64,000 nucleotides of DNA from Lytechinus pictus (taxonomy: Eukaryota). Location of the stretch: contig NC_087250.1 in NCBI RefSeq assembly GCF_037042905.1, positions 26,042,001 through 26,106,000 on the forward strand, in the 5' to 3' direction. Below the pieces are notes generated by a model. It had not been told where the DNA came from and made no database searches. It saw only the letters and a list, made by a program, of their open reading frames with translations. Below, piece after piece: positions 1-64,000 of this stretch. Every line of letters begins with the position of its first letter. Positions within the stretch are counted from its first letter, which is position 1. The position numbers and the translations under genes were made by a program.

Positions 1-1639
1 AAGTTATATATAGATTGCGATTTCGAAACAAATGTTGTTGAAGAAGATATTGATGATGAAGCAGATTCTAGCTCTAGTTAACAACAAAGCGACGTGGGAG
101 AAGGAAAATTAGAGGAATTGCGCCTTAATGGAGAGTGGAACGAACATGAACTGTTGTTAGTCAACTCACATTCATTTGCACCTGCACGGTGCACGTACCA
201 CCCAAACATGCCTAACAATGGAAAAAGTCCACGATATAGTTGTTGTTTGTTGGAAATTAATGGCGACCAGTCATATTTGACTATTACCGCCAACTCGTTA
301 GGCCAACTATTATTTTCTTTCTTTTCTTCGACGTGTCCTTTAAAATCGTTCCTCTCCTTTCTTTGTTTTTTTTTCTACTAATTATTATTATTATTATTCT
401 AAAGACTATCATATCTTACAGGTTACCGCGTGATCCCGTCCCTTCTTACGACACCGTCCAGACATCGTCCTGTCTCTCCGGTGTAGACAGGGGGCTCCCT
501 TTGGGATACTCTATAGTCTTGAAACTCGGAAAAGAAATAGAGAAATAAACTGTTAAAGAGTCTTTTCCCGTGAAATGATCTCGCATATACCAATCAAATA
601 CATGTATGTCCGTTTTGTTTTGTAAAGAAAAAAAAATAGTGTCTCTTCTCTCACTTAACAACTTCGAAATATAATAATTAAAATAGTGATTGCATGTACT
701 TACATAGAAGTAAAATGATATGTCTGAACCAATTAATGTATGTATCCAAATCAATTCATGATGAGTAGCAGCAGACGATATATGCGGGTCATTCTTCAAT
801 AAGTGTATATTTTCGACCATTGTGGGATGATGAAATTCAAAACTATTTCTAAACTTTCTTTTTGTCTGTTTAATATATTTGTACATCTGTAGATTATGGA
901 AATACTGTTTGGCGCGATCTTTATGGGGACTAAGTTATAATTTTGGGGTCTTTTTAAACATGTACACTGTTAATGCGTCATCTCCGTCACAATTTTTTTT
1001 CTCAAATAAATCGCCTCTCTTTCACTGAAGAACGAAATAAACTTTATATCCGATCTCCGTTTGAACAGACGGGGTGACTGTGAATATAAACAAAAACGCT
1101 GGTCAGCCACATTCTGATTTTTTTTTCTACAGCTGCCATTTATACCTGCCTTGCTGAATGAAAAATGAATTTCGCCAAATCTTGTCATTTTTTATCAGTG
1201 TGAGCAAATTTTATCAGGAAATTCAGACGAAGAGAGGTATATGATTTCGAGTTAATAGATCGCTAAAAATACCAATACAAATAATTTTTACTCTAGAATA
1301 ATCTCTGATAAAATTTATGCATTTGAACTGAGCGTGACGGAGATGACGAACGCGTGACGGAGATGACGCACGCGTGACGGAGATGACGCTGTTGTCTATA
1401 GGGTGGCGATTTCTTGTTCTGCTTTTGTCTGTTCACAAACGGGCAATATGCGTTATATACAGTGCACTCTCGATATAAAGAAGTCCTTGGGACCCATCAA
1501 ATTAGTTCTTTATAACGAAATTTCTTTATATAAGGGTTGCCAAAACAATAAAATACAAAGGAAATCCAAGATATGGGACCAGAGATGATTTTACTTCTTT
1601 TTTTTTCATGAGAATCCTGAAATTCAGTTTCATAACAGA

Positions 1640-2690
1640 ACAATTTTCCATCATTGTGTAAGCACACAAAGATGTGTCTTATATTTGTAAACCATTACAA
1701 ACTATGAACATTTTCTTCAATTCATATTCAGCAACAAATTTCACCTAAAACATCTATCAGACAACTCATCACAAATGTTCCAAACTAGATGTAAGATATC
1801 AGTTAAAGTGTCATTTAATTATTGTAACCATAATGCAATCCTATAAATTTGAGGTGAAATGTGAAAATATTCAATATCATACTAATTCAAGACTGTCAAA
1901 ATGTTTAAAGTCTTTACAATTATTCATGACTTCATAAGAAATCAATAAGGACACATGTTGAGAAGTTTTAATCTCAAAACAAGCTAGAACATCTGAAATG
2001 TTTCCAATATTGTGTAAGCACACAAACAAGTCTGTCTTATACTATTAAACCAATACAAACTATGAAAAAAAAAATCAATTCATACTCTGCAACAATTTTC
2101 ACCTGTAACATCAAACGTAGAACAACCCATCATAAAATATCTCTAACTAGATGGAAGAATTGAATTAAAATTTCACTGATTATTGTAACCATAATGCAGT
2201 TTTATAAATTTGAAGTGAAATTTAAAAATATTCACAGTTCCAGACTGCCAAAATTGTAGTCTTTACAAAAATTCATGACTTGATTTGAAATCATTGAATA
2301 AGGACACATGTTAAGAAGTTTTAATCTCAAAACAAACTAGAACATCTGAAATGTTTCCAACATTGTGATTAAGCACACAAACAAGTTTGTGTTATACATG
2401 TATTATACCAATACAAACTATGAAAAATTTCTTCTATTCATACTCTGCAACAATTTTCACCTGTAACATCAAACATAGAACAACCCATCATAAAATATCT
2501 CTAACAAGATGGAAGAGTTGAATTAAAATTTCACTGATTATTGTAACCATAATGCAGTTTTATAAATTTGAAAATATTCATACATGTAGTTCCAGACTGC
2601 CAAAATTGTAGTCTTTACAAAAATTCATGACTTAATTTGAAATCAATGAATAAGAAAACATGTTGTAAGAAGTTGTAATCTCAAAAAATT
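1640..2690. repeat. Diverged tandem repeat, ~355-bp unit x3, inside the Sola2-like element
   Basis: AAGCACACAAA...ACAAACTATGAA...ATTATTGTAACCATAATGCA...ATTCATGACTT recurs at ~1655, ~2011 and ~2365. Confidence 0.8.
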
Positions 2691-3511
2691 ATTTACAATG
2701 ATAACAATAATAATAACAATTTACAGTACATGTCCAACATCAACTCATGTACAATATTTCACAAACAACAAAAACATCTACTAGTAAATCGTAATCTTAC
2801 ATTGGCAATGTCATCAGCACACACATTAATGGCAGGAATATGCATATAGAGTTCAAGGTGGCAAATGTTATCATGTATATTACAGATTGTTTGAAAGACT
2901 ATAAAAATAATTTTTTAAACACATAAATAAATAAAAGCCCACTTATACAGATATATTGCTAATATGAAATATTCAAATACTGTATTGAAATTTTAATTCT
3001 ATTACATTCAATCATAACATGTATCAAACAAAATTTTAAGCTTAAGAGAATCATAAGGTACAATGAATATTTGAGCTAAAGATTTCAAGTTTTGCTTTGT
3101 ATTTCACTATTCCTGAATGCATACATACTGTTAATCCCCTTCGTAGAAAACTCTTGGTAAGAACAAATTAGAATCACATGTCATCCATGTACCATCTCTA
3201 GAGGAAATAATCTAAGTTCATGCAATAATGATAATTTAATAAAATAATTGCACATTAAAAAAAAACAGTAATCCTAAAAATTATCTTATAACCTATATAA
3301 GCTTGTTCCATGTCAAAGTTCAATGCATCTTAAATTATTAAACAATTAATATATTTCCTTCTGTTTTCTTGTAACATTATTTGGCTCCAGCATAAATGTA
3401 ATGCAGTGATATTTTGTTAATTATAACAAGGTCCTTGGTACTGTGAAAATTACCTTTTACAGTCAGAGCACATTACAGCTAGGTTCTTGTGACCATGAAA
3501 ATTATGTAATA

Positions 3512-3695
3512 CAGTGCACTCTCCATATAAAGAAGTCCTCGGGACCCATTAAATTTGTTCTTTATAACAAAATTTCTTTATCAGGGTTGCAAAAACAATA
3601 AAATTCAAAGAAAATCCAAGATATGGGACCAGAGATTTTACTTTTTTATAGTGAAATGTTGTTATATCAGTGTACTTTATAACGAGAGTGCACTG
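3512..3695. mobile_element. Tc1/mariner (Tigger-like) MITE; partial second copy at ~1459-1590
   Basis: TA|CAGTGCACTCTC ... GAGAGTGCACTG|TA. Confidence 0.75.
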
Positions 3696-4107
3696 TATAC
3701 AATATGTAATATACAGGAACCTTGTTACAATAACTGACAAAGAGGTATATCCGACTCTCAGCTCTTTATATTCTTTTGGTTTTCTACCCCGATAACGAAC
3801 AAGCTCATATATCAGGTAATTTTCATGGGCCCAATGTTGTTTTAACAAGATTCCACAGTATTATCCTGAAATCTGTTCAGAAGATAATGATCATATTTGT
3901 CTAGAATATGTCAATTGGAGACAATCTGAAAAGAGAAAAAGACAAACCCCAATATGAGCACTGACATACCAAGCAGATTTTCCAGGCACTTTAACAAAAA
4001 GAAAACAAAGGAAAATTACCAGTTATAACAACAGAGAAGATGCAACCGTATGTATCAGGGGTTAAAACAATAGAATATAAAGAGAAGACGACTGACCTTC
4101 GACCTAA

Positions 4108-4256
4108 GGCCACCGCACACTACAGGACTTTTGGTCGCACAACTCACCAACTTTGGACCCGAAATAAAATAGCGCGTGCAACATATACACGCTTATTTAT
4201 TTTAGATCCAAAGTAGGTGAGTCGTGGGACCAAACGTCGTGTAGTGTGCGGTGGCC
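4108..4256. mobile_element. Palindromic MITE (PIF/Harbinger-like); related longer copy at ~45330-45720
   Basis: GGCCACCGCACACTAC ... GTAGTGTGCGGTGGCC; nearly the whole element folds back on itself. Confidence 0.7.
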
Positions 4257-4352
4257 ATAAGGCAATTATTTGACTTAAGTAAGACTTAGGCAAGGTTGGT
4301 AGCATATTTTGGTGTGCAAAACAACATAATGGAATTTGCCTGTATAGAATCT

Positions 4353-5512
4353 TTACACGTCCAAATTCAGTCGATTTTCAATTGTTTTCCAGATTACAGG
4401 ATCGACTTCCATATGTCTGTCGTTAACATGTTGTGGCTCTGGGATGAATGTAACAACGTCATCATAACAGTACCATATTCTGTCTTTTGATCTAGGCCAG
4501 AAAAACCTATTGCGGCCAACTTTTGACATTGCGTTGACTTCAACGCCTTCTGTATCATAGTCCACTATCTTTCCTGGATACGGTACATCATCATATTTGA
4601 TAACACAGTACTCACTTAATTTTGCATTAGCAAAATTGACCGGTTTGAGAACAGAACCTCTTTCTCTCATAACTGTGCCAGCCATCACCTCATTTTGAGA
4701 TTCTTCAACTGTTTCCTGTGCTGCACGCTTCGATGGTTCAGCTGTTTCCTGTGCTGCACGCTTCGATCCCGTTCAGCTGTTTCCTGTGCTGCACGCTTCG
4801 ATGGTTCAGCTGTTTCCTGCCCTGCACGCTGAGATGATTTGGGTGTTTTCTTCGATGTCTTTGTTTTTTCTTTCCGCTTTAGCCTAGCCTCAGTAGTTTT
4901 GAAACAACTTTCGGGGCAAAAACAAGACAGATGTCGATGATTCACAGTTTCAGGATCACCAGTGAACAGTACCTGCATTTTAATGAAGAAAAGAACATGC
5001 AGAAGCGGTTTCTGTTAGAAATTTTGAGGATGCATCTTACTTGACTTTGATGCATACAATGATTGAATTGGATGGAATTATTTTGGCTGGCATAAGTATT
5101 CCCAAAAGCTGGCTTATGAAAACTGGGGGGGGGGGGGGGGGGGGGGGGGGGAAAGTTAGTCCCCTGTTGTAGAGATGCCAAATGTCAACCTATTAATTCT
5201 GGCCTAATTGATGTATTTCAGTCATGAAATTGATAACCCAGTTCATGTTATTGATGAAAAAGAATTGGCCATTTAATTTTGTAATATAATTTGATTCGGA
5301 TTTACAATAATCAGGGATTAGTAAACACGCACCATCCACAAGGCCACAACACTATGCTATTATACTTTAACAGTAATTTGAATTTACCTGGTGAAGCAGC
5401 ATGGTCCCACTAACTGGCGTCAGATCTGATGGTAACTCCTCCCCAAAACTTGTTATCTGTTCTGATGAAATGAGGATCAACTCTTAACCCTCTCGGCAGC
5501 TGAAAGCACCAT
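4353..5512 (-). pseudogene. Spliced transposase remnant (N-terminus joined out of frame to C-terminal domain)
   Basis: Exon 5513-5388 (ttttcAG / GTaaat) reads MVLSAAERVK then stops; another frame gives ELILISSEQ...LTPVSGTMLLHQ. It splices in frame to exon 4972-4353: VLFTGDPETVNHRHLSCFC, 33-bp AAQETAEPSKR repeats with a frameshift, then YCVIKYDDVPYPGKI...GRNRFFWP...IWY. No catalytic core is visible. A likely non-coding first exon has its donor at 6399. Confidence 0.7.
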
Positions 5513-5704
5513 TCTGAAAATATATAGTATGTGTACAAATTATGTTATTATTAATTGATCCTAATGCAATTTTTTAATTGATCCTAATGCATTTTGTCAT
5601 TTTCATTCCCATTTATATCCATGAACTTTATCTTTTTTATCATCATTGGACATTGCTCTATTATAATTGTTCTATTTATTAATTTATCATATATTTTTTT
5701 ATAC

Positions 5705-5869
5705 CAGTGGCGTATCAGGGGGTGGGGGGCAAATGTCCCAGGGGCGAAAAATATCGCCAAAATAAAGCCAAAAAAAAAAATCTCTGTTTGTTCACAACCT
5801 ATGCCTTAATTGCAATGTTCAGAAAAGGCTGGGGGGGGGGGGGCACCGATATCCATGCATACGCCACTA
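5705..5869. mobile_element. hAT-like MITE remnant
   Basis: CAGTGGCGTA ... TACGCCACTA termini with a G-run interior; TSD not clear. Confidence 0.5.
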
Positions 5870-8278
5870 TCAACACACCACTCTGGCAATAAGAAGAAGA
5901 AATATCACTAAAGGTGCACTACAGACTGGTCACAGTATAAGCAGTGCAATCCATCATCCCATGGCCATAGACATCACCAGCACTTACACAGATATGGGTA
6001 TGTGGGACAAGGTAAAGTTAATGATATCTGTAGTACTGTACGGTGTACCAATTTAGATCTGAAGTCCTCCAGACCAAGGCCAAGGGTCACTTTTCATGTT
6101 GTAAATATAGCCGTAAGTTTATCATGAGCCCAATGTGTCAATTAACTAAGTTCATAATTCAAATCAAACTCATCATCTCCGTCACGAAAGAGCCGTGACG
6201 GAGATGATGCGTGACGGAGATGACTATCAGACACATATGCACCGATAATCAATGTCTGCAATACCAACTAACGCGAGTGCGGCATTGGCTGTTCTGTGGG
6301 CACGTTAATCTTTCATAGAAACGATTAGAAAATAAATGTAACACCTTTATCTAGCTAATACCAAGCGTTCGGAGATGACGCTGAATAAAGGTACGCACCT
6401 GGTTTTTGACGAAGATGCCGCCCGAACAATGTCAAAACCCCGGAGATCAGGGAAAAAACGTGTCGATTCTTTCTCCGTACTATCCACCGGCCATTTTGCA
6501 ACCACAATCTTGAAAACCGTGCACTTTGTTGTACCGTAGATGGCGCACTGAAAATGCGTGACGGAGATGACGCAAAATCGTGTGACACAAAATAATAGGC
6601 CTTAAAAACAAAAAAATCTTAAAATCGTTGCTTGCGCGTGTATATTTGAGTGGTATTCGTTGTCAACTCATAAAAATTAATTTATCAAGGCATATTATTA
6701 CAAAAAGATGCATAATTTTAAAAATGCAACACATGTTTATGTTTACATTATGTTATTGTGACATGCAATTTTGAGGGGGGTGGCCATAAAAAAAATTAAA
6801 AATAAATTATATATGATATTTCTTTTTGACCTGTTTTAATTTTTCATTATTTTTTACATACGTGTTAGTCAACACAAAGCGGTAAAAAATAACAAAACTT
6901 TTTTATATTTTTTCATGGGACTCCAAAGCCATGTGACACAAAAATATACACTTATTGAAGAATGACCCATGCACCGACGAGAAAATGAACTTCACGCGTG
7001 GGATCGATACTCGATCGCTCGTTCTGTTTGAATTTCGATATCATTATTCTGACCGACGAAATTCAGGAATTTTATTTCATATGAAGTAAATGTACGATAA
7101 AAATGATTTTCTCATTACGACTAACACTTGGCTGAATCAGATATTTGAGACAAATGAAAATGGGATGTAAACCTAAAAGATCAACCAGCTAGCTTGCATG
7201 CGCCGCGGAAATAAATTCCTTTCATTTCCGTGGCTGCACATGCAGCTCTTGTTTACAAGCTAAATATAGCTTGAATTATACAATATTTCAATTTTTACAA
7301 ATTTTACAAGACGGACCAACTTGACTGAACCATAAAATGTTGAACAAGGGTAACTCCACATGTTCAGGTAGAAATGATACTTTGTTTCGCAGGATAATAA
7401 TTAGAAAATAAGAATATTTCATATAATAAAAACAAAAAGTGAGTTGGTGATGTCATCAGTTCCCTCATTTGCATACCGACCGGGATGTGCATATAACCAT
7501 TTTCTAAAATCAAGCGAAATGTCATAACTTTCTTATTTTTTATCCGATTTTGATGAAATTTTCAGTGTTATGCTAATTGGATAAATCTCTTTTTATTCAA
7601 ATCAATTTTTAGTTGGGGTGGCCTTGTCCTTTAAAGCATGTTTTGAAATATCGTCCAAGAGGAGAGATTAAGACGTTCGCGACCGTGGCATGCCGCATCA
7701 TTTTACTGATCATGACCATGATGACAAACCAGTCCAGTTGATCAATGCGTTGGAAATTATCCTTCGTAGTCTAACGAAATATACGATATTCACCTTCCAT
7801 CAGATTATAATCGATTCAATTTAATCAGTAACAATTAATTCGCAATCCCAAGATAATTTAATATAAGAACAACAAATAGCTATTAACAGAATAACATGCT
7901 TATCGTGCATGAAAACACATTAATACATAAAACGCCATTTAGATTTCTATGATAGTAAAACAATTGCTTGGTTTGGCACGTGTCTACTTTATTTCGATAT
8001 GTTTTTGTGTTGGAGCGTTGGTGCGCTGTCGAAACTGACGTCCCATTCATATTAGTAAAGACACTAATATTAAAGGGGAGACTGGATAAAAAAAAATATT
8101 TAAGAAGGTAAAATTCATATTCCTAGACCTTCGACACATTTATCATAATAATGATACATGAGATTTGTGTAGCGTACTTTCCATCTTGTTAGATGCTCAA
8201 GGCGCTTCCGAGCAGAACAACAAAAACTACATATAATACATGTCTGAACAATACGGCAATGTCTATCAAAAAGCACTC

Positions 8279-8871
8279 TTAAAGGACAAGTCCACCCCAA
8301 CAGACAGTGGATTGAAATAAAAAGAGAAAAATGCAACAAGCATAAGACTGATAATTTCCTCAAAATCTGATGTAAAATAAGAAAGTTATGACATTTTAAA
8401 GTTTCGCAAAACAGTTATTTGCACATCCTGGCCGGTGTGCAAATGATGAGACTATGACGTCACCCACTCACTATTTATTTTGTGTCTATTATATGAAATA
8501 TGAAATATTATAATTTTCTCCTCAATGTCATGTTCGACAACGATTAATTCCTCTTGAACATGTGGAATTAGCTTTGTTAAATATTATATGGTTCAGTCAA
8601 GTTGGTCCTAATTCTCAAATCTGTAGAAATGAAATGTTGTATAATTCGAACAATAAAAAAAAATAATAATAAAAGGTGAGTGAGGGAAACTGTCTCATTT
8701 GCATGTCGCCGAGTTGTGCATATCACGGTTTTGTGAAAAATAAGCGAAACTTTAAAATGTCATAACTTTCTTACTTTACATCCGATTTCGATGAAATTTT
8801 CAGCGTTATGTTGGTTTGCTTTTTCTCTATTTATTCAAATAACATTTTTATTGGGTAGACTTGACCTTTAA
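8279..8871. mobile_element. Kolobok-like MITE (~590 bp); partial copy at ~7260-7634
   Basis: TTAA|AGGACAAGTCCACCCC ... GGGTAGACTTGACCT|TTAA with long imperfect TIRs. Confidence 0.8.
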
Positions 8872-9990
8872 ACAGGTATGTGTACAGGTTTCCCTAGGAA
8901 ATTGTCACTGAAGGCTGGATTTTCAAACTCTATGGAATAGAATTCCACATGCAAGGCCCTGTATGAGCAAATCCCCGTTCTCCGCATGATTTCTTAGCAA
9001 CTGGAAGAGATTATCATTTGTAGCTTACAAAGCCTGCTACGTGTTTGGTCAATTATTTTTTGAAAGGCCATATTTTCTGAGCAATCATCCATTACCAGAA
9101 TTCAACCCAATACAAATTTGTCTAAGAGGAAAAAGAAAAATAATGCTGTCTAAGCGGAAAGGTTTACAAAGGTTTACAGTGCACATGTTTGCCTTAACAA
9201 AAAGAGATTTAGAAAACAAATCTTCAATTCAGAAATACCTTAGAATATTCATTATATATATAAATTCTTATTAAATCTTATAAAACAGTTAACAATACTA
9301 CTATAATTCTAGTTTAATGAAATGTGAAATGGAAATTACATAATTCATTTTCGTTTTGAGTGTAATTTATAAAATACTTTAAACAAGTATCATAAATGAT
9401 TATTAAAAATATGTTTGCAGCAAACAAATTAATTTCTAATCCTTTGCTTTTTACTTACGTTGATTTTTTTTTTTCGTAACACAAACTGATCACAATGCAC
9501 ACTTAATCATCACAAGTCATGAATGTTGCAACAGTCATTTACAAATCAATGGAGTATTGATACAAAATGGTCAAAATACAGAAATCGTATATAACCCGTG
9601 TGCAACTCTGGATTGTGAAAGAAAAAGAAAGTTGAAATTATTGATTGACACGACAAAGCCTTCATAGTACGCCTTCACATACCTAAACCAATTAAATCGA
9701 TTATCAATATCACTGGCCAAGGACATTTGAAAAAGAAGGTTGAAATTATTGATTGACAATAACCAATTAGATCGATTATTAAAAACACTGGCCGCAATCT
9801 TTCTAGCCCATTGATCCATGTATTCACTCTCCAAACACGTATTAGTTCTAGAGAACAGTAACCTCCTAATATCAGTACAAAACCGTAGACCCATGACATT
9901 ACCTTCAGTTATTTGAAAACGCAGATCTCACGGAAATTGCATTTCTTTCCGGAGGAGTCTAAATTCAGTGAGAATACATTCATTAATAAC

Positions 9991-10601
9991 TTAAAGGACA
10001 AGTCCACCCCAACAAAAACGTGATTTGAATAAAAAGAGAAAAATTCAACCAGCATAACACTGAAAATTTCATCAAAATCGGATGTAAAATAAGAAAGTTA
10101 TGACATTTTAAAGTTTAGCTTATTTCTAACAAAATAGTTATGTGAACGAGCCAGTTACATCCAAATGAGAGAGTCGATGATGTCACTCACTCGCTATTTC
10201 TTTTGTTTTTTATTATATGAAATATGAAATATTTTGATTTTCTCGTCATTGTCATGTGAAATGAAGTTTCATTCCTCCCTGAACACGTGGAATTCCATTA
10301 TTTTAACATTTTGTGCTTCAGGCAAGGAGGTCCTAATCGTCAAATCCGTAAAAATTGAAATATTGTATAATTCAAACAATAAAAAACAAAAGAAATAGTG
10401 AGTGAGTGATGTCATCGACTCTCTCATTTGGATGTAACTGGCTCGTTCATATAACTATTTTGTTAAAAATAAGCGAAACTTTGAAATGTCATAACTTTCT
10501 TATTTTACATCCGATTTTGATGAAATTTTCAGCATTGTGCTCGTCTGATTTTTCTATATTGATTCAAATCAAAATTTTTCTGAGGTGGACTTGACCTTTA
10601 A
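9991..10601. mobile_element. Kolobok-like MITE, same family as 8279-8871
   Basis: TTAA|AGGACAAGTCCACCCC ... GGTGGACTTGACCT|TTAA. Confidence 0.8.
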
Positions 10602-10661
10602 ATATACAACACGTTGAGAGCGTCCGGCATGGATCTGCTCTGCAACAGATCAATCCTGCGA

Positions 10662-10800
10662 GGAGGCGAGATAGCTAAGTCGGTAGAGCGGGGGGCTTCT
10701 GATTGCTGGGACCCGGGTTCGATTCCCACTCGGTGCGCTAGTGCGCTTTGGTATCGTCCTCGTGTTAGTTGCTTACAAGCAGTCATGCTTTCATAATAAT
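10662..10800 (+). mobile_element. tRNA-derived SINE head
   Basis: A box TAGCTAAGTCGGTAGAGC and B box GGGTTCGATTCCC; no paired acceptor stem. Confidence 0.6.
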
Positions 10801-11317
10801 CATATTAAAATATAAAAATAAGCATCACTTCCATTACCATTCACGTTTGGTCATACAGTATTAAATGGATTCCCATGAATGGGGCATTAGTTTCGACCAT
10901 GCACCGATGCCCGAACACAAAATTAAGAATTATTTTTATGTTCGAGTGTTAATTTTGCCGCGATAATGACGATCGTTAGTATATTCATATAATAATTTTT
11001 AATTCAAAACGGACATTTCGAATAAAAGATTTTTAAAATTGAAAACCCCCTACATGATGGATATTTTTCCTTCATGTAAACATTAAGAAAAACGATTTCG
11101 GAAATTATGTTATTATATTGATAATTGTTATTTATTTTCATGAATTATCTTGGGGTTGTGAATCAGTAAAAAACCAATTCAAATGAATCGATTAAAATTA
11201 GATGTAAAATAGGCCTCGCAATTGTTTAATTCATTTTCATTTTAATCGTAATTATTATTTTCATATTATTGTTGTCATATAAGCAGTTGAGTATGCGCAC
11301 ATAGTAACAACACTATA

Positions 11318-12138
11318 CAGTGCGTTCCAGAAAAAACGAAACCGAGATTAAGCGATGATTAATCATAACTTAATCACAAATACAATAGACAAATGACCTA
11401 CCAATGTAAAGCTTAAAATCTCCTCTTTCATCTGATATTACTAAGATTATTCCCCATTCACGCATGAGTGAGCAAAGACAATTTGAAAAAGGATACCAAA
11501 AACTCATTTAGTGGGGGGTATCTGAATTTCAAAAAGAAAATCACATGCCTAAAAATTTCAATATCTGCTCTTTTATTTGATACCTTAATCACAAAACATG
11601 GTTAAGAAGTAAAAAAGTTATGCTCCCTCAAAACAATGCTTGTATTTCCATAATTTCATGAAATAAACGTGTTTTCACCGGTTTCCCACAGAAGCAATCG
11701 CATGGTTAACAAAAGACCTAATGCATGGCTGATCGTCAACAAAACGGAGTGTCAAGTGAGTTTGAACGCTAGCCTGTAGAACCTCTTAATTTTATTAAAT
11801 TAAGGAAATTCAAGCCTTATTTCAAATAACCAGAACTTTGTTATTTCTTGACCATTTTCTGTAATTGAGGTATCAAATTAAACAGTAGATATTGAGCTTT
11901 TTAAAAATGTGGTTTTCTTTTTGAAACCCAGATACAGCCCGCCAAATGACTTTTTGGTATCCCCTCTTCAAATTGTTTTTGCTCACTCATGCATGAATGA
12001 GAAATAATCTAAGTGTAATTTCAGATGAGAGAAGAGATTCTAAGCTTTACAATGGTAGGTCATTTGTCTATTGTATTTGTGATTAAGTTATGATAAATCA
12101 TCGATAAATCTCGGCTTCGTTTTTTGTGGGACGCACTG
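11318..12138. mobile_element. Tc1/mariner-type foldback MITE (~820 bp)
   Basis: TA|CAGTGCGTTCCAGAAAAAACGAAACCGAGAT ... ATCTCGGCTTCGTTTTTTGTGGGACGCACTG|TA; the arms stay similar over roughly 350 bp. Confidence 0.85.
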
Positions 12139-12408
12139 TATAAATGGTTATATTACTATCATATTATTATAATAGTAAATATTATTATCATTATTATTAT
12201 TATCATTATTGTTATCATTAGTATTATTACAGGTAGTAGTATTATTATTATCAGTGTATCATTATTATTATTACTATTTTTTATGATCAGCATTATTAGT
12301 ATTATAATCACTAAAGCAATTCGGAGAGTTATTTTAAACGATCGATTACGCTTTGGGAAGGGCGACCTACAGCGTCGAGTAAGTAAACAGCCAGTCTGCA
12401 AGTCCCTA

Positions 12409-15400
12409 TGTTAATGAGCAAATGAGCAAGATTTATCCAAGTCCTCTCGTGGCTGAATTCATATTCCTGCAAAATCTCGTTAAATGTGAGACTTTTTTCC
12501 CAAACATTTTGTTTCTCTCTTACAAATTCCAGTTGCCAAGAAATCATGCTGGGAGCGGGCCTTTGCTCATGCAGGACCTTGCCTGAAAACCCAGACTTCA
12601 GTGACCACCTTCAAGGGCAACCTGAAAACATACCTGTATGAGAGACTTATTGATAGACATTGACTTATTGATCAGACATGTATTATGTGTAAATAGTTTT
12701 TTGTTGTTCTGCTCTGAAGCGCCTAGAGCATCTAATCAAGATGGAAATTGCGCTATACAAATGTAATGTATTATTATTTATCATTATTAATTTGACCATT
12801 TTATCCTTGAGTAAAATTTATTATTTTTGTACCGTTGGAAAGAGTAAACCTTTCTCTCGTATGTTGATTATTTCTTCGGAATAAAATCTAAGACACTACA
12901 AGGGGAAGAGAGCTTGGTCACTTCGGCGATTTTTGAAACGATCGATTACGCTTTTGGGAAGGGCGCCCAATAGCGTCGAATAAGTAAACCTTTTTCTCAA
13001 CGGCACGGGACTGTGTATAAAATATATGGGGGAAATAAGAGAGGGCACCACGGCGGCACATTTGGTTAATTCCACCTCTTCTTTGCCAGAAATCTATAAG
13101 ATGTTTTCGTCTCTAATTGCAGCAAAAAATATTGAAGAAAAAAAATTGCGAAAAAGTACTCGACCATTTATCGCTAAGTTTTGTACATAACCCCAAATGG
13201 CAATACGCGACTGTCTACTTTCTCTACGCTGTAGGGTGCTCTTTCCTAGTGTTTCATTACATTTTTACTTTAATTATTGTTATTTTTCTTATTATCATTA
13301 TTATTGTTGTCATTATTATCATTATTATTATTATTATCATTATTGTTATTATTGTTTTTTTTTTGTTCATCAATATTATTAGCATTATTATTATTATTAT
13401 TAGGTGATATATCTATTGACATATAAATTTATGTTTCTACGCATTTTCTTTTTTATTTCGTTATTTTTATTATTTATTTTTCCCTTTTCACCATAATCTG
13501 CAAAACTCCAAAATGAATTCAAAATATTATCAGTTATGCGGACTTATCATGCGATGTGTACAAAACGAGTTCAAGGTCAAAGGTCACCATGACGTCATCT
13601 ACGAGACCAATTCTTTTTAAAGCACGTTATCAATCAAGATTATCTTCATTAACAATTTTTTTAAAATCCAACTTATTTACATTAACTTCAGGTCAGGTTA
13701 GGGGCGTTCAGGAAAGCATTTCAACAATATATTTGTCCGAACAGATGTCAGATCTGACTACTTTCCTTGGTTTTGATTGGCTGAGTAGCACTGTTGCTAT
13801 GGCAACTGTCGGATAAAACGTCTGACATCTTTTCATGAGACACTCCACAAATAACAATGCTAAAAGACACCACTAGATAATCGATTATAAACAAATTAGA
13901 GTCAGAAAAATATGTTATTTTAACAATTTTATTCCTTTTTTTCTAAACAAACCATCAACTTACATATTTTTTCAGTTTTTGACGCATTTAAAAAGATATA
14001 AAGTATAAAAGGTCTTCACACAAGTTTTCCTCTAGAAATATGATAACTTTGTAAATTGCCTATAAGCACATTATCGTTCGGTAAGGTGTTAATATTTAGT
14101 AGTGCATTAAACGTAATAATAATTCGATTTTCCGGTTGTCTGTCTATCTAACTAAAGAATTAACGCCAAGGAAACTGTTCAGGACTGCATTTATTGACTC
14201 ATAAATTGGATTCATAACTCACCGATCAAAAAATGCGAGCGCAAAGCGCACGAGCTCAAATTTTTTTTATATTCCAACCTGAAAACTGGACTTTTTTGGA
14301 ACCAAGAACAGGATTAGTACCGTACTTAGCAATAATTGATGCGAACATGATAAGAAAATTGTGATTTCTTAACCTAAAATGTATTATGTTTTACCAAAAA
14401 AAGGGTATTTCTTTTTTTAATGGCTTATTTCATTTGGAAAAAAGAGCATTTTCGATTTTTGAAAAGGGGTATTTTTCTACAGGGAATTTTCGGGGGGGGG
14501 GGGGGGGGCAAGAGAGGACCTGAAAATGAGTCATTTTTAGGACTTTTGTAAGTTTTCATGTTTTTCTGCTTACGACCACTTTTACATTTTATTTATCATT
14601 TTTTGTATCTTCTACACTACCAGAATGAAGAATACTAACAAAATAAAGTTATATTCAAAAGGATATAAAATAAACGGGACGCACCCCATACCCTTTGTTG
14701 GGGAGGGTAAATTTTATTTCTTAAAACAGTAAAACAGCGTTCTTTATTAAACCACATTGACACAAAAACAAGTAGGGTGATTATTTCCTTGAAACTGTAA
14801 GGGAAATTAAATTAATTGTCGAACCATATGATGAAAAAGAAGTAGACATTTTTTTACTTTGTTTTGTCAATCTGAGACAATTCACTCAGAATTACAAAAT
14901 ATATATACAATTGAGAAAAAAGACTTGCATTTGATCCTAAGTTTCTTGAAACGGTCCATATTAGGGAGATATCAATCGGAGGGGGTTCACAAAATAAATG
15001 GGGGGAAATACATAATCGATTACATATCATCCAGTTGAAATGTGTTTAGTTTCCCCCTTGACAAACCGTATTATAGCCCTTTTTACTGTTTTTTTTTTTA
15101 ATTAAATTTTTAATAATCATAAGTATGCGGGGTTTTTTTCCATGATAATTCAAAAAAGATTACAAGAATCACATCAACTATTTAAATTATGTATTTTGTT
15201 GGTCATATATGCTTAAATTTCCAGTAACTTTGTATCACCTATGGGTTGAGTGCAAAATAACCCCAATTTGTTAATGAGCAAATGAGCAAGATTTGTCCAA
15301 GTCATCTCGTGGCTGAATTCATATTCCTGCAAAATCTCGTTAAATGTGAGACTTTTTTCCCAAACATTTTTTTTCTCTCTTACAAATTCCAGTTGCCAAG

Positions 15401-18131
15401 AAATCATGCTGGGAGCTGGCCTTTGCTCATGCAGGACCTTGCCTGAAAACCCAGACTTCAGTGACCACCTTCAAGGGCAACCTAAAAACATACCTGTATG
15501 AGAGAGTTATTGATAGACATTGACTTATTGATCAGACATGTATTATGTGTAAATAGTTTTTTGTTGTCCTGCTCTGAAGCGCCTAGAGCATCTAATCAAG
15601 ATGGAAATTGCGCTTTACAAATGTAATGTATTATTATTTATCATTATTAATTTGACCATTTTATCCTTGAGTAAAATTTATTATTTTTGTACCGTTGGAA
15701 AGAGTAAACCTTTCTCTCGTATGTTGATTATTTCTTCGGAATAAAATCTAAGACACTACAAGGGGAAGAGAGCTTGGTCACTTCGGCGATTTTTGAAACG
15801 ATCGATTACGCTTTTGGGAAGGGCGCCCAATAGCGTCGAATAAGTAAACCTTTCTCTCAACGGCACGGGACTGTGTATAAAATATATGGGGGAAATAAGA
15901 GAGGGCACCACGGCGGCACATTTGGTTAATTCCACCTCTTCTTTGCCAGAAATCTATAAGATGTTTTCGTCTCTAATTGCAGCAAAAAATATTGAAGAAA
16001 AAAAATTGCGAAAAAGTACTCGACCATTTATCGCTAAGTTTTGTACATAACCCCAAATGGCAATACGCGACTGTCTACTTTCTCTACGCTGTAGGGTGCT
16101 CTTTCCTAGTGTTTCATTACATTTTTACTTTAATTATTGTTATTTTTCTTATTATCATTATTATTGTTATCATTATTATCATTATTATTATTATTATCAT
16201 TATTGTTATTATTGTTTTTTTTTGTTCATCAATATTATTAGCATTATTATTATTATTATTAGGTGATATATATATTGACATATAAATTTATGTTTCTACG
16301 CATTTTCTTTTTTATTTCGTTATTTTTATTATTTATTTTTCCCTTTTCACCATAATCTGCAAAACTCCTAAATGAATTCAAAATATTATCAGTTATGCGG
16401 ACTTATCATGCGATGTGTACAAAACGAGTTCAAGGTCAAAAGGTCACCATGACGTCATCTACGAGACCAATTCTTTTTAAAGCACGTTATCAATCAAGTT
16501 TATCTTCATTATCAATTATAAAAAAATCCAACTTATTTACCTCAACTTCAGGTCAGGTTAGGGGCGTTCAGGAAAGCATTTCAACAATATTTTTGTCCGA
16601 CCAGATGTCAGATCTGACTAATTTCCTTGGTTTTGATTGGCTGAGTAGCACTGTTGCTATGGTAACTGTCGGATAAAACGTCTGACATCTTTTCATGAGA
16701 CACTCCACAAATAATAATGCTAAAAGACACCACTAGATAATCGATTATAAACAAATTAGAGTCAGAAAAATATGTTATTTTAACAATTTTATTCCTTTTT
16801 TTCTAAACAAACCATCAACTTACATATTTTTTCAGTTTTTGACGCATTTAAAAAGATATAAAGTATAAAAGGTCTTCACACAAGTTTTCCTCTAGAAATA
16901 TGATAACTTTGTAAATTGCCTATAAGCACATTATCGTTCGGTAAGGTGTTAATATTTAGTAGTGCATTAAACGTAATAATAATTCGATTTTCCGGTTGTC
17001 TGTCTATCTAACTAACGAATTAACGCCAAGGAAACTGTTCAGGACTGCATTTATTGACTCATAAATTGGATTCATAACTCACCGATCAAAAATGCGAGCG
17101 CAAAGCGCACGAGCTCAATTTTTTATTTATATTCCAACCTGAAAACTGGACTTTTTTGGAACCAAGAACAGGATTAGTACCGTACTTAGCAATAATTGAT
17201 GCGAACGTGATAAGAAAATTGTGATTTCTTAACCTAAAATGTATTATGTTTTACCCAAAAAAAGGGTATTTCTTTTTTTTTAATGGCTTATTTCATTTGG
17301 AAAAAAGAGCATTTTCGATTTTTGAAAAGGGGTATTTTTCTACAGGGAATTTTCGGGGGAGGGGGCAAGAGAGGACCTGAAAATGAGTCATTTTTAGGAC
17401 TTTTGTAAGTTTTCATGTTTTTCTGCTTACGACCACTTTTACATTTTATTTATCATTTTTTGTATCTTCTACACTACCAGAATGAAGAATACTAACAAAA
17501 TAAAGTTATATTCAAAAGGATATAAAATAAACGGGACGCACCCCATACCCTTTGTTGGGGAGGGTAAATTTTATTTCTTAAAACAGTAAAACAGCGTTCT
17601 GTATTAAACCACATTGACACAAAAACAAGTAGGGTGTTTATTTCCTTGAAACTGTAGGGAAATGAAATTAATTGTCGAACCATATGATGAAAAAGAAGTA
17701 GACATTCTTTTACTTTGTTTTGTCAATCTGAGACACTTCACTCAAAATTAAAAAATATATATACAATTGAGAAAAAAGACTTGCATTTGATCCTAAGTTT
17801 CTTGCAACGGTCCATATTAGGGAGATATCAATCGGGGGGGGGTTCACAAAATAAATGGGGGGGAATACATAATCGATTACATATCATCCAGTTGAAATGT
17901 GTTTAGTTTCCCCCTATACAAACCGTATTATAGCCTATTTTACTGTGTTTGTTTTTTTTTTTTAATTTTTAATAATCATAAGTATGCGGGGTTTTTCTTC
18001 CATGATAATTAAAAAAAAATTACAAGAATCACATCAACTATTCAAATTATGTATTTTGTTGGTGATATATTCTTAAATTTCCATTAAAATAGTATCACCT
18101 ATGGGTTGAGTGCAAAATAACCCCAATTTGT
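12409..18131. repeat. Direct tandem duplication, 2 x ~2860 bp
   Basis: TGTTAATGAGCAAATGAGC starts at 12409 and 15269; both units end CCCCAATTTG. Scattered substitutions and homopolymer differences; duplicated ORFs appear in the track (13117/15977, 13556/16395). Confidence 0.95.
12545..12790 (+). mobile_element. L2-type LINE 3' end (duplicated at ~15405-15650; similar tail on - strand at ~8135-8215)
   Basis: FKGNLKTYLY followed by AAGCGCCTAGAGCATC...GCGCTATACAAAT...(TAT)n tail. Confidence 0.6.
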
Positions 18132-18189
18132 GCTAGCACCGGCATTCATTTGCTCGGTGTTGCTAGTCAATGCAAAAGTCAGACCACAA

Positions 18190-18560
18190 GAAAAGAAAAT
18201 TACCCTTTAATGTCTGAAAGAAATGATGGTGTATTCCGGAATTCTGTGCCAATTTACAGGTACCACTTCTTTCTTCCATGTGGTACGGGTCATTACGCAA
18301 ATATTCTTTGACCAGAGATAGAGAATATGTAACCGAACGTGAATTGAATATAATGGGGGATCAATTTCATTTTATTTTCCAATGTCCTTTTTCTCAGATG
18401 ACGGGATTAGGTATATTCCGTCTTATTTTAGAATTTGCCCAAATACGCGTAAGATATCCATGCTATTTAATACCACGGACCCAAAAGTGATGTCAAAACT
18501 TGCCAAGTTTTTTTTAAAGAATACTTGCTGGATTTAGAAAGCAGATTTTACAAGTATATT
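18190..18560 (+). mobile_element. CR1-group LINE ORF2 C-terminal fragment (degenerate)
   Basis: MGDQFHFIFQC resembles the GDEFHF..xC motif at the CR1-group ORF2 C-terminus; frameshifted. Confidence 0.55.
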
Positions 18561-18799
18561 ATGAAAGCCTGCATGTCATGCACATGCATGTTAACTGATT
18601 ATTGTAAAAAAATGGTGTGTTATAATTATTTTTTTGTTTTCTCTTAAATGCCTTCATTTTGTTATCATACAATGCATTATACATGTAAAATATATGTGTA
18701 TTTCTCATACCCCGAAAGGGATCGACAGAAATTTGCAAATAAAGTTCAAAGTTAAAGTAGATATCCTTAGAACATATATATATATATATATATATACAT

Positions 18800-18955
18800 A
18801 TCAGAAATGCGAAACAAATGATATTCACGAGTAATGCAAGTTTGCAATGCCAAAAAGTTCTTTATTGGCATTGCAAATTTGCATTACTCGTGAATATTAT
18901 TTGTTTCGCATTTCTGATGTCTCATTATTGCCAATACGTGGAAAACCAAGATGCT
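18800..18955. mobile_element. ~54-bp-arm hairpin plus ~37-bp tail between (TA)n tracts
   Basis: ATCAGAAATGCGAAACAAAT...GCAATGCCAA / TTGGCATTGC...ATTTGTTTCGCATTTCTGAT, then a unique tail; TA repeats on both sides. Confidence 0.7.
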
Positions 18956-18993
18956 TATATTATATATATATATAGATATATATATATATATAT

Positions 18994-19817
18994 GAAGAGC
19001 TCACTTGCAAAAGGGGTTAGGTCCATTTTTCATCAAATTTGATTTTATGTCTTAATGTATAGACTTTTAGCAGCTCTATAAGATGATACCAAAGAAAAGT
19101 TGAAATTCCTATTCAAAAGTGAACTAAAATGGCAACGAAAAATCACTTTTTTTCAAAAGGGGTTAGGTCCATTTCAGTTTAGTTGCAAAAGGGGTTAGGT
19201 CCACACAATTTTATTTTGGAAAAGAATATCTTAAACAATATTAAGACAGGTAGATTTCTCTAATAAAAAAATTTATGTTCTCATGGCAGGGTATCATGAA
19301 AATTCTGTTTCGAATAAAAATATTGCAATATGGGAGAATTAAAAAAAATATTTTCTTGGAGTGGACCTAACCCCTTTTGCAACTAAACTATTCTTAAGAA
19401 CTCATTTGTCAAAAGGGGTTAGGTACATTTTTTCATAAATTTTATTGTTTTCTGTCTCTAAACCTCTAAATTCTTAGTCACTCTTATGATACCAAAGACA
19501 ATTTTTAATTCAAATGAAAACGTGAATGAAAGTGGCAAAGAAAAATCACTTTTTTAATCAAAAGAGATTGGATTCATTTCGGTTTAGTTGCAAAAGGGGT
19601 TAGGTCCGCAATGATATATTTTTTTTAATATGTAGAAAAAAATTAAAGACAGGTAGATTTCTTTTATACCCAATTTTATGTTCACATGATCATGATGATA
19701 GGGTAGTACATCATGACAAATTAGTTTCTCATAAGAATATGCAATAAGTGAGAATAAAAAACATGTTTTTTATCGGAATGGTCCAACGTGGACCTAACCC
19801 CTTTTGCAACTAAACTC

Positions 19818-19820
<3 letters not shown>
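18994..19820. mobile_element. TIR element (Sola-like MITE) in (TA)n
   Basis: ATAT|GAAGAG...TTGCAAAAGGGGTTAGGTCC ... GGACCTAACCCCTTTTGCAA...CTCTTC|ATAT. About 7 internal AAAGGGGTTAGGT motifs arranged in two ~410-bp subunits. Confidence 0.7.

Positions 19821-19912
<92 letters not shown>
19821..19912. repeat. (TA)n microsatellite (others at ~18775, ~20122, ~56526-56601, ~61295-61340)
   Basis: Direct read of the sequence. Confidence 0.95.
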
Positions 19913-19913
<1 letters not shown>

Positions 19914-20126
19914 AATGTGTGAAGTTATACATGTACAACAGCTTTGGCAACTCTTTTATTTAGATATTGTAAAGAAATGAATGAAGAGAACAATGGTAGG
20001 CGTAGCTTAAATCAAGGTTCCCCAGAGCTATCTACCCACCAATTTTTCCAAAGGGTAGATAGCTCTGGGGAACCTTGATTTAAGCTACGCCTACCATTGT
20101 TCTCTTCATTCATTTCTTTACAATAT
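19913..20126. mobile_element. Perfect 74-bp-arm hairpin plus ~50-bp tail between (TA)n tracts; same family as 56602-61290
   Basis: Arms 19964-20037 and 20053-20126 with a 15-nt loop. The arm matches 56602-56675. The tail 19913-19963 matches the reverse complement of ~61245-61295. Confidence 0.85.
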
Positions 20127-20146
20127 ATATATATATATATATATAT

Positions 20147-20530
20147 AAGAGGATCTTATACATGAAAACGAGGAAAAATTGTCTTGCGGGGGTACCTTCA
20201 AGGACAGATACAACTCAACTCTCTAAGTATCTATGGAAACTAAAGGAAGTAAACACCAAGTTTGAAGTAACGTGGGGGTAGAGAAGAAGTCTAACACTAA
20301 CCTAAGAAAGGGTGGGCTCTGCAATCTCTGCCGAGAAGAGAAGTACATCATTATCACCAATAGCAAAAAGTGCCGCCACAGACACCGACCAAGTCCCCCA
20401 GAAAACCAATCACGACCCATCGCAGCACGCAGACACAACCAAGTCGTCAAATCATCAGTCTGCCTGAAGATCGCCAAAAGCGTGAAACCGACGGTAGTAG
20501 ACCAAACTGACCAAGTTATGAATATATATT
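20147..20530 (+). mobile_element. Penelope-like element 3' fragment (GIY-YIG C-terminus)
   Basis: Frameshifted LAGGTFKDRYN / STQLSKYLWKLKE...VTW / GGLCNLCREEKYII...KCRH, followed by a hammerhead; flanked by TA repeats. Confidence 0.75.
20458..20502 (+). ncRNA. Type I hammerhead ribozyme (Penelope pLTR)
   Basis: Stem I GTCTGC/GTAGAC, core CTGAAGA, stem II CGC-CAAAA-GCG, GAAA, stem III ACC-GAC-GGT, cleavage triplet GTA. Confidence 0.8.
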
Positions 20531-21285
20531 GCTCTGCCCCGGCATTGAGCACTTTTTTTTTGGAAACCTCAACCAATCCCATACCAAGTGGATATATAAT
20601 GACTGTACGAAACTGCAGTTACTGAAAAGTGGTCAACTACATGTACATATAGGAGCTTCATGTAGTATAGTAATATGATGGATCGAGTTGCTTAGATTTA
20701 AGTTGTATGGACTGTCCCCCCCCCCCCCTGAGGGTTCATCAGCAACTAAATCATATTTAATGTTGAACTAATAAAGTACAGCTAAAGAGAATAAAGAGAA
20801 TAGCGAAATGGGTTTAACACAAAGGGGGGGGGGGGGTGTTCTATGATTAAACATAACCTGAAAGGAAAATTTCTTCTTGTGTTTGCAGGATGAAATGAGT
20901 TCTGTTCTTGAGTTTATTATTGCTGCTTATATATAGTGGCCGTGATTATGTGGTACTTCTCCAACAGACACAGGTTGCACCTCTTTGAAATGTGGGCCTA
21001 CCTGATGATAGGTTCTTAAACCACTAACTTAATATCGACATAACCTCACTTCTTTTAGACTATAATATGTGTGATTTGTAATCCATTATGTATATCGGAC
21101 TATTCACATGGCTAGTTTTGACATGTAAAAAAAAAAAAAAAAGTTAATATTTACCCAATGGGAACAGTGCAAAGGAAGACAATAAGCCAGTTATTAGTTC
21201 CATTCTGCGCATGATCAGAAGAAGGTCATTTGTGCTTAAAGTGACATTAGTTCAGTAGACAGCCCCATAAGCATGTAGATGACAT

Positions 21286-21436
21286 GGGGAGCGTTTCATC
21301 AACATTTATGTCCGACAAGTTGTCAGATCTGACAACTTTCCTTGATGCTGGTTGGCTGGAAAGCACAGTTACTGTCGGATAAAACAAAACTTGTCAGATA
21401 AAACGTCCGACAAGTCCTTTAATGAAACGCTCCCCT
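21286..21436. mobile_element. Short Harbinger-like MITE (other copies ~13700-13846, ~16560-16706, 49696-49856)
   Basis: GGGGAGCGTTTCAT ... ATGAAACGCTCCCC with a conserved GTCAGATCTGAC interior. Confidence 0.7.
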
Positions 21437-23694
21437 GGAAAAGTTGCTAAATGCAAGGATTTTAGGGGTTTATTTGTCTTCTAGGTGGTTTCCGAAGTAA
21501 ATTTAGGTTGGTTTCAACCTTGGCAATCATGGGGCATAAATAAGGAATATGTGCCAAAGGATTCTGGAAGAAATTGTGTAACTGCTGAGAAATTAGCAAA
21601 TAAGCACGGGATTCGGGTTAAGCGTCGGGCCGACATTCTAAGCCAGCCATTCTCAATTACTTTTTTTGAAGCGCCACATTTCATGTTGAGAATCTGTAAT
21701 GCTCCACTGTCCATTGCGCAAACCAGCAATGTATCAGCGGAGGGGGTTCAGAGGCCCCTGGTGGGGGTCGAGGGGGCAGAACCCCCAGACGTTTTGGAAT
21801 ATGAGGCCTTTTAAATTGCCCAGAGGGGCTCTAATTAATATCAACAGAAGAAATACAAATGCCAACAAACTACACAATATCAATATTAAAAGAAAAATGA
21901 CCAGTGACTTTTTCACAACATACCAATGATACCACTAGTTCAGACTGTTCTGCCCCAGATATATTGGCTGAAGCAAGTGGCGTAATGAGTAAAAAAAAAA
22001 ATGAGGGGGCTAGATATGGCAGCTGAAGCAAAAATATTGAACTTTGCAATACAAATATCTATATTTTGACATAATATTAAGAAAATGATACAATATTCCA
22101 CTCTTTCCCTTTCCTTTTCTTTCCCTTTCTCCTTTTTTTTCTTGGCCATGAAACACTTGGGCCCCCCAATCGCCACCCCCATCTGTACGCCAGTGGTTAA
22201 AGCTGCGTTCCCCGATTTTGCAAAGGCAAAAAATTAGGCGTTGCACTGCACTAACGCCCCAACTGCCCCTCTCTCTCTCTATAACTCACATGCAGTATCA
22301 TTCATTCAGTTCATGTTAAGCAAGAGTGCATGCAGGCAATCACGGCAGACAATGCATCTGAGCATACTTATTTCACTTTTACAACATCGGATTTTAATCG
22401 GCTTCAGAAACAAAGTTTCTGCTTGTTATGTCCCAAATTCATAATCTTTTATGATCAGGATGTTCTTTGAATATCATATTATTTGATGTTTAACTCTTAA
22501 CCAAAACGTATACTCTGGAAATGCAAAATTTCTCGCCGTTGAAATAGAAATCCTACAAACGGGGTTTTCAAATCACTTGTGCGGCACAAAAACTTTGTAC
22601 AGCGTAGAATAAATATAAAGGAGAACACCATCGATCCTCCATAATAGGGGTTATCGAGTGCTAAATTGGATAACATTTGAGGAAATCAATTAGCAATTAA
22701 GTGTCAAGTAAAGAGTTTTTGTTTTCTCTTTGTATTAAAATGATCACCAAAACCTTATTGCCAGGTTACTGGTAGATACATTTTTTTCTCCCTTATTTTT
22801 CCTTTATTTTTTATACCGGCTCCCAAGCGCCACTCCGCAAGGCTCGGTGCGCCACAAGTGGCGCGCGCGCCACCTATTGAGAACCCCTGTTCTAAGCAAT
22901 AATAATGCACTGTCCCACGTGCGCTTATCTGTGTTGGTGATCTTCAGTGTGAACAGTTTTCAGCGTAGATTTCAAAATTTCACAAAGTTCAGTTTATGTA
23001 ACTGTACCAGATCTAGATCCTCGATGATATAGTGACAACTAAGCCTGGTTTAACAGACTTTCTCTTGAAATCAGTGTTCACTGCAACTACTTTCATTTAT
23101 CTTTAAATATGCACTAAAAGAACGAGATGTGTTTGTAAATCTAGGATATGGAAAAAAGTCTTATCTTTCATGCGATTTCACTTTGCGTCGATTATCTCCG
23201 CGGTGATGGAATGCTGGAGTCTTATTGTTCAGTTGGTGCTTCCCCATATTACCGTCTCCCGGCCGTCCCGGGAAGTTTTTTGGGCGGTGATGGGTCGTGT
23301 AGGCCTAGTATTAGTACCACTACTTGTAACATGTTGCTGGTTATATCCCCTTTATTGTCCCGCAATTAGAATTAATGAATCCCCTGCAAAATTGTAACTT
23401 ATCTGAATGACTGCTAATTCGTAATATAACCGACACTTGCTGGCAACTTCGGTAAAAGTTTTGTACACCGATAGTCAATGTAAATAATTAGCATTCATCG
23501 CCTTACTAAATGTTAACGATTCCATTGGTTTTAAGGTTATTAGGATTCTAACATCGCAGACATTATGCAGAGTGAGCGAAACGATACTAACAGGGTTGGT
23601 AGGCGCGTAAATCCGATTTAGCTCCGTCCTCTTCTTACACTGAGGTGTAGGGAATAACGTACGTGACTAAGAGAAGCCCCTAAACAATCATGTA

Positions 23695-24858
23695 GGAGCT
23701 TGCAAAAGTTAAAATGATTTTATTGATATACTATTACAAATTAAATTTTGGCAAAATGGATGATTAGAATGATCAATTATATATAATTTAGAAAGTCTGA
23801 AAAAAAAAAAAATTAATATAAGAAATAATCAAGTATGAATCTTTTATACTTTAAGGACAGTATTTTTACATAATGAAATATATTCAAGTATACTTAAAAA
23901 TCATTCATAAAACGTGTATGTTTTCTTCCCGTAAATAAATACTATTTCGGTCAATATAAATTATAATCGATTGTTTTATTTCATTTTGATTCTATATGGT
24001 ACAAAATAATTTCTAGGTTCGAATCTCATCAAACAGTGCCGAGTTACACCTATAATACGTGTATAACTTCCTTAGAGTATCACCTGTAATTCATGTAGTC
24101 CCATATGTGCCTATCTGTGTATAGTACATTTGACCTGTTTCGTTTTCCAGGATGTTTCTTCCATAATAGAGTAATGTAACATTGATGGTTTTGTTTTGTG
24201 CCCATTTGTACAAAAGCGAAAAACATTGATATTTTCAGCTTTCAAGAACCAAGAAGTCACCATGAGTGCTTTAGATGGAGCTTGCAAAAGTTAAAATGAT
24301 TTTATTGATATACTATTACAAATTAAATTTTGGCAAAATGGATGATTAGAATGATCAATTATATATAATTTAGAAAGTCTGAAAAAAAAAAAAATTAATA
24401 TAAGAAATAATCAAGTATGAATCTTTTATACTTTAAGGACAGTATTTTTACATAATGAAATATATTCAAGTATACTTAAAAATCATTCATAAAACGTGTA
24501 TGTTTTCTTCCCGTAAATAAATACTATTTCGGTCAATATAAATTATAATCGATTGTTTTATTTCATTTTGATTCTATATGGTACAAAATAATTTCTAGGT
24601 TCGAATCTCATCAAACAGTGCCGAGTTACACCTATAATACGTGTATAACTTCCTTAGAGTATCACCTGTAATTCATGTAGTCCCATATGTGCCTATCTGT
24701 GTATAGTACATTTGACCTGTTTCGTTTTCCAGGATGTTTCTTCCATAATAGAGTAATGTAACATTGATGGTTTTGTTTTGTGCCCATTTGTACAAAAGCG
24801 AAAAACATTGATATTTTCAGCTTTCAAGAACCAAGAAGTCACCATGAGTGCTTTAGAT
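23695..24858. repeat. Apparently identical tandem duplication, 2 x 582 bp
   Basis: GGAGCTTGCAAAAG at 23695 and 24277. No differences seen by eye, including an identical 13-A run. Confidence 0.95.
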
Positions 24859-25539
24859 GATATTGATTTTTAATGATAATGACGATAACAGCTACAATTT
24901 ATAACGCTTTATATTGTACTTTTCTTGCAATTATTGTTCATGCTTACTTTTATAATTCATTTTCACTCAATGTCGGACAAAGTATGTATGAAATATTTGG
25001 GATATAATGAAAAATAGAGATTTCATTCTACTCAACTCAGTTTTCGGATGTGACACCTCATAGACAAGATGTGTCAGATAAAATTTATTTTGGATTAGTG
25101 ACGTCACAAACGAGCAGCTGCCCCAAATGTTATGTAATATCAAATGCATAAAACTAATTTTGTAGTGGTTGACGATGACTTATGTGAAATGATTTGTGTA
25201 TTGATAAACTAAAGGTTCAGTAAAAACCATTTCAATTTTCTGAGAAAATTACATTGCATTGTTTTTTCCAATTCAATTTAATTCAATTTATTCACATCTC
25301 TTTAAAAACATCAAAAGATCAAGTTTACAAATCAATACAAAATACAACATACATTATAGATAACATTATACAAGAAATGGTAAAGGTGAAGTGAGGACGA
25401 TGTGGGGGGTAAAAAAGTCAATTGCCTGTCAAGGTAAATCCCCGAATTTACCACACTTCAAAAATTATTACAAAATAACACATTACAAACACAAAGCTAA
25501 CAACATAAAACAACATAAAAGGCAATAAATAAAAAAAAA

Positions 25540-25885
25540 ATGAATTATTCAGACTTAAGTAAATACAATTCATATTTACTCCTAAAGGAACGAGTAGTTT
25601 GACTTTCTTTGAGGTCAACTGGCAAGAGATTTCAAGACTTTGAGCCTTTAAAACTGACAGTTGTTCTTGAAAAATGATAAAAAGGTACATGCATTTTATT
25701 GGCATTTCTTGTGCTATTTTATTTATGTTGATGTTATATCCAAAGTATTCATTAAAATAATTTGGAAGCAATTGTTTAGAGTAGGAAAAAAATAATGCTA
25801 GTTGTAATTTATTTGTATCGTAATTATTCAATATTTTCAATTTCTTAAATAAAAGTTGAGTATGTGCTAAATAATTGGCATTAGC
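25540..25885 (-). mobile_element. L2/Crack-type LINE 3' fragment
   Basis: NYLAHTQLLFKKLKILNNYDTNKLQLALF...LLPNYFNEYF matches the HTxPLFKxLxIL C-terminal pattern of CR1/L2-group ORF2. Confidence 0.65.
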
Positions 25886-28800
25886 AATAACCCGTATTGC
25901 ACGTTTCTGTTATAAAAAAATAAGTTCTGTAATGTACCAAATGATATAAAGTTGCTCGCATGACGTCACAAATCAAATGATCAAAATTATCGTAAAACTT
26001 TTTTAATCTTTTAGGAATTTTTCTCAAATCTTCTGCTATTTCTACAATGAACTTTCTGTCACGGTGAACTTCCCCTATGTACACATAGCAAGGCAATGAG
26101 GCAATCATCGCATTTTTGGTGACTTCATGGAAATCGTATAATCGATTACGCAATAAATTATAAGAAAAATAGTACTTCATTCCTTTTCCAAATAACTAAC
26201 TGCGTATGTACATCTTTTTTAGAATGCTTTGTTTATTTATCTAAGTTAGAAAATCAATGTAAGAGAAACTATTACAAAGGATTAGCAATTATGATACTAA
26301 CCTGCTAAAATATATATTTTTTCTTTATATATTTAGTCTTAAGCATAAACAGTACGTAATTTGAATATAATAATCAAAATTTTGCCAGGCACCAATACTT
26401 GTTTGTGTGGTGTCATATATCGCCTGACCTTACTGTCGGATACGTGAAATTATGGAAGCGACATACATCTGAGCTGAACTTTACCAATTTTTGTTTGTGT
26501 CGTTATTGTTTTTACCGAAATTCCGACCAGTAATTGGTCGCTGAAAATCACCCAATGAGAGCGCGGGCTGCTATGACGTCATATTGAGTGGAGCGTCGAG
26601 GCCCAGTGGATAATGATAAAGTGAATGATTTATATAACATTTATCAGAATTCTCCGACTCAATATTCTTGGAATAATATTGATTCTTTTTTTTTACAAGA
26701 ATCATGATGCAGTTGAGAGCGCTCGTTGCTTTACACTTTACATAAGAATTATTATTACCCTTGTCAATGTATACTCATAATCAATTTTTTGGGGGAATGT
26801 TAGAAAATTTATGTTGTACATGTACTGTGATCTCCTATGAAATGGTTATTTACAATGGGGAATACGAGTCGCACATGTGGCCTCACAGAGAATGCTAGGT
26901 GCCTGTCAAAGTTTACTTTAATTTGGAAGTTTGATACAATTTTGCAAGAAATTAGAAAATTGTTAAACAGTACATAATTAACAAATACATATTTTTGCAG
27001 GTTAGTCCTATATTTATTGGTAATTGTATTGTCCGAATTATTTTGTTGTCACTTTTTTTTTTAAATGATTGATAAGTAAAAGTTTTGTAAATCTAACAAA
27101 AAAAAGAGAGCGTAATAAAAAAATGTAATCGATTATACAATCTCATTGTTATATTTTGATTTATGAATTCCAAAAATGCGATTGTTGCCTCCCTTCGCCT
27201 TGCTATCTTTACTCAAAGTATTATTATTTTTGAAATTTAAAACGCAGACATGAAGATTTCATGAAGATAAAAAAATTGAATTATTCCATGGACCAATAAA
27301 AAAAAAATTCTCTACAATTCAAAATACTTTACTCTGCAGTGCTGTCAAGAATCACGAATATTACCCCGAGTTTGAATAAATGGTAGAGTGGTTTTGATTT
27401 TTTCTTCACATAGATACAAAGCATTCGGCGCATTTTTGGTGTTTTAAAAGCACATTTGCTCTAATAAAATTGTTGATAGTTTAAAAACAAGCACATTAAC
27501 CCTTTTTTAATGTTTGTACCTCTTAGGTATACCTTCCTCTACAACTCTGCAAATTTTGGTGTAAATTGCATGGATTTTGAATAAGTGTAGCATTTATTGT
27601 ACGTTTGTAGTTTGTTACTGAAATTTTACATTTTTAAGATTGGGATTTTTTTTATCTTTTACGCCATTTTTAAGAACTGACAGTGCTGTTAAACCTTAAA
27701 TTGCAAACAAATAGCACTGTAAATAGATTATCCATTCTAACGATACAATCATTAACTCTCTTGCGAAATTTAATGTCTTTTTAATGCATTTTGACTGAGT
27801 ATTAGAGGTTTGAACTTATTGTAATAATCTTGGGCGGTCTAAAAATGCCAAATTCTTTTGAATACGCAATTCTTAAGAACACCAATTTGGGTGAACTTTG
27901 AAGCTCTATATCAAAAAATCAAGCACATGGACCTATGTTAATTTTTGCATATTTCGAATATTAAGGTTCTAAAGTATGTATGTGCAAAGTTTGGTGAAAA
28001 TGACATGGATTTCACTTTAACTGTGTAACGTCCTTAATGGACAAATTAAAACAATATTTACAAAATTTTGTCTTTTATAATCTATTGTCAATTTACATAT
28101 TATAATCCTTTTAGAATGCCCGATTGGCGATTGTCTCGCTTCTCTTCGCTTTCTTTGGCTTTCTGTTTGCCAAGGTATCGCTTTCATCTAAAGGATTCTA
28201 TTTTAAGAGGTTGAAAACACTGATGTGTTTGAGGATGTTATCTAATGGGGAAAAACAACATCTCTTTAATTGATTATTCTGTTTCCTTCTTTTTATTCCT
28301 TTAATGGCGTGACTGCGACCCGAATCCCAGAAAATCGAAAAGCTTATAGGGATTAGTATTTGAGACTTTTAAGACGCAGGTTTTAAGGGCCCGATAGTGT
28401 TAAGTGTAGTTATATTGGTGAATTATTGGTGAATTCTGTGAAAGCAAAAAAAAAAAAATATTTACTGCGTCAAATGCCTTCTTTTGTATCCCAATATGTT
28501 GAGATCAGTATAAAAGTATTAAGAAGCTAACCTTTTGTATTTGAAAAGTACGAAAGAGAAGCTCCAAAAACGCTTTTATTGTTTAAGTCATCCTACCTCA
28601 ATTTTTGCCTCCCTCTAACTTTTGTAAGGAGCACCTTCCCTTTTTAGTTGTCAATTCTTTTTTTATTAGCATCTGCAACATTCTTCTTTATAAAATGCGC
28701 ATGATTGAGTGTTTTCCTTACTCTGTTCGGTCGCACTCATAGCTGATTGTTATGCAGATAATCTTTGCGTTTAATCCAAATGAATTTGGTAATTACAAGT

Positions 28801-31129
28801 GAACTTAGCGGTTTCTGCCGTATACGTGTTAATTGGCGTTTTACAATTCTTATTTGTTATTTGGAATACCAAAGTCAATTTATTGAGACATAATCAAGAA
28901 TTTGAAAGAGTGTACGTGATGAGTGTCCCTCTCAAGATCAGCAACATATGACCATTAATTCTGGGATTTAAAAATTATTTTTCTCATGTTGATCAGGATC
29001 GCAAAAACACCGAACTTCAATAGTACCTCAAAAAGATGACGTAACAATCGTAAATATTGAAATTTGTAACGTCAAACATTATCTTACGCCTATTTGAATA
29101 TATGGCCATAGTACGAAAAAACAACAAAAACAAACGCTCATGGCGAATTGCTAGAAGATGCTCCCTGCCTTGATAAATGTGTCAATCGACTATTTCGTAT
29201 GCGGGGACCGTAATCTTTCCAGGACCATTCTATGGTATCGTGAATATTTATTTGAAGAAAAGAAAAAAAAAAGTCGACATATCTGCCGGCGGGAGTAATC
29301 CGATTTTTTTGGGTCAATTCTCTACCTTTATGATAGCAATTTTCTGTATTCGGTTGTACATTTTAAGTCAAGTATACGTCTCCACCCTAGATTTGAATAA
29401 GACCAGGGAAGTGACAGTTCTTAGTACACTGTGCATGATGACACCATAAAACATTCTATGATGTCTGTCAAAATGTCTGTAAAACGTTTTTTTACCAGAA
29501 AAAGAATCATATAAATAAACGAAATTTATATATAACATGTAAAGTACATTAATTAGCAAGTTATAATAATTAAAATATTTATATAGTAAAATGTAATTGA
29601 TTTTTGCCTTTAATCGTGCTTAAATGTAAAAAAAAATGAATTAAAAAAAAATATATATATAGCCCAAGCTTTTCTTGATAGACAAATCAAAACAATTAAT
29701 ATTTACAAAATTTTGCCATTGTAATCGATTGTCTAATTTACCTATTTTAATCTTTTTAGAATGCCGAAAGGCAAATTTCTCGCTTCTCCTCGTTCTCTTT
29801 GGCTAACTGTTCGCAAAAATATCTCCTTCCTTTAAGGATTTTTATTTTAAGAGGTTGAATACACTAATGTGTTTGAGGATGTATGCTAATTGAGAAAAGC
29901 AACAACTCTTTTGGCTCGCCCTGCATAATTGAGTCATTAAACTATTTTGATTAATGAATGAAATAGTCGGTACTAAGTACTTTCCCGTCTCTTATTAACT
30001 ATATCAATTTTATGTTCCAAGATAACACAGACAGGAGTAGCACCTAAGCAGAGGTAATGCGGGTGCTTGACAAAATGAAATTATTATGTATTTATTTTTC
30101 TAGTACCTCTATCAAATATCTAGAAATTATATATATCTTTTTTAATATGAATTATCGTGCTACTTTCTTTTTTAAGTCTATTGTTACAAAATTATTTTGA
30201 GTGTTATTTATTTTATTTTGAAAAATCTAGGTAGGTATAAATTTGACTGATTAAAAAAAATAAAATCCAAACAGGGTTGAAAGAATAACACCCTCTATAA
30301 TCGATTATGTAATTTCATTTCTTTTTCAAAGAATTGCTCTATGATCTTCGTAATAAAGAACATTATTCCTATGTTTTGTATATATTCAATGAACTTAGTA
30401 CGTTTCACGTAGCATTCAAATGAACCTTTCAGACTTTACCATAAAAAAGAACGGGGAATGAATCAGCCCCTTTCTTTCAGGTCTCGTGTAACTTTTGTGA
30501 CCAAACTTGTGACCCCGTGGTAACGGGTTCCGAAAATACGCAACATTTCGTAACAGCATGCAGATCCACAAATGCCCCAAAACATGAATTTGTGTACAAA
30601 TCTAATAATCTAAAGAAATCTAAAGAAAAAAGGGTTTTTAGACCAAATTCACTGTTGAAAATGTATCAATGTTTCTCCTTTTAATGATTAAAGTTAATTA
30701 TTTTTCATCTTTTTTGTGATAAAGTCCCATTTCCATTGAAAATATTTTCAAAAAGTCGAAAAACAAAGAAATCCATAAGCAATTTAAAAAAAATTAGATA
30801 GAAAAAAAAAAAATTATGATATTTACATTTTTTGAAGTATATTAGGTTGGAATTCTATAAAGCGTCTGCTGTGAAGAAAAAAACAATATTTTAAGGCCTT
30901 ATTTGATAAATTAGATCAAGCTTTCGATTATATGCATAAATTGGCATAATTTTAATGAGAAATTTGATTTTTTGTTAAAGAATTTGATCGTTCTATTGTG
31001 TAGATTATGTCATAGACAATGCGCGTGCCGATTTTTGTCGCGATCACGTGATCGACGGCCGAGATATAAGAACCTCGCTCTGCTACCAGTTATTTATCGG
31101 GCATTCAAATAAATGAAAATGCTGTACTA

Positions 31130-31810
31130 TAATTGTTCTCTTTTCTTCAATCAAATGTGTATTTCATTGTTTTGAGTTTTTTTTCATATTTCCTTCTATC
31201 CATTTCTTGTATTTTTTTTTCTTCTATCTTTTCTTATATCAATTCTAATATATAATTATGTATTGACTCATCTTTCATATTTTCTTCTATGTATTTCTTT
31301 GTTTAAATCTTTCTTTCATATTTTCTTCTGTCGATTCTTATGTATTTATTAGTTTTAATGTTCTTTCATCATAATTTCGTCAGTCAATTCTTAGGTATTT
31401 CCTTGTTCTTATTCTTTCATTATCTATCAATTCTCATGTATCAAATTTTGTTCCCTCCTTCCATTTTCTTTATGATTTGTTATGTATTTATATGTGTTTT
31501 AATTCTTCTTTCATCCTCTTTTCTTTCAAATCTTATGTATTTCTAGGTTTTTATGTTTTTTATCTCTTTTCCTGTCAGTTCTGTGTATTTATATGTGTTA
31601 ACTCTTTCTTTATCTTTTGTTCTATCAATTCTTAAATATTTCTTTGTTCTGATTTTCTTCTTTCTTTGGTCTATTAATTATTTTGAATTAATTCTTCTTT
31701 ATCTTTTTTTCTATGTATGTATTTCTTTGTTTTCTCTTCCTGTTTTCTTTCTATAATTTCTAATGTGTTTCTTTGCTTCATTTCTGTTATCATCTTCTTA
31801 ATCAATATTA
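31130..31810. repeat. Pyrimidine-rich (T/C) low-complexity tract
   Basis: Strong T/C skew with TTCTT/TTTTC motifs; produces spurious F/L/S-rich ORFs. Confidence 0.7.
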
Positions 31811-32347
31811 AGATATCCATGGGCAATTTCTCATATTTTCTTACTTTATGAACCCCACCCATTTTCACATTGGCATATGTCTAAATTTGGACGGAATATT
31901 AGAAACTGCCCATTGATGACAAGGTACCACCCATCAGATTCTTCAGTCAAAATAAGAAAAATGACAAAACTAAACCCAACCCAATCAATCTTAGACATAA
32001 ACAGCATGATTATAATCGATTCAAATCGAAAAATAACAAAAGGTAATTTATACTGTTAATGCCTTTTTTATTGAGAAAGTATCGAGTTTTATATTATCTT
32101 ATAATGAAAAAAAGATTATTGTTTATTCATTTTTGTCAGTAAAAGAATAAGAAGGTAAATAAAGACAATTTTACCATCCGTAATTTTTTTCACTAAGAAA
32201 ATTATTTTAAAATGGTAAATATATATTTATAGACCATGATTGACTGTGTACGTAACAATGCTGTTACGTGATTGGTTAATGTTTTTTTGTCAGGCCAAAG
32301 AACAATCGTCGGCTTCTTAGGCCAAATATTACAGTTATAACGTAATT

Positions 32348-33017
32348 TTAACCTATCTAGGCGGGGGGCGGGGGGCGGGGGGCTGGGGTGGGCTACGAGC
32401 CCCCCCTCAAAGGATCACGCAATATTTTTGCTCGCTGACCTTTTACTTTCAAGTCTTGCGCAACTTTTGAGCGTTGTGGCCCAGTGGATTAGTCTTCGGA
32501 CTTTGAAACAGAGGGTCGTGGGTTCGAATCCCAGCCATGGCGTAATTTCCTTCGGCAAGAAAATCATTCACATTGTGCTGCACTCGACCCAGGTGAGGTA
32601 AATGGGTACCTGGCAGGAATTCATTCTTTGAAATGCCACCACGCTGTAAAAGGCTGCGGGGCTAGAGCCAGGGTAATATTATCCAATTAAGCGCATAGGG
32701 ACGCATTTGGCAATGATATATTACTATTATTATTAATTTTGCGTCAAAAATTGGAACATTTGGAGCTCTATTTATGGAGTTAGAGGAAAAAAGTATAATT
32801 TCGCATGCTAATTACGCATAAATTAGCATAATTACCTAATGGCAATTCGCATGAACTAAATTACCATACAATATTTTAGATTATATCCCAGACAACCTGC
32901 ATGCCAATTTTCAGCGCGATCGCGCGGTCCACGGCCGAGATCTCAAGGGGGCCTCCCAGGCCCCCCCCCCCCCCGGCCATGTGAACTCCCAAAATACCCC
33001 GGCCTAGACAGGGTTAG
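32348..33017. mobile_element. piggyBac-like MITE, interrupted by a SINE
   Basis: TTAACCTATCTAGGCGGGG ... CCCCGGCCTAGACAGGGTTA; interior similar to ~30940-31070. Confidence 0.5.
32469..32735 (+). mobile_element. tRNA-derived SINE (SURF-like family)
   Basis: A box TGGCCCAGTGG and B box GGTTCGAATCC. Conserved body CACATTGTGCTGCACTCGACCCAGGTGAGGTAAATGGGTACC and a (TAT)n tail. Copies at 46240 and 61396. Confidence 0.85.
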
Positions 33018-34744
33018 AGGGATGCTCTGGGCTTCCGATTTTAATGTCTCCATGAGCAAAATGCCTAAAACTTGATCAAAATCAGGTAACAAATAACGGA
33101 GTAATTTGATTTTAAAGATTTGCATTTTTCCCGTGAAACAGTTCTAGGCAAGACTTCATGAATATTCATTAGGTGGGCTGATGATGTCATATCCCCTCTT
33201 GTTCTTTTGTATTTTACTATATGAAATTAGGTTTATTCAATTTTTTCTACCAGGAGCTAAAACGATTGGATTTACAACTAATTAGTTATTTTATTGATAT
33301 TATTGTTTTATTTATAATACCAGTCATTTCTTGCTGCAACTTATTTCATCATAATGGAGACACACCATTTACACATGTATGAAACAAATATGATTTCTTC
33401 TTCTTCTGGAGACAGTACTGGCCGCCGTCTGTCGTATTGTCGTACTGGTGAAGTGCAAGTGTACCTTCATCCTCCGATAAAAAAATGCTTACAGCGTGGA
33501 AGTAAAATCAACCACCGTTATAAACCGACTCAAGTCTTCATGTAATGACACAAGAAAAATGAAAGTGGGGATATGACATCATCAGCCCAACTAATGCATA
33601 TTCATGAAGACCTGTCTAGAACTGTTTCACCGGTATAATGCAAATCTTTAAAATTAAATATTATTATCCAATTTTGATGAAATTTCAGCATTTTACTTAG
33701 TGAATTTTACTCTATTTATTGAGATTTAAATATCTTCAGCCCGGAGCATTTCTTCAAAATCATATGAGCCTTTAACAGTTAAAAGAGCCATGCCACATTT
33801 ATTATGAATGTAATATTAAAAATGAAACTCTTTTGTATAAGATTTAAACACTTGTTTAAAACGTCTCAGTAACTCCTGGACGGTTCATGATAGTATAAAC
33901 CAATGTTGTTTAAAACAACAAACTGCGTTTTTTAGAGTGTAGTTATAAAAAACATATTTACAAAGCCTTGATATGAAAATAAGATAAAAGGAAGCAGCTA
34001 AAGTAAACGCTGACTTCGTCAGAATATATGTGAAACCAATGTTAATTGTTTCCATATCATGCTAGATCTAGACTCCGCACAGTTACATAAAGTAAAATGA
34101 AAGCTCAGCTGAAAAGCGATCATACTGATGATTGCTAACACAGATTACCACACGACAGTCGGACAGTGTATTATCATTGCGGGGTATTATTGGTTGAAAA
34201 AATTCCCAACATTTTATGGAATGCCATGCGTTTTTACGCTCATTTCTCAGCAATTAGAAAGTTTTTCACAGAATCATTCGGTACATAATTTTTTTTCATA
34301 TATAATAAACACTTGGGGGGTCATTTTGTTGAATTCTGTTCTAACTCACTTTCAAATCGGTACCACAACTGGTTTCACTGTACTTACGGATGTATATAGG
34401 ATGTAAAATGGAAAATAATCTTACCATCCGTTGAAAAACGTTTTGTCTCCGTTGTGTACTCTTTGTATACGTGTTTCATACGCTCTACATCCATCGAGCA
34501 TGCGTCCACTAGTGATTTTATAGTTCACCCATTTTATCCATTGTCTGGAGGGGATGAAAACAGATTGAGCCGCCCTGAAATTTTGCTTGTCTGTTGTATC
34601 CGTTAATGTGAATACGTCTTGTGTCCGTCGGCAAGTACAGTGAGACTACATACATAGCCCAATTAAAATACAATGGAACTTGTCAAAATTGATTTGTTTT
34701 TGAAAGATAACTTTCCGTTGTCCATTTGAAGAAAAAAAATTATA

Positions 34745-36220
34745 AAATATAATCTAGAAAGTCAAGAGGGGCCTAAGCTTTCGATCCGAGCAGAATCTTC
34801 GTCGGAGGCAAAATGACAAACATATAAAGTGGAACAACCATAATATAGACCACAGACAAGCTACAGCAACACTAGAGACAAGGAGACAAAAGGGGCATTA
34901 GTAAGTAGAGAAGACCAATCAGGTTAGTGAAGGGGATGAAAGAAAAGGAGTAGGCAGACACAAAGGGAAGTTAGTGTAAGTAAGGCCAGTAAAAGACCTC
35001 AAGCCAAGAGGGATTAAGATAATGAGGCAGGCAACATCAAACAGGATCTGGAACGAAACAGTGATAGAGGGTATGAGGAAGGGATGAATAACAATAGAAT
35101 TAGTGAGAGGTGGGTCAAACAGGTTACAAAGAAAGGCATAATAAACTGGTGCATAAGAGTGGGGGAAAAGGGAAAAGAATGGGGAACAACTGATAATGTG
35201 CAAAAGACATATAAGTATATATGATAAAGCATTAAACAAACTAAGAGAAGAAGGTAAGTGTAAAGATGTATCTATGAGTGATATGTATATAAATATATCC
35301 AAAAAAGAAATGTCTATGAAAAAATATAAATACACATATGGTGTAACTGATATTGTAATCCGCTATATAGGTGTGACGGGAAAAAAACATAAGACTATAT
35401 ATTAGAAGGAAAAAAAGAACAAAAAAAAAAAACAACTGTATATATGAAAAAGAGGAAGCAAATTGCCTAAAAAGGTAAAAGCAAATATAGAAGAGAGGGG
35501 GTGTATTATGAGGAAACCAAGTATACATGTTAATAAGCAAATGCTGTAAATCTAAAAGAGGTGAGTGGAGAAAAAAAAATATATATAATGATTATTATAT
35601 CGCCTGAATAAGGAAGGAAAAATTGGAGCTGAGCTTGTATGAGATATGGGAGGAAGGTAGAGGAAGAAACTATTCAAAAGAGCTGAGGGGAAAAAATATA
35701 TGTATATATAAATTGAATGTGGATAAGAAAGAATAACAGTCGTTCCCCTCTTGGATGTTCAGGCCATGAGGTTGGGTGGTTCGAAGTCGTCTCATCCAGA
35801 ACTTCTCTCTGCTAGTACGGACTGAGTCAGGACGGGTACCTAAAGATTCGATGCCCTGTAGCATCATGTCAGTGATGGAGTGCTTGGGGAGGTTAAAATG
35901 GCGGCCAACTGGAGTGTCCAGCTTTGCTGTGTTGACGGTGGATCCGTGCCCGTAGAATCGTTTCTTGAGTGTGGTCTTGGTCTCCCCTATGTATTGTACC
36001 TTACAAACTCTGCAAGTGATGAGATATACAACATTAGTTGTAGTGCATGTGATGTTGCCCTTGATTTGGTGAGACAGGCTGGTAGAGTTGCTGGTGAAAG
36101 TGTCGCCCTCGTGAAGGTGTATTTCACATATGATGCACCTGTTGCTGGTGCATTTGAAGGTGCCATGTTGTCGTGATTATGTAAGGTTAGGTATCTGAAT
36201 CTGAATAGTTGGGTCAGCAA
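34745..36220 (-). mobile_element. Penelope-like retrotransposon, 5'-truncated (Cys-rich linker + GIY-YIG endonuclease + 3' UTR)
   Basis: HGTFKCTSNRCIICEIH...ITCTTTNVVYLITCRVCKVQYIGETKTTLKKRFYGH...VGRHFN...REKFWMRRLRTTQPHGLN. A hammerhead-like motif lies at the 3' end. Confidence 0.9.
34771..34809 (-). ncRNA. Minimal hammerhead-like motif with altered core (CCGACGA)
   Basis: Minus strand GCCT-CCGACGA-AGATTC..GGATC-GAAAGCTT-AGGC; the core differs from CUGANGA at the second base. Confidence 0.5.
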
Positions 36221-36527
36221 AATGTCTTGGGAGACACACCCACGCTAACTTAGTGAAGCGAGTAGCGCAACGTGTGTGGCATTACTTTTATTGAAGTTTT
36301 TTCAGTTTTAATTTTCAAATGACTCCAGAGAGGGGCAATTTTCATGAATGAAAATCGATTAGGTACTTTTCCTTAACCTGTGATTGGTTGTGCTGAGGAG
36401 TATTATAATAAACATGAAGATAAGGACGATAATAATAATAATAATAATGATAACAATCACAGCGCGGCTCATGCCCGAGTGGAGCCAGACAATAGCTCCC
36501 GACGCTATATAACCCGTGCGCAGCAGC

Positions 36528-36712
36528 GTCTGGGCGTTGTGGCGTGCGCCTGTAATCCAAGCTATGCGGGGAATTGGAAGTTACAAATTGATGCAGAGGT
36601 TCGAGCCCTGGTCACGTCTTTCGGATGGTGACGTTAAAGGTCGGTCCCAGACTTAAATAATCATATCTGATTGATACACGTCTGACAAAACTCAAATACA
36701 CACACACACACA
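36528..36712 (+). mobile_element. 7SL-RNA-headed SINE, copy 1
   Basis: Head CTGGGCGTTGTGGCGTGCGCCTGTAATCCAAGCTA resembles the 7SL/Alu 5' end. Then a B-box-like GGTTCGAGCCC, a Deu-like GTCTTTCGGATGGTGACGTTAAA and a (CA)n tail. Confidence 0.8.
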
Positions 36713-36725
36713 GTCTTTGCTCATT

Positions 36726-36763
36726 GCCTGACGAAGTCTAGCAGCTTGCAGACGAAACGTCGC
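36726..36763 (+). ncRNA. Minimal hammerhead ribozyme in a Penelope pLTR fragment
   Basis: GC-CTGACGA-AGTCT..AGAC-GAAACGTC-GC; stem I is only ~2 bp in this copy. Confidence 0.55.
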
Positions 36764-37579
36764 TTTCCCACTACGTTTGCTACATCGTGAGACAACTGGT
36801 TATTTCTTCTACTCAACCCTTCACCACGATGAACCTCTTCCACATCAACAATAATAATATTGAAAATGAATATCTGATGCTAGCTGGTGAAGGAATACTA
36901 AAAAGAACAACGTTGATAATGATATTATAGGCCAACATGGCCAACGTAGGACGTCAAAACCATATGGACGAACTTTGAAAGGTCACATACTATAATAATT
37001 ACAATCCATGTAATCCTGATGTATGCCTTTTTCATGAATGAAATCAATTTCAGTCTTTGGCGTTGAGCTTAATAAATCATGTTTTAAATGTAATCCACTC
37101 TATTATGGGTGATGTCATGATTTGGACAATAAATTACGGATCTGGGGACTTTAATTTTTTTTTTCATAATATGCATAACATGCATGATATATATTCTTAT
37201 TTTTTATAATATGCGTAATATGCATGATATGTATTTTCTTTATTCAGATACAAAAAAAAATGAAAACTAAATTTTCCAATATGTTTCTTCCTCTATTAAT
37301 GTTGATAAAGGAGAACAGTTCTCGGAACTGAAGTGGCTACCCTGGGTAAATATACCGTTATTATTATTATCTTCAAGGGGAATCGTTGCGCAGCCTTTTC
37401 ACAAAGCCATTCGATAGACAACAGTTGGATATCTACAAGCAAGGCTGAACAAAAAACAATATTTACCCCAAAAACGAAACAAAAAATCCTGTACGATATT
37501 AGATTGCCCCAACAGTAAAGTAAAGTAAGACATCGCTGCACCGCATCTGCAAGTTATGTGCAACGTTATACAGATGAGC

Positions 37580-37874
37580 GCATGTCACGTGACAATGCAC
37601 TTCTTACCTCGTAAACTGTACGCCTGTGCTGTGTTGAAGCATAATAGTACTTGCCTGATGATACGTGCGGATCACGTGACGAACGTCCACGGCGGATAAG
37701 TGTGCGCGTGTGTGTGTGTGTGTGCAGCTTGTATGAATTTATGGTGAGCTCAACGCAATGCATTTAATGGACGTTCGCAATGCAATATATGTGCGCCATG
37801 GATGATGGCACCGCTGTCTTCTAACGTAACCGAATCCAACCTCATAACGCAAGCCATCGTCCATCCCTGATCGG
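37580..37874 (+). promoter_or_regulatory. Probable promoter and non-coding first exon of the TRIM gene
   Basis: CpG-rich patch with two E-boxes (GTCACGTGAC at ~37584, ATCACGTGAC at ~37671). Donor CGG|GTAAGC at 37874. Acceptor TTTTAACACGTAG at ~39263, just before the ATG. Confidence 0.5.
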
Positions 37875-39276
37875 GTAAGCATTATAAAATTTATTTTGAA
37901 TAAAGAGAAAGAGTGTAGCTGTCTTCTGTTTGCCTGTTCGTACTTCAATAACCTGCGTGGCTTTTTGGTCGGTACATAGTGCATAGCCGTCTGCATTATA
38001 GCTAGTCGTTATGAGCTACAAGATCAGTGCACCGTATCACAAGGGGTTACAATAAATGAACATAAGACATTCATTGCCTTCTGAGCTCCGCCTTACAAGA
38101 AATAGCAATTGATCCGATCAACAACTATGGAAAGCCAGCAATGTTAACATACAAAATGCAGTTTTATTCAAAATGTTTCCTGAATATGATGTTCTACAGG
38201 CGTAATGAGAAAAAAAAAGCTAGCGGCCCAGATATGTCTCATCCGGTAAAATTTATTAAATGTAGCGAGCGAGAAAATGAATCCACAATTTTATTTTAAT
38301 TGATATGATTTTAATGTATCTTTAACAGGCCTATATAACCCCACATCGCATCATGCATTGGCTGTTCTCGGATTGAAAGGGAAATTCGCCCGGAAGAACA
38401 GTTCGTTTTAGATTTAAAAAAATGATTACAAATAATAGTGAAGGTTGGGGGAAAATTATTTAACCTTGGAAATTCCAAAGTTTGATTTTGTGACGTCATA
38501 AACGAGCAGGAGCCCCATATGCTATGTTATATGAAATAAATAATTTCAATTAAATGGTAATAATGAATTATGTTTTTGGTTTTCTTCTTAGGAACGGTCT
38601 AAAATGAGTTGTTTGTTGATATTCTAAGGGTACAGTAAAAGTATTTGTTCAATTTTCTGAGAAAATGGCATTTAATTTATTTTTTGGCCATACGATGTGT
38701 AGCCAGGCAGCTCGCATATGACGTCACAAATCATATAATTGAAATTTTAATAACTATTTACTCTTTGATGGATTTTTCTCTAACCTTCAGTAACCTTTTT
38801 TTTATCATTATTAATCTTGTGTTAGTTTTTACAATAAACTTTTGTCTTGGTGAACCTCCCTTTCAACTATGCCGGGGATTAAAAATTTTAGTGATAAATT
38901 TTAAATAAAATGGTGAAAAAAACATTCTTATTTTGTACCATTACTTTATTTCAAACATTCTATTAAGGGTTATAAAAAGTTTTCTAATAGGATTGACTAA
39001 AATAAAAAAAACCTTTAAACCAGCAAACGGAGGTCTCGACATAAAATCCCCCTCAAAGAAAAATATAATAAAAAAAATCAGCAGACATGCAAAACAAAAA
39101 TGTTTATTGATCGTAACTATTCTCAATTTAATATCATTGCAAGTCTGTCCTAACTCGCTGCATATCATATAGAGAGGGAGAAAGAGAGGGGGTGGGGGAA
39201 CTTATTGGTCAACTCAATATGAAAGTTTTCAAAGTTCAATTCTATTTCTTTTTTAACACGTAGAATTTCACCAGGA

Positions 39277-41217
39277 ATGCTAACTAAAATGGCCACCAAC
39301 GACAAAGACGTCCGACTTCAGGTACTTTTTTGTCCACTCTGTCTCGAAAATTTCAAGAAGGCAACCCTCCTCAACTGTGGCCATACATTTTGCATAAACT
39401 GCTTGGAGGTGTACGATGACAATAATCGCCATCTTGACCACATGGTATGTCCTGTATGCAAGGAGTGTACTAATCTTGGGGTCGAGCGGGTTGCAGAACT
39501 CGCTCCTAACTACCTGGCCAGGAATCTGGAGGAAGATTTGCACTTGTTGACAGAGACTCTCTCGCCGAACGTTTGCTTAGAACACGGTAGGATTTTCAGG
39601 GATATCTTCTGTGAAGATTGTCAGGAATTTGTTTGCCTCTATTGCTTCATGGACTGCCATCAGGGACATGCCATCAACAAGAAAGAGGAGTTAGATAGAG
39701 AATTTGAAGACAGGGAAAGGGCTCTTGTTCGTCAAAGCGATACCAGGAAGTCCCAGATGGAAAAGGCCATCAATAGTACTGAACAACACAACAACAAAAT
39801 ATCTTCTCATCTGAACGCTTTGAAATCACAGATTAGGGACCAGTTTGAACAAAAGAGAGCCATACTCCTGAAGAATGAAACATTGCTCTTGGACACTGTA
39901 AATGAACATAGATCAGCATTAAACAAGGCATGTGATAACTGGGTTGATCACAACAAGCGGCTAATAGACAAGATAAACAGCTCGTTGTCGGTGATACGAC
40001 GTAAAGCGACTCGCTTTGTTGATTTAAGCACCCTTGAAGCCCATAACCTACTTTGTGGTAACCTAGAGAACCTACTAGCAGAAAGTGTTGAAGGAACATC
40101 TTTGAGTGATGTTGGTCAAGAGATCAGGAGAATACATTTTTGTCCAGCAGATGACAAACTTCTCGAGCTTGGTCATCTGGTTTTCAGGGAAGTCAGTTAC
40201 TCAGCTAGTAAGGTCCACGCTGAAAATCAGTGTAGTGAAGAAGACGATAGTACCTCCTCAAAAGAATGTAATCAAGAAGATGAAAGTAGCACCTCAACTG
40301 TTATTGAATCTGAAGCTCCTGCAGAATGTAGCATCGAAAGTCGCGGCAATGCCATCGCTAACGGGGAATCAAGTGATGCCCAAGCGGTTGTACTGCCCGT
40401 ACAAGCCCAGATAAGAACCTACACACTGAGTATTGCAAGAAAGATAGATTTAGCAGGGTACATGCGAGGCATTGCTGCCCTTTCCCCTGATTCTGTCGTG
40501 GTCGGTTATGGATTGAACCGAAACGGTGCAGATCGTTTTTCGGTGTCTGGAGAAAAGAAACAATATTTGAAGGGTAAAGTCGGGCAGGTCTGGGACATTG
40601 CCTTCTTAGGCGATGAGAGGTCCGTCGTTTCGCATGGTGCTCAAGCTTGTAAGGTGTACGACGTCAACAATACATTCACCGGTCTTCAATATACCCGCAA
40701 GGAAGGCAACAACTACTTCAGCTTATGCAGTGACCGCAACGGGAAGATCTACGCAGTCAATAACAATCCGGAGATCTACATCTTCGAAGGCACAACTGCT
40801 AACCCTCAGCAAATCGTGTCGACGGGGAACATTAAGCCAGAACACATCTGTATCACCAGATCAGGGTGGATGATCACTACCACGTGTTGCATCACACCAA
40901 GTCGGATCAACCTCTACGATAGGCAAGGCCATGTTGGTATCTCGCTTACTGCAAGTGATAACCATGAATATCTGTATGCTGCTGTGGATAGCGAGGAGAG
41001 GGTACTGGTGGCGAGAGTTCGTGAGAGATCGACCGCGTTCAAGCTGGCGCTGTACAGAATCCAAGAAACAAGACTCGTAGAGGAAAAGGCGTTTGCTCCA
41101 ATCAAACTCCCGCGACAAATCAAATGCAAATGGTGTTACATGGTAAGTCTCACACCAAACATGCTCGCGTTTGCCACGTTGGATCATCACTTGTATTTTA
41201 TTGAGCTTCTGATGTAG
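39277..41217 (+). CDS. Tripartite-motif (TRIM) E3 ubiquitin ligase-like protein: RING, B-box2, coiled coil, acidic linker, NHL-like beta-propeller
   Basis: Intact 646-aa ORF. C3HC4 RING (CPLC..CGHTFCINC..CPVC) and B-box (CLEH..FCEDCQEFVCLYC..HQGH). Helical region follows, then C-terminal propeller-type repeats (MRGIAALSPDSVVV, VWDIAFLGD, KPEHICITRSGWMI). Confidence 0.92.
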   Translation: MLTKMATNDKDVRLQVLFCPLCLENFKKATLLNCGHTFCINCLEVYDDNNRHLDHMVCPVCKECTNLGVERVAELAPNYLARNLEEDLHLLTETLSPNVCLEHGRIFRDIFCEDCQEFVCLYCFMDCHQGHAINKKEELDREFEDRERALVRQSDTRKSQMEKAINSTEQHNNKISSHLNALKSQIRDQFEQKRAILLKNETLLLDTVNEHRSALNKACDNWVDHNKRLIDKINSSLSVIRRKATRFVDLSTLEAHNLLCGNLENLLAESVEGTSLSDVGQEIRRIHFCPADDKLLELGHLVFREVSYSASKVHAENQCSEEDDSTSSKECNQEDESSTSTVIESEAPAECSIESRGNAIANGESSDAQAVVLPVQAQIRTYTLSIARKIDLAGYMRGIAALSPDSVVVGYGLNRNGADRFSVSGEKKQYLKGKVGQVWDIAFLGDERSVVSHGAQACKVYDVNNTFTGLQYTRKEGNNYFSLCSDRNGKIYAVNNNPEIYIFEGTTANPQQIVSTGNIKPEHICITRSGWMITTTCCITPSRINLYDRQGHVGISLTASDNHEYLYAAVDSEERVLVARVRERSTAFKLALYRIQETRLVEEKAFAPIKLPRQIKCKWCYMVSLTPNMLAFATLDHHLYFIELLM

Positions 41218-43724
41218 TTGAGCTCTCTTCATGCTTGGACTTTATATGGATGAAAGCTTGTTAATCTTCATAGATAAGTATAATCTAAATTATGCGCAAG
41301 ACGAAGAAGGATTTGTGAAGCGCTGACTTTATTTCTCAAAATCTTGGAAGGAATTAATTATAAAGGGCTTTGGGAATTCGGATTTTTGTATCGGAAGTTT
41401 GCATAAATCTTGAGGTGAATCGGGTTAACATTGCTTGTGCTTTCGCAACCGTCTACCCACAAAGCCAACAGTAGATTGACAGGAAAGCTTATCTTTAAAA
41501 TTATTTGATCCTGAAATAATACAAATTAGGATATATATCATAGCTGGAGGAACAATTATACTTCTTCATACTTATTAAGGATTTTAAGTATTACATTTAA
41601 TACGGTAAAAAAAATCATGGCCATTTTTTTCAGACTACTTGGAAGTTTTACCAAGATCTCAGATGTACAATTTTATGCTCGAGTGAACCCAGCACGCCTA
41701 ACCACTTTTTGACGTTCTTCGAAACTCTCACTGAATTCTATCTACATTTCGATGATGTACTTGTGAGGCTAATTATTGACCAATTAAAATTTTTATGATT
41801 TTGAAGCACGCGATTTGCTTTTTTAAACCCAATACACACGGTACGAGTCTCAATATTCTCCTTGTGCGTTTAATTGTTGGTTTTGGGGTGGTGGGTAAAT
41901 CATGACGAGTGGGAGCTTATATACTGTAGATGAGACTGTTACCAAAAAAATATTGCAAGTCTTCTCGTAATGAGAGCCCTCATCTAAAACACGTTAGCGT
42001 CACAAATTTAGTCATTTTTTCAGATCCTCTTTTAACGGTTAGGAAAGCGTTTGGGACGGATCTGAATTGTTAGTCAGTCATTTATCGTCATGTGTATCAA
42101 TGCATAACAACACATAAATGCGATAACTTAGCTGGCAATTTATTTTATTCAGTCGAACTAAGCCCAAACTGCATTTCACACATGCAATCATACACCTCGA
42201 TTTCCAACTCGTTTCCCCCTCTTGCATGTCTATATCTGTTTCTCTCACTTCCTTTATTTGACCTCTCCTCCACCACCCCCCCCCCTCTCTCTCTCTCTCT
42301 GTCTATACAACCCAGTCACCCAATAGTATGAGAGAAAATTACTTTAAGATTAGACACTTGCCAAGAAATTCAACAGGTAAAGTAATAAATAAATATCTTA
42401 ATATGAATGCTTGTTTACAAACGGATTGGAAAACATGTTTTGTATCTCTTGTCTAAAACGATATGTTCAATAATATTCGATATTTAAGACATATATTTCA
42501 TCCTGATGGAACAAGAGTTTGAACTTTACAACGAGAGGAAAATACACTAGCTCGATTACAATCGGATGATATTGTACAAACGTTTCCGCAACTTAGTAAA
42601 ATCTGGAGTTACCCTTTTATGGGGTTCTCTGAAATAATTAGATAGACAGGTGGGGTGTTTATATTGCTTGTTTATTTATTTATTTGAATTCTAAGAGCAT
42701 GGAGCTGTGAAAGTATGATATCGATAACCCATGGTTTAAAAATATTAGTTCATTAAGAAAATAAATGTTTACCATGTTTACATGCATGCCATATGTATAT
42801 TACTATTACAAAAGGCATATGGTTAATTGAGCAATTCCATCTAATATTACGAATTATTTTACTTCAATTTGCCTGGAGCTAACAGGATAAGTGATGTTAA
42901 ATCAGACATAAATTTTGGAATACCCAATTGTTTACACAAAATGTACAAAATGATACATTCATATCTTTTGGACCAAATCTACCTTACAACAAAATTGGAG
43001 TCACATTCGAATACTATCACAATCATGCATAAACATTAGTCTAAATATAAATGATACAACATCACGCCCCTCTATATACTAGAATATAGTGTTAAAGTGA
43101 AAACACTCAATGTGAATGGATAGGCATAGTTCTTTGTATTGTTGGTTGGTCTGTTTGCTTTAGAGATGATGGCGCTATTCCATCGACGTGATCGATATCT
43201 ACAGTGATATACGCCAGGCTACGTGATTTCACCCTCCCCTGTACAGCTCTCATCATTCGATTCTGCTATTTAATTGCACTCTGTGTTATAGATAAATTCA
43301 CCTGGAAAAGGCGTAGTGCAATACTTAAATGATTCACCGTTTTCTTGTGATAACATTGGTTGCTAGTTTTGACAGGTAGTATACTTGTATTTGCCCTTTT
43401 CCCTTCATTGACCAGAGTGACAGTAATTTTGTTGTAATTATGTGCCTTTCGAATTCAAGCGCTCCTTACTTAAATTATATTCTCCATATCTTCGATTGAA
43501 CACCTGAGTAAAAAAGGCCAAAGTCTAAGAGAAGTCATTTCGAGAAAATCGGAAAAAGATGATATATTTTTTTTTATTTGGGTAATTGAAGCCAAAATAA
43601 GTCAGAGAACATCATTAAACAAATATAAGTGTATTTTCTATGAACATTAATATTCACGTTACTTGTGGGCGGGGGCCTTTTGTCTGTTGGACTTGGGTCG
43701 TTTATATAATCATATGGACTTGGG

Positions 43725-43785
43725 CAGTGGCGTACCTAGGATTTTCCACAGGGGGGGGCAAAACCGTCCGCCCAAAAATTTGACA

Positions 43786-43816
<31 letters not shown>

Positions 43817-43863
43817 GGTCTTCGATCACAAATAAAGGATTTCGTTCCAGAAAAAATTTGACA

Positions 43864-43902
<39 letters not shown>

Positions 43903-44065
43903 TCAAGCTCGTCAAGGGGCATTAGAGGACTTAAAGCTCGTCAGGGGGGGCAAAAAAGGTTTTTCAAGCCCGTCAGGGGGGGCAAAGATACGTTTTTGCA
44001 TGGGTTGTGACTCGTCAGGGGGGGCAGAGTGCCCCCCCTGCCCCCCCCCCCTAGGTACGCTAGTG
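43725..44065. mobile_element. hAT-family MITE
   Basis: 8-bp TSD GACTTGGG on both sides; TIR CAGTGGCGTACCTAGG / CCTAGGTACGCTAGTG. Confidence 0.85.
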
Positions 44066-45005
44066 GACTTGGGTCATTCTTATATTCATATACATGGTAG
44101 ACTTATGTAGTTAGTACAAGAAATGAGAGAGGGCGCTATGATATAAATGTAAGAAAAACCCAAGTCCTAGACTTGGGCTTTTCTTACACTCATACCAGAT
44201 ATTCCTACTTTATTTAAGGCATTACTGAGATGATTTCAGATTTATCATTTAAACACAACATGAGTCATTGTATAAGGAACAATTTCCCATATTAAACTCA
44301 ATTTCGCAAAAAAATAAATGGACTTGGGCCGTTTTATATTCAAATACTCAATTAAAAAGAAGAAAGAAGTAAATCATGGTATTTGCAAGAATACCTCCAT
44401 GGAATCTCCAGAAATATATTTGTTTTATTTACATAATTACATATCATACTACAAGGTATGTATATGCATTACTTGTCCAATATATAGCTAGGCCTGAAAA
44501 TAAATTCATATGACTACAAATTAATGTAAGTAGCCAGCCGGAGGCAGTAGCGTCAATTTAATGTAACGCGTTGACCGGCGGAATCACGTAATTAGTTCTT
44601 CGCGCGTTGAAATCAACCAAGTATGTACGTTATTACACGCAAATCACATAACCCGTTGTTTATTTAGGGCGGCTACTGTCGGGTACGCCCAAAAGGCGGC
44701 AAACACTCTCTTCCTTTTTAGCATTGACGAGCTTCAAGTGTTTATTCCGATCAAGTTTACTTTTTGGACCGGTGGCAGACAAACTCTTTAATCCCCCTCC
44801 CCCCCCCCCCCCAAAAAAAAAAAAAAAAAAATCCCCAAGAATCGGGGGAAGGGAAACTCCCCCTTGAACATTGAGGCGGACACCCACCCCCCGTGATCGC
44901 CGCCTACGGCAGGGCGTGTGATAATCAATGTGTTAAGACGTTTTTTATAGGCGTGATACTTCTATGGTTGCTAAAATGATATCATTGAGCTATGTTTTTC
45001 CCTTC

Positions 45006-45146
45006 CTAGATGGCATTCATGGCATCTGTGGTTGGTCCAGCATGTCCATTAATGGATTCGTTGTCTTGATCATCAACATGATCCAACTCATCTTTCTTGG
45101 TGTAGACCTTTCTCATTTCTTCCTGAACGACTGGTAATTTATCATC
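45006..45146 (-). CDS. SLC5A8-like terminal coding exon
   Basis: DDKLPVVQEE...TTDAMNAI*; acceptor CGCAG, in phase with the previous exon. Confidence 0.75.
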   Translation of the reverse strand, partial: DDKLPVVQEEMRKVYTKKDELDHVDDQDNESINGHAGPTTDAMNAI

Positions 45147-48100
45147 CTGCGTATGGAAATAGAGATACCACATTCCTTTTAAATGGCAAAAGTGACAAAG
45201 AGCATTTGACTTCGTTAAGAGGAAGGGGAGTGGCAGAAGTGACCATTTTATTCATGTAATTGCAGGATGTCGTCCCTAAGGTAACTTTATACAACACACA
45301 CATATTATGTTAATATGGGTATCCTTAAAAGGCGACCGCACACCTTACGATTGGTCTGCGACCCGATTTCAGAATAAAATGTAGTAGAATTTGATGTTAA
45401 TATTGAGACTTGGAATATCTTACTGTGTAACGTTTTAAATCATTGTACGAATTCCTATGTTCAAATCTGTGACTATACTATCATCCTTCTTAAAAATAAA
45501 AGCGAGTTTAATATATAGTCGTAATGACGTCATAGCACACGTACGATTGGCTACGATTTGAAACTAATTTGGCCTTTACTCCAAAATGAAGGCTTGCAAT
45601 CTTTTGAAATGGTCATATTAGTAGGCCCTATTCTTTCAATTAATTTAAACCTCAAATAAAATTAAATGGTCCATTCACAAAATCGGATCGCGAACAGTCG
45701 TAAGGTGTGCGGTGGCCTTAAGAGCTGATTCCATGACTGTGCGTCACGTGATATTCAGAGGAATCAGCTGTAGCAAGCCAACACATCAACCATGCAATAG
45801 ACAGACTCGAGTTAAAGAGTCAGCGGTGCAGTAGATCCCAATCTCAATGGCGATACCTGCCCACACGCCAACGTGAATATGCAGCCACCACATACAAACA
45901 CCCCCCCTAACCTTCAAATCCACACAAGATATCAGCGTGAAGTTATACCCTTGTGCAAAAATAGTGCAAATGGAAAAAAAATGAAGAACTGAAGAAAAAA
46001 TAAATCATACCTCTTCATAGTTAATCTCGTCAATACCACACCGCATGCGCTGTTTGAGACTTCCGGGGAAACAACAGAAGAGGGCGTCTGTCAAGTGATT
46101 CTTCAGGCGATTATCAATCAAATCAGGATCTTGGAAACCTTCCGACATGCCAAAGATTAAATTAATGTTAATTCAGTAAAATATCTGAACATGTAGGTTT
46201 TGAGTAATCGGAAATTCATTTGCACGTGGTTTACCATGTGGGTGTCGTGGTCTAGTGGTTACGACTCTTGTCTTTAATTGTGTTGGACGTTAGTTCGATT
46301 TCCAACCACGGCGTGCGTTCTTCAGCAGGGGCCGCGTAAGCGGGGGAGGGGGGAGGGGCTTCAGCCCCCCACTTTTTTCCAAAACCGTGTACAAAAACGT
46401 AGAAATGACCCTATGATTGTGATTTTTGCATGGTCAGCCCCCCCCCACTTTTGGCTCAGCCCCCCCCCCCACTTTGAAAACCGTTCCGCGGCCCCTGTTC
46501 AGAAAGAAATTTATCCACATTGTGCTGCAGTCAACCCAGGCGAGGTGAATGAGTATCCGATAGGAAGAAATTCCTTGAATGCTTGATCGCCTGTATGGCG
46601 GCTCTGCGACAGCCGTAGTAATCATGGTAATAATGATTATGATACCAAATGTAAAGCGCAGTAGCTTGATATAGTATATGCGCTTAACAAATGGTCCATA
46701 TTATAATAAATATCTTTATTCTTCTTATTAGTATTGTCTTTATTATTATTATTATTTCATTATTATTTTTACCTGTTAGATAACTGACGATCATTGCTGT
46801 GATTATACACACAATGCTTCCGATAAGTCCATAGTAAAGAAATGAAATATGATACAAGTTGGTAATTGCTGGCCTGGAAATAGAGAGAGAGAGGGATTGT
46901 CGAAAGAATTATTGTTTATTGAATATTACAAACGCAATGGACTTAAGCATGTACTCCGCCTAAGATAATACATTCATGGAGGGATGAGAGAAGACTTACT
47001 TTTAAAGAAAACAAAAGTCCCCAGTCAACATGCTTAAAAGATGCAAAAGGTGCTAAAGCGGGGAATTTCGTCGTTCATTGGACTAGGTTATAGTTTAACT
47101 CCCCCCCCCCCCACGTACAAGGATGTGTACACACACACACACAAACAGACAGTTCTCATACCGGAATTTACTAATGCATAACACATACAGTGACACCTGT
47201 CTTTAGTGACCACCAGAGGAAAACACAAAATGAGGCCTTTATAGCAAGGTGGCTGCTATAGACAGGTTCGTACACACACAATCTGCCTCCATGGAATCAG
47301 TTTTAGTGGTCACTATAGGCAGGTGGCCACTTACACAAGTTTGACTGTACATTAGTGAAAATTGCATTAAAAAACAAATGAGATGCATTAGTCACAACTC
47401 CTTTGGAAGACTTAAAAAAAACAGGAGTTAAAACTCGCCGTACTTACAATTCCTCAGAGATGGTTTCCTGGGTTGAGCCTGGGAGTGTTGCCGTAGTCCA
47501 TTCTGTGGTTGGGATGGTGTAGGTCGTGTATGTGCCATTGGGTACTGGACAACCTTCAACCGATAAAGGCAGTTGCCCCCTTGATGAGGGGTATATGATT
47601 GATCCTACCTTGATCCAGACCATGACAATGAAACTGGCTACGAACCCAGCAACAGCCCCCTGGAAATACGTAAAATAAGTAATGGTTCTTCTCTTAGTTC
47701 TTTTAAACCTGGTTATCGGTGGAGCATAGGATCAGTCATAATGGTTATAGTCGCGTGCATTTGAGTGTTCGAAAGTCCACACACACATCTTCAACACAGG
47801 GAACAGTCGTTTCCATGAACGTAATATTGCAGATATCCGGTTATGTCTTTATAACTGATAATAATCTCACACCAGATTGATAATAGTGTGAAAATTTTTA
47901 TCCAGTTCCATTAATTTGATGTAAATATTATTACAATTAATTCACTTGTTACGTCTCGCTGTTCATTTGAAAGTGTCAATGTTCACAACTCTTGCTATGG
48001 CAAACGGTCTGAAATCACCCATATTTTCGAGACGCTGGCACCTTTGTTTTCCCACTGGAATATCCCTAAGGGTAAAAAAGGTCGAGATTGATTGTCATCT

Positions 48101-49444
48101 CAATGCTAAATATATTACCTACAGTTTGATGTTTGATACTTTATGACTGGTATAATGGTTACATCTCATTTTTCTCCCAAACTTTGAGATCGAGCAGCCA
48201 GAACATGGCATATTTCTGTGTACAACGTCACGTGACTAACGTATTGGGAATTTTAGGCTAGCATCGTCTGCTACGTAAACCAAATTAGCGAACATGACCG
48301 AAACTAACCATTATGAAAAAAAAAACACGTGGCCCCTAAAAAATTAAAGGGGGTCAAATAAGATTAAATAACAACTTTAATTACTCGTTCGATCAAAATA
48401 AAATATCACTTGACATGCCCACGACCTATGAACAGAGCCTGCTGACATCAGGGGGGGGGGGGTCATGAAAGGTGAAGTTGTCTTCCTCCGACCATAGCGA
48501 CAGCCAGAGCTTCTGAGCCAATCCAAACTAAGAATTTCACAAAAATTGTCAGCGATGACCTTTTAATCAGTGCTGAAAACTTTCGTTTTTGAAGTACCAG
48601 TAAGTTGTTCTCAGCACAACTCTATACAACTTGCAAGCTTTCGATTCTCATCGATCAATGTAAAAATAAACCAAAAAAAAAATAGATCGGATATGGTTGA
48701 AATGTTAAGGGGTTACTAACTCTGGAACCGACGACAAAAGCTCCCACCAAAAGTAACTTCACAGCGCATCCTAAAAACAGTTGTCGCTTTAATTTTTTAT
48801 CACTTTGTATTGGCTAAAACAAGGAAGGGGAATCCCAAGAAAATAATTTATTTCAACAGAAAAATGTAGCTTATACGAACCTTTGAATTACAACGATGTA
48901 CGAATACAGCTAAGATAAAGACACCTAGGAACCCGCCAGAGATCACCCCGACAACGCTGACGGTAAACTGAAAAAAAAAAAACACAGACACAAACAAATT
49001 CCATGCTTATGGCGGGCGTACGACGGATGTAAATACCTGAATTCGAGAAATGTTATGCGGCGGCCGCAATGTCGACGTACGGCGGATTCATTTTTTACAG
49101 GCCGTAGGGGTGGCAGAAAAATTATAACGCGGAGTTCTAACATTTCTTTTATATTTCTATGCTTGCCGTAGTAATTAGACCCAGGGGCGGATCCAGCTTT
49201 TTATAAAGGGGGGGGGTTGGGGTGGTATGCGAGGGAGCGTAGCGACCGAGTCCAAGCGAGCGGAGCGAGCGAGGGGGGAGGGTGTGGGAGGGGGGTGTCC
49301 CCCCTCCCACAGTAGGGAAAATTTTTGAAAATTGTCACTTCGGCGGTGGCCCGTGTCCTAAAAAAAGCTGATGGGGGGGGGGGGGGGGCCAAGGGACTCT
49401 GTGACATTTGTTCGCCCAACCCCCCCCCCCCTCCCCCAAAAAGA

Positions 49445-49481
<37 letters not shown>

Positions 49482-52400
49482 GAAATAAATACATAGAAAT
49501 AGAATAAAATAAAATTACAAGTTTAAAAAAAAAGATAAGATTTTAAAAAATTGTCCCCGGATTTTTTTTTTGGGGGGGGGGTTGCAACCCCCCCAACCCC
49601 CCCTCTAGATCCGCTTCTGATGACCAGCCGTAGCCATGGCGTAGAACAGATCACGGTGGCAGTCCGTCGAGCGCACGGTGACCATTCGGCTGCCCAGGGG
49701 AGTGTTTCATCAAGATTTTTGTCCGAAAAGTCGTCAGATCTGACAACTTTCCTTGATTCTGATTGGCTGTGAGGAAGTTTTACTATGGTAACTGTCGTAT
49801 AAAATAAGATTTGTCGGATAAAACGTCTGACAAGTCCTTCATGAAACAGTCCCCTGGACTTGAATGGTGTACTACTTCCCTCCTTGTTTTTATCAATAAT
49901 AATTCATGGATGAATCAGAGTGAATAGATTCGAATTACCCTAATCAAGTAAAATACATGAATATCATGTTTAGATATTCTCTAACCCATTTGTAGGTGAC
50001 TGTAAAACAGTACATCCATTTATTTTGTGCATTATAACTCCCTATGAAATCTTTTACTGCAATTTCACAAGAAAATATGGTAAAATAAACTTTAAAAAAC
50101 CCATAAAAATCTCACTTCACTCTGAGAGTAGTCCACGTCCTGGACGATTTTTATGAAACGCTATCGGACCGTATCCCCGCGCGCACACATAACCAACACA
50201 CACACGCCCTCCACTGATTCACTTACCCCCAGTGATTTACCTAACCCAGTGATTCACCTTACCCACTTATTCACTTTCCCGACTATTCAGGGTGTGTGTG
50301 TGTGTACATGTATGCGTGTTATGGGGATGTAGTGTGTTATGTGTTTGGTAGTCGTATCGTACCAGGTGGACTTCTCTGAGCTGAGAGGAGCTAGAGTGAT
50401 TTTGAAATTAGATTAGCTCTTTTGCATTAAGAGAGTACGTCGTAAATTTAAAGGTGTGGCCTATTGTATACGGTTTGTTTACTTTATCACGTCACGGTAC
50501 GCAATTACGTTTTGTGCACATTCGTAACCCCCCACCCTTTAATCAACGAAGTATTGGGTTATATGACCCAACTAATCGGTTAAATTCTACAAGCAAAATA
50601 AGAATCACAATCTAACGTTAACCAGATGAATGTAAATTGGCATTGAGAACAGACTAACACCTTCGCACGAGTCGGTATATTAGACACGTTAGATTAGATC
50701 ACGCATTTGTGTACGAAAGTACTCAAAACGTGATAGCACACCATGATGTGAAAATGTGAGTAGGCCTAAACGTTGCAAGCCTATTAGTACTTTCTCCAAA
50801 CCTGTAAGATTCCGGACTGCATGAAACGAATACAAAATGAAAACCCAATCGCCAACATGCCGTACACAAGAGCTGTAATACAAAAGAGAAAAAATATGTA
50901 TTTTAAAACTTTGTGTCTGGCTGTGCAAGAGTATTTAGCCAACAATTATTTAATGAGAAAGTCTTTAAAATCAATGTTTAAATGCCAACATATTTTCCCC
51001 TCTAAACGAGGGATTTATTTTAAGGGCTGTTTAATTCCTGGTTAGAATAATATGCACAGTATATCACTAATGAAAAAAATTGGCACGATATTCATAAGGA
51101 CAAGCAAATTTAATTTCTAATTGAGTTGGAAACTGCATTACCAGTGGTATTCCTTTTTTGCGCCTTTAATATATATCATCTTTATTCGCCAAATAATATA
51201 CATGTAACATATATGTGACACTTCAAAAAAAAAAAGAGAAAAAAAATTGTACACAATAAATCACAATTAATGAAATATAGGGAGAAAAGAAAGATTAAAT
51301 TGAAGCTAAGAAATACATAGGAATTCAATCAACTGACCCACTTCTTCCCTTGTTAACGTGTTGCAGATTCTTTCCTGATTTCTTACTGCTATCAGTTCTT
51401 TCAGAACATTCACATCCAGTTCTCTACAAGCCGGGACATCACAGTCCTTACTCTTATTACATTTACTGAGAAAATATTGCACCTCATTTAAATTATCACA
51501 AAAAGTTGAAAAAGGGTTCCTTTTGGCATATTTCAAAACCATTCTTTTGAATCTCGCTCCAGTCTTCACAATTATGTTATTCAACTTTTGAAATCTATAT
51601 CTTAAAGCATTCTCAAGAGGTTGACAATCAGACAGTAAAGCTACCAGATCACAATGAGTCATATTATTAATTCTCCAAAATTTTCTCAGAGCCTTCCTCC
51701 AACAGGTGCATTTGTTCAATACAGCTTTACTTCTTAATTGCCACAAGCATGCTCCACAGAAACTACAACAATATTGTTTGAATTATAAACACTGCACTGA
51801 TTATTTAATATGACCAAAATCAGATCTGAGAATATTGAAACTTTTCCAGAATTTAGCAGTAGCTGATGAAACCAAGCTATTCTTGTCAAAAGTTGAAATA
51901 TGGTGACCTAAGTGAACCCCACTATTGATATTTGACACATTAGTATCATTAATAACAACAGAATATTCCCTTGAATTGTTGTCGCCACCAGTTGGAAAGA
52001 CAAGAAATTGACTTTTAGATCCATTTAAAGTATTATCAAAATCTGTGGCAAAGTTCTCACATATTTTTATCATGGTTTGTAAGCCTTTCTTTGTTGGTGA
52101 CATAAGAGGTGATATCATCAGCATATGCTAAGTATCCCGCAAAATAATTACCAATTCTACAACCAATTATTCCCCAAATTGGCCTTTTTTGTATACAAAA
52201 ATAAAGTTTACCTTTTCTGTTCATTACTTGTTTTCCTTTCTTTCTTTGCGCCCCCTTTTCCCTTTTTGCGCTCCCATGAAACTGGCGGGGCACGTGCCCC
52301 TCCCTAGATACGCCACTGCTCCTCACATAAGAAAAGTACTGTTTGTTCATATCACATTCAATAAAAGCGTGTACAACGTTGTCTTTAAACATGACAGTGC

Positions 52401-55400
52401 GGACAATATTTTTCGTCAGCAATACCCCCCCCCCCCTATTTAAAAAGATTACTTCTAACGGGTACTAGTGAGTTGTATAAAAGTTTATTATTAAACTCTC
52501 GTAGTAAGCGAAGCTCACCTATGCATATCAAATTTCTTTTAAACACAGAAACCAGTAAATATCAGTCTGCAATATATTTTCAAACCAGATAAAAAAAGTT
52601 TACTACTAATTGCCACCATATTGATATATGTTTAGATCTAGTACATTGAAATAAACTTAGCTTTGTGAAATCATGAAATCTTAGCTAAATACCAATAATT
52701 CTGATGATCACGAACACAAAAATGCATATGTGGGACAGTGTATTATTAATATTTTTGTTTAGATTGTTCTTTGGGCCTGATGTTTCCATCATAAAATGAT
52801 TAAAAGTGGCACATGACCGCCACGTAAAAAAAAAATGATATAATTAAAAGTACAAGCTTTGATATCAAGCTAATTAAAAATGAATTAACACCTAAATATT
52901 TATATGTTGGTAGCTAAATGGTATGTGTTAGAGGGAGTGACTTCCACAGCCGAGCCGTCATTGGAATATATGAAGATTGATGAAGAGAAGTATTTGACTT
53001 TGGGACAATGACTCTGTAGGGGTGGGCAGCTTGGAAAATACCCGACATTTTATGGAATTCCGTGCCTTTTATTTCTGGGCAATTACATTTATTCTTACAA
53101 TTAAACACTTCGGTAGTCATTTTATTGGATTCTGTTTGAAGTCATTTTGAGATCGTTACCACAATTTCCATTTATCTTTAACTGATGAAAACAAATATGA
53201 ATATCCCATTTGCAATGCGGAATATAAATGTATATATACATGTATACATATATACATATGTATTTGTATACATATATAATATCCTCTTTTAGAGTAGTGC
53301 ATTATGGGAAGTGACAATCGTATGTACTCTACCTAATATCTTGGCTACTCTGGCGTAGTTTCGCTCACTAATATTCGGCCATATTGCTTTCACGCCATCT
53401 TCTGCCGTGATAGCTGCTAGTGCATTTACTCCAGACGATAGCGTGCTGCAGAAAGGGATAAGATCGAAATATTAAATGATTCATCTATGATTCATCTTTC
53501 TTCAATATTTATTTTTTGTCTTCAAAATTCTGATTTTTGTTATTCCCTTGTTATCATCCTTCTACGGATAACGGGAGTAAAACAAGAACAATCTGAAATT
53601 AGACTATTCATTTTTGAAATATAGTTCCATTTTTTGTATACACAAGAAAATGTTTCAACTGGCGCAATTAATGGTCTCCGAAATAGCGCATTTTTTTTCG
53701 TGAGACGAAATGGTTGTCAGGTTGCTTCTCCCCTAACCCTCAATCACTAATTGCCCGAGGGTTACAGGACATGGTATTATGAATAACCGTCAAAGAATAC
53801 CGGTGCTATGAATTTCAAGAGTTTTTAATTTATCATTTCATTCATCTTTTTGCTTTTTCTTTTCCTTTTTTTCCTTTAACTTGTTTTCTTTTCCCTTTTT
53901 TACGTTGAATGTAAAGTGCAAAATATCCTTGTCCTTTTATATACTTGTCCATTTTTATGCAAATAAAGAGAATTGAATTGTGTATCAGTTAGCCTACCTC
54001 AGAGATGCACTGACAACTGATGCTAGAAATACACCAGGCAATCCGGGAATTTCGGCAAACATCTCCATCACAAAGAGAGGCATTATCTAAAAAAAAAATA
54101 TATATATATAACGAAATTCGATTCCGGAAAGTAGTTTATGGGGAAAATGAAATTTCAATATAAGAGGTGGCAATGAACCGAGATGCAGATCAGCTCTAAA
54201 TGATAGGAACTGAACTTAGACCTACGGATAAAGATGTAAACAAGTGTATCCAGCGGGCATTTTATGTAACGATTTTTGTAAGTGTTAAGGAGATCTTACA
54301 GCTTTTTCACCAAAGAGAACCTATCTACCCGATAGTTTATATTAAGCATTATATACCTGGTCACGTGACGAGACGACCTTCGATTTCCATGGGTCGCAGT
54401 TTACGTAGTAGGCGTACATAACCAATCCAGAGAAGATGCATAGGGAAAGTATTATCCCCTTTAAGAGGACCGCGAGGAACAAGGCCCTACAGACATGAAA
54501 AGAAAATTAAAATTATTTCGAAACAAGAAAACAGATGTTGTTTTGTATGTTAACTATTTACTGTTTTGAGCTTATGCCTGGAAATAATTTCAACAATTTG
54601 TTTTTCTATTCGGCATTTATATTGCATAAGATTTTAATATACTCATAAAGCCAAATATTTTAGTAAACAATACAATAATACATTGAGCAGTGATTTATTC
54701 TTTATTATGATTTTTATTTATTTGTTGCTGTCTTGTAATTTCATATCTTTTTTATTGATTTTTTATTTATCTATCTTTATATTTATTCATTCATCTATTT
54801 TGGTGGGGATTTAAAACATTTCTATGCACGGCGTTGGAAGAAAAAAAAAATGCGCTGGAAATACCACTACCTCACACTTACCGTGTTTACATGTGATCGG
54901 CTTTTGGTTCAGAACCGCGAGCCGATGCGAATCGGCTTTTGGGTTTATCTTGCACCGCGTTTACACGCTGCATCGGCTCGCGGTTCAGAATCGGCTCGCG
55001 TGTCAAAAACCTGAAATGATCCGCGCACCAACAGTATACGTCATAATAAAGACAACGCTGGATCCATGCGCTTACAAGTACGTCATAATGGTAAAGTAAA
55101 TGAAATGCGCTTGAATTGCCGAGGCAGAATCGGCTTTCTGTTTACACGTAGAAAAAAAGCCGAATATGCATCGGCTAGCGGTTCTGAACCTGCTACTTTG
55201 GTGGTGCAAAATTGCCGATTCTGCACCGAGAGCCGATGCAAGTTAATCGCGTTTACACGCAATGAAAAAGCCGATTCTGCATCGGCTCGCAGTTCTGAAC
55301 CGCGAGCCGATGTAGCGTGTAAATTGTTACCCATACGCCTTGTCTCACCTGCACAATGTTTGGAAGTTACTTACTGTATGGCCCTGGGCTTGGTTCCACA

Positions 55401-56522
55401 AGCAATAAGGCGTTGAACCTCTATTTGGTTTGGTCTTGCCTCGGTAATGGTACCTCCTATCAACATAGTCCACAGTGTATATAGGATCCTCGGATCGGGG
55501 TTCCCCCTAAACAACAGTTAAACGAAAATTTAGAACGGCAGCCTACAGTGCATATCCTATTTTTTAAGCACAATGTTGGCTAAATAAATTAAAACGATCG
55601 TTACAATCGCTTGTTCTGGGGAACAAAAGAGACGGTTGCAATTAGAATAATAGACATTTGAAGTTAACCCATCCCACTGCAACAATAATTGGATATATTT
55701 ATTTTTATTTATTTATTTTATTGAAATATATTTTTTCAGGAAAAACACAAGATCAGTATAAAAACACTGTTTTACATCAGATTCCTAAAGGGTTAAAAAG
55801 TTACATCAAAATTCAAAAGTCAAAACTGATATAAGAATACGACCAGCTGCATATAATAAGCTAAAAATATATGAATGACAATGGCAGTTCGTAATAACGC
55901 AATTTATTAATATGAATAGATGGTTAATTCAATACAACATATATATTTGTTGCTGAACACTATACATAAATGATTAATATTAAAAGAAATTCACTCAATA
56001 ATGAATAAACCAAAAATAATGGTTGACAATGATAATGATAGCTATTAGATGATGATAATAGTAATAATGATAATAATTATCAAAATAATATGTTTAATGG
56101 CAACAAATAATCATATCAAATTCATGAGAAAATATGTGATTAGATAAACCTATGGCAATAAATAATCGAATTTAAGGGTAAAAAAGGTGGTTGCTTGATT
56201 ATATCAATTAATAAATGAACGCAATTAATGGATGTACTTACAGAGATAAATGAATGCAAATGATTAAATAAGTCGATCATGTAATAACACAAATTAATAT
56301 GTTAATCATTTCAAATGGGGAGTTGGTAAATTTGGCCAAAAAAAATATTTACTCTAGAAACTGGATCCGATCGCCCTGTTCAGCAATTTGCCAAACTTTG
56401 TCGAGACCGCCGACCACCATGGTCCCTTTGATGATTAGGGCGACGACACCGACGATCATGATGATTCCTTGGAGGGTGTCTGTCCACACGACTGCCTTCA
56501 AACCACCCTGTACACATACAGA

Positions 56523-56605
<83 letters not shown>

Positions 56606-59600
56606 GAAAGAAATGGATGAAGAGAACAATGGTAGGCGTAGCTTAAATCAAGGTTCCCCGGAGCTATCTGCCCTTTTTTGGAAAAAAATTGGTAATGCCG
56701 AAAAAAATGTCTCTGCCGGGAATCAAACCCGGGCCCTGTTACACCCACACATGTAATAATCGCCCACAAATGTAATAACGCCCACAAATGTAATAACACT
56801 TTACCCATAAATGTAATAATTTCACCCACAAATGTAATAATGCACTTAACCCACAAATGTAATAATTTTTGATCGCCCACAAACATGACAAATGTAATAA
56901 TGACTTTACCCACATTTTGAAGGGATTTTTGGCGAATCCGTTTTAAACTAACATCCGATAGTAATGCATTCATATAGCACAAAAGTGCAAAGTCTTTTTT
57001 TCCAGACCCGGTTAATGCAAAGATTATAATATAAGTCCAAACTAAGATACGATAATGATATTCCAGTGGAATAAAAATAAGAATCGAGCTCAGTCTTTTC
57101 TCCAGACCCAATTAGAACTGGTGGAATAAATGTATTTGTTGTTGTTTTAACTTATACGGCGCGTATTGTGAATATATGCGCTAAGAGTAAATTGAGAATC
57201 AAGCGTAGTCTTTTCTCCAGACCCGGTTACTTAAAACTAAAAACTAAAACCCTTTACCCACAAATGTAATAATGCACTTTACCCACAAATGTAATAATTT
57301 TTGATCGCCCACAAATCTAATAATGACTTTACCCACAAATGTTATAAACTTGAAGGGATTTTTGGCGAATCTGTTCTAAAGTAAAACCCTATAGTAATGT
57401 GTTCATATAGCTCAAAGTCACAGTCTTTTTTCTCCAGACCCGGTTATGTAAAACATCGTAACAGTTTAGCGTAGTCTTTCCTCCAGACCCAAATATTTCA
57501 AATAACAAATAAAAAATAATAAACAATAATAAAAAAAAGACCCCACGATCTTATTCATTTTGAACAAAATGTAAAAAGAACAAAAACAGACCCTGCAATC
57601 TTTTCAACACTGAATAGCGTGTGTGTGTGTGTGTGTGTATTTGAGTTTTGTCAGACGTGTATCAATCAGATATGATTATTTACGTCTGGGACCGACCTTT
57701 AACGTCACCATCCGAAAGACGTGACCAGGATTCGAACATCTGCATCAATTTGTAACTTCCCCACGTAGCTTGGATAACAGGCGCACGCCGCAACGCCCAG
57801 CATCGAAATATGGTGTAGTCTTTGTTCCAGCCCCGGTTATTTCAAAATAGCAAATCATAAAGAACAATATCAACAAAGACCCCACAATCTCATTGATGTT
57901 GAATAACTTGAAAATATAGCGTAGACTTTCTTCAAGACCCAGTTTTTTTTAAATAACAAATCATAAAAAAGATATATAATAATAATAAAACAAAGGCCCC
58001 ACAATCTATTGATGTTGAATAACTGTTGTCGTTGTTGTTATCTTTGGTTTTGAGGCGCGTACCATTCAGATATGAATATTCACATGGAAATATAGCGTAG
58101 TCTTCCCTCCAGACCCACTTATTTCAAAATTACAAATAATTTTAAAGAGTCAACAAGTAACAAAGACCACCACTATCTTATTAATGTTAAATAACATGGA
58201 AATATAGCGTAGTCTTTCATCCAGACCCAGATCTTCAAATAACAAATGATGAATAATAATAATAAATAAATAATAAGAAGAAAAACAAACAAAAGAACCA
58301 CGATCCTATTTATGTTGAATAACATGGAAATATAGCGTAGTCCTTCATCCAGACCCAGTTATAAAAATCATTAAAAACACAACAACAACAACAAAACAAA
58401 GACCCTGCAATGTTATCAACATTGAATAACATGGAAATATGGTGTAATCTTTGCTCCAGACCCAGTTATTTCAAAATAGGAAATTATCAGAAACAATAAA
58501 AACAAAAAAAAAACAATATTTACAAAGACCCCCCAATATCATTGATGTAGAATAACGTTGTTGTTGTTGTTATTTTGGGTTTTAAGGCGTGTATCATTCA
58601 GATATGAATATTTACGCCTATGATTAATTTGTCGTTTGTGGTATGCGTTATCATAAGGTTTTTATAGTTTGGAAGATGCTGGGGTCTAAGTTTAAAGATT
58701 AAAGTTTCGCTCAAATTGTATTTTTAAGAGAACTGGGTGTGGGGTAAAGACAACACTCTTAACCCAAGCATTTTAACTGGGTTTAATTTTGAAGATTGGT
58801 CTTAGCTTTCATTTTTTGTTCCATATTTATTTATCTTTTAAAAAACCGGGTCTAGACGAAAGACTAAGCATAATACTCGTGTTATTCCACAGGAATAAGA
58901 ATTTGACAAAGTCTTATGTTTTTAAGATTGTTTGAATTATTTTTCAAATGACTGGCTCTGGAATAATGACAACGCTCTAAACATGTGCTTTTCTACATAG
59001 TCTCAATCTGGAGGATTGTTGGTTCTTAGATTCGTTGTTGGGGGTTGGGTTTTATTGTTTTATTTATTCTTGAAATAAATGTGTCAGGAGGAAAGTCTAC
59101 AATCGATCTTCATGTTATTCCACAGTAATTAGATTATTGGGTATTCGTTTTAGAATATTTGTAAAAACTATTTTATTTTTTTCAAATAATAACCAAGTCT
59201 GGATAAAGGATGTTTGCTTTACCCATGCATTATTACAATGTTTTGTAGGGGTCTTAGTATCATTGAAAAAAAAAACTGGGTGTGGGGTAAAGACATATTT
59301 TTTTACTGGGTGTAACTTTTGAAGATTGGTCTTAGATTTGAAGTTTTTTTAATTCATTTTGTAAATAACCGGGTCTGGAGGAAAGAGTACGTTTTAAAAC
59401 TCGTGTTATTCCACAAGAATTAGAATATGATAGGGTCTTACGTTAGAATATTTTTTTTCGTAAGTTTTTTTTTTATGATTAGGTCTGGAATAAAGACAAC
59501 GCTCTGAACCTCTTTTTAAAACAGGTTCTTAGGTTGAAAGATTGTTTGGTCTTAGATTTGGAATTTTTTAAGTATTACTATTAGCGTTAAAAAAAAATGG

Positions 59601-61299
59601 GTTTGGCTGAAAGACTATGCTATATGTCCATGTTATCCAGCATTAATACGATTATGGGGTCTTTGTTTTTTTTTTTTTTTGTATTGTTATTTATAATTTT
59701 GGAATAACAGGGTTTGGAGGAAAGACTAAGCTCGATTTTCATTTTTATTCCACTGGAATATCGTTATGGTATCTTAGTTTGGACTTATATTATAATTTTT
59801 GAAACAACCGGGTTTGGAAAAAAGACTTTAGACTTATATTATAATTTTTGAAACAACTGGGTCTGGAAAAAGGATTTTGCAGTTTTGTACTATATGAACG
59901 CAATACTATAGGGTTTTAGTTTTTAGTTTTAAGTAACCGGGTCTGGAGAAAAGACTACGCTTGATTTTCAATTTACTCTTAGCGCATATATACACAGTAC
60001 GCGCCGTATAAGTTAAAACAACAACAAAGACATTTATTCCACCAGTTTTAATTAACTGGGTCTGGAGACAAGACTAAGCTCGATTCTCATTTTTATTCCA
60101 CTGGAATATCATTATCGTATCTTACTTTAGACTTATATAATAATTTTTTAAACAACAGGGTCTGTAAAAAAGACTTTGGACTAATATTATAAGTTTTGAA
60201 TTAACCGGGTCTGGAAAAAAGACTTTTCACTTTTGTGCTATATGAACGCATTACTTTAGGATTTTAGTTTAGAACGGATTCGCCAAAAATCCCTTCAAAT
60301 TTATTAAATTTGTGGGTAAAGTCATTATTACATTTGTGGGTGAAATTATTACATTTATGGGTAAAGTGTTATTACATTTGTGGGCGTTATTACATTTGTG
60401 GGTAAAGTGTTATTACATTTGTGGGCGTTATTACATTTGTGGGTGCAACAGGCCCCCAGCTTTGAACGCCGGTGCCTTAACCACTAGACCACAGAGACGG
60501 GTTAGTGGCTAGGGCGACCCCGATCCGACTGATCGTCAGATAAACAGATTTTCGACACTAATACCAATTATAATTTCCTTTGTCGGATGTAGGTGGGTTT
60601 TGAACAATGACAAGCCGCCATTGTTATCTTCATCCATTCCTTTCACAAAATATTTAAAGGACAAGTCCACCCCAAGAAAAAGTTTGAATAAAAAGACAAA
60701 AATCCAACTAGCATAACACTGAAAATTTCATCAAATTCGGATGTAATATAAGAAAGTTATGACATTTTAAAGTTTCGCTTAATTTCACAAAACAGTTCTA
60801 TTCACATCCTGGCTGGTATGCAAATGAAGAAAATATGACGTCATCCACTCACTATTTCTTTTGTATTTCATTATACGAAATATGAAATATTCTAATTTTC
60901 TCTTCATTGTCAAGTGATGCAACGAATAATTCCTCCCTGAACATGTGGAATTAGATTGTTTAATACTATATGGTCCAGTCAAGTTGGTCCTTATTGTTAA
61001 ATGTATACAAAATAAAATATTGTACCATTCAAACAATAAAAAACAAAATAAATAGTGAGTGACGGACATCATCGATTGAGTCACCTAGTTGTACATATCA
61101 CTGTTTTGTGAAAAATAAGCAAAACTTTAAAATGTCATAATTTTCTTATTTTACATCCGATTTTGATGAAATTTTCTGCACTATGCTAGTTTGATTTTTC
61201 TTTATTTATTCAAGTCAGCATTTTCCTGGGGTGGACTTGACCTTTAAATAAAAGAGTTGCCAAAGCTGTTATACATGTCTAATTTTACACATTTATATA

Positions 61300-61344
<45 letters not shown>

Positions 61345-61972
61345 TGGGAATCATTCTTTAAAGCGTAATACCGATCTGTGTAATATAATAAATTTGGGGC
61401 GCCATAGTCTAGTTGCTACGATTTTCGTTTTTCAATCAGAGGGACGTGGGTTCGAATCCCAGCCATGGCGTGTTTTCCTTCAGCAAGAAATTCATCCACA
61501 CTGTGTTGCACTCAACCCAGGTGAGGTGAATTGGTACCCGGCAGGATTAATTCCTTTAATGCATGCTAGAGCTAAACCCGGGGTAATAAAAATAACAGAG
61601 ATTAAAATCCTATTTGATATAACATGTACCATGTGTTTGACCTTTACTTTTTCACACAACTTTCTCATTTCCCTCTTTTTCAAGAGCATTCAACACATCC
61701 TTTTCATGAGAAAAGTTCAGTTTTCATCATGATGATCATATTGATCTCAATAAACATGGTGATTGTATTCGTGAGCATGCAAATCTGAGGCAGATCACCT
61801 AATTCGTCCTCATGACGAATAAAAATTATAGTTAATATATATTTTTTTTTGCAACACTCCGCAAATTACTCTTATTTATTTGTGAAATACTCCTGGATGC
61901 TTACCACTGATGTATAAAATATACACACTATTCCAGTCGATAGCATACATGTCCACAGATCAAATCCAGTAA
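45006..61972 (-). CDS. Sodium-coupled monocarboxylate transporter-like (SLC5A8/SLC5A12/NIS subfamily), 12 exons, 5'-incomplete
   Basis: GT-AG, phase-consistent exons of 68, 155, 132, 130, 89, 113, 71, 87, 212, 101, 128 and 141 bp. Motifs GGLKAVVWTD, NCDPW, PGLPGVF, STLSSGVNALAA, LYHISFLYY. No internal stops. Confidence 0.93.
46011..46138 (-). CDS. SLC5A8-like exon
   Basis: GFQDPDLIDNRL...LFCCFPGSLKQRMRCGI; AG / GTATGA. Confidence 0.88.
46240..46710 (+). mobile_element. tRNA-derived SINE interrupted by a MITE
   Basis: TGGTCTAGTGG A box, GTTCGATT B box, same body as 32469. Insertion 46326-46497 (CAGGGGCCGC...GCGGCCCCTG) has a 5-bp TSD TTCAG. Confidence 0.8.
46773..46873 (-). CDS. SLC5A8-like exon
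   Basis: PAITNLYHISFLYYGLIGSIVCIITAMIVSYLTG; AG / GTAAAA. Confidence 0.92.
47188..47348. mobile_element. Tigger-like MITE
   Basis: TA|CAGTGACACCTGTC ... ACAAGTTTGACTG|TA. Confidence 0.55.
47448..47659 (-). CDS. SLC5A8-like exon
   Basis: GAVAGFVASFIVMVWIKVGSIIYP...LPLSVEGC...; AG / GTAAGT. Confidence 0.92.
48881..48967 (-). CDS. SLC5A8-like exon
   Basis: FTVSVVGVISGGFLGVFILAVFVHRCNSK; AG / GTTCGT. Confidence 0.88.
49182..49619. mobile_element. GC-rich hAT-like MITE
   Basis: CAGGGGCGGATCCAG ... CTAGATCCGCTTCTG termini; TSD degenerate. Confidence 0.55.
50802..50872 (-). CDS. SLC5A8-like exon
   Basis: ALVYGMLAIGFSFCIRFMQSGILQ; AG / GTTTGG. Confidence 0.88.
51306..52170 (-). mobile_element. 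CR1/L2-group (Daphne-like) LINE, 5'-truncated RT and C-terminus
   Basis: GNYFAGYLAYADDI (RT motif), SPTKKGLQTMIKICENFA, FKQYCCSFCGACLW, WRKALRKFWRINNMTH; stops and frameshifts present. Confidence 0.85.
53333..53445 (-). CDS. SLC5A8-like exon
   Basis: STLSSGVNALAAITAEDGVKAIWPNISER; AG / GTAGAG. Confidence 0.92.
53998..54086 (-). CDS. SLC5A8-like exon
   Basis: IMPLFVMEMFAEIPGLPGVFLASVVSASL; AG / GTAGGC. Confidence 0.92.
54357..54486 (-). CDS. SLC5A8-like exon
   Basis: ALFLAVLL...GLVMYAYYVNCDPWKSKVVSSRDQ; AG / GTATAT. Confidence 0.92.
54880..55325. mobile_element. Palindromic MITE in an SLC5 intron
   Basis: Repeated and inverted AGAACCGCGAGCCGATGC and GCGTTTACACG units. Confidence 0.6.
55375..55506 (-). 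CDS. SLC5A8-like exon
   Basis: GNPDPRILYTLWTMLIGGTITEARPNQIEVQRLIAC; AG / GTAAGT. Confidence 0.9.
56353..56507 (-). CDS. SLC5A8-like exon
   Basis: GGLKAVVWTDTLQGIIMIVG...GDRIQFL; AG / GTAAAT. Confidence 0.92.
56737..60450. mobile_element. Foldback-like non-autonomous DNA element (3.7 kb, TGT...ACA termini, Ginger-like)
   Basis: TGTTACACCC ... GGGTGCAACA with 5-bp TSD GGCCC. Subterminal CCCACAAATGTAATAA arrays are inverted at both ends. Internal TCCAGACCC units switch orientation near 58700. Confidence 0.85.
57619..57801 (-). mobile_element. 7SL-RNA-headed SINE, copy 2
   Basis: Minus strand GCTGGGCGTTGCGGCGTGCGCCTGTTATCCAAGCTACGTGGGGAAG...GTTCGAATCC...GTCTTTCGGATGGTGACGTTAAA...(CA)n; close match to copy 1. 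Confidence 0.8.
60654..61247. mobile_element. Kolobok-like MITE, same family as 8279 and 9991
   Basis: TTAA|AGGACAAGTCCACCCC ... GGGGTGGACTTGACCT|TTAA. Confidence 0.8.
61396..61600 (+). mobile_element. tRNA-derived SINE (SURF-like family)
   Basis: B box GGTTCGAATCCC and the same body as 32469. Confidence 0.75.
61905..61972 (-). CDS. SLC5A8-like exon (first one found in the window)
   Basis: (V)TGFDLWTCMLSTGIVCIFYTSV; AG / GTAAGC. Confidence 0.9.
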
Positions 61973-62817
61973 CTATGGCAACCAAATGAAAAAATAAAAT
62001 AAAAGGGAAATTAATGGAAATAACACGTTGGATTTTTTTTTTTTTGTGGGGGGGGGGGGTGGAGTCGTGATATGTGCAAACGCCGGGATATGTGCAAACA
62101 ACGGTATATGTGCAAAATTTTGCCGGGATTTGTACAAACAACGGAATTTGTGCAAACGCCACGCCGGTAAATGTGCAAATCTGTCAAAATTTATCAACGG
62201 CATCTGTGCAAACGTGACGACGGGATATGTGCAAATGAACAATTTTCACGGGAAAATTGCAAACCTCCGGAATATGTGCAAATCACTGCATTTATCCATA
62301 TAAAGGCTATTTCTCATGAAATGTTTCAGTCATAAAAAAAAATTGTTAAAAATGAGAAACATGCCTGCATAAGGGAGAAGCTACAATGACATCGGCAATG
62401 AAACGCTTTTCAGAAAGGCGGCGGGGGGGGGGGGCACCAACCTTAAATTGAAGACCCACTATCGTTTGGAATAACATGGATGTAGAGTGTAGTCTTTTAA
62501 TGCTCCAGACCCGGTCATTTAATCATTTGAAGATCCTTCTGAACTAAGATCCTGTACTAAAGCATGCATAAGGAGCATAGCCATTCAAAAATAATAAAAA
62601 AAACTGCAACACCTCACCGTCTACCAAATTAAGACCTTGTAGAAATGAATATAGAATGTAGTCTTTACCCTAGACCTTGTTGTGTCAATAACAAAAAAAA
62701 ATCAAATACAATACCTCACCGTCTAATTCCTATCGAATAAGTTGTTGTTGCTGTTGTTGTTTTAGCTTATACGGCGCGCGTCATTCATTAGTGAATATTT
62801 GCGCCAAAAAAACCACA

Positions 62818-62903
62818 TCCACCGAGCCGGATTCGAACCAGCGACATAAGGTTAATCATCAATCATCTACAGTCCTCCGCTCTACCAACTGAGCTATCGG
62901 TGG
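62818..62903 (-). tRNA. tRNA-Tyr(GTA), intron-containing variant (possibly pseudogene)
   Basis: CCACCGA TAGCTCAGTTGGTAGAGC GGAGGA CT GTA G [13-nt intron] AACCTT ATGTC GCTGGTTCGAATCCGGC TCGGTGG A, with a T7 terminator 5 nt downstream; A31-A39 mismatch. Confidence 0.75.
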
Positions 62904-64000
62904 TTACTAGGTTTAAAGTGTAGTTTTTGCTCCAGACCGGGTGATTAAAAAAATTCTAAACTATTTAAGCCCCGCCATCTTCCACTACTAAGACTCTGTT
63001 ATGAAGAACGTGTATATAACGTATTCTCAATTCTCCAGACCCGTTTATTTAAACAAATTTTCAAGACCCCACAGTCTCATTCCTGTGAAAAAGATGGATA
63101 TAAAGCGTTGTGTTTTCTCCAGACCTTTGATTAAAAAACCTTCAGAATTAAGACCCAAGACTAATGGGGCGTTGCAAGAAATTTACGTTGCAATTGATTG
63201 CAAATCGACTGCAACTTTGCAGCCGATTCCGATCGACTGCAACTAGCAATCAATCGCCAATTTGCGTTGCAAGAAAAAGGCTTGCGATTGAACGCAAGTT
63301 GCAGCTGATCTGCAGACGATTTGCAGCTGTAAACAGGGTCTGCAGCACAAGACTAGCCGAAAAAGCAAAATAATGGCTTGCAACAATCCTGTTTGTGGAA
63401 GAGAGTAAGTAGAAAATATTCATTTTTCAGACAATTCTTTCTCCATTATGTATGTTTTTAGAGAATTTATATATTTTAGACCTATGCCAGTGAAAAAAAA
63501 TTATTTTGAAAAAAGTGAAACTGTATCTTTATCGCCGGTCGAAATTTCACCTTCAACAAATTTTCTACCGTACAATTTCAATCCCAGTCCCACACTTGAC
63601 TTTTTGTGTCGGTAATGCACGGTTGTATCAACAACACGGCAGGTCATTGCCGGTGCAGTGCTGTTAAAAATCACCCAGAAGCAAGTAAATGTGTAGGCTC
63701 TAATTATGTATGAAACATCGAAAATGACCTTCAAAGATTATTTTTGTGCCTATTTGAAATGATTTTTTAAGTTATATCGGTTTCAACGGAGAATAGCCAT
63801 CCAGTAAATAGAAATTAAAGACTTCCATTACAATTTACAGTCTAGACATTTCCACAAAAAAAAAATCCTCTCCATTTGTCTCTCTTTTTTTATGAGTCTG
63901 TCTAACGTTACCTCGAGCGAAGTTCGTGCAGGCCCTACTTCACTTCACTACCGCTACACTACGCTCCACCTACCCGAACTTCGAGACTGAACTCTATCTG

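Follow-up and report, generated by a model that had tools for sequence, protein, structure and literature searches.

A probable 7SL-headed SINE family in the sea urchin Lytechinus pictus, with a tRNA-type B box and a Deu/Nin-like core

Introduction

SINEs derived from 7SL RNA include Alu, the most successful mobile element of humans, and each new lineage of them bears on which part of 7SL makes a SINE succeed. The 7SL ends retained by such elements have been read as evidence that a folded Alu domain and binding of SRP9/14 are needed for efficient retroposition. 7SL-derived SINEs are known from supraprimates and hagfish, to which a shrew-mole family has recently been added (Kojima 2020, PMC7245038; Vassetzky et al. 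2026, PMC13023118; here and below, what we cite from these two papers is limited to the excerpts at hand). In these excerpts, a nearly identical central deletion of ~183 nt has left both ends of 7SL in place in all described lineages (PMC13023118, PMC7245038), and independent origins are called 'extremely rare' (PMC13023118). A second group of relevance is the SINEs with a central Deu (Nin) domain, which spans ~70-120 nt in invertebrates and 330 nt in vertebrates (PMC4824008).

Here we describe a true and probably undescribed 7SL-headed SINE family of a sea urchin, which would be a SINE1/DeuSINE hybrid in its manner of working. It was recognized from two copies in a 64,000-nt stretch of Lytechinus pictus DNA (the window), and the host genome was then searched for its relatives.

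Two copies of the SINE in the window

The window contains two full-length copies on opposite strands (36530-36712 on the plus strand and 57619-57800 on the minus strand; Table 1), within 1-2 bases of where an earlier note on this DNA, made from its letters alone, had placed them. Copy A starts with CTGGGCG and ends with (CA)n. The two copies can be aligned end to end, with the similarity stopping sharply at both limits (87% mean column identity, flanks counted in). Motifs taken from the head, the core and the tail each have exactly two occurrences in the window when up to three mismatches are allowed, while 0 of 100 shuffled sequences gave two matches (shuffle mean 0.00).

Each copy had been described as sitting inside a different older element, which is partly borne out: copy B lies in a composite non-coding repeat, and copy A lies ~350 nt from a 168-aa open frame with a GIY-YIG nuclease motif, possibly the remains of a Penelope-like retroelement. 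The window also holds a single-exon RING/B-box (TRIM-like) ORF of 646 aa, with 98% identity to a protein named for Lytechinus pictus and 89% to one of L. variegatus. The host is accordingly a sea urchin of the Lytechinus type, and the first of these matches bears out the echinoderm host proposed earlier.

Table 1. Features of the window and of the host genome referred to in the text (plain numbers are window positions; positions with a contig name are in the host assembly)
Feature	Position	Strand	Basis
Full-length SINE copy A (183 nt, of which 6 nt are a private insertion)	36530..36712	+	genome search: self match 100%, other copies 96%
7SL-derived head, copy A (helices 2-4 of the Alu 5' domain)	36530..36581	+	Rfam Metazoa_SRP, host 7SL alignment
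Box-A-like GGGCGTTGTGG, copy A head	36532-36542	+	
Private 6-nt insertion in copy A head	near 36573-36578	+	absent from 29 other aligned copies
B-box-like GGTTCGAGCCC, copy A	36598..36608	+	read from sequence, conserved across copies
Short Deu/Nin-domain-like core (GGTCACGTCTTTCGGATGGTGACGTTAAAGGTCGGTCCC), copy A	36610..36648	+	motif counts; by-eye match to BivaMD-SINE1 Deu part and host locus L069
3' stem-loop, presumed LINE recognition module, copy A	36648..36684	+	fold z on a typical copy, covariation count
G-to-T change breaking one stem pair, copy A	36653	+	
Spacer ACAAAACTCAAATA and (CA)n tail, copy A	36685..36712	+	tail length differs among copies
Full-length SINE copy B, lacking the 6-nt insertion	57619..57800	-	alignment to copy A
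7SL-derived head, copy B	57755..57800	-	2 mismatches to the 27-mer head pattern from copy A
B-box-like TGTTCGAATCC, copy B	57728..57738	-	
Deu/Nin-like core, copy B	57688..57726	-	
3' stem-loop, copy B, intact	57652..57688	-	
Spacer and (CA)n tail, copy B	57619..57651	-	
Tail module related to that of the SINE, from another retroposon family (stem-loop shared, compensatory changes present), then (CAA)n	58556..58618	-	z -4.68
~930-nt non-coding stretch	58556-59490	-	
168-aa open frame, GIY-YIG motif	35670-36176	-	Pfam E 2.4e-5
646-aa TRIM-like ORF	39277-41217	+	
tRNA-Tyr (GTA) gene, 86 nt	62818-62903	-	Rfam 53.7 bits, ARAGORN
7SL gene L037 with the compensatory helix-2 variant	C12:4895279-4895577		
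Head-to-tail SINE pair	C1:19236994/19237190		
Head-to-tail SINE pair	C2:61992460-61992738		
Head-to-tail SINE pair	C4:9657048-9657334		
Head-to-tail SINE pair	C7:25357260-25357544		
Head-to-tail SINE pair	C7:25365591-25365875		
Head-to-tail SINE pair (L039)	C18:1364626-1364910		

The head is derived from 7SL RNA

According to Rfam, nucleotides 1-47 of a typical copy align with positions 1-44 of the Metazoa_SRP model (29.6 bits, E 4.8e-6), with helices H2, H3 and H4 all paired and in register with the model. The head of copy A scores 24 bits (E 2.3e-4), and other copies retrieved in the genome search score 32-35 bits. These scores are sub-threshold (the Rfam gathering cut-off is 70 bits), which is expected because just 44 of the 299 model positions are covered; the seven full-length 7SL genes of the host score 272-283 bits. 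When compared with these genes directly, nucleotides 3-35 of the SINE are identical at 32 of 33 positions, and the single difference is an extra A in a loop. The local alignment score of the head with 7SL nucleotides 1-50 is 60-63, a score that none of 500 shuffled heads reached (mean 12, maximum 22). Folded in isolation, the head is no better than its shuffles (z +0.26). Judged by these alignments, the first 44-46 nt are derived from the 7SL RNA of this lineage, as the earlier note had proposed for the head.

We consider it extremely improbable that the head resembles 7SL by chance or convergence and has its real source in a tRNA or another small RNA. The canonical tRNA-type B box downstream of the head would fit such a source, but the near-identity to host 7SL and the shuffle result go against it, and so does the Rfam search, in which Metazoa_SRP is the best match (with its three helices in register) and no tRNA matches the head of copy A or of a typical copy at E of 10 or below. 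ARAGORN also finds no tRNA at the head; the only tRNA that it finds in the window is an unrelated tRNA-Tyr gene (anticodon GTA), which is long enough to hold an intron. The head thus passes the comparison with tRNAs and shuffled controls on which the earlier note had made its reading depend. We note weak Rfam matches of the head to mir-1268 (window positions 36529-36579, E 0.68; L006:1498-1550, E 0.025), a family that we take to be Alu-derived, so that the match would be a by-product of Alu-likeness.

The head also carries information on which 7SL gene it came from. In helix 2, the SINE head shares the paired variant ACU...AGU with a single 7SL gene of the host (L037), while the other six genes have ACC...GGU, so an L037-like 7SL gene is indicated as the probable source. 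More generally, host-specific 7SL letters are present in the matching part of the head, which places its origin within this lineage and rules out inheritance from, or contamination by, mammalian Alu. The independent origin in an invertebrate host that the earlier note had inferred is therefore supported by the host's own 7SL genes.

Beyond the head, we found nothing of the rest of 7SL in the SINE. The body and tail score 15 against 7SL from nucleotide 51 to the end, which is at the level of shuffled sequences (mean 15.3, with 289-296 of 500 shuffles scoring as well), so the 3' half of the Alu domain is absent; in BLAST comparisons with host 7SL, the head alone matches.

A young, dispersed family in the host genome

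We searched the 812-Mb host assembly (368 contigs) for further copies. With up to three mismatches, a 33-mer from the head is found at 1,306 places and a 33-mer from the core at 1,582 places, and a 34-mer from the tail is found at 758 places when matched exactly; the reversed patterns used as controls gave 0 matches in all three cases. A search with copy A returned 1,610 first-look candidates, and all 40 of those that were scored are full length and 96-100% identical. The earlier note had reported two copies; both are real, and the number is what changes, since the family has well over 1,000 members and is dispersed, not restricted to the window.

We aligned 29 further copies together with their flanks, and they are near-identical to one another and all lack the 6-nt insertion of copy A. 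The counts of junctions, truncations and target site duplications (TSDs) given below are for copies with an intact 3' end in the extracted loci (two loci that duplicate the window were dropped). Compared with one young copy, 74 full-length copies have a median identity of 96.6% (range 76.7-100%), to be read with the fact that the sample (~100 copies in extracted loci) is skewed to young copies, because loci were picked by best score or exact match. Older subfamilies are 77-86% identical, two copies (L066 and L067) are strongly diverged, and other subfamilies are marked by a duplicated GAAGTTCGAGGTTCGA stretch or by AGCTGTGGGG in the head. The family is young, recently amplified to well over a thousand copies, many of which are nearly identical.

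Chimeras of small RNAs made by template switching are a known by-product of LINEs (PMC4824008; PMC7245038, in excerpt), and each copy could in principle be an independent chimeric retropseudogene, made when a LINE reverse transcriptase switched from SINE RNA to 7SL RNA, with no family descended from master copies. We rate this as very improbable, because the junction between head and body is identical in 74 of 74 full-length copies, the copies have in common diagnostic changes that are absent from 7SL (e.g. the extra A in CCAAGCT), and the subfamily structure described above exists. What we observe is a uniform, dispersed family of many copies instead of sporadic retropseudogenes.

The body has a B box and a Deu/Nin-like core

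About 17 nt past the head, GGTTCGAGCCC is conserved across the copies, and GGTCACGTCTTTCGGATGGTGACGTTAAAGGTCGGTCCC follows close behind it. The former is B-box-like and fits the consensus of a tRNA-type B box, in agreement with the earlier note.

In published alignments, the printed rows of BivaMD-SINE1 read GTCACGG.TCTTTCGGATG..AC.TTAAA...GAGGTCCCG, and this segment is placed in the Deu/Nin part, after the Meta domain (PMC4824008). By eye, the stretch TCTTTCGGATG..ACGTTAAA..GGTC..CCC of the SINE matches the Deu part of those rows. A second likeness comes from within the host genome, where one locus (L069) has A- and B-box-like motifs and, further downstream, CGTCCTTCGGATGGGACGTTAAATGGAGGCCCCGTGTCG, followed by a tail that differs from that of the SINE; its head is not called as a tRNA by Rfam at E of 1 or below. 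Considering both by-eye comparisons, a Deu/Nin-like label for the core seems reasonable. The resemblance to the Deu/Nin domain claimed earlier extends, by eye, over ~40 nt of the domain.

The earlier note had further proposed a chimera of 7SL with a tRNA/DeuSINE. We looked for a parent with a tRNA head and the core or tail of the SINE in 21 core-bearing copies on host contig C1 (16 with a 7SL head, five 5'-truncated), in 14 further tail-bearing copies on the same contig (10 with a 7SL head, four 5'-truncated), and in six matches of a degenerate Deu motif in the host genome (two old 7SL-headed copies, L069 and three unrelated sequences). None of them is such a parent, and the step from one to the chimera stays conjectural. 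Searching the full text of the open-access SINE literature with the core string gave unrelated primer matches only.

The 3' hairpin, the tail and the search for a LINE partner

The last ~65 nt of the SINE consist of CAGACGTAAATAATCATATCTGATTGATACACGTCTG, then ACAAAACTCAAATA and then (CA)n of variable length. In a typical copy, the tail hairpin has a z-score of -4.86, with one of 200 shuffles folding as well. Using 12 variants chosen from 25 distinct ones, 92.3% of the cells are paired in the hairpin, as compared to 22-44% with slid partners, and two pairs are changed on both sides (A-U to G-C in one, A-U to U-A or G-C in the other). The compared variants are related to one another, so this covariation supports the hairpin but does not prove it. 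Among SINEs, ending in a conserved 3' hairpin and a short-repeat tail is characteristic of those that rely on a 'stringent' LINE.

A related tail module is found in the window at the end of another retroposon family (Table 1), and tail-only copies of this (CAA)n-tailed family, ~65-70 nt long, occur at unrelated sites. Directly after one such copy in the host genome (L103, C5:16218676) comes a 7SL-headed SINE, which was thus inserted at the microsatellite tail, either nested in it or next to it. In the window, the module is the end of the ~930-nt non-coding stretch listed in Table 1, which is also found at 12 loci (L070-L081), eight of which contain no ORF of at least 100 aa. This stretch is part of a composite repeat of at least 3.3 kb that has internal direct and inverted units of ~250-500 nt and at least 754 first-look candidates in the genome. 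We rejected the stretch as a discrete non-autonomous element, as it lies within the non-coding composite and homology runs past the (CAA)n.

We looked for a LINE that carries the tail of the SINE. A pattern that bars the letters of the SINE just before GACGT, with the stem base barred too, gave three matches, all of which are deletion variants of the SINE. With the stem base allowed there are 29 matches: the three least SINE-like are two SINE variants and one tail-only copy, and the other 26, going by the matched letters alone, are SINE copies, mostly with one C lost. All 44 exact tail matches on contig C1 are SINE copies as well. A search with the reverse transcriptase (RT) model PF00078 gave 12,239 candidates, and among the 150 that were scored there are many intact ORFs of ~1,000-1,300 aa. 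The tail of the SINE is absent from three 1.5-kb stretches downstream of three groups of RT ORFs, a sample that started beyond the ORF ends and is far too small to exclude a partner. The earlier note had put forward a comparison of the 3' tail with host LINE tails as the way to the partner; we found no RT-encoding element with the tail of the SINE among the pattern matches, the C1 matches or the three RT-downstream stretches.

Marks of retroposition and co-duplicated copies

Among 88 copies with an intact 3' end, 74 are full length and 14 (~16%) are 5'-truncated, with truncation points that cluster at SINE nucleotides 79-82, within a small hairpin of the core. Five 5'-truncated copies on contig C1 (L054, L055, L088, L089 and L094) start within a few bases of GTCTTTCGG, in the GUCAC...GUGAC core hairpin, where the reverse transcriptase may tend to pause or to switch. 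TSDs, which the earlier note had proposed to look for, are short and variable: they reach at least 6 nt in 12 of the 74 full-length copies as compared to 28 of 1,454 controls with mismatched flanks (examples are 9, 10 and 13 nt long), and are shorter than 4 nt or missing in 44 of the 74. With its truncations, TSDs and variation in tail length, the SINE family carries marks of target-primed reverse transcription.

Not every copy is an independent retroposition, as some have spread as passengers. At two further loci (L012 and L087), the SINE is accompanied by the same flanks as copy B (~91% identical), which indicates that copy B was probably carried along in a duplicated unit, instead of inserting separately into an older element as had been proposed. 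At ~7.91-7.92 Mb of host contig C10, three 7SL genes stand in tandem, and each has a SINE copy of an old subfamily (L031, L035 and L036) ~35 nt upstream, in the same orientation and with flanks in common. This looks like one insertion in the promoter region of a 7SL gene that was then duplicated with the gene array.

Head-to-tail pairs of the SINE with a spacing of ~190 nt are also seen at several loci (Table 1). One of these pairs (L039) has flanks in common with a single copy (L040), which shows at least the pairs of this type to be tandem duplications within a larger repeated unit and not a dimeric SINE. Flanks are also shared between L085 and L086.

Taken to the extreme, these observations could mean that there is no self-propagating SINE, and that most copies owe their spread to larger repeats that carried them along, or to segmental or tandem duplication. 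The flanks of copy B, the three copies at the same place upstream of the 7SL genes, the flanks shared by L039/L040 and L085/L086, and the presence of several copies within the same types of repeats are what one would cite for it. We find it improbable as an account of the family, since the flanks differ without relation to one another in most of the 74 full-length copies, insertions into the same type of repeat are at different positions (L004, L011 and L016), TSDs, which reach up to 13 nt, are in excess of the control, and retroposition is marked by the 5' truncations and by (CA)n lengths that vary.

Origin and proposed mechanism

Putting these results together, we hold it to be highly likely that the element is a non-autonomous SINE of ~177 nt that arose in the sea-urchin lineage by fusion of the 5' 44-46 nt of host 7SL (helices 2, 3 and 4) to a pre-existing SINE-type body and tail. 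The fusion may have occurred by template switching from the RNA of a Deu-type SINE onto 7SL RNA, a route already suggested for the hagfish element and for DeuSINEs with a 5S head (PMC4824008; PMC7245038, in excerpt). In the mechanism that we propose, Pol III would transcribe master copies from the 5' end of 7SL, using an internal promoter predicted to consist of the 7SL box-A region (GGGCGTTGTGG) and the B box (GGTTCGAGCCC) ~50 nt downstream; the former is homologous to the box A marked in human and hagfish 7SL in the excerpts of PMC7245038. The reverse transcriptase of a stringent-type LINE would then recognise the 3' stem-loop and (CA)n, and insert copies of the SINE RNA elsewhere through target-primed reverse transcription. 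As has been proposed for Alu, the 5' Alu domain that the SINE has kept may remain able to bind SRP9/14 and to carry the RNA to ribosomes engaged in synthesis of the LINE protein.

How new the family is depends on what has been catalogued. We lean, without strong conviction, towards counting it as the fourth independent birth of a 7SL SINE, the first outside vertebrates, and the first that combines the 5' Alu domain only (7SL nucleotides 1-44) with a tRNA-type B box and a Deu/Nin-like fragment. It is unlikely, but a possibility to be taken seriously, that the family is real but listed already, as a SINE of the 7SL type or an unclassified one, in Repbase, Dfam, SINEBase or a sea-urchin annotation, in which case there is nothing new. 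The repeats of sea urchins were mined early for Repbase (SINE2-1_SP to SINE2-6_SP), and automated repeat libraries exist for many echinoderm genomes. On the other hand, in the excerpts we use, specialists stated in February 2026 that 7SL SINEs are known just from supraprimates, hagfish and the new shrew-mole family (PMC13023118), Kojima 2020 agrees on the known lineages (PMC7245038), and the open-access full-text literature gave no 7SL-derived SINE from sea urchins (including Lytechinus pictus), echinoderms or invertebrates. The earlier view that 7SL SINEs are described only from Euarchontoglires and hagfish fits the open-access literature, with the shrew-mole family since added (PMC13023118, in excerpt).

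Comparison with described 7SL and Deu SINEs

With more than 1,000 copies and only the first 44 nt of 7SL, the young sea-urchin family is a natural counter-example to the need for a full Alu domain. If it is as active as it looks, a 7SL SINE can succeed without the 3' half of the Alu domain and without the recurrent deletion of ~183 nt. In that case, the smallest part of 7SL that is of use would be the box-A/H3-H4 module, by which SRP9/14 may still be recruited. The family offers a minimal construct for studies of SRP9/14 binding, Pol III promoter function and retroposition. For Lytechinus, which is a laboratory model, the family also represents a dated, lineage-specific system of insertion markers.

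As in other SINE1 elements, the 5' head is homologous to 7SL from about nucleotide 1; the 3' end of 7SL, common to all described SINE1 lineages, is not retained. The closest described element is SINE1-1_EBu of hagfish (PMC7245038, in excerpt, for all statements in this paragraph). Like the sea-urchin SINE, it has a head taken from its host's own 7SL, independently of Alu and B1, and is viewed as a fusion between 7SL and an older SINE. It, too, is young, its copies are similarly numerous (2,363 as compared to ~1,300-1,600 in the sea urchin), and its tail is likewise not poly(A) but ends in a microsatellite, which implies a partner other than L1. The differences lie in how much of 7SL is kept and in what was added to it. 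Of 7SL, SINE1-1_EBu has 96 nt from the 5' end and ~44 nt from the 3' end, which make up a full Alu domain with the central deletion, whereas the sea-urchin SINE keeps nucleotides 1-44/46 only; its B box is derived from 7SL, whereas that of the sea-urchin SINE is of the tRNA type; its body and tail come from an RTE, the identified partner, whereas the sea-urchin body is a short Deu/Nin-like piece; and its TSDs are ~17 bp long, whereas those of the sea-urchin SINE are mostly shorter than 6 bp.

Alu, FLAM and B1 and the shrew-mole Urop are similar to the sea-urchin SINE in having a head from 7SL nucleotide 1 with the box-A region and the H3/H4 hairpins (PMC13023118, in excerpt, here and for the rest of this comparison). 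In contrast to it, they consist wholly of the 5' and 3' ends of 7SL after the deletion of ~183 nt, while nothing of the 3' end is present in the sea-urchin SINE; their tails are poly(A), and L1 mobilises them; and they are without a foreign body or a stem-loop tail, both of which are present in the sea-urchin SINE. In the tree shrew (Tu type I/II) and the bushbaby (GarnAlu), parts derived from 7SL and from tRNA SINEs are also joined in one element, but as fusions of complete monomers that descend from the supraprimate 7SL SINE, whereas in the sea urchin a 44-nt fragment of 7SL replaces the 5' part of a single monomer (PMC7245038, in excerpt).

Among Deu SINEs, the head-swapped elements (SINE3/AmnSINE1-type, 5S-headed) have, like the sea-urchin SINE, a Deu/Nin-type centre behind a replaced Pol III promoter module, for which template switching has been proposed (PMC4824008). 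The replacing RNA is 5S rRNA in those DeuSINEs, and 7SL, with ~40 nt of Deu/Nin-like sequence, in the sea-urchin SINE. SINE2-3_SP, compared here by its description, is a tRNA-headed DeuSINE of a sea urchin (PMC4824008).

Follow-up and report, generated by a model that had tools for sequence, protein, structure and literature searches.

A tRNA-Glu-like module with a UCA anticodon in a putative Penelope-mobilized repeat with abundant RNA

The window analyzed here, a 64,000-nucleotide stretch of Lytechinus pictus DNA (NC_087250.1, positions 26,042,001 to 26,106,000 of the forward strand), contains a tRNA module that is split by a nested foldback element (Table 1; 56736-60451 are alternative ends of this element). 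As originally predicted, removal of the insertion together with one copy of its target duplication yields a 72-nt tRNA, which is called by ARAGORN at the default threshold; in the native, unexcised window, the only tRNA called is a tRNA-Tyr. The duplication, given as GGCCC, is ambiguous and can be read as 5-bp GGCCC with TGT..ACA element ends or as 3-bp GCC with CTG..CAG ends, but the same tRNA is rebuilt either way. The rebuilt molecule has the described 7-bp acceptor stem, paired D, anticodon, and T stems, GT-TCA-AA loop, and 4-nt variable loop, is followed immediately by a T7 terminator-like run, and carries A73 besides. Of the two letters called non-canonical, G32 is family-wide, whereas T56 is decay of the window copy only; TTCGA is present in loose ends of RNA reads and of X1 contigs. 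The assertion that this is not tRNA-Sec holds, as the 7/5 acceptor/T stems, the 4-nt variable loop, and A73 leave the UCA anticodon as the sole likeness, with neither a long variable arm nor a 9/4 (13-bp) acceptor-T axis. The ARAGORN "SeC" label follows the anticodon alone, and Rfam gave no tRNA-Sec match on the 5' half of the tRNA. The Rfam scan returned a sub-threshold tRNA match to this half (17.3 bits) and chance matches, with no ribozyme or known ncRNA family. The window copy is dead: it is split by 3.7 kb, and its own junction is covered by RNA at a depth of 2-7, compared with about 28,000.

Table 1. Positions of the features discussed (window coordinates; "." marks features with no strand assigned)
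Feature	Position	Strand	Remark
Second same-family head-to-head insertion in (TA)n	19912..20125	-	without tRNA
Left target tract, (TA)n	56526..56601	.	
3' part of inverted tRNA-bearing unit copy: trailer, including second T7 run	56602..56700	-	same end point as second insertion
Second T7 run, within trailer	56682-56688	-	
T7 run, Pol III terminator-like	56701..56707	-	directly behind discriminator
tRNA module, 3' part (variable-loop end, T arm, 3' acceptor strand, A73)	56708..56736	-	
Nested 3.7-kb foldback element, long modular inverted repeats	56737..60450	.	splits tRNA
SINE inside nested foldback element	57624-57800		
Target duplication, second copy (GGCCC or GCC)	60451..60455	.	
tRNA module, 5' part (acceptor 5' strand, D arm = A box, anticodon arm)	60456..60498	-	
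Anticodon TCA	60465-60463	-	G32 at 60467
Antisense ("anti-tRNA") stretch	60499..60553	-	directly upstream of tRNA
Further upstream unit part	60554..60621	-	partner of trailer in predicted rod; 5' truncation point 60621
Direct, strongly 5'-truncated second unit copy (unit 3' end)	60618..60657	+	
Nested MITE, TTAA (or TTTAAA) duplication	60658..61243	.	more copies elsewhere in window
One-sided tail of direct copy	61248..61291	+	then (TA)n 61294-61341

The module is transposon-borne, as had been claimed, but its carrier is a head-to-head Penelope-type insertion rather than an element with terminal inverted repeats. The 31-bp "inverted repeats" represent the 3' end common to two truncated copies of the unit, which are joined head-to-head within (TA)n and have a tail on one side. 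The description of these repeats as flanked by (TA)n fits the left arm (56602-56632), which is the end of the inverted copy and lies flush on (TA)n without a tail; it fails for the right arm (60618-60648), where a 586-bp nested MITE and a tail of ~45-50 nt precede the (TA)n. In 16 X3 contigs, the MITE is absent and 60658 is joined straight to the tail. The two copies meet via a 4-nt overlap (60618-60621). The second insertion of the family has the same end point and tail and is made up of two short arms that match exactly over about 70 nt. In two of two insertions in the window, an inverted 5'-truncated copy stands beside a direct copy, and in two of two a tail occurs at one end only within a (TA)n target.

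The 31-nt motif occurs four times in the window versus 0.05 expected by chance, and its inverted placement at both ends could point to a non-autonomous DNA transposon of the TIR or Helentron type with a captured tRNA-like gene, as could the asymmetric end and small 3' hairpin, which we take to recall Helentron-type ends. Such an origin is largely refuted and very improbable. The arms are asymmetric and variable in length between copies (31 nt versus about 70 nt identical), no target duplication is legible in the (TA)n flanks, and the strand switches at varied places in 8 of the 15 listed joints. Moreover, the junction at 60621 is not common to the family: more than 20,000 reads per run continue past it with other letters (26,083 in X22 and 21,043 in X23), and 29 and 31 DNA contigs depart there. 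Because these reads and contigs leave the window sequence for another sequence that they share, the 31-bp repeats are not fixed termini. Features of a tRNA-derived SINE are likewise not seen, as the tRNA is preceded by 123 nt and at least 73 nt more of family sequence at like depth and has a T7 run directly behind it.

An inverted 5'-truncated copy, a 30-40-bp tail at one end, and a (TA)n bias are described for Naiad and Chlamys PLEs (Craig et al. 2021, PMC8557442), and Naiads are reported there to lack a hammerhead. The window insertions resemble these elements and non-autonomous Chlamys derivatives such as MRC1 in the inverted copy, one-end tail, (TA)n target, and lack of target duplication and hammerhead, and differ from Naiad/Chlamys in having no ORF and a tail of about 45-50 nt; the portion consulted describes no tRNA module in Naiad/Chlamys. 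The presumed moving element is most likely of this TA-targeting Naiad kind. The supplements of the same paper may hold echinoderm Naiads. No autonomous PLE sharing the unit 3' end was found among the window's PLE fragment and the metagenome and viral contigs. The fragment, which is of the GIY-YIG type, has no sequence in common with the unit and is ruled out by sequence as the partner. Exact-pattern scans for the element found no loci among either metagenome or viral contigs; an acceptor-stem pattern matched two viral loci, one a non-tRNA and one a CUA-anticodon tRNA, which were judged near chance. No type I hammerhead core was present in the 301 + 84 + 226 nt scanned, and a control PLE end was recovered. 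One permuted-order hammerhead regex match was rejected, its stems being unable to form by eye and its core being lost in the read majority.

With the D- and T-arm motifs of the module, 11 tRNAs were retrieved, eight Glu and three Gly, the closest being a Glu-CTC (L005; 56 of 75 aligned columns) from a 1.9-kb MAG contig that is probably host DNA. The module shares with it the 5' strand and loop of the D arm, the T arm, the 4-nt variable loop, and A73. In contrast, a one-pair shift and rebuilding distinguish its acceptor and anticodon stems, which are still fully paired, and G1:C72, G32, and the loop ending UCA-AA differ. Stems rebuilt in this way call for selection on the cloverleaf itself, which argues against a passenger cassette, that is, a module that has the same Penelope-type carrier and abundant RNA but merely inherited its A and B boxes, owes its uniformity to a recent burst from a few masters, and undergoes no tRNA processing, the rod structure described below being an old snap-back duplication relic that merely stabilizes the RNA. 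We rate this alternative at about one chance in four. It has a precedent in Helenus TRIMs, which bear tRNA-like sequence in their LTRs; some families give Sup-CTA predictions, and the stop-anticodon tRNA predictions reported there all come from Helenus elements (Kojima 2024, PMC10886601). The unit likewise appears to be a non-autonomous retroelement with an internal tRNA-like module and a stop-anticodon prediction. Unlike Helenus TRIMs, it shows neither paired LTRs nor a primer site or polypurine tract, is inserted head-to-head in (TA)n, and has a terminator directly behind the tRNA and an antisense mask. Helenus (TRIMp3) is characterized by two direct LTRs enclosing a PBS and a PPT and by a 4-5-bp duplication; the window contains no direct repeat of the tRNA-bearing part.

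Reads from two DNA and two RNA runs bear out that TCA and the fold are kept across the family. At a threshold of 5%, no variant letter was found in the anticodon arm, D arm, or 5' acceptor strand, and G32 had none in any of the four runs. Over all runs, the 123-nt flank has about 16 variable sites and the 48 nt of tRNA have none (p 0.005, with unequal DNA depth as a confounder), which speaks against a passenger. The statistics for excess conservation of the tRNA over the flank are weak in RNA (5 flank versus 0 tRNA sites, p 0.19) and in the copy-versus-majority comparison (p 0.28), as a passenger would allow. Summed contig depth was not equated with copy number; a likeness of 82% may let in true tRNAs and further tRNA-like repeats, and the loose end at 60454 in X3 had an agreement of 0.58.

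The family is represented by abundant RNA. In two rRNA-depleted 151-nt libraries from one study (X22 and X23; these RNA runs are labelled organism B and the DNA runs organism A), 61,530 of 8,710,588 and 50,808 of 8,252,136 reads belong to it (0.6-0.7%, over a 170-nt piece). Strand depth at 60472-78 is 33,921 versus 27 and 28,528 versus 14 (over 1000:1), the tRNA-sense assignment assuming a dUTP library. The RNA covers the tRNA and both flanks. Of the two readings proposed, a structured cassette used by the element is favored, but hardly as a simple Pol III cassette, because the RNA continues through the T7 run and reaches some 200 nt or more upstream. Loose read ends have median lengths of 73-75 nt on either side, compared with about 21 nt for RNA simulated to end at T7. 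No pile-up of molecule starts or ends was seen in the RNA reads, tRNA boundaries included, in keeping with a passenger. Long-RNA libraries are unable to reveal a mature 72-nt tRNA. The missing ends and two-way read extension fit a circle and a multimer alike. Sense depth over the last 40 nt of the unit is about 215 and 157, <1% of the tRNA depth, which may be due to mapping loss (DNA depth is low there too) or to RNA stopping short. The very high abundance and strict strand bias would also suit a domesticated host ncRNA, or a satellite transcript of one or a few loci with the dispersed copies as retrocopies. This is very unlikely, as the RNA carries several variants at 11-50% and several templates are therefore transcribed; the lack of a matching Rfam family also weighs against it.

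The 301 known nt are predicted to fold at -99.9 kcal/mol (z -3.95, 0 of 300 shuffles), compared with z -1.54 and 23 of 300 for the opposite strand; a 202-nt fold of leader, tRNA, and T7 run is not significant (z -1.52, 22 of 300). The tRNA is directly preceded by a 55-nt antisense stretch, which is complementary to the D arm, variable loop, T arm, 3' acceptor strand, and T run and skips the anticodon arm. The long RNA is therefore predicted to form a rod in which the acceptor, D, and T arms are opened and only the anticodon arm is exposed. Among 1362 random window pieces, 5 reach the net gain from this upstream piece, as do 2 of 500 shuffles; with read-majority letters, the figures fall to 1 and 0, respectively. 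Three of four read-majority letters strengthen the rod; of 11 minor alleles, six weaken it, two are neutral, and three strengthen it. Co-evolution of the antisense piece with the derived tRNA letters was unsupported in three tests, as tRNA-Glu is paired as well as the own tRNA, another point consistent with a passenger. The crude energy gain is -24.8 for the own tRNA (reached by 11 of 907 random pieces) versus -17 to -33 for the 11 fetched tRNAs, the net gain is -12.0/-19.0 versus -20.1/-21.5 for L005, and alignment scores are split (L005 49 versus own 46 with the window copy; own 57 versus L005 53 with majority letters).

Could the module be a working opal suppressor? Intact copies would be transcribed by Pol III from the A and B boxes, with a short leader and a T7 stop, giving a charged mature tRNA(UCA) that reads UGA; Trp would be the likeliest charge, the partner might have an in-frame UGA, and the long RNA would be compatible with this. 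The family-wide UCA and canonical TTCGA and the two T7 runs would suit such a function, as would A36-A37-A38, G1:C72, and A73, which we take to resemble UNN-reading and Trp tRNAs. Position 32 of tRNAs is almost always a pyrimidine, and the fixed G32 of the family is thus a point against. With leaders of 0-9 nt, the acceptor stem is computed to pair with a probability of 0.99-1.0, which drops to 0.04 for 12 nt and to 0 for 15 nt and longer. The predicted cloverleaf thus folds at leaders of up to 9 nt, close to the typical length of about 10 nt (PMC7954030), and is lost with at least 12 nt or on predicted read-through into the trailer. In-frame UGA codons do occur in some Naiads, but at Cys positions and together with SECIS elements (PMC8557442), and the window tRNA has neither U73 nor the Sec fold. 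A suppressor present in many copies would also be expected to carry a cost. Overall, we consider a working suppressor improbable; a role of the tRNA in the life cycle of the repeat itself is more likely than stop-codon reading.

Our preferred explanation, to which we give slightly better than even odds, is that the locus holds a dead copy of a high-copy, non-coding, Penelope-moved repeat that resembles a retrozyme and has a tRNA-Glu-like module in place of the hammerhead. Animal retrozymes give abundant, highly self-paired RNAs of 170-400 nt (Cervera & de la Pena 2020, PMC7229834) and are reported to be PLE derivatives (Li, Clavereau & Pollet 2026, bioRxiv 10.64898/2026.07.22.740005, the main text of which has 0 occurrences of "tRNA"). 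The unit is like these animal non-LTR retrozymes in being non-coding and a few hundred bases long, in its very abundant RNA, predicted to be highly self-paired, and in its Penelope link, and unlike them in having a complete tRNA module and no hammerhead core in the parts scanned. In plant retrozyme and viroid circles, the ribozyme is blocked by a complementary stretch (PMC7229834), much as the antisense piece is predicted to mask the tRNA. The RNA would be a unit-length circle or multimer, probably not a plain Pol III product because it crosses a T7 run, and would act as a template for the reverse transcriptase of the partner, to be copied into TA tracts. In the weakest step, the cloverleaf would be retained because its transient folding allows host tRNA-handling machinery to cut the unit or launch it; the antisense stretch would then lock the tRNA against recutting. 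UCA would have arisen from the remodelled anticodon arm of a tRNA-Glu and be held by the element's own structure rather than by decoding. Because 5'-to-3' synthesis yields the antisense stretch ahead of the tRNA, the masked fold would be expected to form before the cloverleaf, which weakens the processing step; the reads contain no cut sites. A bolder version, to which we assign roughly a one-in-four probability, is a ribozyme-less, viroid-like circular RNA retroelement of animals that relies on host tRNA machinery instead of a hammerhead. In this version, the remodelled tRNA marks the site of multimer cutting and closure, the antisense stretch locks it with only the UCA loop displayed, and a UGA-reading tRNA may arise as a second product from Pol III transcripts of the same DNA that have a short leader.

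No report of tRNA-bearing non-autonomous Penelope elements or of the window family was found in the titles, abstract openings, and text passages searched, mostly from outside subscription journals and Repbase Reports. If the preferred explanation is correct, an undescribed kind of Penelope passenger yields one of the most abundant non-ribosomal RNAs of the animal, offers a possible answer to how hammerhead-less Penelope-type elements make unit-length templates, and provides a natural two-state tRNA, masked in long RNA and foldable in short. A working UGA suppressor at such a copy number would be very surprising. Counts of "SeC/suppressor" tRNAs in such genomes can stem from a single repeat family.

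Scripted removal of the inner insertion, a nested 3.7-kb foldback element (56737-60450), together with one GGCCC rebuilt a 72-nt tRNA that was called by ARAGORN at its default threshold. A T7 run lies directly behind it, with a second T7 run 12 nt further on, so both the complete UCA cloverleaf and the Pol III-type terminator of the original prediction were recovered. Placing the ends of the insertion at 56736-60451 with a 3-bp duplication gave identical tRNA results. The rebuilt tRNA does not show the features that define tRNA-Sec; this identity was rejected, as had been expected.

The family was then examined in sequencing data. Four of 24 runs were mapped on 60451-60660 at 82% likeness: DNA contig sets X1 and X3 (organism A, two studies) and raw stranded rRNA-depleted RNA runs X22 and X23 (organism B, one study; ~6% of each run sampled). 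Of 24 variant rows at ≥5% in 60451-60660, none fell within 60451-60501 in the four runs. The conservation of TCA across copies was therefore confirmed and the non-canonical G32 is likewise a family trait, while the non-canonical T56 is decay private to the window copy, since the T loop reads TTCGA in the loose ends of reads and contigs. Evidence for stronger conservation of the tRNA than of its flank is weak: p was 0.19 in the RNA runs (5 flank sites against 0 in the tRNA), 0.28 for the window copy against majority letters, and 0.005 in all runs (~16 against 0), where the tRNA has several-fold greater DNA depth, to which further tRNA-like sequences may contribute. All 11 loci retrieved with a D-/T-arm motif pattern are tRNAs, 8 for Glu and 3 for Gly, the nearest being a Glu-CTC tRNA (L005; 56 of 75 columns match). 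Compared arm by arm, the acceptor and anticodon stems of the element resemble Glu stems displaced by a single pair; an outer pair is new, and the acceptor carries one double change. Within the limits of the search pattern, the module may thus be a remodelled tRNA-Glu in which the former last stem base became G32. Such a shift would account for both G32 and UCA with no need for selection on decoding, and the complete stems suggest that the cloverleaf remained fully paired during the change.

The carrier is a head-to-head pair of 5'-truncated copies, not an element with terminal inverted repeats (TIRs). The window holds four occurrences of the 31-nt motif, where chance predicts 0.05. Beyond 60621, the truncation point of the tRNA-bearing copy, 26,083 (X22) and 21,043 (X23) RNA reads continue into another, common sequence (agreement 0.96 in RNA), as do 29 and 31 DNA contigs (X1, X3), and tRNA-strand depth in the window sequence drops to 7 and 2 in the two RNA runs. 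The junction at 60621 is therefore peculiar to the window copy, which together with the shared end points indicates two truncated copies of one unit with their 3' ends in common. The tRNA had been described as lying between 31-bp inverted repeats flanked by (TA)n; only the left motif abuts (TA)n, the right side is asymmetric, and a DNA transposon is accordingly very improbable. Penelope-like elements (PLEs) are described by Craig et al. (PMC8557442) as inserting with one inverted, 5'-truncated copy, a tail of 30-40 bp at a single end and a preference for (TA)n; Naiads lack a hammerhead in that account. The locus shares these insertion features, with a tail of ~45-50 nt. Non-autonomous Chlamys derivatives are described in the same paper. 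No autonomous partner of the unit was found, and the unit shares no sequence with the window's GIY-YIG PLE fragment (34.7-36.2 kb).

The stretch draws 61,530 of 8,710,588 reads (0.71%) in X22 and 50,808 of 8,252,136 (0.62%) in X23. Given the usual dUTP layout, the dominant strand is tRNA-sense (33,921 against 27 and 28,528 against 14 at 60472-78), which is also the sense implied by the fixed 3' end of the unit. RNA depth crosses G1 without a step, and no sites where many molecules start or stop were found along the stretch in the two RNA runs. The median length of loose ends in RNA was 73-75 nt beyond 60621, on the upstream side, and 73 nt at the 3' side (407 and 343 scorable reads); with fragment sizes assumed, simulated T7-ended RNA gave ~21 nt, and medians near 60-68 required at least 130 nt. 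The RNA therefore passes the terminator and extends ~200 nt or more upstream, and is neither a pre-tRNA nor a SINE transcript. Because RNA variants stand at 11-50%, several templates are transcribed; abundant as the RNA is, a host ncRNA is highly unlikely. Sense depth over the last 40 nt of the unit is only ~215 and ~157, which counts against a full-unit RNA and probably reflects reads of a short, mismatched segment failing to map, DNA depth being low at this place as well. This library type cannot display a mature 72-nt tRNA. Site 60601 is 50:50 in both RNA runs and <1% in both DNA runs; this may reflect a difference between species or populations or a transcribed subfamily and, as the DNA is not matched to the RNA, possibly editing.

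Folding predictions for the long RNA leave the tRNA masked. The adjoining 55 nt on its upstream side are complementary, though imperfectly (37 Watson-Crick and 8 G-U pairs), to the D arm, variable loop, T arm, 3' acceptor strand and T run; the anticodon arm has no counterpart in them. The known 301 nt are predicted to form a single rod in which upstream sequence is also paired with the trailer, the part 3' of the tRNA and T7 (z -3.95; 0 of 300 shuffles; opposite strand -1.54). The 134-nt core gave z -3.45 (opposite strand -2.43), and a 202-nt cut without the trailer was not significant (z -1.52). Pairing of the D arm with the 18 nt nearest to the tRNA has an energy of -21.7 kcal/mol, a value that none of 5000 shuffles attained. 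Of 1362 random pieces, 5 matched the net gain of the upstream piece, as did 2 of 500 shuffles; with four read-majority letters, three of which strengthen the rod, the counts were 1 of 1362 and 0 of 500. The antisense piece fits the Glu tRNA and the element's tRNA about equally, giving no support for co-evolution with the latter. Predicted anticodon-arm pairing stays at 0.85-0.99 with long leaders. By eye, the 30-nt loose-end consensus past 60621 forms a hairpin with arms equal and complementary to the anticodon loop (8-nt match), and another, partial match is present there; a partner for the loop may thus also lie inside the unit. In T7-ended RNA, predicted acceptor pairing is 0.99-1.0 for a leader between 0 and 9 nt, falls to 0.04 with 12 nt and is 0 with longer leaders. 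A working UGA suppressor would have to come from short-leader Pol III transcripts; leaders are typically ~10 nt (PMC7954030), and we regard this reading as unlikely.

We lean modestly towards the locus family being a non-autonomous Penelope passenger operating like an animal retrozyme, a hammerhead-bearing element. Retrozymes are described as abundant, strongly self-paired RNAs of 170-400 nt (PMC7229834) and are argued to derive from PLEs (bioRxiv 10.64898/2026.07.22.740005). The unit behaves alike without being one: no hammerhead was found in its visible parts, and where plant retrozyme and viroid circles have a ribozyme blocked by a complementary stretch (PMC7229834), the predicted mask blocks a tRNA. 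The cloverleaf would form transiently in the unit RNA so that the unit could be cut or launched by tRNA-handling machinery of the host, after which the tRNA would be locked; G1 lies at or beside the terminal loop of the predicted rod, a position that would bring cut ends together. This proposal is weakest in that the antisense piece is synthesised before the tRNA. Less probable is a passenger cassette, with the same carrier and abundant RNA but with the tRNA as a mere inherited A/B-box cassette that takes part in no tRNA-processing step. Stop-anticodon tRNAs within a retroelement have a precedent in Helenus, the source of every Sup-CTA prediction in two genera of rust fungi (PMC10886601); by its features the unit is not a Helenus, a SINE or a TIR element. 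A literature search, with Repbase and supplements outside its scope, returned no account of the unit family, and none of a Penelope passenger that bears a tRNA.

Coordinates of features in the window
Feature	Position	Strand	Remarks
Rebuilt tRNA	56708-56736 joined to 60456-60498	-	7-bp acceptor; one G-U each in D and anticodon stems; 4-nt variable loop; A73
Anticodon loop			G32-U33-UCA-A37-A38
Left 31-nt motif			adjoins (TA)n
Right 31-nt motif	60618-60648		then nested TTAA-flanked MITE (60658-61243), tail of ~45-50 nt, (TA)n
Second insertion	19912-20125		inverted arm with same end point, direct arm with same tail; arms identical over ~70 nt; no tRNA
tRNA-Tyr(GTA) gene	62818-62903	-	intact, intron-bearing, T terminator; context 62469-63137
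SINE pair	57624-57800; 36530-36712		92% identical; one copy nested in inner foldback element
Penelope-like fragment	~34750-36180	-	5'-truncated; C-terminal GIY-YIG domain (Pfam 2.4e-05)
Minimal hammerhead core	near 34779-34805		in the GIY-YIG fragment
MITE family, ~590 bp	60658-61243; 8279-8872; 9991-10604; 7265-7635		TTAA/TTTAAA duplication; GGA/TCAAGTCCACCCC ends; presumably Kolobok- or piggyBac-like
664-codon unbroken frame	39223-41217	+	RING and B-box domains (TRIM-like)
Tandem duplication	12409-18131		~2.86 kb, 97% identity
Exact tandem	23695-24859		583 bp

By its content the window is eukaryotic: it contains microsatellites, SINEs, MITEs and an intron-bearing tRNA-Tyr. A foldback-type element may in turn carry this tRNA-Tyr gene, which sits amid repeat modules that also occur in the inner foldback element (62752-62807 is similar to 57137-57184, and GTAGTCTTT..CCAGACC modules recur). 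Elsewhere, a pattern scan fetched a CUA-anticodon tRNA (L013, 301-374; Pyl by ARAGORN) on a 223-kb viral contig; its acceptor stem and T arm are as in the element's tRNA, a likeness that is probably chance, given that the locus was fetched by an acceptor-stem pattern.
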